The translations under genes were made by a program, and so were the position numbers. A DNA stretch of 64,000 bases from positions 2,046,001 to 2,110,000 of the forward strand of contig JAYWIR010000021.1 of assembly GCA_036172245.1 (NCBI GenBank). The letters run 5' to 3'. The DNA comes from Raillietiella orientalis (taxonomy: Eukaryota). Positions 1 to 64,000 of this stretch are shown piece after piece. Within the stretch, counting starts at the first letter, position 1. Each line of letters opens with the position of its first letter. A model generated the notes under the pieces. That model was not told the origin of the DNA and did not search any database. It was given only the letters and a program-made list of their open reading frames with translations.

Positions 1-1306
1 TCTTTCGAAACTTGTTTCTTTGTTCTTGACTAGTACGGACGAAGCCTTTACCCTTCCTTCCCTGGACGCAGAAGCCACGCTTACCAGCTCTTGCAGCTTT
101 GCTTTCCGAAGCTTTGGTTTTGGATGCAGCGCTTTTGGGTGGCCTTCACGGTCGTCATAAGAATCGTCTTCTCTCCGCTGACATGGTCACCTAGTTCACC
201 CTCTTTTGAACTGGAGTGCTGGGTTTCCCTCATAATCTGGGATTTCTATCTTTTTGTAACACATGGACTTTTTTCCTTTTGGACTGAATCTCTACCTTCA
301 CTGGCGAAGAACGGCCCTAATTTTACAAGATGCTGAATAAAGCTCAGAGAAATTTTCCGACGGCACCTTTTGCAACCCATGCTTGATCTTAGTTACCCCA
401 CTCACCCACGTACACGATGTTTTAAACAAAACGAAAAAGAACCTCCCTGACGGATGCTTGCATTTTCAAAGTGGAAAACATTTACTTTTCCAATGCCTAA
501 TTTCCGTTGCTAAAGTTCTGTACACGTACCGGATCAGAAAGGGTACCTTAATTATGATTTTTTCTTTTCTTTTTCGATGCACGTAAAACTTCTTCCTGAA
601 AGCACAGTGAACTTTTTAGAAGTTCTCTGCATGTTTTGCTTTATAAACTTGCATTACGATACTGGTTTGAATATCCATCGGGGAACTTTCCTTGCAATGG
701 ATATTCAAACCAGACCTCTGAAGATTTAGTGCCATAAAAAACGGTCTGTTAACTGCTGCTTCTTTTAACTGATTTGATTAGGTTGATGAATGAATCGGAT
801 GTATGAAATTATAGCTAATGATTCGCATAAAAAAAGTGAAGTGCAACAGGTAAAATCCATACATTCATACGATTGCAGAAAAAGTTGGCTTGAGTCAAGA
901 AAATATAATAAACACAGTGCCATGTTCATTTCTAACAACTAACTGAAACGTAAACACCTGTTTTATTAATGAAGATAACAAACAAAAACGAAATTACAAA
1001 TAAAAAGTTGATGCCTGGATATGCTATAAAATTGTTTATGGGTGTATTTGCACACAACACTTACTTACACAGGTCTGAGAAATGAATTCAAGCTTCATGG
1101 TTTACTTTCCATTATTGCTTTTGCTGGAACACATCGAGGAATAAAAAAATCATTGCTATTAATGAATTAATCATGCTGTCAAAAGAAACTGTCTGCAAGT
1201 GCGATATGATAGCTATTCATGAATTATTAAAAAACTGTTTCTAGAATATCAAAAAGAGCAGTTGGATTAGGACTTTGTTTCCAAAAATCAAAGAGTTTAT
1301 ATTTCA

Positions 1307-2879
1307 CTAAATAAGAGGACAAAAATGAATTACAGAGTCATCTAAAATAAATCCATCCCCAAAACCGTTCTCTACTGGCAAAAGAGTAGGCTGCTCCCTA
1401 CACATGGGGCAAAAAGTTGATCTAACTGTGGAGGAACGCATCCAAATTATGAGATTGCACCTAAATAAAAGAATGGATATATACACCTTATGACAACTAT
1501 AGCCACTGCCCCTATAGGATGACTATTGCATCTACACCTACCTATTGCCATCTGTAACAGGAAGGGCAGCATGCATATGTTGACCTCTATGGAATAAAGC
1601 CCATCCTAATTTATGGCTACAAACTATGTATTCTTCAAATGGGTTTCCTGGTAGATCACCAAAATATAATTCTCCTCCTTCAAAACCATCTTCAAGGCAT
1701 ATGTTTGCAGTAACCTAGCACAAAAATCTTGCAAAATATGCCTTTCAACCAACCAAGAAGTTACCTCTGCATTATCATAATGATAAGCAAGTTCAACATC
1801 TTTCTCCTGGGCATACTGAACAGTAAATGCTTTATGTGAATCCAAAGAGTTTCCAGTCCACTGAGGATAAAGTTGTTGAGAAATTGGTTGAAAGTAATTG
1901 CTCCGTAAACAGTTAAAAAATCCTTCATCAAACCCAAGTTCAGACAATAGAATCTATTGGAAACATTAAGCATAAAAAAACATGGCAACTCCTTACTGAC
2001 TCCATACTGATTCATCGAATTTGGTCTGCCTGAAGGTAAACCACTGTTTTCAAAGTTACTCAATTCTTCCAGAAAACTTTGACAAAAAGATGGCGTGAAT
2101 ACAGGAAAAGAATAGATCTCTCTCCCTAAACACTTGAAATCGAACGCTTTCATTGACTGCAAATCTATTTGTGGATTTTGCCGGCATATCTTGACAATAT
2201 TCAGAAACCTTTCATCTAAATATGATTCCTGAAAGGGAGAGGATTTGCAAACAATAAACTTGAATTGAATATGAGGGCACTACACAAAATAAACTCATGA
2301 TTATATAAATTAATTGAGAATATAAAACATTAGTGGAAACTTACCTCCAGGGTATAAATATCAGAATTCTTCTTTACGTATGCATTCTGTATTAACTTTC
2401 TTCTTCTATTGCCTTCACTCAATTCCAAACTCCTGTGCTCAATCTCTTTCTCAATCTAAATATGCCAATTTTTACATAATGCACTTTACAGAGACCATCA
2501 AAATTCAGTTGCAACAATGGCATTTCCATTCAAATTACAACACAATCAAGAGAACAAGACATACATACTTCTGGTATAAGATCCGTGGGATGCACCCTAT
2601 TCCAGTTCGGTACACCCTGAAACACAGAATGATACACTGACGGGGGAAATTTGCCTCTCGTTTTTAGGAAATGTTAACGAACCGTATCCTTCAACATAAA
2701 ATGGGCTGCCTAGCGTTCTATATCATTATGCTTCTTCAACGTACCTTTTGCCTTAGTAGCTGTTGAACATTCGAAAAATTTTTTATAAATTCATCTCTAC
2801 TTGAAAACGAAACATGAATATCATACTTCCTTAAGTATATATTTTTTGAAAAGTAGCACCTACAAATGCAGAACTTCAT
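1307..2879 (-). CDS. OGFOD2: 2-oxoglutarate/Fe(II)-dependent oxygenase domain-containing protein 2 (7 exons)
   Basis: Manually spliced GT-AG exons ~2879-2745, 2616-2569, 2455-2345, 2229-2001, 1953-1765, 1715-1541, 1460-1307. The product reads MKFCICRCYFSKNIY...IYSFPVFTPSFCQSFLEELSNFE...GRPNSMNQYG...LDSHKAF...YHYDNAEVT (HxD)...HRGQHMH...CNLIIWMRSS...FCPMC...GFGDGF, collinear with OGFOD2. Stop TAG at 1309-1307. Confidence 0.93.
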
Positions 2880-3299
2880 GCAGAAGCAGGAAAAGGGCCT
2901 CAACAAGGCGCCGCCCGCTGCCACGGCAACCGCCTGAAAACGCCAGTGTTGCGTTTCTGCGACCGAAATTCCCAGGACCTTCCGAGTTTCTTTCGTGGGA
3001 ATGGCCTTCGAAGCCCTTAGATTTAAGCCTCGTCTGAGATGCTCCCATTTGCAACCACAGTCTGTTGTGGCAAAGACGGGTGAGCCATCTTAATCACCGA
3101 TCCCTAGAATCAGACTATGACCAAAGCAGGCATGAAGTTTTCCACCTGATTCCTCCGGGGTATTTATTATCCAAGAATAATAAAAGCACACTTAAGTGTC
3201 CTAGTGTGGTGAAACAATTAGTTGCAACACGTGCAAGGTGTGTTGTGTCGGATTTCTCACTGAATATCAGCATGCAAAAACACATTTATAGGTTTTGAG

Positions 3300-4660
3300 G
3301 ATGATGATACAATTTCATTACTTATGTGACTCACTTAAATTTCGATATTGTTTGCTTCCAGAGAACAAAGCGATGTATCTTTCCTCGATAGGAGCAGTCA
3401 GTTTCTTGCGATATATCGCACTTCAACTTCAGCGAATGCTTCAAGTTGTGTGGGCATCACTGAGCGAGAAGTGTTTCCCCCGGAGCAGGGTCAAGGGACA
3501 TTTTGGATTGTCAGTTCCTAAAGAAATTCCTGATGCGATGGCTTGCAATCCACGCGATGCATTCTCGCAGGTCCAAATTCTCTTCCCATTCTCGAAATAC
3601 AGAGCTGCATGCTGATGCGAAAGCAGCTGAGAACGCCACTTCCGTCCTATGGGCATTCCCATTGCATTAGTGGAGAGTAGCGGGAGAGGAACCATTTGAA
3701 GCCTTCTTCAGAAGGCACTTGATGCACGAAAAAGCGCGTGGGCAGGAAGAACTTCCCTCGCCAAAGCGCTGACCTTCCTCAGCGAGCACCTGAGCAGCAG
3801 CATCGCGGCGAAACGGGAAGTGAAGGCAACCATCTCCGGAAGAGAGAAAGGACTGGGAGAGTGGAAGACGGACCAGCTCACTGACGCTGCGACCCCGAAT
3901 ACACCACCCCATGGACTCTTGCGCTGGGGCGAGCTACTGGATGTTCCGTTGGAACACCTGAAGAGGCCCCCGATGCTCATGGACATCCGCACCCTCCCCT
4001 TGAAGTGGCAGGAGTCCGCGCTGCTGGTGCTGCACTGGGGTCTCCCATGCAACGCCCACCGTCATCACCGGACGCGGGGGGGGGGTACCCAGATGTGTCA
4101 GATGCGGGGAGAGTGAATCCCTCCCTCACTTGCCAGTGGAGTGTGTTGCCCTCCGGCCCCTCTGGGAACGCTTTGCCGCCACCCTGGGAACCCCCGGAGG
4201 CAACTCCAGGCACGCTTCGAAACCCCTCTTCGTTCGCGACGCCCTTCGGCCGGCGGTCCCCTGGCAGCCCTGTGCTGCCTAAGCGGGTCGTCGCTGCATG
4301 AAGCAAAGCAACAGGAGGACCCAGCGATAGGGATGCTATCCACTCGACCGTCCCATTCATCAGGATAGCGACGCGAGGACAGGACTATGCAGCAAGACCT
4401 TGCCGGCATCCTACAAGAGGATGAACAGGGCTGCCGCCAGCAGACAGTGATCCCTTCCCACACACCCCAAAGTGTGTTTATTTTTATTTTTTGTTTCTTT
4501 TGTTTGTCCCCTCCCCTCCGCTGCCGTGGTGGACCACGCCGGTCTGCGAACCGGTGGCCAGGCAGGTCTCCTTTAAATTGGGCATGGTTGGACCACTGGT
4601 CGAACCACAGTTCTCGTAACATGTTTATTTTTGAAATAAACGCCCCGGCTCACCCGGGTG
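3300..4660 (+). mobile_element. 5'-truncated Tx1/L1-like non-LTR retrotransposon (ORF2 C-terminus plus 3' UTR), copy A
   Basis: Frameshifted peptide KWQESALLVLHWGLPCNAHRHH followed by a Cx2C..H..C zinc-binding (zf-RVT-like) motif and LWERF, then a pyrimidine-rich UTR, AATAAA and a terminal hairpin. The 5' boundary is uncertain. Confidence 0.7.
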
Positions 4661-6965
4661 AAAATCAGAAGACATTTGAGATTCAGTAAGCAGCAGACTC
4701 ATTGTTTCTCGGCAGAACTTTTGCAACTGGTACTTATTTTTCTTTGCAACTTAGCATGAAGATTGCTTCCTGTAAGCGAATGTTGGTGCTTTGATCGTGA
4801 AAAGTCTTTCGGTCGTACCTATCTGATTCAGTATGCCAAACAGAGAGACAGAGAGAAAAAAAGAGAGAGTAATGAAAAAGATCTCTAATCCTAAGGTGTT
4901 GATTTCTGCCCCGACACAGGAATGATTTCACGTTTCGGATGTGTTCAAGAGCAAAGGACAAAAGGGGAACGAACTTGCGAATGTTTGTATACTCTTGCAT
5001 TTTGAAATGAAACAGAACACGAACATGGGAAAGCAACTTTCGGGCTCGAATCATGTAAATCGTAAGGAATGTGGTACCATGCAAGAAACATGAAACGCTG
5101 AGCACAGCCTGGTAAAAACTATTCCATCATTAGATGTTTACATCGATAGTAAGGATCCAATGGACACCTAGGGTCAGGAAAATTTTGAGAACAGGAACGA
5201 TTCGTGTCTGCTCTCAGCATATTGAAGTTATAAAAGTGCATAAATTCCTGTTCTTGTAAGCAATTTTCGTAAAGTGACTCACCATTTCTTGACTTTGTCT
5301 TTACCCTTTCCTCTTTGACAAAAAAGGTAAAATGTTAGTGTTTCTATTGCTCCGTCACATTAAATGTATTGCTCAATGTAGTTTTTTTTGTTTTCTTACC
5401 TTCAGCTCTCTTGAAGATCCAATTATGACACAAATATGAGTGCATCAAATACAATGAGCTAACGGGTGACGAAAGGCTTTTCTAACGCATATCCACAAGA
5501 AACCAGACTGAAACCCACCCAATACACAACGGTTAAAGTTAAGGACAAAAATGAAAGCACAAAACTCAAAGTACACGCACGTACAAGCGCTTGAAAATTT
5601 CGGGGATTGGCATTTGTTCAGGATTTTGAATCCCGAATTCCTTTCTGGCTCCTAAATTCCAAAGGAAATGAAATTGGGCATCGCAGTAACCGGAGCCTTC
5701 CAGCTTTCCGTTGAGAACGTTATAATTTGCACGAATTTTGCATTTCCAACGCACCAACGCATAATTCTACTTGGCAAATTCATTCTTGTCGTGGCAATTC
5801 TGACCGCGGGTTTCCTGCCGCGCGAACGCGCGATTGCTTTCGCAAACGCAAGCGGCGGCAACTTCGCCGCTCCCCAATCGGTGAAATTCAGAGGAATAAC
5901 TTCGAAAATGCGAGGATCTCCTTGGATTACGTCTTTGAGGATTGGAGGCGGCACGAAACGGTCTCAACATCTGTCGAGCCCGGCAGATGACGAGTGGAAA
6001 CGACCGCATCGCGTAGTTGCACGGAGGGAACTTTTTTCTTTTCATCGTTTCTTTACGGAGAATCAGGTTCTGCTCATCTATCTTTTCGTTGAAGCATTCC
6101 AAAGAAATGATCATTCGAATTCAATTCAGCAAGATGAAGCTCAACCGGAACTCTTTCAATTTACCTGAAGGCCGTGGAATCCTGTAGCGATAGATAATGT
6201 GGAACCCAAGATGGTGATAGAGAGTGCAAGGATAAAATATTCTTTGATTTTGGTGATGCTAAATTTTGGCAATAGTGAAAAGTAGCGAAATTAGCACGGA
6301 AGACGTTTTTTTTTTTTTTTTTAACCGTAAAAGCAAACGATGCTTTCATGTAGCTGAGATGTTTGATTTTGAAAGAAGAACGGTGATACTTCTATAGCAG
6401 ATAGTGTGGAGACAAGAAAGGTCAAGAAGGTCAGAGGTCAGAAAAGAGGATGGGATTAGAGGGAGGTCAAGAAAAGTTGAATGAAGGTCAAGAAAAGTTG
6501 AAAAGTTGATCTTTCCAGAGGAATGAATACAATTATCGAAGATGCAAATTGCATGGAGGATGTGCAGTTCCAAAATTTCAGGAACGTAATCATCTCTAAC
6601 TTCATAGTGAACGATTTCATCATTAATAAATTAGGAGGACATATGTGGATTAGCACGAATTGGTTTACGAGAATATTACTTAAAGGATTATTTCTCGTAG
6701 GGCAAATGTTAGCAGGGTGAGTAAGTTACGAAGAGGGTGAGAGACAAGGATTAAGGGCTCATGGGTGGAGATTAATGAACAGCGACAATTTAGATTAAAG
6801 CAAAATTTATTTATTTATATAAAGGGTGTAAGTTAATATTGTAAAGAGTTTGGGTTGATGAGTTAGTTAGGGTGAGTGGAAGGACAGAGATGGGATAAAT
6901 GTGGATTGTGAGGGTTGTTGATGGATAAGCTGAGTGTTGAGAATCGTTAAGGAATGCGCCTTTAA

Positions 6966-7489
6966 CCCTTTGGGTGTGATGTACGCATCTATGGGTTCGG
7001 CAAAAATTATCGGCGTGGGCTATGGACTCACGTATGTGTATGGCAAATGTTTTTACCTCATACTCGCGACAAAAGTTAACACGATCAATGTTTGGGATGG
7101 ACGCATACGCAAACATTCCTATGATCCTCTTGGCAACGACAGTAAACAAAATTCCATTTATATATCGGCTAACTATTGTCACCATAATATTATAGTTGAG
7201 CCGTATATAATTTATTATACCATACCCAAATGGATTATTGATTTTGTTGGAATTCTAGTTATAATTTTTAAATGTAGTATATGTATGGTAAAAATGAAAA
7301 TATTTTATTTAATATGGTGTAAATAAACAATTACAATAGTTACTTTGATCAGCACTTTATGTAGTCAGTTGGTACCTCTGATCGAGTGCGCGGTACGCGA
7401 AAGAGCATTCCGTCCACAGAGGTCGCCACTGCGACTCGCGTGTCGCCAACACGGAACGTTCCAATCTGATGAGCTCCGCACCCAAAGGG
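6966..7489. mobile_element. Non-autonomous piggyBac-type element (MITE), 524 bp
   Basis: TTAA(6962-6965)-CCCTTTGGGTG ... CACCCAAAGGG-TTAA(7490-7493): perfect 11-bp terminal inverted repeats starting CCC, a TTAA target duplication, and no transposase inside. Confidence 0.88.
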
Positions 7490-7631
7490 TTAATTGAATT
7501 CTGATTTACGAAATCGGTGTTTTGAATAAACTGTTGAGGCTAGGGTCAAGTTATGAAGGGAAAAGGATGAAAAGTAAGAAGTAAAGGAGTGATGAGATTC
7601 GTCTGAGAGGCAAAAGAGATGAGGTGATGGT

Positions 7632-8220
7632 TTGAGTTTCTATTTGCAATGCACCGCTTTCCTCAGCCGGTTCACTTACGAAAGGCTATCAGCAGCGGCG
7701 GAGGATGCCGCAGGGTGGGAGGTGGCTCCAACCAACAAAACTGCGCCTGGGTCCGATTCCAACCTGAGACCGGACCTGATGTTGCAGAAGGCGAATCGCA
7801 TACTCATCTTCGAAGTCCCCTGTCCCTTCGAAAACAAGGAAGAGGTGCTCAGAAAAAGAAAAGAAGTACCAGGAGATTCGCCTTGCTGTTCACGAGAAGA
7901 GGTCTTTCGATGCACTTGGATCGTGGGACCCTCGGGACGGTGGAGTCTTTCGTGAGTTGGGTATCCCGAAGCGGAACGCAGATAAGGAAGAGGCCTCCTG
8001 CATCCTGCACAGGAGGGACGTCTACTGGATGCACCGTCTAGGACATCCTGCAGATGGCGCCACGAATCTTCAACAGGAAGCAACAGCAGAAGAAGGATAG
8101 TCTCGCTTTTAACCCCCATGAAGATTGCCCATTCTCTTAGCCCAAGAGAAAAAGACACGGCAGATCCATCCAGTTTATTTATTTATTTTGTATATTTGTA
8201 ATGTACTTGTCGAAATAAAA
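7632..8220 (+). mobile_element. 3' fragment of RLE-type non-LTR retrotransposon (Utopia-like)
   Basis: NKTAPGSDSNLRPDLMLQKANRILIFEVPCPFEN...WIVGPSGRW is a degenerate PD-(D/E)xK restriction-like endonuclease of the NeSL/Utopia type. An AT-rich 3' UTR ending AATAAAA abuts U2 sequence. Confidence 0.82.
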
Positions 8221-8376
8221 TCCGTTCTTATCATCTTGACATCTGGCACGCCACTCATCTGGTGGCGAGTACATAAAACTACTTTTTGGAAGTGTACTTG
8301 GGGATGCTTGGAGCTGGCTCCTCTCTTGTCGCTGGTCGACCCGGTAATGCAGTACCTCCGGGATCGCCCGCTCCCC
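8221..8376 (+). pseudogene. U2: U2 snRNA pseudogene, 3' portion (from nt ~39)
   Basis: TCCGTTCTTATCATCTTGACATCTGGCACG aligns to U2 TCTGTTCTTATCAGTTTAATATCTGATACG (23/30 by eye). It continues with stem IIb CGCCAC/GTGGCG, a degenerate Sm site ACTTTTTGG, stem III tip GGAGCTGGCTCC and stem-loop IV TCGACCCGGTAATGCAGTACCTCCGGGA. The 5' 38 nt are absent and stem IIa is disrupted. Confidence 0.9.
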
Positions 8377-9149
8377 TTTACAAGCCACTCCCACCATACC
8401 TCTTGTATTCAAACTGTAATGTACACCACATCGTACTTGGAATTCAAAGTTGAAGCCATCCATTTGTGGATGCCGAGTCCGCATCATAGAGGACTCAGCG
8501 ATCGGGATGCACCTCCGAGACCTTGAGAAAGCGGACCTTGGAGATGTTCCTGTTGCATGCCAGAATTCGGTGCCGCCCCCTTCCTTAGGTAGCGTGCTCC
8601 CGATTCGTACCCGACGAGACAAGCCTTGCCTCCAGGGAGAACGTCCCGGATTCGCGATTCCCGGCTAGCAAAAAAGAATGGAGACCGGCACTACAAGACT
8701 CTGGGGTCTGCCCCCCCCCCTCCCGAGGGAGCATGCTGAAGAGGCCACTCTTGAGCTCCCCCTCACCTCCAAGCCCTCTGTCAAGAAAGACTCTTCTTCT
8801 CTAGGGAGAGCGTCCAGGGAGGTTCCCGGAGTATCCCATTACTCCATCTGACGACGTGTCGCGCTGCAGCTGAGGATGCCTGGGACAGAAGGCAGCTCCT
8901 GAAAACCGCAGACCTACCGACGAAGCAAGAGAGCGGGTGGGGTGGAGGGATCAAAGCCGAGATGAGATCCCATGGAGACGAAGCCGAGATCGTCCAGCAG
9001 AAGGAAACGAGGGTGGATGCTTTGGCAGGGGCATCAGAGGCGCGGAAGAGCGTGGCATGGGGGCTGCCGAGAAACGCATTCTGGTTGCCGGGAGAGGAAG
9101 AAAAGCGCGTCGAACCGCGTGTTGCCATGGAAGGAAAGGTTCCTCTCCT

Positions 9150-10140
9150 TCCTAGCAGGGTGTCGGATCTGGGCGAAGGTTCCGGGAAGCCCTCAGGTGA
9201 GCAGCTTCGAGCAGCCCGCGAATCCAGGCGGGAGGATCTGTCGCGGAAACGCACGCATCTCCCCCAAGAGGCCCTCCCTTCCCCCAAGCCCCAAGATCCC
9301 AACCGCCCGCCTTCGAGGCATTGCTCCCCCTGGACGTCCCGCCCCGCTTCCCAGCACAAATCTGCTCGGCAGTTTTTCCCTTTCCCGCACTCCCGGCGAA
9401 TGGGTCTGCGGGTGGTTCTGCCCGGCGGTGGCGACGTCATCACCGGGAAGGCTCGGCCTTCTCGCGCGATCGGGGATGGCACGGGAGCAGTCACGGTTGG
9501 CGGGCTGAGTACTCGCGAAGCCCGGCGATCAAAAAACGGTTGCTACGCGCACATCTTGAGCTCTAGGCGTTGAGGACGCTCGGGAGACCGGGAATTCTTG
9601 CTTGCCTGCAAGCATTTGAGGAAGGCGGTCTTGCTTTTTCCGTGCACCAAGGATGGAGGAGGCCACAAGGAGAGAGAGTACAGTCGAACTGCCGCCCGCC
9701 CAAATCCCAAAATATGTTCGTGGAACAGCGGATCCCCCCCGTCAAGGAGGGGGTGAGGGGGGTGAGGGAAACACTCTCCCGTCTTTGAGAAGAGAATGGT
9801 GCTGCTGCCCGCGCCCGTCCTAGACTCCAGGCGATCAAGCGGAGGAGGGGGGGGGACGCATATCGTCAAAGGGAATCCTCAAGGGAACGAAGCGACCACC
9901 ACAGCACTCCCCCTTCCCTCACCCCTGACCCCCCAACCTCGTCCGCTTGCCAGCACGGGAGGAGCATAGGAGCCGTAGGAGGCCACAGCCAGAGAATGGT
10001 GGGCCGAAGAAGCGCGCGCGCGACGAGGTGCGGCGGCCCCACTGGCTGAAAGAGAACGACGATGCCCATCCAAGAGGAATCGCAGGGGTGCCAGCGCTCC
10101 TCGGAGGCGAATGAGACTCCATCAAAATCCCGAACCGTCA
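9150..10140 (+). pseudogene. Degenerate reverse transcriptase of a non-LTR retrotransposon
   Basis: Frameshifted pieces occur in RT order: PKPQDPNRP (RPI motif region), REARRSKNGCYAHILS / LRTLGRPGILACLQAF (D.KAFD region), IPPVKEGVRGVRETLSRL (GVxQG..LS region). Confidence 0.5.
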
Positions 10141-10145
10141 TCAAA

Positions 10146-10249
10146 AAATAAATGCATGCATTTATTATATATATTTATATATATCTAAACATATATGAAA
10201 TGAATACAAAAATATCGAATTATAAACGTATGCATTTATTGTTTATAAT

Positions 10250-10287
<38 letters not shown>

Positions 10288-10770
10288 ACAATATATTAAT
10301 ACGTATTATTATTCGTTATTTTGATATGATCTGTGTTAGTAAATATTAATAAATGTGTACGTTAGAATAAATTTGTACATTAAGCTGTTTATAAATATAC
10401 ATATTAATCTACATAATAAATACATATATTTGTTGTTTATAATATACACCAATTTGTATGTAAATATATGCAACAAACATATTATTAATTATATTGGTAA
10501 TATGTATATTAATAAATGTCAATAACTATAAAGGTTAAAATAATACTATATATTAATAAACATGACATTAATTTATTAATAAACATGATTAGCGATTTAT
10601 ATCTTAATAAACATGCATGTTAAAATAAATTTGCATCTGCATCTCTACAAGAATGTATATATTTATATACATAAATAAATACTCGTATTTATTTTGATAA
10701 TCTTCCCGATATATATCATTAAGATCATTAAAAAGAAAGTACATATATAATAGACGTACACTTTCTTTTC
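10146..10770. repeat. Very AT-rich low-complexity island with (TA)n and three TAATAAACATG copies
   Basis: Abrupt composition shift between GC-rich flanks; (TA)n at ~10253-10283; TAATAAACATG at ~10554, ~10577 and ~10604. Confidence 0.8.
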
Positions 10771-11736
10771 AATGGTCTTTCGACATGTGGACATTCGGGA
10801 TTTGAACCAACCCCTGCCGTTTCACCTTCCGCGGCTTTGTGCGAAACGGCCGCCCCCGCGACAGCGCGCTCTCTCCGTTCCCCTCGGGCGCCGGTGGCAG
10901 CGATACGCCTGCGCCACCGGAGGAGGCGACGGGCACCGCAGCGATCTGCCGAAGTTGATCATTCCGCGCCGGGGCGTGCCGGGACGCCCTTCGCGCGGCG
11001 AGGAAGACGGGCGCGCGTGCGCGCGAGAGAGGGGGAGAGACACGCCCACTCCGCAGCGCCAATTCCCGGAGGACTGCGCGACGGCGGCGTGGCGTCTTCG
11101 CTCGCGACGTCCGCTTCGTCGGAGCAGCGCGATCGCCGCCGCTCCGGCAGCAGCGCTGGCGCTGCAAAGGAGATAAGAGGAGGGCACCGCTTCTGGTTGC
11201 CTCCTCTGAAGAGAACCCGAAGGGACGCTTCCCGATTTCTCTGAAGGGTTGCTCCCAACGGGTGCAACAGAATCGCTCGCCAACGGTGCTGTTGCTTCCA
11301 GCGCTTCATGTCGGGTCATGGAAGGGGGAAGCAGTGGGCCACTGGGCTGCTAGTCCTGCATCGCAGGGAATGCATCAATCCGTGGCGTGGTGCGTGGCGC
11401 GAGAGGCTTTCTCTTGGAAAGCAAGGGTTGTCAGGCCGGGCTGCATGGCGACGAGTCGGTGCCGCCGATGGGGGAGCTTTCACGCACTCGCGCGAGGTGG
11501 CGCTTGCAGTTTCACCGAGACGGGCGAGCGGCACCTCTGGAGGAGCCTCCACGGAAGCAGGAGCCGGAGGGTCGCTCGCGCAGATCATCAGGAGGCGAAC
11601 CTTGGACCCAACCTCGCCGGACGCGGAACGAGAAAATCTTCAACGTTCTCTCTCGGAGGAGCAGCCGTTTTTTTTTTGCCCAGCGAGGTGGAGGAGAACG
11701 TGCGCGGCAAGCCGCGGGAAGAGGGCAAAGGCTCCT

Positions 11737-12503
11737 ACCCGGGTGCGCCGGGGCGTTTATTTCAAAAATAAACATGTTACGAGAACTGTGGTTCGACCAG
11801 TGGTCCAACCATGCCCAATTTAAAGGAGACCTGCCTGGCCACCGGTTCGCAGACCGGCGTGGTCCACCACGGCAGCGGAGGGGAGGGGACAAACAAAAGA
11901 AACAAAAAATAAAAATAAACACACTTTGGGGTGTGTGGGAAGGGATCACTGTCTGCTGGCGGCAGCCCTGTTCATCCTCTTGTAGGATGCCGGCAAGGTC
12001 TTGCTGCATAGTCCTGTCCTCGCGTCGCTATCCTGATGAATGGGACGGTCGAGTGGATAGCATCCCTATCGCTGGGTCCTCCTGTTGCTTTGCTTCATGC
12101 AGCGACGACCCGCTTAGGCAGCACAGGGCTGCCAGGGGACCGCCGGCCGAAGGGCGTCGCGAACGAAGAGGGGTTTCGAAGCGTGCCTGGAGTTGCCTCC
12201 GGGGGTTCCCAGGGTGGCGGCAAAGCGTTCCCAGAGGGGCCGGAGGGCAACACACTCCACTGGCAAGTGAGGGAGGGATTCACTCTCCCCGCATCTGACA
12301 CAGTTTGGGTAACCCCTTCCCCGCGTCCGGTGATGACGGTGGGCGTTGCATGGGAGACCCCAGTGCAGCACCAGCAGCGCGGACTCCTGCCACTTCAAGG
12401 GGAGGGTGCGGATGTCCATGAGCATCGGGGGCCTCTTCAGGTGTTCCAACGGAACATCCAGTAGCTCTCCCCAGCGCAAGAGTCCATGGGGTGGTGTATT
12501 CGG
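11737..12503 (-). mobile_element. Tx1/L1-like 3' fragment, copy B (near-identical inverted copy of 3895-4659)
   Basis: The reverse complement matches 3895-4659 apart from a few differences. It retains an in-frame YPNCVRCGESESLPHLPVEC zinc motif. Confidence 0.85.
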
Positions 12504-13975
12504 AAAAGCGCTGGATCGAAGGAGGCTTGTGTTTCTCCAAACCCAAGCACCATGGCAACGTCCACGCGCTCAAGAAACTACCAGCTCCTCTGCATCCAAT
12601 ACAACACTACGCGCCTCACGCGAACCCGTTGCTCTTCACCCTCTAATGTCGGCATTCGGAGACCACCGGGAGAACGCGGTCTCAGGTAGGGTAGGGTAGT
12701 GCGCAACTGGGAGGGTTTGCGAAGCACGGGAAAGGGAGGGACTTTGTGGATCCAACCTCAGGACCACGGCTGAGTAAGCGACAGGTCGATGTATCAGAGA
12801 TCGTGAAAGGGGAGACCCTTAAACATATGGACCCAGAGAGTGCCAAAGCATCTGCTGAGCGCCTCCTCACGTCCCGACGCGTTAGCAGGAGCGCCGATAG
12901 TCCAGGAAGACGGACGCAGATCAACGGCTCGAGCGAGCGAGTCTGCCATCCACGCCTGCTTTCAGGTTCGCTCGAAAGCCGCTGCAGGAGATCGTGTCCA
13001 ACCCACGTTGTCTAAGGTGGGCTTTGTCCACCCCCTTGTCCCTGTGCTGCCCTCCTTGAAAGATACAAAGTACAGCGACCTTCCGGCAAGGTGAGAGGTG
13101 TCCTGCTGCTTCGAAGGCAGGAAGAAACTTCTGTGCGCTCACGAACGCTGCGACACCGGGTGTCCCTCCTAAAGGACTTGTACGCTGGGGCGGGCTGCTC
13201 GCGATCCCTCTGGAGGAGGTGAAGTGGCCTCCAGCGTGCTGAAAGACTGGGTACACCTCCCTCCAATGGCAGGAGTTTGCGTTGCTGGTGCTGCATCGGG
13301 AAACCCCGTGCAAGGCACGCCTTCACCACTGGACACGGGGGAGGATGGGTGCCGAGTGGGACAGGCGCAGGGAGAAGGAGACGCGCCTCTTGCTGGACTG
13401 CACTGCCCTCTGTCACCTTTGGGATCGCTTCTCGACGACCCTAGGAACCCCGGCCGTCGGCCCCAGGAACATTTGCAAACGCCTCTTCGTGCGTGTCACA
13501 TTGCCGCCAGCCGTGTCCCTTGCAGCGCCCTGCCGTCTTCGCGGGATCGTGGCGGTGTGGAAGGCCAGAAGAAGAGGCCTGAATGGAAGGGACGCTATCC
13601 ACTGGGCGACAATCTTCTTGAAGGCCGCCTGGATATGGCCCACCTGGACGAAATACGGACAGAGCTTGCCTGCATCCTGAACAGGATGCTGAGGACGCCT
13701 CCTAGCGAAGTATGGTCCCATCCCTGGTTCCCACTCCAATGACACTTTTCCTCCCATTTTTCTCTTTTCGTTTCTTTCTTTCTTTCTTTTTTCCGGTGTT
13801 CCCTTCCCGGTCGCTGAGGAAACGGACCTCCCCGGTCTACGTACCGGTCACGGCAAGTCCCGAGCACGTGGTGAAACCAAGTGTTTCATCACTCTTGAAC
13901 ATTTTCACTGAACTCTTATTACTATTTTGTTTAATAATAAATGCCCCCCGGCAAAACCGTGTGGAAAGCCTCCCG
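12504..13975 (+). mobile_element. Older diverged Tx1/L1-like relative (ORF2 C-terminus plus 3' UTR), copy C
   Basis: WQEFALLVLHRETPCKARLHH...LLLDCTALCHLWDRF...GIVAVWKARR is clearly homologous to copies A and B. It ends AATAAATGCCCCCCGGCAAAACCGTGTGG. Confidence 0.7.
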
Positions 13976-14399
13976 ACCATCGCCCAGTTTTGCAATGCAA
14001 AGAAAAGGAGCGCGTGAAAACCGTGCGATGGGAAATCCACGGTAACATCGAGACTTTTACCATTCGGAACACTCCATCCAATGCAAGAAGAAGATGAGGG
14101 GGGAAAGGAACTGGTGGTGTTCGAGGAACTGAGCTCAGATCCGTCTACTTGCCCCATCATACCTCGGTGTAATTAGCTGGGCTCGTAATGGCTGTAATTA
14201 GGTGTAATTAGTGTGGACTGCCGAGGCATTATTACCACATCCGCATCAACTAACCGCGTGATTCCTTTCATTGTGGATGCACGCCAGTGGCACTCTTTGC
14301 TTGAAAGAAATGGACTTTTTCGGATCCGAAATCTGTCCAGTGGTGACACGCCCACTCCTCAGACTCATACTCATCACTTCCAACACGCACCCATCCATA

Positions 14400-17110
14400 G
14401 CCCGTTCGGGGAGAGGACGAAAGACTGGACCGGAGCTCAGAGAACAGTCACACGACCCCATTAGCGGGGATTCCCCACCAATGGGGAACACCCACGAAAC
14501 GCAGGTGCTATGGTACAAAGGCCAGATGCAAGGATGGATGGCTCACAGGGCCCGCGAACTCTGGCAAAACCGGGGTCCTTGTTGGACGAAGGGCAGCACT
14601 CAAACTCCGGAGGACCACAGCTGCGGGGAACGCGACGTGGACGAGCTTCGAACAACCCCACCCTGAACCAACCTGCCATCGTGAACCGTCCCGTGCAGAT
14701 CCTGCTGGACTTCCAGCACTGCCTCCCGATGTTTCATTGTGGATGGGCCCTGTGCGGCGCGAGAATTCGATACCGGACCGGGTACCCTCAGTGGCGGACG
14801 TTGTCCAGTGTCGCGGGAGCAGAGAGGATGACCATGTTTTGCGCCTGAGAAACACTTGTTAGAGGTTGGAAAGTGATCAGGCAGGCGATATTGCAGTTAA
14901 TCGCCCAATCCAAGGTAGAGATCCTTCGGGGGCCCTTCGAAGGAGAAGAAACCGTCCCCTTGTAAGTTGAGGGTAGTCCTGGCATTATTCATCCGCAGCA
15001 TCCTCACCAGCACAAAGCTGCGGAGGGCAGAGCAGGGCATAGCGAAAGGTGCCTTGATGGGCCTGTTCGAAGGGAACACGAAATGCGAGGCTGTGGTAGA
15101 GTCCCAGCGTGGACCATCCGCTACACCCTCCAGAAAATTCAAGAAGCGGACACTTCCCTTAGTGCAAGACGTTTCCAAATACGGTGTTTGAAGTCCCCGG
15201 ACCCCCACCCCTTTCCCTGACAAACATGCGTCCTACGAGAGCGATTTGGCTCTTGTCCTGTGATGCGAGAACGGCAGTGCGAAACCCCTTCCTCGTTGCC
15301 TCGGCAACAGAGAATTTTCATCTCGTTCGTTTCGTCGGATTAATGAATCCAGAGGGAGTCGGACTGGGGAAAACCCCAACAGTGAGGACGGCGTAACAAC
15401 AACATACGTGGGGACGGCAAAGTGGTGGCAACTGCTGCTGCAGATCCTATGAACTGCGCTAAAAACCATAGCACACACAGCCGGAAGCAACCGTGTTGTC
15501 TGCATTCAGCCATCCTTCTTTCATGGTCGGCCTCCTTTCATGGAGAGTTGTGTCAAAGCATCGGGTGGCATCTATACCGGCCATTGCTCCAGCATCTGCG
15601 TGACCTTCTCATCCCGGGTCGCCAGCCCATTCATTTAAACCAGATAAACGTTCTCACATTTAGAGTTCTTACATTCAATTGGATCGATATATGCCAGCCT
15701 GGAACCAAAGGACTTCTCTGGGAGCGGAGCCAGGGAAGTGTGGAGGGAGAGGGAGGAGGGACGATAAATAAATGGAGAACGGGGTGGACCGGACCTCAGC
15801 AGTAAACATGATTTCTGAGGGCCTACGTCGAGCAGGGGATTCCACCAGGAATGACAGGGAAATCCCAGCAGGATTGGCGGGCACCGTCCAGGTGAGGCGC
15901 GTGCAGACGGCACGTGCCGGCCTTCGGCAGGCAGGCGCGGTTGACGAGGCTCGCGTGTCCCGTGTGCAAGCGGTTAGCCTGTTGCACCGGATGTGGCTGG
16001 GACCATACTGGAGCCCACCCTCGCTACCACCTCATGAGCACCCAGAAAAGGCAGCTTCCCGCTGGAGGAGGTCCAGATTACGGCATGGTTGGAGGAGAAG
16101 TGGTAAACGCAGCTTAGACAGCAGTGAGCCGTCCGGTCTCATCCTCTTTGGTTCATCTGGACCCAGTGGATCTCGCGCACGCACGTGCTGCCGTGAAAGC
16201 TGGCACACGTGCGGCGGCACTGTGGCACCACGTGACTGAATCGTGCGCCTCGCCTCCTCGTCTTGTTGGCACAATCGGAGGCTTCAGGAGCTCACGTGAT
16301 TTCGTGGTGCCGATCGCGGAATGCAAGCCAAGACCTTCTGTACTGATTCAACTCGTATCCGGTCTTTTGAGCAAGATATGAGCCACGTAGGAATCGATGC
16401 ATCACGTGATACCTGCATGCCCGAGGATACTGTGCTGCCGAGCGAAAACCTGTTGGCCAAATCGACAACGGCACTGGAAGAGCGACCTCTTCGGAGATGA
16501 TCTCTTTCCTCTTCAGTTAAAGGGAAGTCGTGGCTTCTCCCCAGGTGACCAGGTAAGTGTGTAGAGACCAAAGCGGCCTCCGAGAGCACCACCTGACGAC
16601 GGCTCCCTGCATTTCAAGCGATGCACAAAGCTGCAGAGCCGCCATCTTCAAGGTATTCTCGAAGTGATCCGATTCTCCAGCAGAAAACGAAAGAACAGGT
16701 CACGCCGGTTGACTGGGGCTTGGGAACACACACCCTGGTTAGGGTTTCAAGACAGACTCGTCGCTTTCGACCTTTGTCCCTCTTCAGGAACGAAAATTCA
16801 TGCTCTGCTTGAGCGTTGATGCGGCACCAGTTTCCGACAGAAGGATCTCGATTGTACCACGGATGGCATCCAGTCTTTCTCTGATGTACACGAATAGAGG
16901 CCTCGATACGTGGAGTCCCTTTCCGGGCACCTGGCGGTTCTGGGTGACATCTAGCTTAAGGGATTCCTTGTATTTGTTCTTTTACCATAATATGGCTGCA
17001 GGTAACACCTCTACGCAGACCGAGGTGTTGTCGTGGTGCTCGTGGACGTGGTGCAGTCGAGTATGGATGCAATTGATGTTCAGACAACCTACAACACTGG
17101 TGACGTGGCG
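14400..17110 (+). pseudogene. Degenerate non-LTR ORF2 fragments (post-RT region, Cys motif, RT N-terminal piece)
   Basis: IRQAILQLI...PL*VEGSPGII (GGLG-like region, ~14880-14990), ACPVCKR (~15950) and RRFRPLSLFRNE (RPISLL motif, ~16760-16795). Probably more than one element. Confidence 0.45.
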
Positions 17111-18539
17111 TTAGAGTGCATGTGATCACGTTCGAGCGAAAGCCGCCCCTTGGTCAACTAGCAGTGGAATGTGTCGCCGCACGCGCGCACCAGCACAGCC
17201 CGAGTCCGAAATGCATGCAGATGTGATGCAGCATCTTATGATAGGAGGCAGCGGCAGCAGCATGAGTTCTCCACGGCGCACAATGGACCGCCGCTCGATG
17301 AGTGCTCCCGCCGGACTAGGGGCTGGTCGTTTGTGACGGATGGCAAACCCAAGCCATGTGCTGGTCCGTGTCGCTGGAGCCGGTGCGTGTCTGCAGCCCC
17401 GCCGACAGTTGCAAAATGGCCTTTGCCTTGCAATGGCACAGCAGCAGGCAGCGATTCCTGGTGTTCCGATGGGTGGGGACGGCGGTGCTGCACCGAAGGC
17501 GGCCAGCGGGACCTCACCGGCTCGGCTGGACGCGAGATCACGTGATGCGTTGTGGGATTTGCGCAGCAGCAGGTCGGGAAACGGAGCACACATCACGACC
17601 GCGAAACAGATCGACGTCATCGAGAAGGACGTCGATGCCAACCCCGGGCAGTGCCGTCCGAGCACAATAAAATGAAAAGGAGGTCTTGACGAGTTTGGTT
17701 CTCACGAGCTATTGCGTGGCGGAAGATGAAACCACACCAATTAACCTTGGTCATGTATGAGCATCGTCGGAAGGCATTGGCTCAGGATAGTTGGGGTGCA
17801 ACTGGGGGCTGGCGTTGCTCGGGTCTGCAAGTCCACCTGTAGAGTCAGTAGGAGACGCTGAACACACCGTTCAGGAAGAGTTGATGAGCAGCACACGATG
17901 GCACGGGCAGGCTACCGTGGGTACATGCAGATCGGGGGTAGGCTCAAACTGCCTCGCGTTTTAGGAACTCACAAGCGTTCGCACTCTTCGCCATGGTCAA
18001 GCGATCGCACGCCTCCTCATACTGTCGCTGCTAACCGGAATTGCACCGCGTTCCCCTGAAAGAACCGCGTCTCGGTCACGATGCCTGGATGTGTCGGTGA
18101 CGCGGGTGTCGAACTCTGCTAACCAGATCCGTTCAGGGACGATCCTTGGATGCCGCCGAAAGACCGCCGAGTTGCGATGCTGCCAGGCCGCCTCTGATGC
18201 TGGGATCCGCGTCTGCGAAACGGCTGCAGAACCGACTGCGAACGTGGGGGCTGGCGAAGGAAATGACCGTTGCCAAGTGCCGGGGGTTTGACTGCAAGGC
18301 ATGCTAGCTCTAAGCACAGCCGGCATCTTTAACAGAGATGTGCTTCCAGAGCGAACAGCGATTTACGCGGTGTTTGCCATCATCACCGACTGGATGAGGT
18401 GTTGTCTGACATTTACTTCACGGCCACCGGTGCGATCTTAAGGGGGTGGATCTAATGTTTCATGGTTGCTGTCCCTCGGTCTTCAACCGGGATGATAGCC
18501 AACCACCGAAATGAGGAACAGCAACAGGAGGAGATTATT

Positions 18540-19100
18540 AGGATGATTGCTGGTGGGGTAGGAATTCGTTCACTACTACTACTCCTTCCATTTCTCTGAG
18601 ACGCTGGTTCTCAAGGGTCTTCTCGTTCCTTAAATTCGCTATAGATTTTTCACGATAACGTGCCTCCCCTCCTGCCTTCCTTTGCGATGGCATCGATGGG
18701 GGTATTCGGGGTATTCGTCGATGCCATCGCAGCTGTTCCAACTTGGGGTATGCAAGTGGCGCGGACTTCTTACGAAACTGAGTAGCTACTCCCCAACTTT
18801 TCCGCGGTTGCGGGTAGCATGAATTGCATTGACGATGAAGATTTGGTCGTTTTTGTTGCTCAGAAATATCAGGCAACAGTTTTGCTCACCTTTTTCTCAT
18901 CTTGGAAGGTGAGCGTCCAGGACGGTTGTCGAGTTGAGCACGTCCGGGAACTGGACAAAAGAGCCGCTGGTTCCATCTCCAGACCCATTGGTCATGTTGG
19001 ATACGCTCAGCGTGCGTTTTCTGAAATGATATTGCCCTCCGGTCATCCATAAAATTGCTCACCGTAGGATCGATAGGAAAAAATATGGGGAAAAAAAAGT
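18540..19100 (-). pseudogene. Possible piggyBac transposase C-terminal remnant
   Basis: WRWNQRLF followed by RQCNSCY...RKKS resembles the end of the catalytic domain and the Cys-rich tail. Heavily decayed. Confidence 0.3.
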
Positions 19101-22100
19101 ACACATTCCGAGCGTGACCTGTTTTTTTATTTCCTCCAAAGCGGTCTTCCCCTGATGGCCATCACTTGGCGTGACCTGAATCTTCCGTTTTCTGCTTGAT
19201 GATCGGATCATTTCGGGAACACCTTGCATATGGCGGCTCTCTCTGCAGCTCTGAGTATCCCTTGAAATTCAGGGAGCCGTCGTCAGGTGGTGCTCTTAGA
19301 GGCCGCTTCGGTTGCTACAGGCTTAACTGGTCACCTGTGGCGGAGCCATCATCCAAGGTAAACAAACCTTTCTATTGGCTCGCAGGTTGGCGGCTCTAAT
19401 TCCCTAAGTTCTGCACGCCTGCTGTACCAAACAAATCCACTTCGTCTGTGCAAAGAACCACGCGTCTTCCGCCCACCAGAGTTGATCTATCACGAGATCG
19501 GGATTGGCGTGGTCCGCAAAGCAATAGGCCACGACCAAGGGTGGATGAGATTCACCAACCATGCCGCTTTCAGTTTGTTGGCATGCGTTTCCACTCACTT
19601 AAAATAGTGAATTTGCGAAATTTCAAAATAATCACTGAAGATTGCGCACCTACCATCTCGAGTGATGGAAGCATCCAGAACCCTCACCAGTGAGGACGAG
19701 ACTAGCAAATTAGCTCTATTACCAAAAGAATCGATGGACCCGTGGTTTCCGATCGGTATCCAGGCAACCCAGGAGACCCAAGGAAGCTTGGGTCTCCTGA
19801 CCCACCCCCTCCCCCACCCCCTAAAAAAAAAAAAAGAGGGATTCCCATGCAATGCTAACCAGAGGCGTGCGCAATGTGATTTTTAGGCTGCAACTTCGAG
19901 GAATTCTCCATTGCAGTGCACATCCGGCATTGTCACCTTTGCTGGAATCGAAATTTCGAAAACGCTGCCTTTATAGAATGTATCGAGACGGGTGGTCGAA
20001 ATAGAAGGGGAAAAAATGATAATTGTTCCGGATAATTGAAAAAAGGAAACCAAATTGCTGGACAGTAACGTGAATTTCTTGCAATCGAATGAACAAATTT
20101 AGGAACATTGCAAAAGCGAAAATAATGATAGCGTGAAGTACATGATGACGATGAAACTTCACGATTGCTCTTTCCCCTATTCTCTTGGCCTTTCATCTTA
20201 AGAGTTCGTCGGTGATGTTTTTTTTCCTCCAAGTCTCGCTGCTGCAGAAACCACGAGTGCGAAGCTCGTTCCCGTTCCAGGAAGTCTTTCGAGATCGAGT
20301 CATCCTGTTTTCAGGTGTTTTTCAAGGGACATCACGGCATGAGGAGGCTTCAGGAGCTTCCAAGTTCTCCCCAAGAGGTTGATTTGCCCACGGTGCTTTT
20401 CAAACACAGCAGCACACTCTGACCTCCGTTCCCTTCTCGATTTCGCGCAAAATATCTAAATTTTTATTTGAATGGTTAATGGATTCCTCTTATTTTTTCC
20501 CATCCTCGACGAGGTTGGAAGACGTTTCTTTTATCGAAATGACCGAAAACTTAAAATGTTGACTGCATGAAGAGTTGCTTATGCCAAAGATGCACCATCC
20601 AAGATGCACTGCATAATGAAGCATTTCCACTTCCGGAATTGCAAGCAAACCGACCTTGAAACCACCGGAAAAGAATTGCACGGTCGAATCGACGCAGCTC
20701 AGTGCAAGAGAATCAGCAAAGTGACTGTTCCAACTGACCTGGAAAGGATAACTGTCTCCCTGTGAGGAAGGATACACGAATCGTAACTAAGGGGCATCGC
20801 AACCGCCGAACATCGAAAGAGCTGCGGGATGTCGCTCCATCTCATCTTCTCCAAAGGTTTAAGCATCCCACGAAATGCCATTCAGCCGTGGACAACTTCT
20901 CCGTGAGAACGACAACAGCTGAAATGGTAACAAACATCGAATTTTACCTCGATGAGCGAGTTACCCTTCCAGCCCTAAAAGGGAGATGCTGATGTTATCG
21001 TGATGAGTTTCTTCCTCTGCAATGAACTTGATGCGATCGTGATCTAAGGACGGGAATAGCTGAAAACTTGCCGAATCGGAAAGTTTCCCTTCTTCCTGTT
21101 CTTCTTCAATTCTGTCGCGTCTTAGAAAAAGGCTTACTCACCCGCTTCGTGGTGGATTGTGATCCGAAAGCGTCACGGCAAAAGATTACCAGCAGTACAC
21201 CCACGGTGCGCCTAGATAGTTCCTCCTCAAATATAGTAAAGGAAATGGCGTCCACTAAGCATGGTATCGAGGGGAAGACAGAATGGATCGACCTGCAAAC
21301 TTAACGCAGAGTGCAATCCTCTCCAAGAAGTCATCCAAGGAAACAGCAGCAGCATCTTCCTCAAAGATCGCGAACTGTCAAAAGACTCGCCTCCGGTGTG
21401 CGAATACGTGAAGGAAGGATGCACGGCCAGCCTTCCGGAAACTTCACGCAACAGCAAAGGGACACAGACATCTCAACAGCCGCTGGGGGCTCCCTCTCGA
21501 AGACGTCAGAGGAATGGCCTGATTCATCGACACGCGTCGCGCTCCATTTCACCTCATGGGGAGACTGAGAAACCAAAAGGTCGCGCGACTGGGCACCCCT
21601 GCTCCGTCGAAATGAACCTCAGACCTAAAGATACATTTGGTTCATCGATGCTGATGGTGGAGCGAGCAAACAGCCTCAGCCAACCTCCGCCTCGCAGCAG
21701 CGAATGGCTCAGTTGTGCGGCCAAGAATGACGTTTCAGCACACATCGAGACGAAAAGACTTCCGTTGAATCGGACTGAACGAGGCTTCCGTGGAACACAC
21801 CATTCCCGGAAATGCAGTGGCACGCGTTCGGTTCACGGAAACCGGTCCTGCCTGGTGTCCTCGATGCGGTCTGCAGGATAGGCGTACAAGAAGTGGAGCC
21901 AGGAACCGACGCTACTGCTCATGCGTAGGAATCAACGCTTCTGACGACGCACGCGGGAGATTGGGTCTTCTCTTTCTGGCTGTCTTACCCGCGGACCATG
22001 TCGGATTGCAATATGCAAGATGGAAGGAAATGAACAGCTGCCGGTCCAATGTTACAGAGCACACCAGCAAACAGGCATGAACGGAATATTTTTTAGTGTA

Positions 22101-25100
22101 CGCCGGCTGATGAAATGAAAGGCGTCGGTTAAAAGACAGGTTTGATTGCCGGGGAAACAACAACCTCCGGTTTCCTAGAAAGGGTCAGGACACAGTCAGA
22201 AGTGAACGGGACCAGCGAATATGTCTGGAAGATCCTGTAACCAGTCCCGTTCTCGAGGCAGGAGGAGATCGACTTGGGTAAACGGAGCTTCGGCACAGCT
22301 GCTCTTCAGAGACCTTAGACCACTATGAAACTGGGGTTCGACCAATGACTGGATCATCCTGCCGAAAATACGTGGTCTCTGAAATATCGGGAGGAAGCAG
22401 ACACCCTCCTCTTAGAGGGGTGTCCCTCCGGAGAGAACGAGGAAGGAGATTCTCTTCGGGGTTCCCCTCCGGAGACAACCAGGGTAGGAGGTGCGATCCC
22501 CCCCCCAAGCGTGAGAGGAACGGACTCAGAACCCTTCCTGGATTCATAGGGCGGACCCCCATTCCGGGGTGCCCCCTATCCTGAAGAATTACACTGAAGA
22601 ATTACACGTCCCCCTGAGGGTTGCCGCAGGCGGAATGACGTGGAAGCAAAACAGTGTTTAAAGAGCCACGTGCGCCGCGAGGAACGCGACCGGTTCTTGA
22701 GGTACTTAGCAAACCAAAAAAAAGAAAACCCGAAAAAAAAAAAAGAAGCTGGAAGGAAAAAAACGACGAAGACAGAAGAAAAAGGACCCAAACAGAAAGG
22801 AGCAAGCGAGGGAAGGGCGCAGCAAGTGAAATGGCAGCATCAGCGTGCTTTTCTGAATTCGAAATTCAGACGCAACAAGTTCCTCCACTGCTGTGAGCCA
22901 CTCGATGAAGAGGAAACCTCCTGGGAACGAACTCGAAAAAGGAAGAAAATCCGTGCCAACAAAGATGAGTCCGTTGGAAGTGAACGGGATAAGGCGTGGC
23001 AGGATGTGAAGTGATCCAATACCCAGGACCTCTCTACTGAGAAAATCACTCTGGGATGAAACCTGGCAGGAGCTCATTCCGAACTCGAAATAAGTGGTCA
23101 TATACCGCATCACCTATTTTGGAAGGGAGAAGATTCACTAGGGAACACCTACGTGGTCCCAACACGAACAGAGTACACGGAAGGCTCACAGAATGATAGA
23201 ACGGATCTACAACGAGATAGAGGCCTACTGAAGAGAGCTCTTGGGGTGAGGAAGGAAGAAAGATAAGATTCAAGGACCAGGGAAACCCCACCACAAGACC
23301 ATAGGGAAAATGGAGCCGCAAGAAGGATGCATTCATCATCAAGAAGTGATAGTGAACACCCATATGTGAAATCAGCAACCACTGGTAGGCATGGAAGACC
23401 TGGACACGCTGCAGACCTCCTCTATAACTGGAAGGGATTTCAGTACGGTTCGGTACAGGATAGATGACCGTGTTTGCGCCTTGCTCAGATCTCGAAAGAA
23501 CACGGAACTTCAAGCCATTTCAAAAAATGCAGAAACTAAAAGAACAGATGCGGCTGGGACTTGGATACACGGAACCGTCTCTGTGAGCAGCTGGATCACC
23601 ATCAACTGAATCCGGAGAACTCTCATCCGGCTGCAGGACGGCATGACCCGGTGTATGCATTATTTGGCTCAATCCCTAACCACACGAAGAGAGGTGCGGA
23701 AACCACACATAGCGGGAGACAGACGAGGACGGATTGCACATGTCACCCTGCTGATGAGCCGAAAAGACCACGAGACAGTGGAGTATGGAGGGGGAGTTCC
23801 AGTTGAAGAAGCGCATAGGGAAAAAGATCCAGAGGCTGCGAAAGAAAAGCTGCAGCAAAAGCAGACGACGTGGACCGGGGTAGAGAACCCCGAGGAATGC
23901 CGCAGATCGCAGCCGCCGTCTCCTGAGCCATCAAACAACAAAACAAACAACACCAGGGAACAACTGACCAAAGCCTGCAACGCTTGCTCCGAAGCTGGAA
24001 CAGTAACGCACATACCAAGGGCATCGGCTCGTGGGTGTTCTCACTAGGTTACTAGGTTACCAGCTCGAGAAAAGCACTCAAAAAAAGTAAAAATAAAAAA
24101 ACCGATGCACACCAACTAACAGTAAGGCTGATCAAATAGGAATACCCAGAGCCTTGGAGAAAGCTAGTGCACAAAGCCAGTGCAGTTTTGCCTCCCGAAT
24201 CCGGTCCAGCGGCATCTGAAGTGGCAAACAGATGCAGAACTCTCAAGGAAATAAACGGCCCGACCCCATAGGCAGAAATGCATCGACAGAAATGCATCAC
24301 TCAGCGCCTCAGCGGTCAGGAACAGCTCATCCGACGTGTGAAACCTCTGTGATGCCAAGGATAATCCACGTAGGGAAATCCCAAGCTACAGCTTCGTGGA
24401 CCCAAATCAACTCTCAGACTCATAATGAGATTAAGAAATGATGAAAGACAGGCGGAGGATTCAATCTTTTGGGACCACATTCGACGTGCAGTGAAGCACG
24501 GTTGCTCCTATCTGACTGGTCGTTCAGATGGGAGCAACCAGGTTCGTTATCCTGTGCGCAGGGAAAATCGAATGAGAGTGGCAGGCAGGATTCTGGAATC
24601 CCCTGTTTACAACGGATCTTGTCCACGACTGATATACCGATCGTAATTACATTCCACCGGCTCACTGCCTCAAAACTGCTGTAGCCTCCTGACAATATAC
24701 AGTAGTTCATCCACCTATCGCTGTATGGGATTTGTCACTTAATTTTCTGAGCACACTCGGCTGGACCAGATGTATCTTCCCGATTAAGATCCGCAACAAC
24801 AGAACTTCCATATGACAAAAATCTGTTGGATGAGCGTCCGCCTCCTTGTTTCAAAGTCATCGATTCCTTCATCTGATCGGAGTGTGGTATATCTGTCCAT
24901 GCTGTCTGCTTCGTACACCGCGTGCCAATCATAGTTTTCCGTGAAGAAAGGAAGACTGGAGAAACCACCACTCCTCCATTTCTGCTAGAAGAGCACGATG
25001 ACTGTCACATCCGTCTTCGTTCCATACGTGCATAAGAAGCCGCACCGTGTCCCGAGTAGTTTTGTGTTTCCATAGAGTGCAAGGAGCCTTCGGAAACGTC

Positions 25101-26729
25101 TCCTGGTTTCAAACAAGCAAACAGTTCCCGGAATCCATCGAAACTGAGCGTGTCCTTCATCCTGTCTGGAGAATCAGGACGACCCGTTTCCCTCTAAGCC
25201 CTGGGTATCTGCGAGCATCTATCTGATCAAAGAAAAGCTCAGGCGCGCCGGGACAAATGCCAAAATCACCTCCTGCCTCACAAACTCCATTTTTCATTAG
25301 AATCTCACCCTTTCCCTCCCGCTGATCTCATCTTCAGCGAGTGGATTTCATGCTGCTCCGGAAGAATTCGACTGCCTCTATTCTCTGCGAGCACCCTACA
25401 GCACAGCCAAGCCCACACTCGCGTGGATGGCGACGACCCTTCCAGCCCATTCTAGAAATGCAAATCACACGTTTGCCGCACCCGACGGAAGTCGAGGGAT
25501 TCCGCACATTCTACAGCTCGAGAAGACTTTCGAGCAATCCCAGTCGAAGCGTTTTCGGATGGACAGTTGGCGTGGAGGTGTCTGCTGCAGTCATCGGCGA
25601 TCGGGAAACAAGAAGTGGGCAAGGAAGATTGGCACCAAAGCTGAAGAAATAATTGAGGACTTGATGGGACTTGATCGCTGTACGGCCCACTTTTCAGAAG
25701 AATACTCCGAGAGTGAAAAGGAAAATTTGCGGTCAGCGTGTTGCAAGCCTTTGCATTCTTCGGCAAGATGATTGCATGCATTACCACGGACTTCTCATGC
25801 AGACAGTGGGAAGTTCTTCGACGTCCGAGACAACCATCTCGTGGGTTCCATGCTCGTGTGCACAGCAACGAATGTGCAATTTATGATCATTATAAATAAT
25901 TTCCTCTACATGCACTCCGAGGTTTATTTGAAAAAAAAACAAAAAATGTCAAAAAGAAAAAAAGAAAAAACCGAAACAGATGAATCGCTAATTTACAAAT
26001 GCGACCAAAGCTGCGCCAAGGGACCGTGTCCGCAACACTCAATACCAAGTGGCGATATTTTTAGCAAACTGCCATTCCTCAGCATCTCCTCTCGTCTTTT
26101 CTCAGCTGAAGCTCGTATATCTTGTAAGTAACAGCTGCATGCAACCCTGCGCTCAGCAGTGCCAAATGGATTTGTTCCGAACCTGGTGCAATTCATTTTT
26201 TCTTTTTTTTTTTCTTCTTTCACCTACTATTTGCCTATTGAGCGTCACTCCGTGTAAATTATCAACTTCCTCCCAGCAGCCTCCACTGGATAACGCTTGC
26301 CGAAGAAATTGTCTTCGGTGTGACCATTTCTCCTGCATGTATCTTCTTCCACAGCACCAACGTTCAATCGGAATGAGTTCGGATGGCCTTTTCGGGGATC
26401 GTCCTGTTTCATAGGAGAAAATAAAACTCCCGAAATGTGTTCGTGGTCCATAACTAGCCTTCTTCTAGATGAATGGAAAAAAAAAAAAAAAAAAAAAACA
26501 CTGTGGCTTTTAACCCTCCCACACACCACGAAAGAAACTAGCCTCTAACGCATTTCGAACACATCTTCAAGATCCTCGGACCACCGTTTCAGGAAAAAAA
26601 AAATTCGGACTTTCTGTTTGGCAGAGTGCACTCAACAGGCTCTCTTCCTCATTTTCAAGTTCTGTTTGGTTGCAGGCTTGCCTTGAAAGACCGTGTGGAT
26701 CCCAGAGTGTGATGGTGGTACGATAGAAT

Positions 26730-27200
26730 ATGGAAACCATCAGGGGAGGCATCACGGGACGAGTACCACATGGGTGAACGTGGAGAAATGAGGAATCGTG
26801 AAGAGAGCGTAGCGAAAGCCCTCCGGGCTCCACAGGCTCGGTCCCTATTGAGTGGAGAAGACGCTCGCTCGCTCCAGAGGCGCTCATATGAGCGCACAGC
26901 ATCCAAGAGCCACCGTCTTCGCCCCGGAAGAGGAAGCCGTGATCGCAGCGTTCCGTAGGCGCACTCTGCCACCGCTGGACGACGACAACCACCTCTACCC
27001 TCTGCGAAATCCACCCCCACGCTTGGCCCTTCCGAGTGCACCCCGTCGTTCACAAAGGCACAGAAAGAGTCAGCAGAGTGCCAGCAGCCGAAAGAGAAGC
27101 AGAGGCGAGAAAGAAGAAATGCCCTACGGGCTACTTCCAATGTGGGGACCGCAAGAGTCAGAACGGAAGAGTCAAAATTAGCCGTCGACGGAAACGTCCA
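26730..27200 (+). pseudogene. Degenerate IS481-family (bacterial-type) transposase, N-terminal half
   Basis: Across frames: GRHHGTSTT, RNREES, IEWRRRS, HPRATVFAPEEEAVIAAFRRRTLPPLDD..LYPL, SQRH, VSRVP...KKKCPTGYF. These are collinear with the alphaproteobacterial IS481 pattern as I recall it: LHGSATTT..SQES..KWKKR..PRSTVLS.EEEA.IVAFRRHTLLPLDDCLYAL..LQRHGISRLP..KKFK.YPIGYFH. Confidence 0.75.
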
Positions 27201-27369
27201 GGTCCACCCCCACGTTAAGCCGCAAAGGACCCCTACAAAACCCAAGGAAAGCTGGGCCTTCACGTAATTGGATTAGGAATTTCACCCTATAAAATCCACC
27301 CTATTTAGGCGGGGCGCGGTGTACAGGTACAGCGGGATCGGTTCAGCATCCCGAAATATCTTAGAAACA

Positions 27370-28470
27370 GATACATACGTGTATTATATGTATTTGCTGT
27401 TACTAATTTACATATAATATTTATTATTGATATACTAAATAATATCTTTATCACGCATATATTGATATACATATGACAAGTATATTATTTAGTATACTAA
27501 TACATATAATACACGCATGTATTTGTTTTTAAGATATTTCGAGATTATATATATATATATTTGTATATGTAGAGTAGCATGTATTCCAAAAATGAAAATA
27601 ACTGCTTGTTCTTTTTATCTATATTAATATAAGAAACACGAGTATTTATTTTAAATATTAACTTGTATATTAATATTCTATGTATGCATAAATTAATATA
27701 TAGGTTAATATACTTTATTAAAATAATGCATATGTGTTTATTATAGATGCACATATAATTAATAATATGTTTATTATGTATGATTATATATAGATAAATA
27801 ATTTTACAAAAGTCATGGAAAATAAATGTGTTTATTTACATATTAATACTATATTGATTAATATACAAATTCATTTTAACATACATATTTATTAATGCAA
27901 TTAACAACATTGTTCGTGTATGTTGCTGATGCATATCGTGACGATTATAAAAAATAAACACATAGTGATAAAGATAATTGTATATGATAAACAAATTTAT
28001 GCATGTTCACTTTTACGTACATTAATGCGTATACATAAATATCGAATTTTGAAAATAAAAAATAATGATGAAAACGAAAAATAGTGGGGAAAAACAGAAA
28101 CGAGCAAAAAAGAAATTTGGCATTCCATTTTCCTTCCACTTTCAACACTCTACAAACGAAACTCCCTCAGGGAATGGAGAATTCTATCCGCGGGATTCTG
28201 ACCGGCGAATGTGTATGCGCCCACGACTCCATATTTACATATGCACTCCACGTGTATTTATTGCATGCATGAATATGTGTGGATGCATGTAATAAAAAGT
28301 ATGCATATCCCTGTTCTTTATCATCTTTGATATATGTTAACACATATTGTCGATTACATCAATAAATCTGCATGATCATCTACACATGTATCTTAATATG
28401 AACAATAAGCACGTACATTTATTTCCATCACCTTCGTAGTGTACAATGTACTGACATGTGCAACAAGCAC
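27370..28470. repeat. Second AT-rich low-complexity island
   Basis: Abrupt AT-rich block rich in TATA, TGCA, TACA and TGTA words, grading into GC-rich sequence on the right. Confidence 0.75.
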
Positions 28471-29949
28471 ATGCATTTGTTTTCGAGCTCTTTCGGGGTT
28501 TCCGGGATTCGACGGGCGCCGACAATTTTCCGGCCTGGAGCCACGCAGGTCAGCGTTTCAGCACGCTTTGGATAGCTGGCGAAGAAAATTGAGCGTCGTT
28601 TGACAAAGGTCATCCACCTTTCGGCCGATGGCCGAGTGGAACTCTTGGGGAAAGCTCTGCATCAAGTCGAGAGGTCTTCGGCATCGGTCCCGTCAACCAC
28701 CCGGAGGATCACCTCTCTGGCTCTGCGGTGGCTCGCAAAGACCTCGCAGTGGTCTCGCGCCTTGCGAGTGCACATGTCATCGGTGGACGAATGTCAATCC
28801 GACAGCATATGTCGTTGGTGACTTCGACGGTGCCACCGTCTCCAGCAGCCACAGCCAGCCGTGGTGAGGAGCGCTGGGGCCCGCCGCTAGATCCGTGCGT
28901 TTTACCTACGTGGTCAGGAGTTCGATGTACCACGAAAGCAGCCACGCGGGCGGACGTATCTTTTACCACATTCGCGTACGAGCTGCGTTCGCTTTCGGAG
29001 CAATTCCGAGCTTGTGTTCCCACGGCCCTGTTCGTACACGCTTCGCGTTCTCACGGACACGCGTACACACTTTTCATGTCTTTGAGGAAAGTGGGCAAAC
29101 GAACTTGCTGAAGCCCCACGGACTGGGATGGCATTCTTTCCGGAGCATCCTTTGAAGAAAAAATGGATTCACTTATGAGTTCGCCTCCTCACACTTGATT
29201 GAACACTCGGGTGCACTGATGAGGGTTCACAAAAGTGCCTGGACCTCCTGTAAAAGACCCGGTCATTGCAGCGGATTGAGCGGGGTCGCCGTAGTGTTTT
29301 CCAAACAAAACACCAAGCAAGTTCACACGTAGCTGCTCGCTTCTGCTTTAGGGGTACTGCAGGAGCCGGACAAGTGTCGAAGTAGTAGCCAAAGACATGG
29401 ATAGGCTGAGCGCGTGTTTTGCTGGAGTGGTTGAGGCTTCGTCTGCTGAACAGTGCAGCCCACGACACGGCGGCCAAAAGACCAAATATGAATATCAAAT
29501 ATGACCAAATATCTTCAAAGCTTTCCGTTCGCCTTTTCCCACTCTGTACTCGGCACTCTCACTCGAACACCCCTAATTATGTATTATGGGACAAAGGCCC
29601 TGAATATGCTCGCCCAAATAGTTAGAGGAGTGTTGTTACGGCCTCTTGGAAGTATGGGTCAAGTGCTGGACCCGTAGGTACAATCACGAGCTCCACTGCA
29701 CCTCTATTTGTGCTCTTTCTCGCGGTATTCTTCTTGCATGAGAATATAATTCGGCAGAGATGGGCAGTAACCACAACTGTCCTCATCGGCATCGCTGTTG
29801 TTCCCGAAGGTCATGGTAGTGATTTTGACGCCAAAACCCCTCATTCTAACCATCGCCATTCTATGTTCTGCCATGTGGGATGTCATCAATGAAAAAAAAA
29901 AAAAGGAAAAAAAGACTTACTGAAAAAGGATCAGCAATAGGTATGTTCT

Positions 29950-31300
29950 TTCACACCGCTTTTATAGCAACCGTTTTTTGCAGCCCGCTTTTCCCGCCCT
30001 GCTGGCAAGTGCCTTCCTTGGTGGAGTTGATGTCATTGCTCATTCCTGGAACAGATGCGTACTTAACTCCTTTTTTTATATGGAAGGCTTTCGATCTTAC
30101 CGATGCTACCACTCTTGCACCGCGTAGGTGCTCTGAATTACTTGTCCCCATAAAAGCAAGGTACTTGGCATTTGACGAATTCCGTGCTACCGACACATTC
30201 GACACGCATCCCTTCAACTCCGTTTATAGTCTCCCCAGGGAACAAGGAAAATTCTTCACCCGAAGGCAAGCCAACTTGAAGATCATTATACAGCGCCCTC
30301 AGCATCCCCCTATTACTGTTCACCCGCAATAAAGCTGCTAACCCGGACCTTCGTAGTGCGTCTTTGCTTAACAGGACTTTGTCTTTTAGAGATTACGGAA
30401 GCTGCTGACGGCATTAAACTTGAGAATTCACGCAATCTGTTAAATTATATTATTTTTATTTTTTCCCTCCCTCACTCGCAAGCAGCGCACGTATTCTGCG
30501 GTTGCTTCAGCAGACTCTGCAGCACGTGTAAAGAACTTTCCCAGCCTTCCACCTCTCGGAAAACCTTTTGATCATATGGAAACGATCGTCAAAACCTACA
30601 TCTTTTAGAAGCTTCGATATCGGCTTCGGAAAAATAGATGAACAAGCTCTGTGCTACTATTCATAATAGTACGGATGTTGCAACTATTCTTAAGGAAGCC
30701 ATCTTATTTCGAGGTAACTGATTCACGCTGGGAGGCAAGCCGTACACTGTACAGTACTTGTTGAGAATCTTAGTGAAATTGGGGGTGCTTCTGGAGAAGA
30801 TTGTGTACTTAGGAAACGCAGTGGCTTGTGTACGCAGGAACTCATTCGGGGGTGCCCAGGACGGCAAAAATCAGGGATATGAAGTAAAACGCAGGTGGGC
30901 CTTTTAGGGAGTCAAAACCCTATTCCAAGTGGAATTCATCAATCGAAAACGAGGCCTGGGAATCATTCATGCTATTTTGATTAGACATCCTTGCTCTTCA
31001 ATAGATTGTGCAAATTTTGAAAAGATGGGTGAAAAGCGTCATCAAAACGCGAGAACGCCAAGTTGTCGAAAAGGTTTTATCCTTGCAGTGATGACTGATG
31101 GGAAGTTGAATGAGAGTAGCAAACGTAAAACATGGCGTATCAGATAGCACCAGCAAAATCGTCGACGGAGTATCCCTCAAAGCAATGCATTTCCACGTTG
31201 GCTTATTTGCAAATCGAATTGCCCGAATCTCTTGCTGGAACATTCTAGCGTCCTGCTCACTTTGCCACCTGATAGGCCGCTAGACAAAAATGGAGCTTTT
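29950..31300 (+). pseudogene. Degenerate non-LTR reverse transcriptase fragment
   Basis: YLAFDEFRATDTFDT (D...AFD region), EAADGIKLENSRNLLNY (pre-YADD region), NRKRGLGII (GGLG motif). Confidence 0.4.
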
Positions 31301-31674
31301 CGAGAACCTGGCCCCGAGTGCGGTGACGTGGGGCGTGGCCATATACAACTTGACTAAAACAGTCTAGAGCTGCAAAGGACGGCAGGCAGCGGCTGCCATG
31401 GTGCGAGGCTCTGGGATGAGATCAGAAACCAAAACGCTACACGATGGACCTCAATAGTGGTAACAGTTTCAAGTCCTTGACAATAAGGTACGGAAGACTG
31501 TACATCTGGAAGCTAACAAAATCACGAGTAGTGCTCCCGTATATAATAGCTCGCGAAAACACTCTATTGCTTGGCCTAAATTCCACCATAGAGAACGTTT
31601 TGTAATTAGTAGATAGGAATGGCAAGCCGTAAAGAGAAACAACAACTCTTACTGCTCGAGCGCCTCAGCGCCCA

Positions 31675-34147
31675 CTTTGGTAAACTTGGTAGCAGTAGTG
31701 TTATACTTGAAGAATAGGGAAGCTTGTAGGTCATTTTCATGGTAGAAACAACCACACTGATCGTGACAGCCGTTTGATGGAGATGGTGAAGGGCATGGTA
31801 ACGTATGCTGGGCAGATGGGGTGACAGAAGACTTCATCCACAGCAGTGACAAAAAAAATGGAAAACTTTTCATTGGTAGAAGTAACCGCTTAGAGCACGA
31901 ACAGCTATTGACATTTTGGTAAGGGTAGAGCCGGCCACCCAACCACGCCAAGTGGCTACAAGAAGAGTTTCATGTAGGCAACGAGGAAGATCGGAAGACT
32001 GGTGTCACACTTGAAACCATAAAAAGGTGCGATATGAACTGTACATATTATTATTACTTTAATAAAGCTGATGAATCATGGTGCAGCAGAAGGCCCCACG
32101 TAGCGATGGAAACGGTTGGGTGATTTCACGATTTCCTTTTCCAAGGGGGGTGAAAGACGCACTTGCACTACGAAGTTGTTGAACTTCAGGGAGTCAAAAC
32201 AAATAAGTCGTGCATAACTGTCAACAGACGTCCCAAAGACATCTGTTTCGAGGTTTCAAAGTTTCGAAGACGGGGGGGAGGGAGGGAGGGAGGGAGGGAA
32301 GAGGGAAAACATAACAGCAGAAATGGACGTCGGCTGCCGGTTGACCTCATCTTCCAGAACACGCAAGGAACGAGATCTCCGGCATCCAACGCCGGTCCTA
32401 AAAGAAAAAAACGGCCGAAGCCAAAGACCCCTTGTCCCCTTGTCCCCTTCCCCATATCCTTGTTTCTATTTTTTCTATGTGTATTTGTGGTCCCCTCCCT
32501 CCCGTTCCGGACTTTCGGATTTACCGAAAGTCTGCGTGTCGGGGAGCCCTCCCTCCGTTATTCTGTGTCCTTTGTCCGGGAACAGAGTTCCCGGATAGTT
32601 TAGAAATGAACGCCCCGGCGCACCCGGGTGGGAAACGGCAGAAATGGAGCGACAGCCGAAAAACGGGAGTTTGGAGAAACGATAATTCAGAGCTTCAGGG
32701 AAAGATAACGCGCTTGAACACCATATGACAGAGTGACACGGTTCAGCATGGGAAGCCCACCAGAAAAAATACTGCTGAAGAGTCATTCCATTTGGACTCT
32801 TAGCCTGCAGCATCGCTTGCGACTGCTCTCAGGATGACGAAAGTTGGACCAGAAGGAGCCTTCTGGATGCCAGCGTGTCTCTTAAACAGCGCCGATCTTG
32901 GGCGGGCGGAGGGGGAGAAGATTGATCGCGGCAGCAAAGTGATGCGTTTCGGTGGCTGCTGGAAACCACGTTCATGCGTGGCGCGTACTTGGAAACGGCG
33001 ATGCCATTGGAAACGCTGGCAGCTCTCTCTCTCTCTCTCTTTCCCGCAACGCTGCCTTCCCTGGAGGTCAAACAGCGTGGCGCCCAGGAAACGGTCACAG
33101 AGCGTCCGGGACACGCAGCCTCCTTCTGCAAGAAAGCGGCTCGGCCTCGGCTTCCACTCGGCGCGGAAGATCCCGGAGCGGGTGCAGATGAAAACGCCCC
33201 CTCCATCCCAGTGGGGAGCGCTTGTAAATCAGTTCATCTCGCTTCGCAGTGATCATAACCTGAGGAATTTATTTGTTTCGGGACGGGGTGGGGCGAATGC
33301 TGTCCGCGCTATGATGCGCCGGAAGTCCTCAACGACCGGAGGATCGCACAAGTGGAACGATCGCGAGAAACAGCATTTTTCTTGCAGTGTTTCTTTTATC
33401 CCCTCCCCCCGTCCCTACACCAAGGTGCGGTTCGTTCCGTTGGGACTCTCGCGCTTCCCAGCCCTGCTGCACGCCCCTACGACAGAAGGGGTTTTCCGAT
33501 TTGACAGCAGACGGCGGTAGGACGCGAACACGCGCTGCCCGCCAGCGTCTGCGCCCGGGCGATGGGCGGTTGGCGCCTGCAGGGGATGCTCTCGCTTATC
33601 TCCTCCAGCCTCACCTTCTCACTTTGAAACCCAAGGTGGACCCTCGAAGAGCGCGAGCTCGGGAGACACACCGAGACAACCAAGAAGCTGCGGGACCTCG
33701 AAACAACGGCTGCACACCAGGAACCTTTCCTTCCGGGAAGGGGAAGGGGAGGGGGGGAGAGAGAGAGTACGGAAGCGACCAAATGGAAGCGGAAGTCGGG
33801 CACGATTGCCAACTTAAGCGGCCCTCCCCCTCTGGAACCGGCGTTTGGGGAAAACCCATCTAGCGGCTAAAAATATTCTATTCCAGCTGTTTTGAAATCA
33901 CTGGCCGCCGAAGTTTACAGGCGTTTCTCATGGTGGCAAAGAAAATCTTCAATTACGGATGTCGTAAATCGTCTGAAAAGAAATTTTGGATATTTCATCC
34001 ACCCTCGTTTCCATCTTGGCGCTAGCTTTGGTAAGCTTAGTAGCAGTAGTGTCATACTTGAAGAATAGGGAAGCTTGTAGGTCATTTTCATGGTAGAAGC
34101 AACCACACTGATCGTGGCAGCCGTTTGATGGAGATGGTGAAGGGCAT
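31675..34147 (+). repeat. 122-bp direct repeat pair (31675-31796 and 34026-34147)
   Basis: Manual alignment is gap-free with 5 mismatches, all transitions. Confidence 0.9.
32310..32632 (+). mobile_element. Short 3' end of a Tx1/L1-like relative, copy D
   Basis: Pyrimidine-rich UTR ending AAATGAACGCCCCGGCGCACCCGGGTG, the same terminus as copies A and B. Confidence 0.65.
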
Positions 34148-34449
34148 AGGATGAATTCATTGATGATAATACCTTTATAAATGACATATGCACTGTCGCC
34201 GAGGAAAACGACTTCCTTATTATTAAAATCTTTTGATATTTAAATTGTGAAATGAATGAGACCGGCGGGGTGGTGCCTTTTTTTTTTTGTTTATCGACGT
34301 GTCGAACACGTGCAGCAGTGCAGCATAGATTTCACGTCATCGACACGTCTTTGTCGGCTCGCATTTTGTTCTTGCGCTGTTGAATCTGAAGATCCAATGA
34401 CGTTGGACGCGGGCTGTGATAGAGTGGGCTCCAACACCACGTGTTGCGT

Positions 34450-36607
34450 TCAATTAGTGGGTTATTTTTTTTCATCCACGGTTCCATTCAAGACACGGGG
34501 CCGCAATATCAGCAGACGGTTTCGTAAAGAGTGGCTCAGTAAAGTGCAGCTCGAAGATCGGATCTTGGAAATAGCGGGAAGTGCTGCGAAAGTCGAATGC
34601 AGATTTTGCAAGTGCGGGTTGGCTGCAAAACACCGCGGTGCACTTGCAAAAGGAAGAAGCATCGGCCGTCCAGCGCTGCGTTTCCCTCTTCACCGAACCT
34701 CTCCAGACGCTTTTGTTTTAGCGGGCCACCCGACGCCTCGACCGGGACGGTCTGGGCAGGGATGTTCCAAGGAACTGGAACGGTTCCCTGCTATAACCCA
34801 ATGGTAAGAGTGACCATCGCCCTCTTCATCACCGCCATTCCTGTGCGGCGGTGGAAGATGAAGACCACCCGTATCTCCGATGGACATCCCGAAAGGGCTT
34901 ATCCAGAAGGAGATCGGCGTCAGGAACTGTGAAAGAGTCCAGGCCTGGAACCACCGTCACATCCGGAGAAGGATTGAAGGCAGCATCTGGGCTCAGACGA
35001 CACACAGCTAAATAAATGCAGTGAACTTTCAGAGACCCAAAGAAATAGACTTCAGGCAAACTCTTGTGAAAGTGCAGTGAAGTTTTTATGTGTAACTTGT
35101 ATGAATGAAATTGTAGTGTGAATGTAAAAAGAAAATAAATTTACCCCACCCCTTTTGGGACTTGGGGAAAATTAAAATACCGAAATATACCAACGATGTT
35201 GGTGTAACTAAGATGCTGGGAATCGCTCCTGTACATCTCAGCAACCAGTCGGGAAGAGTACAATCTGCTTTGCTGAATCTGGCATTTGCTGGATTCCGCA
35301 CCTGTGGTGCTGAATCCATTGCTGCTTCTGTGAGGGAAACACTCGGCACTAAAGGATTAAGCACTCGAAATACGAGAGGGATCGGCGTCGATAGAATGCG
35401 ACCGTCACGACGGGCATAAACGATGGCGCGGAGTGAACGTCCAGAGATTACAGTGATCCGTTGCGTGTGTCACTCTCTCCAGCAGTCTGCCTCTGCAGCC
35501 TCAGATTGCCTTCCCACTAGTCTCGACTTTTCAGTGAGGGAAGTCTATAATTGGTTTTCTCATTCTACCTCACGGCAGAATGATTGCAAAGCTCCGTCTG
35601 CTGCCATGAATGATGGGCACAACCCCCTAGAAATACTGTGCAGAAGTCCCAGACTAGTTGGCTGTCGATTGAGACTGCAATAGGCAGAATTCTGGATCAG
35701 TGGGTAGAAACTCAGCGCTATGGCAAAAATTTGCGGGTGCAAAAGAGGGAAATTATACGGCATCCCTTTCGAACCATGTGCTTTCTGACGAGAAAAAAGC
35801 CACGCATTTCTCCTCTTCCTCCTCCAAGTATTGGCTGACGTGCAGTGGGTAAACAAATCATTTGAGGCACGTAATGCACCAAGCTCTTGGATGATCTGGG
35901 CTGGTTTAGGGTAGAACACGGCCAAGAAGTTTGTGCTTCCAACCTGCAGGAAGGACTTCCTAACAGAAAATCTTGATGACTATGTTCACTGGAGTTCCTA
36001 TCCTTCCTATCTATGAAGTTGAGGAGAAACTACATCAACTGAAGCTGCCAGCAGAAGAAACTGACTTCAGAAAAGGATGCATCATCTTCTTTATTAGGGT
36101 ACATAAAGGGCTTCAAACCAGACTGCCCTGATAATATAAAAGTGCTAAGATTAGTGCCAATAATTTCTGTGTCTCGTGCTCTTTGTGTGGTCAAAGATCC
36201 GTTGATAGCAGTGATGCAGCATCTCCAAATTCCATCCAGCAAGATAGCAAAATTCCAGTGGAAACAATTTAACAAATGCAAAGTGGGAACAATTGAGTTC
36301 TGGAATGAAGAAGCCAGTTATAAAGACACGTCTGATGCCAATCCATTTCAAGAGTTGCTTGGAGCAGTGACATCTCTCATTGCTTTCCCATGGTCAAGCA
36401 GAAATCAGCTTCAGCGTGAGGAACACCGTGAAGTCGAAACTATGAAACCGGAGTCATATATTAAAATTATTTTTCCCTCATCAAATACTAATTGCATGCT
36501 ATTGTTTTTTTTATTAATAAATTCCTAGGTATCAAAATAGGGTGATTTTTTTTTTGGAAAATCTCTGGTTTTCGAAGGTCATCCATTAACTTCTGCTGGC
36601 AACCCTG
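34450..36607 (+). mobile_element. hAT-superfamily DNA transposon remnant (frameshifted transposase)
   Basis: RRFRKEWL...KVECRFCKC (N-terminal zinc finger), GIGVD, VIRCVCHSLQ (CxxH motif), VREVYNWFSHSTSRQ, TSWLSIETAIGRILDQW (RW motif region), EFWNE...NPF.EL (C-terminal region). Candidate right TIR CTGGCAACCCTG at 36596-36607. Confidence 0.8.
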
Positions 36608-37549
36608 CAGACGGGCTGGAGTTCCAGCCACTTGTCGGAGAAGATGCAAGAAAGAACGAAAGGCGGAGGAGGAAGAAATGCAGGGAACGCGCGTCCAAGA
36701 ACCAACCGAAGGAGAAGGTTAAGACGAAACCCTCCATAAGACGGTCGACTTCTCCTCTTTCTCTTCCCCTGCTGTGCACCTTCTGGTGCTGATCTTCCCT
36801 CAGCTGTCACCTCTGCACACCCACGGGCGTGGTTGAAGGGGTCGCATCGTTCGGACTTTGTCTTCTTCCCGTGACCAGCGAAAACAGAAGGCATCCAAGC
36901 AGCTGGGAAGAAAAAACGATCCATAAAAATCCTTTTAATCGGATCAAGTAGAGAATCAGAGATGACCAATAATGGCACAAACAGTAGGGCTATCAACATA
37001 AAACAAACAAGGTGATATCTTTACCTTCAAGCCCTTCTTGGGATCACTACTTCTACCCAGATGGACCTGACAAAACACGAAGACGCTCAAAGCAGCAGCA
37101 GCAGTGATCGCATTTCTGCCGAGATGAAAGTCCACTGTCTACAAGGACTTCCGCTCTGGCAGGAACTTCTTTTGTTCTTCTTTTGTCGCTTCAGACCAGA
37201 ATAGCGCCAGCCCGAACGGGATTGGACCGGGCACTCGTGAGCCTCCGGCGCTTGTAGCGATGGTCACTGCCCCCTGCCCAAACAGAAGGCCGTGCGCCTT
37301 CACCCACGTTGCGCCCTAGCACGACAGTGGCGCGCCACTCCCCGTCCAGGGACACACCGGTCCGCCGGCAAAGATTCGCCCGAGCAAGGTGACTTGTCTC
37401 TCTTCACGGAGCCTGATGTCAGCACTGGCGTCGGCGGAGCAGGTCAAGAGGAACCATCCCTCTCCGAACGATTCCTTCAGAGTGCGAAGCATTCGGTTCG
37501 AAGGGAAGGATGGGAAGCGGAGTTAGCATCCCCACTTCACACCCTGACC

Positions 37550-38400
37550 AGCTGTGGGTCCTCCTGGTCAAATAGGAGCCCGGTCGGGTAGAGGTGAAAG
37601 CGTTCCGGTAGAGGTCGCTCGCTACTTTCGGGGAGCCGCCCACCTCCGGGCGCTGCGCGGGACAGGTGAGAATTCCGCCGAAAACGGCGCCAGAAGTGTC
37701 GGTGCGATCACAGGTGGCGCCTCCTGCCTCGTCCGGCCACCTCTGGGGGACAGGACTTGCTCGTGCACCCATAAGGGGAGTGGAACCTCTTACGTTGATG
37801 ACGCACCCTCACGATGCCCGTGGTCCATTGGAGCAGTGGTCCACCGGATGCAAATTTGCATGGAAACAGGTGAACGCAGTGAATCACCGATGCAGGTCCA
37901 CCTCCAGTCGCGCGCCAAGCGCCTTCCGGTGCAGAAGAGGCTGCAAGGAGAGCAACAGCTACGGAGACCTCCTTGGAACGTTCCCAGCGCGCCACACACG
38001 AAGAGGCGCCGCGCGCGGCTCTCCGGAGACAGCGGAATGCCGCCTGCCGCAGCCTTACGCAGGACACAGCGAGACGGGAACGCCGTTACCATGGCGAAGG
38101 AGGAAGAGACGGCTCAGACTGGTGGGTGGAGGGGCGCCGGCATCACGCACAGGATGCAGAGGAACCCCGGGGTCTCCCTGACTCCCCACCTCTCCCTCAG
38201 CCCCACATGGAAAGTTTTTCTTTTTTTACTTTTTCGTTTGCTGCCCTTTCTCTTCCCTCCCCGAGGCGGACCTCAGTCCTGTCATCCGCCGTTCTTCGGA
38301 CTGTTCCAGGAACGAATGACCTGTTCTGTATTTTTCTTGCATTTTTTGTATCTTTTTCCTTACGAGCTGCAATGAACACCCCTGCGTAACAGGGCAACAG
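37550..38400 (+). mobile_element. Degenerate non-LTR 3' fragment, possible copy E of the hairpin-terminated group
   Basis: WKQV...RAKRLPVQKRL C-terminal pattern, a T-rich UTR, and terminus AATGAACACCCCTGCGTAACAGGG. Confidence 0.45.
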
Positions 38401-39169
38401 CGCGCGTACCTGTGTTGAACATGATTGTCCGTGTTTTTGCTTCGGAGTCGACTTGCAGTCAGTGCAGGACGTGCCTTCCTGTGCAGGGGGAGGGAGAGTT
38501 TCCTTGGCGTTTCGCAGGACCGCCGCAGCTACGAATGAGACGACGCCCATCGGGAAGGATGGAACGCCTCTCCCGATTCGAATCCTGTCAACTGGCGTGT
38601 GATCCACCTCGTGGATTACCTCCCCCTCGGCCTGATGAAGGTACTCCTTGACCATGAAGGTGGGAATGCTGAAGCGAACCTTAGCAGCTCGTTCCATCAA
38701 AAGTCTCATCGCATCGTCCTACGTTTGATCTTCCGTTTGGATCGATGCGGTGATTGGATTTCCAGCTTGGCCACCGAATCAAGTGGTCAAGCTAAAAACG
38801 TCAAGGTGATAGGTCTTTTTCTGTCCTGGCTCATCCAGGGATTCGCACGCGTTATCCTGAAAGTCTTCTGGACCAGTGGTCTCCGTGGAATGAATCCTTT
38901 CAAGGGTTTCCCGATCTTCCGGGGATTGATGTGTGAGGAATTCTGCAGCTTCTGAGCTCCGGCGTCTTGACCTGATGGTTACATCGTATTCGGAATATTG
39001 GTGTTACAATGGAAACGAATGAAGGTAGGGCTCTTCACCATTTTCAGCCTTATCATCTCTGGCAGTGACGGGGATCCAGGCTACGGACCCGCCTGGTCTT
39101 CTCCCTCTTGATGCCCTGCTAATTCTTCTTGCATTTTTTCCGCTTCTTCTTCAGCGAGTTTCTCTCTAT

Positions 39170-39800
39170 GCTTCTTGCTTCTGAGGTTGCAGTGCAACTT
39201 CCGCATCATCAAGAAGCCGTCTCTAGCATGTGTTTTTGATATCCCTAGTGTATCTGATGCACGGAGGCTACCCATAAGGTGCTCGACTTCCTCCCAGTGC
39301 CTCCTAGGGATACCCAACCCGCGCAGCACGGCATCGCTTACAGGATCCCAGGTTACTAGTGGTCCAATGGCGCATGTCTAGCACTGCATTTCATCCGTCG
39401 ATAACTGAGAGACAACATCCTGGTACTTCGACACCTTCTTGTTTCTGGCGATGCTGGAAGCCAGTCCGCCCATCCTCGAAAGGGCAGCACCCATCCGGCA
39501 CCGTGATCCAGTTGCCCTTCTGCGGCACCACCAGATCAGGCTGCAGATTGGAATCCATGCCGGGAACCTTCTGGCTGTTCACAACTCCAGCACCTTATGG
39601 GTAGCACAACTCCCATTTCTCCACATCCCATCACAAGCAGCTGTCCTGATCCTTTGTGGGATAGCCTTCGCGCCTTGCTGCGTGGAGACGGGAGTGCATC
39701 ACGCAGTGATCTGCAATATGAGGCAATGCCTCGCCCCGAAGTCCACACCGTCCACATGAGCGATCTGCTTCCCTCCTCCTTGCGGCACCTCTAATCTTGA
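39170..39800 (-). mobile_element. Second RLE-type (NeSL/Utopia-like) endonuclease remnant
   Basis: NSQKVPGMDSNLQPDLVV...DGCCPFEDG followed by GPLVTWDPVSDAVLRGLGIPRR; homologous to the 7632-8040 peptide. Confidence 0.75.
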
Positions 39801-40689
39801 GAAGATTAAGTCTCGCCGCGTGGGCAAACCGGGAACAGGAGAACCTCAGGAAGTCGCCGCTTGTGGGGAAGAAACTGGAGGAGGGATGAGGGTCTTTCCC
39901 TTGTTCACGACGTTTCCTAGCAACGGATTGTCGCGCGTGTGTTGACCTAATCGTCGAGACACACTTCTCCCTATCACAAAGATCGAATACCAGATCCCTT
40001 ATCCATATTCGTGGCTGTCCATCAGAAAATTCCCAGGAAGCTGCTGCTCTCAGGGAGGGTGCAGCAGAAGCGTGCAGCAGCTGGTCAGAAGGATGCGTCG
40101 AAGAACCTGAAAACCGATACGGAAGAGTTTTTTTTCTTCTCCTTTTTCCACGGGAGGACCTCATCTCGTGTATGCGATGAATCTCTGAAACAAACAAGTC
40201 CTTCAATCACCCCCGGAAGCTCCTTCCACGACAGTGGGCATTCGAGAAGTCAAAAGCATTTTCAGGCATGGGCGCCTTCGACATGAGCAGAGGCTGAGCA
40301 AAGGGCTCCGCACGTCACGGTGGCGTCGATGACTCCCCCCCCCCCCTGCCTTCACACTCAACGACACGCGCATGGCATAAGCGGAGAACTTCGATCACTG
40401 ACACGGGTGCAGCATCCGAGAAAGTCACTCTCTCTCAACCCGGGTGATTCTTGGTCCAGATGAGGAAATTCCCCCACAGTTCTCAAGCTACAACTTCAAG
40501 AAGCCGATAATTCATCCAGGATTTCGTTTTACCGATTCGTGTGATGTGAAACGCCTCACAACATTGAGGTTCTGAGTGTGCACCGAATACCTGACTAGGG
40601 CGTGTACAACGTACACATTCAATGTCGCTAATCTCTCGAGTTTTCTGTGATCCTGTCGTCCCAGATCACGTACAGATTCTGCTCGAATC

Positions 40690-42060
40690 AATCAACCAAT
40701 GTAAACTCCAAAATAATTGTCAGGCCGGAACATTTGCAACATGAATTCACAGCAGCAGTTAACGATTTGCGATTGATTTCACATCGCAGAAGCTGTTTTC
40801 GAACGACCGCACAAGCATTCTCGTTTCCAGGAGGAGTGATTTCGGTACTGGGTCCGAATTCGAAGGCTTGCCGGATGAAAAGGCCTTCGGAAGACCCCCC
40901 GAAAAATGGGCCACCCACTTGGGCCTCGCATGGAAAACTCAGGGAATCGGAGCTCTAATCCCCTGGCTGGAGCTCAAAATAAAGTGCCAGCAGCGAATCC
41001 CCAATCACGTCGGCGTCCAAAGCTACGGTGAAGACACTGACTGTTTACCAAGGAATCTGATGAGACTTCGAGATGAGCTGCCACGCCAAGCAATACGAAT
41101 GACAAAAATTTATGAACCGGAAAACATGGAAGAACAGGAGTGAAAAATTGGAATCCTTGCGTCCGCTTGCAAACCCTCCCGGAATTCAAGTGAGCCTTAC
41201 GAATCGGGAAGAGAGAAAAGTTGTGTAGCAGAATCCTTCGAGTCCCTTGCGAGCGGCAGCAAAGTCCAACTTTCTGTTCCAACTTCTTGCGTAAAGCAGG
41301 CGGGGATGTCAAAGCTTTCACCGCACGAGCATGAACGGGCACTGTAGCCCCTGAGGGGCTGCATGCTCCAACGATGCGATGGAAAAAGAGCACGACCTGT
41401 GCAATTTGATCAAGCTTCATTGATAGTTGGTTACTAACCCAAGCCCTCTTCCTAACCGTAAAGCCTACGTGCACCCATAACTGTTCCTTGCATAATTCGA
41501 TGTGTGACCGATATATTACATAGACCAACTGCCCACGTACAGACCAATTGTGAAGGCAATCGTATCACGCTGTTTCGCAGTGTGATTCATCAAAGATCTC
41601 CGGTTTTTCCATTTCCGGTTTTTCTTCGCATCCCGACGGCACCACGATTCGCATGGATCTCTATGACGTTATCTGCTTATGAACCGTGGCTTTCCGAACA
41701 TGGAGTTCGAACTCTGACCGACAGTATCCAAGGGATACGGACACACCCAAGCAGTCACGTTATAAGCATTCTCACTTCGCCATCTTCATCCCTCACCCAC
41801 TGCTGGTACGCATAGAAACGAACTGCTGCCATGTCTCAAGAGTGCAGTATCCAGCCCGATTTACATTAAATATAGGACAACCAACTTTCACGTGGTCCTG
41901 GAAGAGAGCTTTCGAGGTAAGGATGCTGATGCATCACCAAGACCTCTACGCCTGCACGATTTTTTGCAAGCGATCGGGCATCCCAAACCCACACACTTTT
42001 ACGAGGGATTATCGCACGTAGGATAGTCCCGACCCATTGAAAGAACATCCCGTGTAGCCG
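40690..42060 (-). pseudogene. BEL/Pao LTR retrotransposon integrase remnant
   Basis: FFQWVGT (PF..vGxD region), IYRSHIELCKEQL...QLSMKLDQIAQVV...ALT, and RQAFEFGPSTEITPPGNENACAVV (BEL C-terminal W.lGr.....G.DG pattern), in the expected order. Confidence 0.55.
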
Positions 42061-42074
42061 TTTGGAGTGAATGT

Positions 42075-43140
42075 AAAATAGTATGGACGTGCCATGCCTA
42101 ATTTGTCAGCAAATATTGCACTCGTACGGGAGGAGTGCAACGCTAAGAGCCATTATGAAGCGTTTCGTGCGTGTCAGCAGTCGGAATACGTGGGAAAGCC
42201 GACTGAGGAGATGTGCGAAAGATTGGAGAAGACTGAAATAATGGCAATCCTTTCCTACGCATACGCATAATGGGGGGTCTCGCTGTCGTGCGAGCAAGCT
42301 TGCTTTTCCAGGAAATTGCAAGTTCTCCGGCGGAACCGTTTTCTGCAGACAAACTCCTCACAAACTGCAGGGTGAGAGCTCTGAGTATTGCATGTTTGCA
42401 AAATATCAGATCTCCTCGTAAAACGGTAGTCCAACGGATATTCGAAATACCGGTTTGGTAATAGCTCGAAAGAAAGAAAAAAAAAAGGGGGGGGGAGGGG
42501 GAACATCCATTCCATTTCCGATAGCATTCACAAAGGCAAAGCAATTTCTGAAATCGCACGATAAACTCGTTCGTACACGTTTACAAAAATTGGTGTCGCC
42601 GAAGAAATTGTGGAGTTGGCGCGTGCTGTGAACGCTGCAACTGCAGAGCGCGATGTATGCAATGCCATTATCATTTCTTTAGATAAATTCGGCGTAGACT
42701 GATGGAAGTCTGGGAGCACTGCAATCGACAGAGCGCGGTCGGTGACGGGTTGTAGCAGAGGGGCAGCTTCTACATCGAATGACCGATCCACAGAGGGGAC
42801 TCCTTGGTCCTCTACCGTAAGACCCTGCACGGAAGTCATGGAAGCAGCACCTGTAATGAGTGGTGTTTTGCCAGAACAACACATTTATGCAAAGCAGAGT
42901 ATGCTCCTCGACATCAGCAGCCCGTTCAAGCATGCGGATGTTGAATTCTGTCTCACCACACCGAACTTTCGAAGAGCTTTCTCGAAAGCGGAACGCAGTC
43001 GAGGAGGTTGTGGAACAAAAAGCGAATGAATGGAAAGATGGGCAGTGGACACGGAATGGTTTCCATTTTGAAAAGGATACTTGAACACTCCAATACGTTG
43101 CACACCAAGAATGCAACGAAGCAATAAATGAACTTCATGA
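42075..43140 (+). pseudogene. hAT transposase remnant (Buster/SPIN/GTF2IRD2-like)
   Basis: ASLLFQEIASSPAEPFSADKLLTNC...KTVVQRIFEI and EEIVEL...DVCNAIIISLDKFGVD*WKSGSTAIDRARSVTG match the KPFSDGE, TV.RRI and ATDGAPSMTG pattern. Confidence 0.7.
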
Positions 43141-43545
43141 CAGCGTCTGGGGTCCTCTAATCTGGAAGATTCTGCAGAGGAAGAAGACTACGAAAGGGAG
43201 AAAATCGCCTGGGCGGATAGAGCAAAATTAGGTTTAGGAACTTTCAAAGTTTCAAATACGGTTCCACGTGATTCTTATGGCCCCTTTTTTCGATGGCACG
43301 AGGGGGTGCACAAACAAGAATTAAAATGGCTGCAAAAACTGGACCACTGCTGGAAGCTTCCTTCATCGTTTTAATAAAACACTCGATTCTTGCCCACCGC
43401 AACTACCACGGCAAAATTTCACGAGGACCCTTGAAATGAAACAATTTCAGACAATTCAGCAATGATCGTTTTCCCCTGCATAGTTGAATAATCACCACGT
43501 CTTGTTAGATATCCATCTAAATAATTTCGATGATAAGAATGCAGA

Positions 43546-43880
43546 TCACACATCAAACCAAGATTGACATCCCTGTTCTATGAAAGTTTTTGTTTTGGAA
43601 ACGAATTTTAGCGTTCCAGTGTTAGCAGATGTGCACGAGAAGGTGTGTGGTGCATGCACGAGCAAACGCAGGGCTCCCCATCCCCGCAGCTTCTGTAAAA
43701 GGGCACTTCGAAAAACAGTCGGACCCAACAACTGCAAAACAGCACTGCAAGGGGCAGGTGCCTCGTCATACAAATAATCATAGATATCCAAATATGCCCG
43801 AAGTTCTCGATCATTAACCGTGTGCCAGACATTTTTTTTTTTTTTTAAAGCCGTGCCAAAGTCGCAATGCCTTGGAGCCA
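43546..43880 (-). pseudogene. Possible piggyBac transposase N-terminal fragment
   Basis: WHTVNDRELRAYLDI...LRLLVH resembles W..vt..El.aflG...RF..i...lH. Confidence 0.35.
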
Positions 43881-46800
43881 CCGCACTTGCGTGCAGTGTG
43901 GACGTGGGTGAAGTCAGTCAGTCAGTCAAGCAGAGCAACTCTTCCTGAATCGAAGGCCTGCATTCCGCCAGGGTCAGCATCTTGCAAGCTGCTCGTTTTA
44001 TTGAAACGAATTAAAAATCTGCTATACCCGTGTGGTTGTTTTCACAGTGTCTCGGAGACCACCAGGATTTCCAGGATTCGCTTTTGCCTCTAAACATCGG
44101 AATACCAAGGTTTCTACAACAAGTAAAAAAAAAAAAAAAAAAAATGCTTCCTTCCAAAGTGTAAGGGGCAGTTCATGGAACCCGTGTTTGCCCGCCTTAA
44201 TTCCGTTTTGCTGTTTCTCATGATTCTAAGGCAGAAGAGGTTGCATGCTAAGCAGAGCAGGTAGCTCAACTCAGCACCTTCTATGCTTCCTCAATGAAAG
44301 AACGCTTTATGGACCTCTGCACAAAATTCTTGTAACCACCAGCCATTCATCTTGAAACGTCTGCAGCCATGTATGCGAGTGCTTGAGAGTGAATCACTCC
44401 GAAACTTGGAAAGTAACCTAGTTTCGAGCTAGAATGTTAGGCCGTACAATAAAGCCAGTTAGGCTGTACAGATGTTTTGTCCGAACGCTTCATACTCAAG
44501 TGTTTGACAGTGTACCTAAGCAAGACAAAGCCGACAAGTTAGATATTTTATGCAGAGAATGGAAACGACACCCCTTGACGATCTTTGTTTCAGGCATAAA
44601 GATCTGCAAGAGAATGACATTCCGTTGGTGCAGCCGCTGTGTGGACCGCGCCTCTCTACGAAAGCGGCAAATCCACACAACATGGGACCAAGCATGACCC
44701 CTTGGAGCCTTGGGGTCTTGACCCTTCTGGTTTCGCCCAGGACGGTGCGTATCCCACGAGTTGCACATGGCTCGGGGCGGAGGCAAGCAACGGAAACATT
44801 CCGGTTTGACCCTCGTGGTCACCGATTCGAAGCACAGATGCGTTTGTGGATCATTTTTTGCGAGAGCCACCATCAGCATCAGCCTCCATCCATACGTGAC
44901 ATTAACAGCACAAGACAACCGTCATGTTATCCGGCACGAGGAAGCTCCGGACGATACTTATTTAGGAGAAGGTTTTTGCTTTTTGAATAAACGGCCCACA
45001 CACATGAAAATACATGATCGGGTAAAATCAGGTTTCAAGTCCTTAAAGGAACTGCATCGTGGGCACGGTGCATATTGGTAGTGCAGATTTGGACAAGAGC
45101 CAGTCTTCACATCGGAACCCTTTCAGGAAAACGGTGTTTGTGAACAAAAAAGAAACGAGATCTTGAAAGGAATTAGGAAAAGAAAAAAAAAAAAAACTTG
45201 ATGAAAATTGGATAAATACAAACATTATAGCTTTGAATGACGTGAAAAAAAGTTTACGTTCCTCCTGTAAAGTGTCAGTCTTACAGGACTTGCTTGTAAG
45301 ACTGAAAATTTTGTGCACATCATTTGTCCCCATTCAGTGAATATGTTGAATACATCTTTTAAATTACTGTCATGGCATGAAAACGAAAAAAATTTATGGC
45401 CATAATTGCGCATTTCATGGCCGTGAATCTGAATGCTGAATAAACAGCCATTCCACTCAAGAGTTAAAAAACAACCATGGCACTACAATAGTCATATATT
45501 TTCAAAAGTTCATAGCACCACAATATTTGCTTCTTAGCCTGTAAGTGGATTCTGCTTCATTTATTTGCCATGATTCATGCATTTACATTTTGGGATCCAT
45601 GTTTCCTTTTTACCAAGAGTATTTTCTCTCCATCTCATAGAAATCTGATCATGTTATCTATGCAGACTCATGTGGAGATCTATTGCGTAGGCTCATAGAT
45701 GCATAATATGTTGGGTTTACTACTGTATTTGAATTAGATTGTGATGACGTTGAAAGCTCACGAAAATCCATATCGAATTAAATACAAAGTTGTAAATAAG
45801 ACAGGTCCTCCCACCTACAAAATGTCGAATACCTTTCAACTGATGTTTTTTTCACATAGTTTTCCAAGGAAACCCTACCATAATATGTCTTAAAGCAATC
45901 ACTTCAAAACATCAAATTTATATCAAATTATATAGGTATGTGGGTTTGTAGTCTGCATGTGATTATCATTTTCTACACATATGTTCATTACTAAATTTTG
46001 TGCATCACTAGGACTCTAATATGCCTTAAATATAACACATGCATTGAAGTTTGTGTACATCAAAATCAGTTGTCAGAATAATATAAGGAAACCTTTGCAC
46101 AAGTATACTTAATTTCCAAAGGATTCTTAATGTTCATGAGAAGTCTGGCTTTTCTGTAATAAACTCAGTACATTGGATTATTGTGATTCTTTTGCTGCTT
46201 GGACTAGTTAGGTGAATATCCTATGGTAGCCAAACAAACATCAAATTGCAGCCACTTTCAAATGATAAAATTGACCTCATTAGGAAAATCCATTCATAAC
46301 AGATAAGACATAAATCTAAAGAGCACATTTCACTAGTTATGAATTTGGCACGATTAAAATCATGAACAGAAAGTAGCATGACACAAATATGCATTAAACA
46401 CTTAATTATTTACCAGCATTAGGAACAGGACAGTTTTGCTTGGATTTATATCCAACTGTATGATTTCCAGAATAATGCTGCAGCAGTGCATGACCAAAAT
46501 GTTTTAGTGTTCCTTGAAATATTTTAGCATTTTGTGAACACGAAATCAGATGTATTACTTCATAAATTGCATTTTTAAGGCTTGATGAGTAAATGAAAAA
46601 AGCAGCATCTTGTAAATCTTTGCTTTGTATTTTGTTACGCCCTTTTTGATGTTTAGTAATCACCTGAAAAACTACTGTGCTGATTCAAGCAAATGCAAAT
46701 AAAATACTCCTTTGTGTAGCAAAACAGAATACAAGGCTTTCAGCTGTGCTAAAACACACACTAAATGAAAGTAACCATAAGTCTGTTCAAAGCACAGAAA

Positions 46801-49800
46801 ATCAGTTCACTCATTCTTATGAACTTGTTACTAAGTCTAATGCATATCACAAAAAGCCACCCATATTGTATAAACACTTTCCTGATTCATTCTGCCATAG
46901 GAAATTAAGGGAACTTGAAGAAAGTTCTTGTAGCTTGCTGGACTACATAACTTTCCCTGTTTTGTGTTTTTGAAGTATACAAAAGTAGCTCACATATTTT
47001 AAGTCAATAATTTATAGTATTTACAAGTGATTAACTGATGCAAGTTACCAAAAAGATCTGCATTACTGTTTCTAGGGCAATCCACATATACTGTATCCAT
47101 GTCCAAGTTACTCATACAAGACATGGCTCCAAAAGATGATCGTCCAAAGATGCTCCAAAGATGAGAACAAATGTCTTACAGTGTCAAAAGCTGAAAAAAA
47201 TTTTTTTTAAAAAGCACACAGATGTTCTCGTGTTTACATTACTTCTTTGCAGGTGTATACATAAGTAATGTGAATGCCAAGAACAAGAAAACCAAGGGAA
47301 TATCCTTGTCAATAAATATGAAAATTAAGCAGGATGAATTCTTTTGCTGCAGCTTGATTGCAGGAAGCCTTACCAAGGTTACTATGCCATTGTGAAGGAC
47401 ATAACAACCTTGGTATAGGGAAGGTTGTTATGCCTTTCACAAAGTACAATTGTGCACAGCATTAAACAGAATGAAGCACTGCATGAAATTCAGCACAAGT
47501 CTAAAGACACTTGCTTTCATGTGGCACGTAGAGAAGCTGATTCTTTTAATGTGTCAAATGACAGTTAATGTTGGTAAAAGATAGTTTATATTAACATGAG
47601 CAAGGGTTGATGTATCAATACAAGAAAGTAATTAGGTCCTAGTTCCATCCTCTATTAAACTGCTAGCAATACTTGAAACTTGAGAACTTCCATGATGCAA
47701 AAGGTCTGTTGCTAAGCACAACACCAACATCTAAGAGTCTAAATCTCTGATTGGCAATGGAAGTCAACTTCGCCCACACTATACCCAATGGCAAAATAAG
47801 TAAAGCAGGTATCCTGTTGCACTCGAAAAGTTACAATCGATTTTGTTCGTTCAATGAGAGAAATCTTACTTCACATTGGAAATGGCAATGCTCCTCTCAA
47901 CACTGACATTTGGAAGAAATTGAATTTTGGTTCAAAGCACAAAGAACGTAGGCATCGTTCACCAAAAAGATAATTTATCATTTCGAATCTGTTGTTGGCT
48001 ATGATCAAATAATCTATTGTTTTGGAAGCGATGGGCAAAAGTAATATGGAAAATAAAATGCCAAGGAAGTTAGATGCTAATAAAAAACGTTATTGAACAG
48101 TTCAATCTATATGAGTTTCATTGAGTGCTGTTTTGGAAAGCCTGCTTGACCATTCAAAAACAGTGTGACCTGCGATTCTTGCAATGCATGCAATACTTTT
48201 CCAACATAACCCTTTGAGGCATATGTCCGTATTGCAAATCGATGAATCGCATAAGTGAACGTCAACTTTCTATCCAAGGAGAGAGCATCCTGATCTCGAT
48301 GTACCTATTCTAAAGGGAACTTTCGAATGCGCTTACACGAGCTGGAGTTTTTTTTAATGCTCCATTAAGGTGGAGTGCAGTAATGTGCAACTGCGTATTT
48401 GTTGTGCTCTAATCGCAAACTCAGTTTGCTTAAAACGTACAAAACCTTAACACGTCAACAGTTTTCCGCCAAAGCTGAACTCTAACGTTCGCCTGAAACA
48501 AATTGCAATTTTCACCTTTCGTTTTCACGTGCTCGCTGTACCACGGTTCGGTTTGGTTGCATCGCGAAGGCATGGGATCTGCGTCCACCGTCGGTGTCAA
48601 CGAGCATTTTTTCAACGAGGTCGTTCGGGAAACTCCTCGGAAGAACTGCACGGCGGAGCACAACGCGGGTATTTGCCAAAGAGTGGCTGAGCAATCGACG
48701 TGCTTTTGTCGCATTTCTGAGCAGAATTACTCTCCAAAAGCAGTCCCAACTCACCAAGTGGATGCACCTAAACCGTGCCACGGAAAACGTACAGCGCGTA
48801 AGGAAAAGCTGCTTCGAGCGAACAGCTTTGCATCTTGCCCCTTTCGTGGTCCAGTTGACTCTGTCTCCCCGTCCATTCCGTGCTTCAGTAACAGCTTTGC
48901 ACACTCCTTCGACGATGCTGGTTCTCATCCTGATCATCTGCAGCATCTCGACTTCCCTCAGTCGATTACACTGTTCCCACACCGTGTCAAAGCATCACAT
49001 CACTTTCCCGCACGAAAAATACTCTGCAGTTTAATTCTCATCATTTAAGATCGAAAAAGCTGAGAATATTCGATCAATACATGGAATTCAGATAGGAAAA
49101 AAAAATTGGTTCTTCGATTGCGAGCCGGAAATCCAGAGTGTATTCTATTTAGGGTACTGCCCTAGGATTAAGCAAGATCGTTTCCTATCTCGTTGCTATT
49201 TACTTAGTTTTTTTTTTTTTTATCGTTTGTTTGGCAAAGGCAGCAGAGGGATTTCTCAGCTTGATGATCAAGATTGCGCAAACCACGGAAAACGTTCATT
49301 AGTGTCTCGCCTTTAACTTGCTACACAGCCAATGGCATTAATTACTAGCTATACGAGAGAATATGAATGTTCAGCAAGTCATGTGTGAGAAATCAAATGC
49401 AAGTTCATTAGTAAGTATTATTATCATTTGGGTCCCTGTTACTCAATATTTATGTACTATAGATGCAAGAAGGTTATGGATTTCATGGCTCCTATTTGCT
49501 CTCTATGAGATGGTGCATCCCATGTCTCAGTGAACTCCGGGAATCTTAGAAAATTGCCATTTCTAGTAGCTCCGTGCTTGATGATGGAGAACCTTGTTTC
49601 CATAATTTTGTAATTCCTGTCCAGCGAATTTTCTTCAATGTGAGTTGCTGAAATGAGTATTTTGATTTATACCCACAGGAACGCCCCTCTATACTGCTGG
49701 TGATGAAAGTAGGTTGTAGCTGAAATTCCATTTTTATTTGGATTCTTTCCACTCTCGGAAACCGTCCCAGCAAAGATTTGTTGTCACATGTTTTGTTCGA

Positions 49801-51682
49801 AACAAAAATCTAAGTTTACTCTTTTATCTGTTTCATCTTTCAGAACATATCATAATGGTTTTCCTATTAGCATTCATCTTTTATACTATCTCGTTCCATT
49901 TTCTTACGTTTCTTCATGAACAAGTAACAAATTAACTTGATTTTGTATGTACATACACGTATGCACACCTTGATCCTACTCATTTAAAATTCATTTAAGA
50001 TTTTTGTGCTATTTAGTGTTGTAATTTAGCTCACGTTTTGTTTTTACTATGACGTTTTCCCATGTTCATGATCATATTCTCTTTGATCCTTCACATTCAT
50101 TTGAAAGTGAACCGAGAATTGTAATAAATGAATATTCACACGAGTGTGGATTTTCCTTTAGCTGCACTTTTTGTAGACTCTGTTCGTGATCGCAAAAACT
50201 GGAAATATTGAGTCATTTTAGCTCTGTGGTGACGAATAGGAACCAAAAAAAAGTCAATGTGAAAATTAATCGATAAATTCAAACGTGCCTCCTATTATTA
50301 ACGTCAATATACTTTTGCTTGCAGTTACAGTACATTTTTTTTGCAAGAGTTAAAAAGCAAAAATAACTTCGAATGTATCAAAGATCTTTTAATAAAAAAT
50401 ACCCCCTATGTCTTTACTTGAGGCAAACAAGGAATTCGGAAGGATGCTTCAAAGAAAGCATACAGACGAAAACGGAAGCAGACTCGAAAGACAGACTCCT
50501 GGAATTATTTCTTTCCACAAATAAGATATAAACAGTCGTTCTGGAAAAAATTTGATTGCTAGGAGATTCCTGGTGCTTGCATCCATTTTTCCCTCGTCTC
50601 AAGTTTGCTTTCCTGCGATCAGGTCTCATTGACCTCTCACCCCATATGCAATCCCTCGCAAGATCGCTGCACAGCCGTTGCTGATTATATAAGACGACTG
50701 AAACTAAGACGCCCCCCACGAGCTCGCAAAACAAAAATGTGATTCACATCGGAGCTCAGTGCAAAAAAAAAAACAGTTCTGGAAGCAACGGTGGAAATGA
50801 TCAGCAGATTGGCAAATTTCAAGTCAAAATCATCACCTGGTCCCTTGGAAATGGGGTGCGACGGAAAATGCATCTTCTGAGAAAGCAGTGAGTGATATTT
50901 CACCAGCCCAAGGTGTCAGACGCTAAGCCGGAAAAATGGAAAGTGGCCTTCAGAATAACTGCATCAACCTTGACATCTGTCTCCGATGCATTGCCTGGAT
51001 TCTGCAATTCCACCATAGTTGTATTTTACCATAATTGCATTTGTGTATGTACAGAAGCAGCTGTCTCCGTCTTTTTGTCATGTGAAGTAATCTTTGTGTA
51101 CATCTCTGCGTTGAAGCTCCTTTGAATAACGTCCTCCGTATAGAATTTTTACAAAATTCTGTCAGGATTCCTGAGAAGAAACGTCCTTTAGGCAACGTTT
51201 CTCGATCACAACCGTCCTTGTCCATTCTCTCCACTTAAATGCCATTGAAAAGACCAAAGGGTGAAGGGAATGGAGGATTGCACTTGGCGATGGAACGATG
51301 TGGCAGGAGTTACCATCTAGCAGCATATTCCGTTTCTACTCAATATGCGATAAGCGTCAATATGTGATATCCAAAGAGCCGTGTCCACGGTGTATGCTTG
51401 TTGCCGTCTCCCCTTCTCAGTTGCGAGCAAGATGGGCGTATTCTTCCCTTTTCAGTTGATACTCGGAAAACTCTCCATTTGCACGTTTTCCATGCAATTT
51501 TTTTTTTCAATCTGCTCTCAGTCTCTGGTCCTATGCCTCGCATCTCCTCGCCTCTTGTTCCATTGCCACCGTACTCTCCTTTTCCTTTCCCTCCTCTGAA
51601 ATCCCAACCCGTTCCTGTCTGAATTATGCTGTTCCAGATCTTCACACTGGAGGACCCACTTGTGAACCCCCACCTTCTGCAG

Positions 51683-51870
51683 AGGTTTACAAGTAGTTCA
51701 CACAGTTTGCACGTATTTCGCAAATTAACAAGTTCATAAGTAGCTCAGGTGGTTCACAAGTAGTTTACAAGTTTACAAACTGTCCACGAGTTTGCAAGTA
51801 GCTGACGAGATTGCAACCAGCTCACGAGTTTACAAGTAATGAATATAGTTTACGAGTAGTTTACAAGCTC
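51683..51870 (+). repeat. Degenerate minisatellite of AGTTTACAAGT / AGTTCACAAGT / AGCTCACG units
   Basis: More than a dozen related 8-11 nt units are visible in tandem. Confidence 0.75.
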
Positions 51871-52199
51871 TTCATCACCTGCAACTGCGATGGGTAGCCT
51901 TGCTAGGATCGGCGTACCAGTTGATATCAATGCGAGTTGTCTAAGACGGCCGGCTGCGCCCACCTCCCTTCTCTCTTTTCGAACTCACTGAGCTGGGATG
52001 CCTCTGGAAGGGAGGATGGAAGGTTCCGGGACCGCAGAAGTGGGTGGATCCCTGAGGCTACAGAGGTGGCGGCACGGAGATGTCGGGACCTCCGAGCGCA
52101 AACGGTCCGGATCGGCTTCCGCACCTCTGACGCGACGTCGCATGGTCACACATTCCCCGAGCGCCTGCGGACCGGTGAGACGACTGTCGCCTCAGGGCA

Positions 52200-53200
52200 C
52201 CCCGTGGTTGTCTAGGTTCTCGCGTCCGCGGTCCGCCACTTCCGGGTTCTCACTCCCGGAATCGGAGGCGCCACCTCGAGACGGTTCCTCCAGGCGACCG
52301 TCCTGTGCAACCAGGACGACTGCGCCCGAACGCCCCCTCTCCGGAGCGCACGTGGCCTCTCGAGCGGGCGCTGCAAGGCATCCGGCGGAGACGCTGCCTC
52401 GCTCTCCGACCGCCGAGGGGAGCGAACCGGTAGTTTCTGACGTCATCTTTTCCGTCTGTCCGACCTCGGTTCCCGATCCTAAGGTTGCCTGGGAAACTGA
52501 CGAGGAAACCCCTGCGGGAAGCCGAGTGCGCTGATCCGCGCCGCCTTGGGATCAACGTCAAGACCGAAAAACGCGCCGTCGGCAGAGTCTCAGTCGCGCG
52601 TCGCTGCGCTGGCGAAGGATTGGGAGGCGCAGATGCCCTCGACTGGCGGGAAGGGGGTCGTAGAAAGGGGAGAGGGAAGGGAAGAATGGGGCGCGGCGCA
52701 CACTGGTACCTCCACGCATGAACCGTGCTCTCGGCAGCACCCGGCCTATCTGAATTCCTCAAGCGACAAACCCGGAGTCTTGCCGAGGCGGTTCCTAGGC
52801 GTCTCTGGGAAAGTGGCGCGCGGGACGCGCCGGGCAACTCCTGAAACGTTCGCCGACTCGGCCCCGACCGCTCACATCCTGACTCACCCCGTCCTATCCA
52901 CTTCATATCCTTCCCCCCTTTCCCACCCTCTCAATCCAGGTTTTTCCCATTCGTCCCGTCCCTCGCACAAGCAGGGCGCGCCGGTGGGATCTCCGGGGCA
53001 CGGCAGGGCCGCCACCTTCCCTTCCTCCCCTAAGCGAGGAAATTCCTGGCCCTCTTTGTCTCAGTCCCGCGCATGGGAGAGAGTGCGGGCAGGGTCCTGC
53101 GTAACGAGGGACCCCCTCTTCTCGAGCACGGCAGCATCTCGTGAGCAGCATGGACATCCGCGGATCGAGGCGTGGAGTCGCTCTCGTCCATCTTTGCCAT
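52200..53200 (-). pseudogene. Degenerate C-terminus of an RLE-type non-LTR element
   Basis: RVCRL...AESTVH..YQC (decayed CCHC motif) upstream of LPSAVGERGSV (vvGaRG motif). Confidence 0.4.
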
Positions 53201-53599
53201 CTGCCTCAGGGTGAGAAGAACTCAAGGCTGTAGGAGTTTTCCAAAAGTGGCCCAAATTGCCTCCCTGGGAAGCTTAAGTGTCGGGATGGACACCTACATC
53301 CATAGGTCACCCTCCTCAGGAGGATGGTGTGTACAAATGTATCGATACTTCCTTCGACGCAGCAGTCCCCCTTACAACGCGAAGGATGGCCTTCCGCTTT
53401 ATAACGAGCCCTACGGATTAATTATCGACGGAGAATACGTTTGTGTTTATGAAAGATAATATCTATCTTAGAAATCTAAAGCAGTAGAATATTTATCATT
53501 CCATTTTAAAGCAGAAAAAGAGAAACAAAAGTGTTTACTCACTGTTTAAATTAAAGTTAGAAGAACCTTTCAAAATGTGGTTGCGACTTAATCAGTGGA

Positions 53600-56210
53600 A
53601 ATGAATCCGTGGTTGGAGCTCTTCAGCGTGCTTGTGGTTAAGGAAGGAACCTTCCCGAGACACTTCAATCCGGGAAACACGAGCAACGCAGAATTTCGAC
53701 CTGCTTCCTTCAGGCGTTGGTGTTCTCTTTGAAAGCAGCGGAAGCGACGCTGCTCCACGAAGCGGAAGTCCGCCCGCACCTGCACGGGGCCGGCTCGCGG
53801 GGTCACTCGAGCGCCAGCCGGCGTTTTTTGCAGCCCCATCACGCGGGCCCGCGTTGTACGGGGGCTGAGCCGCGAACGCGCCCGCACACGCCGACCGCGC
53901 GCGAAGTGACGTCCGCGCGGAGGCTGGGGGTCGCTCCGCAGTGGCGGGACCTCCTGCACTCCCCTTCGACAGGGCACCAGAACGAGGCTCTCTCTCTGGT
54001 CCGTGGTCCGTGGCCCTCCGTGGGGGGGGGGGGAAGGGAACCTCGGCCCCCGTTGACTTGCCGGCGCTTCCGGGACGTTCCAGCAGCGGCAGTTCCCTAC
54101 GCGCACAACCCTGCAGCGAGGACGTAGCCGGGAGCTTCCGCGACCTCTGCCCCGGAGCGAACGTCCCCCGTCCGGTGGAAGCCCCCAGTCACCGAGCGGA
54201 AGCACCCCTGTTCTTCAGCGCTGCCATGGGAACCCGTCCCGAGCGTGCTGGCGGAGTCCCTCTTGTAAGCACGGTCTCTTCCCAGTCTGCGCTGACGATT
54301 CTCTCCTCCCCACTCTCCCTCTCATCCCGCTCATTCCCTTCTGCAGAGCCCTGAAGGAGGATCACGTTCGAGTCGCAGAGGTGTGCACGTAGCGGCCGAG
54401 GGACACCGGTCACACCATCTCCCTGACGAGGGAGCGAGGAGCCTGGTCAAGAAAGAGCAAGCGCTTCGCCAGGAGGTACCCCCGAGGAGCCAAACCCGCG
54501 CGCCAGAAGATGGGCAGTACAGGAGTTCCAGAGTCCCCCGCCCGGAATTTGCAGAAGGGGGACTGCATCTTCACTGGCTCCGCAGCCAGGCAACACGGCA
54601 GGCGGCTGCTGGCGCAGATGCCTGGCAGCGGACCACGGAAAAATTCCCCTCCCCCTCCTCCTTCACGTCTGCTACCGGGGCGGGGCCGCTTGTCACAGCT
54701 GCTGCCTCGGACTGTAGGCATCGTCGAGGGTCATCCTCACCGGCACAGGCAGTAGGGGATGGCGACCCGGGAAGACGAGTGACTCTCCGTCGCCGGAGCG
54801 GCCTTCTGGAGATGGGAGGGACGTGAGGAAGACAAGGTGGGCAAGGTCGACTGAGGGCAGCCGTGGAAGGCCGACAGTGCATCTGGGAGGAGCAGCTCGA
54901 GCGCGCTCCAGAGGGAGGAGGAGGAGGGGGGACTGGCGCGGGGGAAAGCCGCGCCACCAGCCGCTCCCTTCGCAGCGGGCGGACGCATGTGGTCGCATTC
55001 TGCGAGCAGGCCGGCCCGGCAGGCTGAACCGGCATGAGACACGCCCACCGGAGGCGACATTGGCAGGCACGCGCAAGAGGTGCACGCAGGCGCGCGCGGC
55101 GCCGCGGGGGTCCTCCCCCTCCGCCAGCTGCTTCGCGCGCGCAGCAGTAGCTCCCACGCCACGGCCGCCCGGCAAGCAAGAGGCAAGAGGAACGCCGATG
55201 CTGTCGCCTCCCAACCCCCGGGAAGGGATGCCGGTCTTGGTCGCATCTGACACCGCTCGAGGGCGGTGGACGGTTCGCCACGGTCCGCTGTGACCCTCTC
55301 ACTGGAGAGCAACAACACGAGATCCCGGGACTGGATTCTGCACCCTGTCTACGAAGGAGCCCAGCGCGTCGCGGGACCCCAGCTAACTGTGAAGCACGGA
55401 AGAAACCGGAAATCACGGGGGGGTGGGGGAACCGAAAGCCTAGGAGCGTGGCTTTTCCACCGTCGGGGAGTCCCGGGAAATGCAGAGGAACCATCGGAAA
55501 GGCCATCGGATCCGAGCAACCAGCGCCCAGAAGATTTGGTGCCAACGCGGAGAAAAAGAAGGAAGGGCATTGGACCAGGACGAAATCACCCTCCGGCATT
55601 CTGGGTGTCCAGCATTTTGCATTTCATTGATGAGCATCCGTAGATGGATAAAGGAGCTACGGGTGCATCGCACGCTCCAGTGCGCCCCACTCCCGAGGGA
55701 GTCCGGTCGTCCGGACGGCCTAGGAGGAACCACGGACCCCACCGTAACGCCCCCTCTCTTCCTTTCCGGACATCCTCGCGAGCGCCACGAGCTCCAGGAA
55801 ATCCGGAATTCGGTTGCGCCCACAGTTCAGACGGGGTTGCTCAGAAGTTGCGTGGGAGACCCCTCCTCCGTTCCTTCTTCCTTCCCCTCCAAGAGGAGGA
55901 GTGAGTCCATGAGCATCCACGACAGGTCGCAGTCTCCCACGGGGAGAGGGGGAGAGGCTTGCACCCATCTCTCGCGGCGCCGCGTCGTGAGAGAAGGAAG
56001 GCATGGCTTCCTTTCCTCCACGGGGAGCAGAGGAGGCGGCAGTGCCGTCCTCCAGCATCCACGAGCAATGGCCTTTCCCTTCCTCCTCCCCACTTCCTTC
56101 CTTTCCCGGCGCTTCGGGAGTAGAGCTCTCGTTCCTGTAGCGACCACCGCTCTCGCTCAGTCGCGCTCTCCGCGGTCTCCGAGCAGGCTGCTCGACGCCT
56201 GCACCTGATA
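53600..56210 (-). pseudogene. Degenerate Tx1/L1-like ORF2 (AP endonuclease to RT)
   Basis: In order: VVATGTR (QET-like), GRLRPVVD, GDFVLV...CSDP (D....SDH), GDSGTPVLPIFW (PG.DG..efy..fw), PRPLRAHLCDSNVIL (RPI.L.n.D.kil), IVSADWEE (SLD.eKAF). Confidence 0.5.
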
Positions 56211-56249
56211 GGACGACTCCAGTAAATACTGTTGCATCTTGTTCCTTCA

Positions 56250-56660
56250 CAGAGAGTATACGAAAAGTGCAGAAGATGAATTTTGGACCCGGTGCAGAAC
56301 GCGCCCCACCAGTCTAAGTCACAGGCAATCGCTTCCTGTTGGATGGTCATCTTTGCCCTTTCCATGCAAGACCTTGAATGACGACGCTTCCTGCTCAAGG
56401 ATGCCAGCCTATGAAAATGCATGCTCCTCAGAAAGATAGCCATCTGGAGGCTCCGAAGGGAGGATAGGTCCTTCGCCTAAGAGGCTGATTCCAAGTCAAC
56501 GGAAGCTAGGGCCATCTCAAGCGGTGGAAGAAGCTCATGCCAGTACTGTGTACAGAGAAATCCTGGGAGAGCACCGACCGCCTGCCAACTCCACATGTCT
56601 GCCATGAACACAGAACTCACAGTGCAATCGCCACAAGGTGGAATCGTTGCCGAAAGTGAT
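56250..56660 (-). pseudogene. Possible DIRS-type RT fragment
   Basis: LPGFLCTQYWHELLPP and ACDLDWWGAF resemble the DIRS fLG..id.....lP and dL.WW motifs. Confidence 0.3.
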
Positions 56661-58699
56661 AATTCCAAAGCGTTTCAGCATCCGACTACTGTACTATTTT
56701 GCAGGAAAGAAAGCCTTGCTGCCAGACCACTAAACAATCCAGGCTTACCCGATTGTAAAGAAATATTTCAAAGATGCAGGTATTCTCAATTAGGTATTAC
56801 TCACTTCCATCAAAGACGGGATTGCTCCTTAAAACAATAGTGAGGGTCGCGCGTGAAAGTCTATCTGAATGGGCGTATTTATAAGGATGTGTGTTTGTAG
56901 CCACTTGCATTTGCCACTGCTGTTGTCTGAAGTACACATAACCGTGGCTGCCCTCAACAAGAAGACGTTAAGGACAACAAGCAAAACGTCAAAGCATCGC
57001 GACTGCCAATCGGAAAGTCACATTCCCAGAAAATTTTATTTCTAAATTAGCAAGACAAAAATAACTGTGAAAACAAATTAAATAAAGAAATTATTCGAAT
57101 CGAGTATTTGAGAGCAAACGTACCAAGGAAAAAAGCGATCCCTCTTACTCGCTGTAGGAAAGCAGCACCTATTCACAGATATTTTTGCTTACATTTTCTG
57201 TTCGTTAGATCGGAATACATATTTTAAGGAAACACAACTTTGCAAGTTATCATGGTGGGAGTCAAAAGTTTGTTAAGGAAGTGCAGAGTGCAAAAACTAG
57301 TGGAGACTGGCTTGCAGATGCCAGGCAAAATCCAAATAGTGTAGTCCATTTTTTCATCGCAATTCCGTACAAATAAAGTGCAACGAACAAATTTCAGAAC
57401 TGCAAGTTTCAGAATTTTTCAGATTTCATTCACAATTATTGTATACTTGTAAGCCTTCGTATGCTTACGATCAGATTCAAAATTCATTGTTACTTTTGAA
57501 TAAACAGACTTAAATTCACGTTCAAATTGAAGATTTAAAAAAAAAAATCCGTTCTTTTGCTTCTTTTCTTAGACACAAGGATGTAGACCATGTACCGGTT
57601 CTTTTCGAGTGACGCCTATGCCAGCGAAAGAACAGACAACTCTCTGCATATGTACAAACAAGCAAAATAAGGAACCTATTTTGTTTGTTTGTCGTGAGAA
57701 TTGCTGTTGCTTTTTTTTTTTTTTTCCAGTTCATTTTGTGATTTGCCAATTCGTTCTAAAGGATATTCGAAACAAAATAATCAGTATTCCAGTCCAACTT
57801 CGGTTATCTTGCGATTTGATTCAGAGGTTTTGGAGATTGATATCATTGAGCAAAAAAGATTTCATCATACAGAAGAAACAGTGTCATCAGTATACACGAA
57901 GCAATTTGATGATTCACGATCAAAGATGATCTGTTACTGTGTACAAGTTTAGTCCAAGAAACTTTCTCATTTGTCTATGGTTTCTTTGGACGTCGAAAAA
58001 CGATGAAAACGATGTTTTTTCTGTTCCTGTATCCTCGATAAACAATTCCCAGATAAAGTATAAAATGGCTAAACCAGCATGTTGCATTGCATAACTATTC
58101 GTGTCATCTGATAAGTTTTGTAATTTAGAAGGACTATGTATAAGTAGGAAATGAAATCTTTGGGGAAGACCTCTGTATATGAAAGCATAGCCAAAGGATC
58201 CGGTACTCAAATATAAATTAGCAAGTGCACAAATGCAAGATGAATTAGTTTCAACTGACTGTAATGATTGAGGCTTTATAATTGCAATGCATGTAATGCA
58301 TGGGTGCGTGTCGATCTTTATCATATTAAAATCGACATGTTTCCTTCTCCTTGGTTTTCAAATAGAGCAACCGAAAGCAAGAATCTGTATCAATCAGAAA
58401 CGAAATAGAAACTGTAAGCAGCAGTTTTGTATTTTATATTTAGCTCGAAGACGATCGCTAAGATTATCAATTTTCCATATTTTTATCTGTTCGTCCCTAT
58501 CTAAAGTTGAAGTGGCATCAATTATTTACATGGAGATGGTGCTTGTAGGAAGCGGTGCATGTGCTTCGCCCATGGAGCAGTAGCGTGCCAGACGTGTAAC
58601 TTTTTGTGATAGGTTGGCTGTACCTCTTCGTGATCTGTAAAATTCACAAGTTTGGATCAGAAAAATTCCATCCTTGAGGGAAGTCGCCGTAGTGATGGG

Positions 58700-61393
58700 A
58701 TGGATTCCACAATATTTCGAGAAGCAACCAAGTACATTCCAAAAACATACATAGATGTTGGGACTTCAGCACTTGCAAACCAAAACAATGAAATCAAGCA
58801 TTTGGTTGCTCAAGTGAGTAAAAAGTTGAATCAATAAGCTCTTTAAAGCAATTGAAATGTATTTATGATAAATGTCATTATGTATGAGTGTTATCTACCT
58901 CCGTTCAATGGTATTTAAGGGCAAAATTCCCGAAAACGGTTGGAGTAACATGAAAGTTGAGAGACTCTTGCAAGAACTTTCATCACTTGATAGCAACAAT
59001 TTTAATGAAGGATCTGCCATCGGGGAGCGAGAAGGAAGAATACTTTCAAGTAGGAAAAAATTTAGTCTGTTTGAGACAAGAGTTTTTCCTCTCCGTTTTT
59101 ATGTTCGTCTTCTTTCAAAATTGATAATGTTTTGAATATCTTGGCGTGATTGGTGTAACTTTTGCATTCCGTTTTTTTGTTATGCATTCTGTTTAACATA
59201 TCTTGAATGAATAAAGTTTGCCCTATTGATGCACTTTTCTATCAGCCCAGAATCCAAAGCATCCCTCCTTGACACTGATCAGTAACTCCCGATCAAAGAG
59301 TACAATGCCACACTTTTGAAAAGGCTGCTCTCATGTTGAGATTATGTACCATGTTTTTTTGTTTTTTGCATAAATATGAGGTAAAGTTTGTTCCTGCTTT
59401 TATCCTGCAATCATGAAAGAACCAGGATTGGTATGTGTTTGCTGGTTTTACGTGAAGTGTGTACGTCACCGAAACTAGTCGTTATAATTTTCATTTCATA
59501 ATGTTTACACGTGACAAAAAATTGAGTGCCATTATTTTCTGTGGAAGAACATGTAAGCAATTTATGAAACCCAGCCATGAATACGCAAAGTCGAAATGAT
59601 CCTTAGTTGAGTTTAAGAAATGTAACTGCTTACTGAAATGTTACTTGGCTTGCAAACGTGATTAATTGATCAGTGAATTAATGAGCAGAAACACTTTTGT
59701 GATTGAAAATGGTCCCTGATAATTACCAATTATGTGTAAAGTACAAACATAGAATCAGTTATCAGAGTACTTTGGCTCCATGACTTGCTTATTAGTAGTT
59801 CCAAAATGCTTTGTTGGTTATGGGCATGATGTTTAATGCTTTGAATTTTTTTCCATTTTGGTTTCAGTTGTTACAGTGCTGTGTGACGTTTGCATGTTTA
59901 TTGTTCAACATTAAATATAGTCAACACCTTTATCCCTTAGAAAATGATTAAAAAGGATTTAATTGACCTAGGTCTCGTTTCAAGACGCCATTTTTACTTT
60001 GCACATGGCATTGGTAGATCAGGAGATCTGATGGCTGTTCAGCCTAAAGCTGTAGGATCATCCATACTGAATTGGTTGACAAATACGATGACCTTGGATG
60101 CCTTGCATCAAAGGGGTAATCAAACAGAGGAAGCATGACGATGATGCATTGTCGCTGTAGGGTTGCCATCTGCAAAAGCCTGTTGTGTGTTTCCCATGGC
60201 TACAGGAATGGCTTTAACTATGTGTTTACTTGCTTTGAAACAAGAAAGGCCTGGAGCCACATATGTTCTGTGGAGTCGAGTGGACCAGAAATCCTGCCCC
60301 AAAGCAATTGTTTTAGCAGGTTAGAAGAATTTAGCATGTTTTGGCATCTTTATTTTATAGGATGCACTCCTATTGTACTCAATACTCAGCTGGAAGAAGA
60401 TATGGTGACTCTGGACTTGAAAGACTTACAGCACCAAGTTGAAAGTCGAGATATACAGCAGATAGTTTGTGTTGTCACAACAACCAGTTGCTTTGCCCCT
60501 AGGGGACCGGATCCTATCGGTGCTGTAGCTGGTTTGTGTAGTAAATGGGACCTTCCACACATAGTAAATAACGCATATGGACTCCAGAGTAACAAACTTA
60601 CGCGCTTGTTGGAATCCACGTGCAGGTACGTGTTTGCACAGAGTTTTGTCGCTAATCAGTGAGCAGGAAAGGCCGCCTGGATGCATTTGTTCAGAGCACA
60701 GACAAGAATTTCTTGGTCCCTGTAGGGGGATCTGTTATAGCAAGTCCAAGTGTTCACTTTATCAAACGACTAAGTTCTTTGTATCCAGGAAGGGCATCGG
60801 TCTCTCCATGTTTGGACCTGTTTGTTACTCTGCTGACTCTAGGGAGAGCGGGTCTCAGAGATCTGTCGACAGACCAAGAGAAGCATCTGATCATTCTGCA
60901 GCAGAGGATGAGCGTCGTTGCCGAACTTTTTGGCGAAAGGCTCCTCAGAGTCCCTGCGAATCCCATCTCCCTTGGTGAGTTTTTGGAAGAAGGAATGAAA
61001 GTTGCACCTTCAGGACACAACAAGCCATGACTCTGCACTCCGTGCCAGTCGATCAGCTGACCCGCCTAGGAGCCATGTTGTTTGTGCGTCAAGTGTCAGG
61101 AGCACGGGTGGTTATCGCAGATCAAACGGAAGTTGTGTGCGGCATCAGTTTCCATGGTTTGATGAACTTTTGAAAGTACAATAGGTCCGAAGCGGTATCT
61201 AGGTTGGGGTAGCCATTGCACCAAGTATCCCACGCCATATTTGACAGCCGCCGCGGCCATAGGAGTTACCGAACACGATATTGATCTATTTGTGAAACGC
61301 TTGCAAAAAGTTCTACAGAAAATACACCAAGCAAAGAAGCACGGAGTAGAACTAGACAGTCCGTTATTAGGAGTTCATATGTTAGAAAGCTAG
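58700..61393 (+). CDS. SEPSECS: O-phosphoseryl-tRNA(Sec) selenium transferase (8 exons)
   Basis: GT-AG exons 58700-58813, 58920-59049, 59972-60115, 60161-60319, 60361-60625, 60667-60974, 61025-61156, 61203-61393. Motifs: [63 protein letters not shown] (PLP Lys), [21 protein letters not shown] follows the stop. Confidence 0.97.
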
Positions 61394-61455
61394 TAACTGT
61401 GTTTAAATAAATTATATACGAGATTATTCATGTTATTCTTTACTGGTGTGTATAT

Positions 61456-61495
61456 GTTGGGTGCAATTTTTTTTTTTTTTTTTTTTTTTGTGGCT

Positions 61496-61529
<34 letters not shown>

Positions 61530-61535
61530 CTTTTT
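61456..61535. repeat. Interrupted poly(T) tracts
   Basis: Direct reading of the sequence. Confidence 0.9.
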
Positions 61536-61977
61536 CGAATCGTAGGGAATTCGTTTTCGAGTTTCGCTTTGCCGTGTTCGGAAGTGTGTAAGGTGTACCC
61601 CAAATCGAGGACCGATTTTCTGGTTGTCGAATTGCGCATGTTCGTGCTTCGACAAACGCTCAGTTACGTCAGAGAGTTGTGCACAACCAGCCAGAATATT
61701 ACAATATTTTTTGTTTAGATTGTGAGGCATGGGTTTCACGTGATCTATTAAAAGTAGCGGAGCCCCCGTGATTGGTCCACAAGTTGGCATAGTATCCAAT
61801 CAAACTGCACATTCGATGCAACGACCCTGTAAGTTACAGATGATATCGCGTCATTGTTTACTATAGGTTTCTGGTGTTGCTAGCAAGTTTGTGTGGTTGA
61901 TAAACGTTTTGTGGCTTATTATTTTGAGTAATTTATGCGGCTTTGGTACTAATATGTGATTGTTTCATTCAGGAAGC

Positions 61978-63964
61978 ATGATGAGCATTACTGCACTCCT
62001 GGAAGCGGCTGAATATTTAGAAAGACGTGAAAGAGGTAAAGCGGATTTCAGCGAGTTACTAAGTAAATATATATAAACTGTGCTCAAACTGAATCAAAAG
62101 TTGTGCTGAACCAACGTAGGTCCTATATTTCCTGAACACGGTTATGCATCTTTGCTTCCTGGTGATCTTTGTACCAGTAAAAAATATAATAGGGCTAGAA
62201 AACCTCAGGGAACGAGGTACGAGATTTATCTGCACTTAGTGATACGCAGAAATTTTCATTTGTATGCAACAGTAAAAAATATTCATACATTTTAGGACCA
62301 GCCATAATGAATTGGAAAAAAATAGGTATGAACCTATGAATCTTTAAAGATCGCTACTGCTCATTATTGGAGTCAGTTTTCCATTGTGACTTGTTTTTGT
62401 GATTTTCCGATTTGTTTTCCTTTGTTTGTTTGTTTGTTTTTTTTTTTTTGTGTGTGTGTGTGTGCCCTCGTGCGTGTGTGTGTTTTGTTGTTGTGTTGCA
62501 TCGTTTGTGCCAATTGTGGCAGCAAAACCGTGAGTTGCACAGCTCTGTTTTGTGACCCGAGGCAATGACCGGACGCAGAGACGGCATTGGAATAATGCTC
62601 ATTACGTAACACATCATCTTTAATGCTTCTTTTGTTTTGTCGATGCAATCTGGACGACGGTGGTGGATCCGTCTTGCAGCAGCAACTGCGCTGCTGCAAG
62701 ACGAATTAATAAGTGCGTAGTACAATTTTATGGTATGGGGAACGGTACAGAGTTCCTTGGCTCGGCGTAATGCTTTTGTCCCAGAATTGTAATCGATTCG
62801 AGAATGACCTAGTTCAGTGCCGTACCATTCTTCTGCAGCAGCAGCAGCAGCAGGCCGTGTGCAAAAAGTTCACGGGACAGTCCTTTGTGTGTGAAGTACG
62901 AAATGCACCGAATCTTCTTCTTCTTCTTCGTCTTGTCGGACCTTTCTTTTTCTCCTCCCCCTCCCCCTCCTCCTCCTTTTTTTTTTTTTTTTTTTTTTCT
63001 CTCCTCCTCTCGCTCGCTCGTTTTCCTTCCTTCCTTCCTTCCTTCCTTTCTTTCTTTCTTTCGAATCGTTCGGTTCGACGGTTTGAGAGCATCGATTGCG
63101 TCGTAAGAAATGACGTGGAAGAAAAAAAAAAAAAGCAAAGCAAAGAAAAAAAAAAAAAAAAAAAGGAATGATTGAAAACATTGTTTTGAAATTGACACGA
63201 ACGTTACGAAAATCGAAATTCGCTGCTGCATGCATAACGCAACGTGGAGCACTTGAACGCGTGATTTTTCGAAACGGATTTGTTGTTGCACTTGGTGGAT
63301 GTCGTGTTTGTTATGTACTTACATACATACATACATACATACATATGTATATGTATATGTATATATGTATATATATATATACTTTTTTTTTTTTTTTTTC
63401 CCGGCCATGGTGCAGGCGCGCTCACCTGAGGCACTGTTTGGAACGCTTGAAAGAAATCGTACCCCTTGGACCAGAATCCCACCGCCATACCACGTTAGGA
63501 CTCTTGACAAAGGCTAAAGCTTTCATAAAGGTAATGCTTGAGTTATTGTCTTAAAAACCCTCCACCAAATACCGCGGCAGACGCTGGAAGATAGGGAAAG
63601 AAAGCACCAGTTCCAGAAAGAAAACTTATTCAACGAACAACGTTATTTACGAAAACAGTTAGAGCATCTTAGTATTCAACTCCAAGCTGCTGGCGCAGCT
63701 GTAGAGGCAATACTGCCACCTTTGCCTAATCCGCAGCCCCATTTTCGCTCCCTACTCAAACGCCGAACAATATCAGAAGGCTCAACTTCGGCCATCTCAT
63801 CCTCCTCTTATACTTCAGAGAGTGGTACGGTGAAGATCATGGTGTTGCTGAAGCTTATTTCTTTTACAGACGATATGGAACTGGCGGATTACCAAAGCCA
63901 AGGCAGTGACAGTGATGAGCTTAGCAGCTGTGGCCCATGTAGCTTACCATCAGTTGTTGATTGA
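61978..63964 (+). CDS. MXD: MAX dimerization protein (Mad/Mxi1 family bHLH-ZIP repressor, 6 exons)
   Basis: Exons 61978-62035, 62120-62216, 62296-62325, 63416-63530, 63581-63824, 63870-63964. They encode the SID motif [22 protein letters not shown], the b[52 protein letters not shown], a zipper [12 protein letters not shown] and a Ser-rich tail. Confidence 0.95.
62830..63400. repeat. Intronic microsatellite cluster: (CAG)n, (CTT)n, (CCT)n, (CTTC)n, poly(A/T), (TACA)n, (TA)n
   Basis: Direct reading; lies in the long third intron of the Mad gene. Confidence 0.9.
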
Positions 63965-64000
63965 GAAACTGGTTACCGTTGCTACGTCTCAGCTGTTGCT

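What the first reader, a model, noticed from the sequence alone, without database searches (positions are those of the whole stretch)
7632..8376. RLE retrotransposon fused precisely to U2 snRNA at the Utopia target site
Seen: a PD-(D/E)xK endonuclease C-terminus and 3' UTR end at AATAAAA(8220). The next base begins a U2 snRNA copy at the position right after the branch-point recognition sequence GTGTAGTA (nt 39 in human numbering). U2 stems IIb, III and IV and the Sm site are recognisable. Established: Utopia elements (NeSL-related RLE clade) insert sequence-specifically at this U2 position, and Tx1-clade Keno uses nearly the same site. Inference: this is a fossil Utopia insertion, possibly a new lineage or host record. 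The U2 5' end and most of the element were lost or displaced by later insertions.
Basis: partly seen in the sequence, partly recalled or inferred. Interest (0 to 1): 0.72.

Follow-up and report, generated by a model that had tools for sequence, protein, structure and literature searches.

The report
Utopia retrotransposon remnant with U2 tail
This is the dead tail end of a known jumping gene (Utopia) that targets one spot in the U2 splicing-RNA gene; it is still joined to the back half of U2, but it probably carried that piece along on its RNA to an unrelated place rather than marking a broken U2 gene.

Summary
A frameshifted restriction-like-endonuclease C-terminus and 3' UTR (7679-8220; the element starts at 7679, not 7632) join U2 snRNA at human nt 39 (8221; Rfam 61.6 bits), the published Utopia junction. 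It is a decayed, 5'-truncated Utopia copy, not Keno. COX1 places the host with or near pentastomids, absent from the published host list. The reading 'a U2 gene hit in place' is probably wrong. The genome holds at least 92 such junctions. None of 42 dispersed copies examined has a U2 promoter or clear U2 5' end within about 7 kb, their U2 tails stop 111-509 nt past the junction (shorter stubs also occur), and 11 truncated copies are capped by the U2 5' end without promoter. Promoter-bearing U2 5' ends were found at four places only, all interrupted; no intact U2 gene was found. Best reading (0.58): off-target insertion from a U2-Utopia-U2 read-through transcript, as known for R1 with 28S flanks. 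No target-site duplication or RNA proves this here. The scan noted U2-capped Utopia copies elsewhere in this genome. New member of a known kind; modest interest.

The parts
7679..8220 (+). 5'-truncated, decayed Utopia-type non-LTR retrotransposon (542 nt)
   Evidence: 66-73% DNA identity to the best other copies, 44 matches in the genome; 5' limit from copies that continue upstream
7683..8100 (+). Broken C-terminal coding remnant: restriction-like endonuclease, frame break near 7850, small deletions, stop at 8098-8100
   Evidence: tblastn to family member E 1.6e-25; family member matches R2 RLE region; ORF list
8101..8220 (+). 3' UTR ending in AATAAAA
   Evidence: sequence; aligns to 3' UTRs of other copies
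8221..8377 (+). U2 snRNA 3' part from human nt 39, pseudogene (Sm-site region 8281-8289)
   Evidence: Rfam 61.6 bits; 84% to promoter-bearing U2
8378..8394 (+). Few bases of U2 3' flank of an older type; shared sequence ends between 8381 and 8394
   Evidence: alignments to L124 and L137; shared length 164 nt
7653..7678 (+). Possible decayed U2 5' cap (uncertain)
   Evidence: alignment score reached by 2% of 1278 background windows; part of the score comes from Utopia bases

Best explanation
A dead Utopia copy inserted outside any U2 gene. Source elements sit in real U2 genes (shown for C389: promoter, U2 5' 37 nt, truncated Utopia, rest of U2, 3' flank). Inferred: RNA polymerase II from the U2 promoter reads through, giving one RNA: U2 5' end, Utopia, U2 3' part, some 3' flank. 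Inferred: target-primed reverse transcription at an off-target site started inside the U2 tail (here at or just past the mature 3' end), copied the tail and 542 nt of Utopia, and stopped or jumped to the U2 5' end. The precise nt-39 junction is then inherited from the source gene, not made at this locus. Whether the enzyme was Utopia's own or an L1/Tx1-type LINE's is not resolved. The piece has no function now.
For: At least 92 A-rich-end/U2 junctions genome-wide, control 0. 30 of 30 fetched Rfam U2 hits start at nt 39. Promoter sequence found only on C389, C482 and twice on C30 (40 of 254 candidates scored), and 4 of 4 of these keep promoter plus U2 5' end. 0 of 42 dispersed long-tail copies have promoter or clear 5' end within about 7 kb, and their upstream DNA shares no common older promoter. 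Tails end 111-509 nt past the junction, 29 of 42 beyond 175 nt, inside genomic 3' flank; near-perfect tails of 20, 24 and 43 nt also occur. 11 truncated copies carry a U2 cap that starts at or near +1 with no promoter; 4 of 11 have a 6-11 bp flanking repeat overlapping the tail end, against 1.8% in mismatched pairs. Transcribed parts are dispersed, the untranscribed promoter is not. Precedent: off-target R1 copies carry 28S flanks at both ends (PMC2718515 section 14); R2 RNAs keep up to 36 nt of upstream 28S (PMC3774820 abstract).
Against: No convincing target-site duplication at this locus (score 5, reached by 11% of controls) or around the other long-tail copies. 7 of 11 capped units have no duplication, and the 4-of-11 count used search windows tightened after seeing the data (1 of 11 at score 7 or more). 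No overall link between 3' UTR family and flank variant (Mantel r -0.02, p 0.56, n 30). No empty site found. Long-tail copies were picked by Rfam score, which favours long tails. Kojima and Jurka report loss of the U2 5' part at in-place insertions in Phytophthora. No RNA data.
Confidence: 0.58

Rival explanations
1. In-place insertion into a once functional, dispersed U2 gene; promoter and U2 5' end were deleted at integration or lost later.
For: The tail here is the whole U2 3' part plus a few flank bases. Deletion of the U2 5' part on insertion is proposed for Phytophthora (PMC4640811); upstream deletions occur at R2 5' junctions (PMC2718515 passages). The surroundings are repeat-rich and rearranged.
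Against: All 4 promoter-bearing U2 5' ends found keep promoter and head, while 0 of 42 dispersed copies do; no shared older promoter; no intact dispersed U2 gene found; tail ends are scattered.
Confidence: 0.2
2. Utopia inserted at its normal site into a pre-existing promoterless U2 retropseudogene at this locus.
For: The tail ends near the mature U2 end; a decayed U2 5' end may precede the element; the genome makes U2 retrocopies in large numbers (332 matches, control 0).
Against: Such targets are rare: 0 of 30 sampled U2 5' copies reach the site; only 2 of 6 junction-pattern matches span it cleanly and both are internal fragments. 29 of 42 tails run into genomic flank that mature U2 RNA lacks.
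Confidence: 0.15
3. DNA-level scattering of pieces of an old U2/Utopia array (duplication or capture by DNA transposons).
For: Several copies share up to about 500 nt of flank including an inverted older Utopia-U2 piece; no duplication seen at their ends.
Against: Promoter DNA is not scattered; left ends fall inside Utopia or at U2 +1, the polarity expected of RNA templates.
Confidence: 0.07

Closest known systems
Utopia, U2-targeting RLE non-LTR retrotransposons of the NeSL clade (Kojima and Jurka 2015, PMC4640811)
   Same: C-terminal RLE, 3' junction at U2 nt 39 after an A-rich end, several families in one host, weak specificity as in ants and reptiles; short U2 stubs followed by unrelated DNA are visible in their S1 Fig for aphid and pine beetle.
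   Different: Host group not listed there; tails of up to about 500 nt including U2 3' flank, and promoterless U2 caps on truncated copies, are not described in the parts read; the paper reads U2-like bases at off-target sites as degenerate targets.
Off-target R1 insertions of Drosophila (Stage and Eickbush 2009, PMC2718515)
   Same: Target-gene sequence carried at the 5' end (7-28 bp) and 3' end (up to 14 nt) of copies outside the target gene, read as co-transcript.
   Different: APE-type element, 28S rRNA target, much shorter 3' carry-over.
Keno (Tx1 clade, U2-specific)
   Same: Same U2 3' junction.
   Different: Keno has an apurinic-type endonuclease; this element ends in a restriction-like endonuclease.
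Tailless U2 retropseudogenes (Noll et al. 2015, PMC5322556) and SINEU (Kojima 2015, PMC4494074)
   Same: 3'-truncated U2 5' copies with target-site duplications and priming-site complementarity match the stand-alone U2 heads in this genome; SINEU shows U2 heads added to retroelements.
   Different: Reported from therian mammals, anole and a few in maize, not arthropods; they do not explain the U2 3' tail.

Membership tests
Utopia | 3' end joined to U2 snRNA at nt 39 | tested here: met
   8220/8221; same junction as published S1 Fig; at least 92 in the genome
Utopia | C-terminal CCHC zinc finger plus PD-(D/E)xK restriction-like endonuclease | tested here: met
   Remnant matches family member, which matches the R2 CCHC+RLE region; the remnant itself starts after the CCHC finger
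Utopia | Reverse transcriptase upstream of the RLE in the same element | tested here: met
   Not in the window copy; sister copies carry RT then RLE in order, Pfam RVT_1 E 1e-32 to 1e-33 in 2 of 2 RT-bearing frames scanned
Utopia | One protein with one to three N-terminal zinc fingers | tested here: inconclusive
   C2H2-like motifs seen by eye in frames of family B; no unbroken full-length frame of the window's family was fetched
Utopia | RT phylogeny inside the NeSL clade | not testable with these tools
   No Repbase Utopia, NeSL, R4, HERO or CRE references. Nearest proteins are arthropod RLE elements at E 1e-95 to 1e-29, some from known Utopia hosts; R2 is far weaker; tree without outgroup
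Utopia | At least one copy inside a genuine U2 gene with both flanks | tested here: met
   C389 locus: promoter, U2 1-37, truncated element (sister family), U2 39-end, flank
Keno (Tx1 clade) | N-terminal apurinic-type endonuclease, no C-terminal RLE | tested here: not met
   C-terminal RLE present
Functional U2 snRNA gene | Promoter, nt 1-38 with branch-point sequence, intact stem IIa | tested here: not met
   No promoter or clear 5' end in the window; stem IIa mismatched
Tailless retropseudogene (for the whole unit) | Flanking target-site duplication overlapping the 3' end | tested here: inconclusive
   Score 5 here, 11% of controls; 4 of 11 capped units elsewhere score 6 or more

The most novel reading that the evidence does not exclude
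Utopia is a promoterless parasite whose mRNA is a capped U2 snRNA chimera made by the U2 promoter, and its own reverse transcriptase uses U2 sequence on RNA to prime off-target: it spreads U2-tailed and U2-capped copies, and also copies U2 snRNA itself, producing the more than 300 stand-alone U2 5' fragments that all stop just short of its cut site. This would give an RLE-driven source of tailless retrocopies in an arthropod.
Probability: 0.2. Interest if true: 0.65.

Novelty: new member of a known kind. Interest (0 to 1): 0.38.

Why it matters
The locus itself is a fossil. Its value is as one of many copies that record the ends of Utopia's RNA. How Utopia is transcribed is not addressed in the parts of the defining paper that I read; U2 caps starting at +1 and read-through tails point to the U2 promoter and make this testable by long-read RNA. 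It also warns that 'disrupted U2 genes' counted from Utopia 3' junctions can overstate the number of genes hit, and that Rfam U2 hits in this assembly are pseudogenes (30 of 30 fetched). It extends Utopia to a probable pentastomid host.

Tried and rejected
Keno/Tx1 identity: rejected, RLE present. Intact U2 gene in the assembly: not found by four patterns and a promoter query; one search used the vertebrate-type spacing and could not match this host's extra A; 47 of 5640 Rfam candidates were scored, so absence from the assembly is likely, not proven, and says nothing about the animal. Pfam on the remnant: no match. Pfam on 8 flanking frames: 1 weak match below cut-off; the flanks remain unidentified. 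Empty site for the right flank: only the window itself. Duplication search around long-tail copies: nothing distinguishable from chance, no formal control run. Family-to-flank linkage: Mantel null; 6 of the 7 most similar UTR pairs had high flank similarity, equally explained by age. 18 further RLE copies: 1 clear U2 cap, 0 clear tails, so most copies of the more distant families lack U2 altogether. Of 29 loci most like the window copy, 7 had a tail scoring 9 or more. Sequencing runs: one DNA holder, no RNA holder listed; no reads were laid, so intact U2 genes and transcripts were not examined. Literature searches that found no description of U2 tail carry-over or U2 caps for Utopia, or of Utopia in pentastomids: (open-licence library only; Repbase Reports not searchable).

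Full report
1. Observation. The window holds one Rfam match at the curated cut-off: U2, 8192-8377 +, 61.6 bits, E 9.8e-10. True similarity starts at 8221, directly after AATAAAA at 8214-8220. This is human nt 39; the host U2 has an extra A upstream, seen in the promoter-bearing gene. Upstream lies a broken coding remnant in two frames that matches a better-preserved relative from the same genome (50% and 44%, E 1.6e-25). That relative matches the CCHC finger and restriction-like endonuclease of a solved R2 protein (E 2.3e-10). The remnant alone has no Pfam match. Homology to other copies starts at 7679, where 10 of 29 other loci continue in element sequence that the window lacks.

2. Identity. 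Kojima and Jurka (PMC4640811; I read main-text parts 1-3 of 5, S1 Fig parts 1, 4 and 5 of 8, and S1 Table) define Utopia by an RLE, a 3' junction at U2 nt 39 and a place in the NeSL clade; Keno shares the junction but has an apurinic-type endonuclease. The junction and the RLE are met. Sister copies carry RT before the RLE. The 74 database relatives are mostly arthropod RLE proteins, including ones from Camponotus, Dendroctonus and Ladona, which the paper lists as hosts; I could not verify that those proteins are the Repbase elements. A tree of the C-terminal region (19 of the 74 relatives, chosen by having a name and enough length, plus 9 rows from this genome) puts the window remnant in a 99-support group of this genome's families, with a second group beside it at weak support. 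It has no R2, R4, HERO or NeSL rows, so clade membership is untested.

3. Host. The genome's COX1 has Armillifer (77%, 76%) and Linguatula (75%) among its four best hits and groups with them at 100/100 on a long branch (14 of 120 listed hits used, no other crustaceans). Related copies lie on large contigs (94% and 84%), so it is probably the host's own. The host is a pentastomid or near relative. The published list has no such host; Daphnia is its only crustacean. One search for Pentastomida with transposable elements listed two unrelated papers.

4. The genome-wide picture. The remnant has 44 DNA matches and the relative's C-terminus at least 150 protein matches. Rfam finds 46 U2 matches (47 of 5640 candidates scored); 30 of 30 fetched begin at nt 39 behind an A-rich, non-U2 end. 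A junction pattern has 92 matches, control 0, only 2 of them with the U2 bases before the site. No intact U2 gene was found. U2 is essential, so intact genes are presumably unassembled (inference). A promoter query hits C389, C482 and two places near the end of C30. All four keep the U2 5' end and break at nt 33-37; only C389 is shown to be a full promoter-head-Utopia-tail-flank unit.

5. Dispersed copies do not look like hit genes. Of 42 dispersed long-tail copies (38 fetched with about 7 kb upstream, three with 10 kb stretches, and the window), none has promoter or clear U2 5' end, and their upstream DNA shares only scattered repeats. Sequence shared with other copies ends 111-509 nt after the junction, beyond 175 nt in 29 of 42, that is inside genomic flank. 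These were chosen by Rfam score or by a long-tail query, which favours long tails; near-perfect tails of 20, 24 and 43 nt exist too, and most copies of more distant families have none (0 of 18). Eleven 5'-truncated copies, with about 0.1-4.7 kb between cap and tail junction, carry a U2 cap that starts at or near +1 without promoter. Four of 11 have a 6-11 bp flanking repeat that overlaps the tail end, against 1.8% of mismatched pairs; the windows were tightened after seeing the data, and only 1 of 11 scores 7 or more (one row was mis-anchored and redone in 85).

6. Stand-alone U2 5' fragments. Two patterns give 335 and 332 matches (controls 8 and 0). In 30 exact copies the match ends at host nt 27-37, at 33-37 in 24, and none reaches the Utopia site. 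Flanking duplications scoring 8 or more occur in 12 of 29 (one duplicate locus dropped) and 10 of 30 (one locus is in both sets), against 1% or less in controls. These fit tailless retropseudogenes, reported from therians, anole and a few in maize (PMC5322556; passages and parts 3-4 of 5; its supplements, which hold the U2 breakpoints, were not seen). From recall, human U2 pseudogenes also end near this region, so the endpoint does not by itself implicate Utopia.

7. Mechanism. Shown: a source-type insertion in a real U2 gene; dispersal of transcribed parts but not of the promoter; variable 3' ends; caps at +1. Inferred: a U2-promoter read-through RNA, internal priming in its U2 tail at off-target sites, 5' truncation with or without a jump to the U2 5' end. 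Precedent: off-target R1 copies carry 7-28 bp of upstream and up to 14 nt of downstream 28S (PMC2718515; passages and section 14); R2 RNAs can keep up to 36 nt of upstream 28S (PMC3774820, abstract); template switching to snRNAs is discussed for SINEU (PMC4494074, passages). For this locus the evidence is indirect: a possible decayed cap at 7653-7678 (2% of background windows), a weak flanking repeat (11% of controls), a tail ending at 8381-8394, and no empty site. I give 0.58 to carry-over on RNA, 0.20 to a hit gene with 5' loss, 0.15 to insertion into a U2 retropseudogene, 0.07 to DNA-level scattering. A test for linkage of element family and flank variant was null. No reads were examined.

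8. Novelty. The element is a new member of Utopia in a probably new host group. Short U2 stubs at off-target sites are already visible in the published S1 Fig (aphid, pine beetle), and a 2026 review repeats that some Utopias are less specific (PMC13580325, passages). Long tails with flank and promoterless caps were not found described in searches, which cover open-licence papers only. Earlier notes of this scan report U2-capped Utopia pieces and tailless U2 copies elsewhere in this genome; I had reached this reading before consulting them and do not count them as support. Interest 0.38.

Noticed in passing
window 39273-40113, - strand: A second, more decayed RLE (Utopia-related) C-terminal remnant with no U2 tail.
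   Followed up: partly
window about 6961-7492: Element with terminal inverted repeats flanked by TTAA on both sides, piggyBac-like non-autonomous transposon by recall of that family's target; related pieces in L019 and L148.
   Followed up: partly
window 3895-4659 and 11737-12503: 99%-identical copies in inverted orientation, a recent repeat.
   Followed up: no
G000, genome-wide: More than 300 promoterless U2 5' fragments ending at nt 27-37, many with target-site duplications: tailless U2 retrocopies in an arthropod.
   Followed up: yes
G000, genome-wide: No intact U2 gene found; all four promoter-bearing 5' ends are interrupted.
   Followed up: partly
L118, L120, L124, L125, L128, L132, L135 (about 7050-7210): The U2 3' flank is followed by an inverted, older Utopia-U2 piece, shared between several loci, so it was probably part of an old U2 cluster.
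   Followed up: partly
L113 and other U2 tails: The host U2 Sm-site region reads AC followed by five T and G, a variant of the Rfam consensus.
   Followed up: no
L097, L098, L099, L110: A second Utopia-related family with frames of 800-1200 aa, tandem copies and no U2 detected in the stretches fetched.
   Followed up: partly
G000, 54 places: Many COX1 fragments on nuclear contigs.
   Followed up: no

Follow-up and report, generated by a model that had tools for sequence, protein, structure and literature searches.

A decayed, nearly complete IS481-type insertion sequence, likely acquired by horizontal transfer, on a contig of Raillietiella orientalis

This work describes what appears to be a dead, nearly complete ~1.0-kb bacterial insertion sequence (IS) of the IS481 family in the genome assembly of Raillietiella orientalis. 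The element lies in a stretch of 64,000 nucleotides (assembly GCA_036172245.1, contig JAYWIR010000021.1, positions 2,046,001 to 2,110,000 of the forward strand), referred to here as the window; all coordinates below count from its first letter. The explanation that we prefer, and that we consider likely, is that a single bacterial copy entered the germ line by horizontal transfer and underwent neutral decay, and that an AT-rich insertion split it at a later time; the element is probably present as a single copy. An initial annotation of the locus had interpreted it as an IS481-type transposase fossil in an animal chromosome, decayed like the transposable elements (TEs) around it and derived from an endosymbiont or, if multicopy with terminal inverted repeats, from an IS481 lineage that transposed in an animal genome. 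This interpretation is supported in part: the IS481 core and the animal contig stand, while the endosymbiont donor and the comparison with TEs found no support. The features discussed are collected in Table 1.

Table 1. Coordinates of the putative IS481 element, its parts, and other features of the window
Feature	Position	Strand	Basis or remark
OGFOD2-like frames	1627-2279	-	Pfam
U2 snRNA	8192-8377		61.6 bits
Putative IS481 element, whole	26693-28886	+	Split by ~1.1-kb AT-rich insertion
Left terminal inverted repeat (IRL), GTGTGGATCCCAGAGTGTGATGG	26693..26715	+	Aligns to bacterial IRLs
IS leader	26716..26756	+	DNA alignment with four bacterial copies
Decayed transposase, codons ~3-200 (HTH, linker, first part of rve core)	26741..27326	+	Frameshift-aware aligner, tblastn, hmmsearch, nhmmer
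AT-rich insertion	27348..28510 (edges approximate)	.	GC 0.15-0.25; composition profile
Decayed transposase, codons ~212-319	28536..28865	+	nhmmer, frameshift-aware alignment
Decayed right inverted repeat (IRR), ...GCTGGGGCCCGCCG	about 28866..28886	+	DNA alignment to 3' ends of three bacterial copies
CTAG	28887..28890	+	Directly after right end; flank/target motif of bacterial copies
EamA-like (drug/metabolite transporter) frame, 88 aa	29626-29889, core 29626-29808	+	Pfam E 5.9e-6, 27 bits versus cutoff of 28.2; atlas 0.95
SepSecS exons	about 60309-60626 and 60669-60973		Pfam
Mad-like bHLH exon	63414-63536		29/41 residues versus human MAD (own count), E 7.9e-12

The two peptides quoted in the initial annotation, ...HPRATVFAPEEEAVIAAFRRRTLPPLDDDNHLYPL... 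and ...VSRVPAAEREAEARKKKCPTGYF..., were both found in place, the former inside a stop-to-stop frame (26852-27181) and the latter inside the frame 26943-27218, both on the plus strand. Direct scans of four broken frames assigned a transposase family to none of them, either with Pfam (0/4) or with NCBIfam (0/4), and a tblastn search of plasmids with frame 26943-27218 alone gave no match. With the 109-aa frame as the query, tblastn against 7.3 Gb of plasmid sequence retrieved 350 records (best E 1e-4; 52 to 62% identity over 34 to 44 residues), and the annotated ones among these matches are designated “IS481 family transposase.” A word-indexed search for longer proteins homologous to the same frame found none. 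In a phmmer search of 1.84 billion representative proteins, 145 matches were obtained at E ≤ 1e-3, the best of them at 5.5e-7 and 55% identity; a cluster look-up of the top 10 protein matches attached a name to only one (“hypothetical protein”) and a taxonomy to none. In the opposite direction, tblastn searches of the window with full-length transposases from Microvirga and Croceicoccus plasmids gave an E value of 2e-9.

Protein comparisons were also made with our own frameshift-aware local aligner, which uses BLOSUM62 and a penalty of 10 per frameshift. The Phaeobacter transposase (319 aa) aligned through residues 3-200 to 26741-27326 with a score of 206, compared to 37, 43, and 39 for three shuffled-protein controls; 77 of 201 columns are identical, and the alignment contains 8 frameshifts and 1 stop. 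The Microvirga and Croceicoccus proteins scored 180 (residues 6-149) and 153 (residues 42-149), respectively, with shuffled controls at 34 to 46. No second copy was found by the aligner on either strand of the 64-kb window, where the next-best score was 60 versus 51 for a shuffled protein.

Profiles built from 48 bacterial copies were then applied to the entire window. A DNA profile searched with nhmmer over both strands (128 kb) gave exactly two matches, which lie on the same (plus) strand and in profile order: profile positions 19-476 correspond to 26698-27139 (E 5e-24) and positions 722-979 to 28563-28793 (E 2.9e-6, 17.4 bits). The corresponding protein HMM, searched against all 1,950 open reading frames (ORFs) of the window, had a best E value of 5.4e-15. 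An IS481-type match far beyond chance is thereby confirmed, and what the initial annotation had called an IS481-type transposase is decayed bacterial IS481 sequence. Frameshift-aware comparison, which it had proposed as a check, and the searches of bacterial sequences gave significant IS481 matches, and the nearest sequences are all bacterial. The span originally assigned to the feature (26730..27200) does cover the homologous core, although the element itself extends well beyond it and contains the AT-rich insertion (Table 1).

Assignment to the IS481 family is made through the relatives. Proteins from Microvirga, Croceicoccus, and Phaeobacter score 281 to 288 bits on the NF033577 model (cutoff of 224) and carry HTH and rve domains, and the window matches the profile of the 48 NF033577-type copies. 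Members of the subgroup measure ~1.0 to 1.05 kb and contain one transposase gene; the two parts of the window element (26693-27347 and 28511-28886) add up to about 1.03 kb.

At the left end, the IRL has a counterpart in Croceicoccus, GATGTTTGATCCCAGACTTTGATGG, which pairs with the IRR of the Croceicoccus element, and a pattern search for the IRL over the whole window found one site where none was expected. The leader that follows contains a Shine-Dalgarno-like GGGGAGG (26743-26749) at the place where the aligned bacterial copies read GGAAGGA/GGAGGGA, and the former start codon (26754-26756) is ACG where the bacterial copies carry ATG. Noncoding parts of the bacterial element have been retained, among them the well-preserved IRL, the Shine-Dalgarno-like leader, and a stretch of 58 bp with 84.5% identity to the Phaeobacter and Leisingera copies. 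Within the left transposase segment, the codon for the first catalytic D is kept (GAC, 27187-27189) and the second catalytic D is lost. Near the end of the segment, CCCTATAAAATCCAC is identical to Croceicoccus at 15 of 15 nucleotides.

Beyond the AT-rich block, the frameshift-aware alignment resumes in order, with transposase residues 224-308 corresponding to 28579-28816. The window reads IERRLTKVIHLSADGRVELLGKAL here where the bacterial sequence is IEHRLTKPNHPWTNGQVERMNRTI, and GLAPCECTCHRWT where it is GLTPYEYICKTWT; the codon for the catalytic E is kept (GAA, 28639-28641) within IERRLTKVIHLSADGRVELLGKAL. The frame covering this part (28576-28818) was the second best of the 1,950 ORFs in hmmsearch, at an E value of only 0.22, and as a single tblastn query against plasmids it returned nothing relevant. 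The putative right half is thus assigned on the basis of a 17.4-bit profile match together with its position and order. A reading of the element as a 3'-truncated fragment ending at ~27335 was dropped when the in-order alignment, the DNA alignment, and the second nhmmer match (E 2.9e-6) showed a 3' part. An earlier result had been at noise level: tblastn was blank past the left part, and the C-terminal half scored 42 to 60 against 27300-31000 (33 to 48 when shuffled).

The IRR is more strongly altered. By our count, about 10 of 18 compared positions agree with the bacterial consensus CCGGGACTAAACAC; the ACA end of the repeat carries mutations, and a pattern search tolerating up to three mismatches missed it. 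Outside the element, CTAG directly follows the right end, and the left flank of the IRL reads GACC instead; no target duplication is visible at the two ends. AGACCG at the left side resembles AGATCCG at the right; this was considered as a target duplication and treated as chance.

A scan of one genome per prokaryote species gave at least 602 pattern matches and at least 572 confirmed relatives. The best 80 loci of these ≥572 relatives come mostly from Alphaproteobacteria (Methylobacterium, Rhizomicrobium, Methylocystis, Rhodobacterales, and others) and in few cases from other phyla; among them are one locus each from a louse Wolbachia, a Holosporaceae bin, and a Rhabdochlamydiaceae bin. The profile set was composed of those bacterial loci with an open frame of 290 to 400 aa (48 of 85). 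The bacterial subgroup is often broken itself, as only these 48 of the 85 loci gave such a frame. Our own script found an inverted-repeat pair in 26 of the 48 copies, delimiting elements of 1,002 to 1,053 bp with ends of the form (G/A)TGT...ACA(C/T). CTAG stands just outside both ends in 12 of these 26 copies; if copies with CTAG at one end are counted as well, the number rises to about 19 to 20 of 26 (own count). The association is strikingly regular. Judged by its sequence, the window copy appears to belong to this subgroup of ~1.0-kb elements, which have TGT...ACA ends, are flanked by CTAG, and are common in GC-rich Alphaproteobacteria. A search of 241 million metagenome records for relatives sharing the changed residues of the window copy produced 596 pattern matches, none of which was confirmed.

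The motif series had initially been described as typical of alphaproteobacterial IS481 transposases, including those of endosymbionts, and the first part of this description agrees with the relatives recovered here: they are mostly GC-rich Alphaproteobacteria (best 80 of ≥572), with the louse Wolbachia copy among them. The proposal of an endosymbiont donor fared less well. The GC content of 26694-27335 is 0.567 (0.43 in the kilobase to the left and 0.25 in the kilobase to the right), near the bacterial median of 0.607 (68 loci), versus 0.37 for the Wolbachia copy; the Holosporaceae and Rhabdochlamydiaceae copies have values of 0.465 and 0.43, respectively. This composition is a weak argument that the donor was GC-rich and was not an AT-rich obligate endosymbiont. 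The locus also differs from what a Wolbachia-type nuclear insert would look like, both in GC content (0.567 versus 0.37) and in that no other bacterial match occurs in 23200-31100. A phylogeny, which the initial annotation had suggested as a check, was run but proved uninformative: in a quick IQ-TREE analysis of 49 rows (the window and the 48 bacterial copies; 230 columns), the window branch, 5.46 in length (median of all rows, 0.1), falls within no supported clade. For this reason, the tree cannot place the fragment and the donor cannot be named.

Decay of the element was measured at nucleotide sites common to ≥90% of the 48 bacterial copies within 188 aligned codons of the left part. At 80 of 218 such sites, the window departs from the shared base (42 transitions and 38 transversions). 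Here p is 0.367 and the Jukes-Cantor distance is 0.50, values that may be inflated by a divergent donor or deflated by an aligner that maximizes similarity; part of the divergence could be that of the donor rather than neutral decay. By the same measure, values for the bacterial copies reach 0.395 at most, with a median of 0.018. Taken with the frame breaks, this divergence shows long evolution without selection. An active member of the family would have an intact DDE triad and an open frame, whereas here the second D is missing, ACG stands in place of ATG, and the left part alone contains 8 frameshifts and 1 stop. Having lost its start codon and one catalytic residue, and with at least nine breaks in its frame, the element has no present function and is best read as the fossil of an IS481 member, i.e., an old pseudogene rather than a working element. 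Its age would be great: ~0.5 substitutions per site would correspond to tens to hundreds of millions of years at an assumed rate of 1e-9 to 1e-8 per site per year.

The AT-rich insertion that splits the element has at its start a palindrome of 198 bp (27348-27545). The two 47-nt arms of this palindrome show 91% complementarity, and its terminal 21-mer occurs twice, once per strand. The palindrome resembles a foldback or MITE-type element. The insertion is also similar to an AT-rich block elsewhere in the window (10169-10636; 70 to 73% identity over 120 to 155 bp, E down to 5e-12), a similarity that counts as weak evidence, since scores of this kind are inflated by AT-rich composition. All 26 bacterial copies in which both ends were identified measure at most 1,053 bp, so the insertion arose after the IS had left its bacterial host. 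Its nesting inside the IS, together with the similar block elsewhere in the window, supports residence of the element in the host.

The surrounding sequence is eukaryotic and, judged from its genes, animal. The two SepSecS exons are separated by an intron of ~42 nt (60627-60668; GTACGT...CTAAT...CAG) and are contiguous in the Pfam profile (105-211 and 210-312). A SepSecS exon is at best 51% identical to its homologs (range of 36 to 51% over 80 relatives, with crustaceans, algae, and oomycetes mixed), which suggests that the host lineage is poorly represented or fast evolving; an atlas search with this exon returned generic PLP-enzyme clusters only. To our knowledge, the Mad/Mxd group, to which the bHLH exon at the right end of the window is similar, is confined to animals. 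With the intron-containing SepSecS gene (GT..AG) and the Mad-like exon, the earlier statement that the element shares its contig with intron-containing animal genes is upheld. The parallel statement that it has decayed like neighboring TEs found no footing: in Pfam searches, no transposon protein domain was detected in any of 337 window ORFs (251 ORFs of ≥90 aa from the whole window and 86 ORFs of 45 to 89 aa from 23-31 kb).

Repeats of other kinds do occur in the window. A 767-bp inverted repeat with 99.1% identity (3895-4659 and 11737-12503) encloses about 7 kb that includes the U2 snRNA and an AT-rich block (about 10150-10700), and diverged copies of it (67 to 68% identity) are located at 13137-13603. 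This repeat could have arisen by a recent inverted duplication, or its two arms could be long terminal repeats that bound a large mobile element. A shorter inverted repeat (16531-16706 and 19168-19348) measures 181 bp at 83% identity.

How the element reached its present position can be considered from its ends and flanks. Under the preferred explanation, a bacterial IS481-family element would have entered the animal germ line by horizontal transfer long ago, the copy would have decayed neutrally, and the ~1.1-kb AT-rich host insertion would later have split it. The donor would be a free-living or host-associated GC-rich alphaproteobacterium that transferred DNA directly, and host end joining of a bacterial DNA fragment carrying the IS, rather than transposition, would account for the integration. 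Such host-repair integration is favored because the left flank is host-like, no target duplication is visible, and a bacterial right flank has no support; the left flank looks like host DNA because it is AT-richer right up to the IRL (GC of 0.39 to 0.45) and contains A10 and A22 runs. That bacterial-like composition ends at the IRL would, however, also be expected if the junctions were true transposon ends, as they would be if an IS481-like lineage had been active in animal genomes or if the element had jumped out of bacterial DNA by means of its own transposase. The copy is essentially full length with both inverted repeats, CTAG (the usual flank of the family) directly follows its right end, and eukaryotic IS481-like elements are described from parabasalids (PMC10045372). 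We nevertheless regard this reading as improbable: the 64-kb window holds no second copy, none of the 596 metagenome pattern matches was confirmed as sharing the changed residues, the left flank reads GACC with no visible target duplication, the leader still looks bacterial with its Shine-Dalgarno-like motif, and the nearest sequences are all bacterial. It is equally doubtful that a bacterial IS481 element transposed into the animal germ line by its own machinery or founded a short-lived family there.

On the right side, the flank has a GC content of 0.53 to 0.64 for about 250 bp, to about 29150, and the EamA-like frame follows 740 bp downstream of the IS. These features would fit an arrival of the IS inside a longer chromosomal or plasmid piece of bacterial DNA, the rest of which either decayed or is represented by the GC-rich flank and the EamA-like piece; the CTAG at the right end could then be a bacterial target copy, and the family is common on plasmids (the 350 records above). 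The EamA-like frame itself is undecided among a host exon, a pseudo-exon, and a bacterial remnant: its Pfam score lies just below the cutoff (Table 1), AG and GT flank it as they would a single exon (own reading), no longer homolog of it was found, and the interval that separates it from the IS contains no further membrane-protein-like frame. A bacterial island around the IS is not supported, as blastn of 23200-31100 against plasmids matched the IS piece only, 0 of 3 tblastn queries (the EamA-like frame and two frames from the right flank) found a match in plasmids, and Pfam detected no other domain in the ORFs of 23-31 kb (86 of 45 to 89 aa, in addition to those of ≥90 aa). With the left flank AT-richer and bearing long A runs, a longer bacterial piece is unlikely. 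Bacterial contamination or a chimeric assembly join, by comparison, is very unlikely on the sequence evidence. The IS of a live contaminant would be intact or nearly so, but here 37% of conserved sites have changed and the frame is broken at least nine times; the copy is interrupted by 1.1 kb of 15 to 25% GC, which is seen in none of the 26 bacterial copies whose ends are defined, and no bacterial gene lies beside it. The initial argument that decay speaks against contamination is therefore sound, given the 80 of 218 changed sites and the nested insertion.

Compared with bacterial IS481 elements (NF033577; the ~1.0-kb subgroup in Methylobacterium, Rhizobium, Phaeobacter, Croceicoccus, Acinetobacter, and others), the window copy has the same gene order of HTH, linker, and rve, a left inverted repeat starting with TGT, a Shine-Dalgarno-like leader, a length of ~1.0 kb without the insertion, and CTAG after the right end. 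Unlike them, it resides in what appears to be an animal chromosome, is dead, contains an AT-rich insertion, and lacks the left CTAG.

Bacterial IS transfers into eukaryotes are documented yet scarce. An IS5-like element of the bdelloid rotifer Adineta vaga reportedly goes back to Gladyshev and Arkhipova in 2009. It is cited as an animal case in PMC3673617, and a preprint from 2021 names only IS607 and this one IS5-like rotifer element as bacterial ISs in eukaryotes (10.1101/2021.09.26.461848). As cited in these two sources, the Adineta vaga element is, like the window copy, a bacterial IS that occurs once in its animal genome and shows no sign of having spread, the window copy being probably single; the window copy differs in belonging to another IS family and in being heavily decayed and interrupted. 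According to Gilbert and Cordaux (2013), when 430 eukaryote genomes were screened with all IS families, only IS607-like sequences were recovered, in Amoebozoa, fungi, and stramenopiles and, by that account, none in animals (PMC3673617). As described there, these cases also represent prokaryote-to-eukaryote IS transfer, consist mostly of fragments with stops and frameshifts, and draw support from eukaryotic flanks, whereas IS607 is of the serine-recombinase type without inverted repeats (PMC3673617).

The closest eukaryotic comparison by family is IS481EU (Kojima and Bao, 2023), an IS481-like superfamily that is described as restricted to parabasalids, as multicopy in Trichomonas and Histomonas, as producing target duplications of about 4, 15, or 25 bp, and as only distantly affiliated with particular prokaryotic IS481 members (PMC10045372). 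IS481EU and the window copy have in common an IS481-related DDE transposase and, as published, termini of the TNT...AYA type, which the left TGT of the window fits. Unlike IS481EU, with which the comparison is by published description only (PMC10045372), the window copy can be aligned as DNA with the members of a tight bacterial subgroup. A search of full-text literature found no report of IS481 in animal genomes among the papers covered.

A nearly complete IS481 copy with both ends in an animal chromosome would add a second IS family to the animal record. Should entry by its own transposase be true, it would constitute cross-kingdom transposition in a family whose eukaryotic representatives are so far those of parabasalids only. 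In methodological terms, a profile of many bacterial copies is shown to reach far into old pseudogenes. The value of the finding is historical rather than mechanistic, in that it would be a rare fossil of transfer and offers no new mechanism. As a decayed copy, it is a datable marker and, if the locus is common to related species, would time a transfer from a bacterium to an animal.
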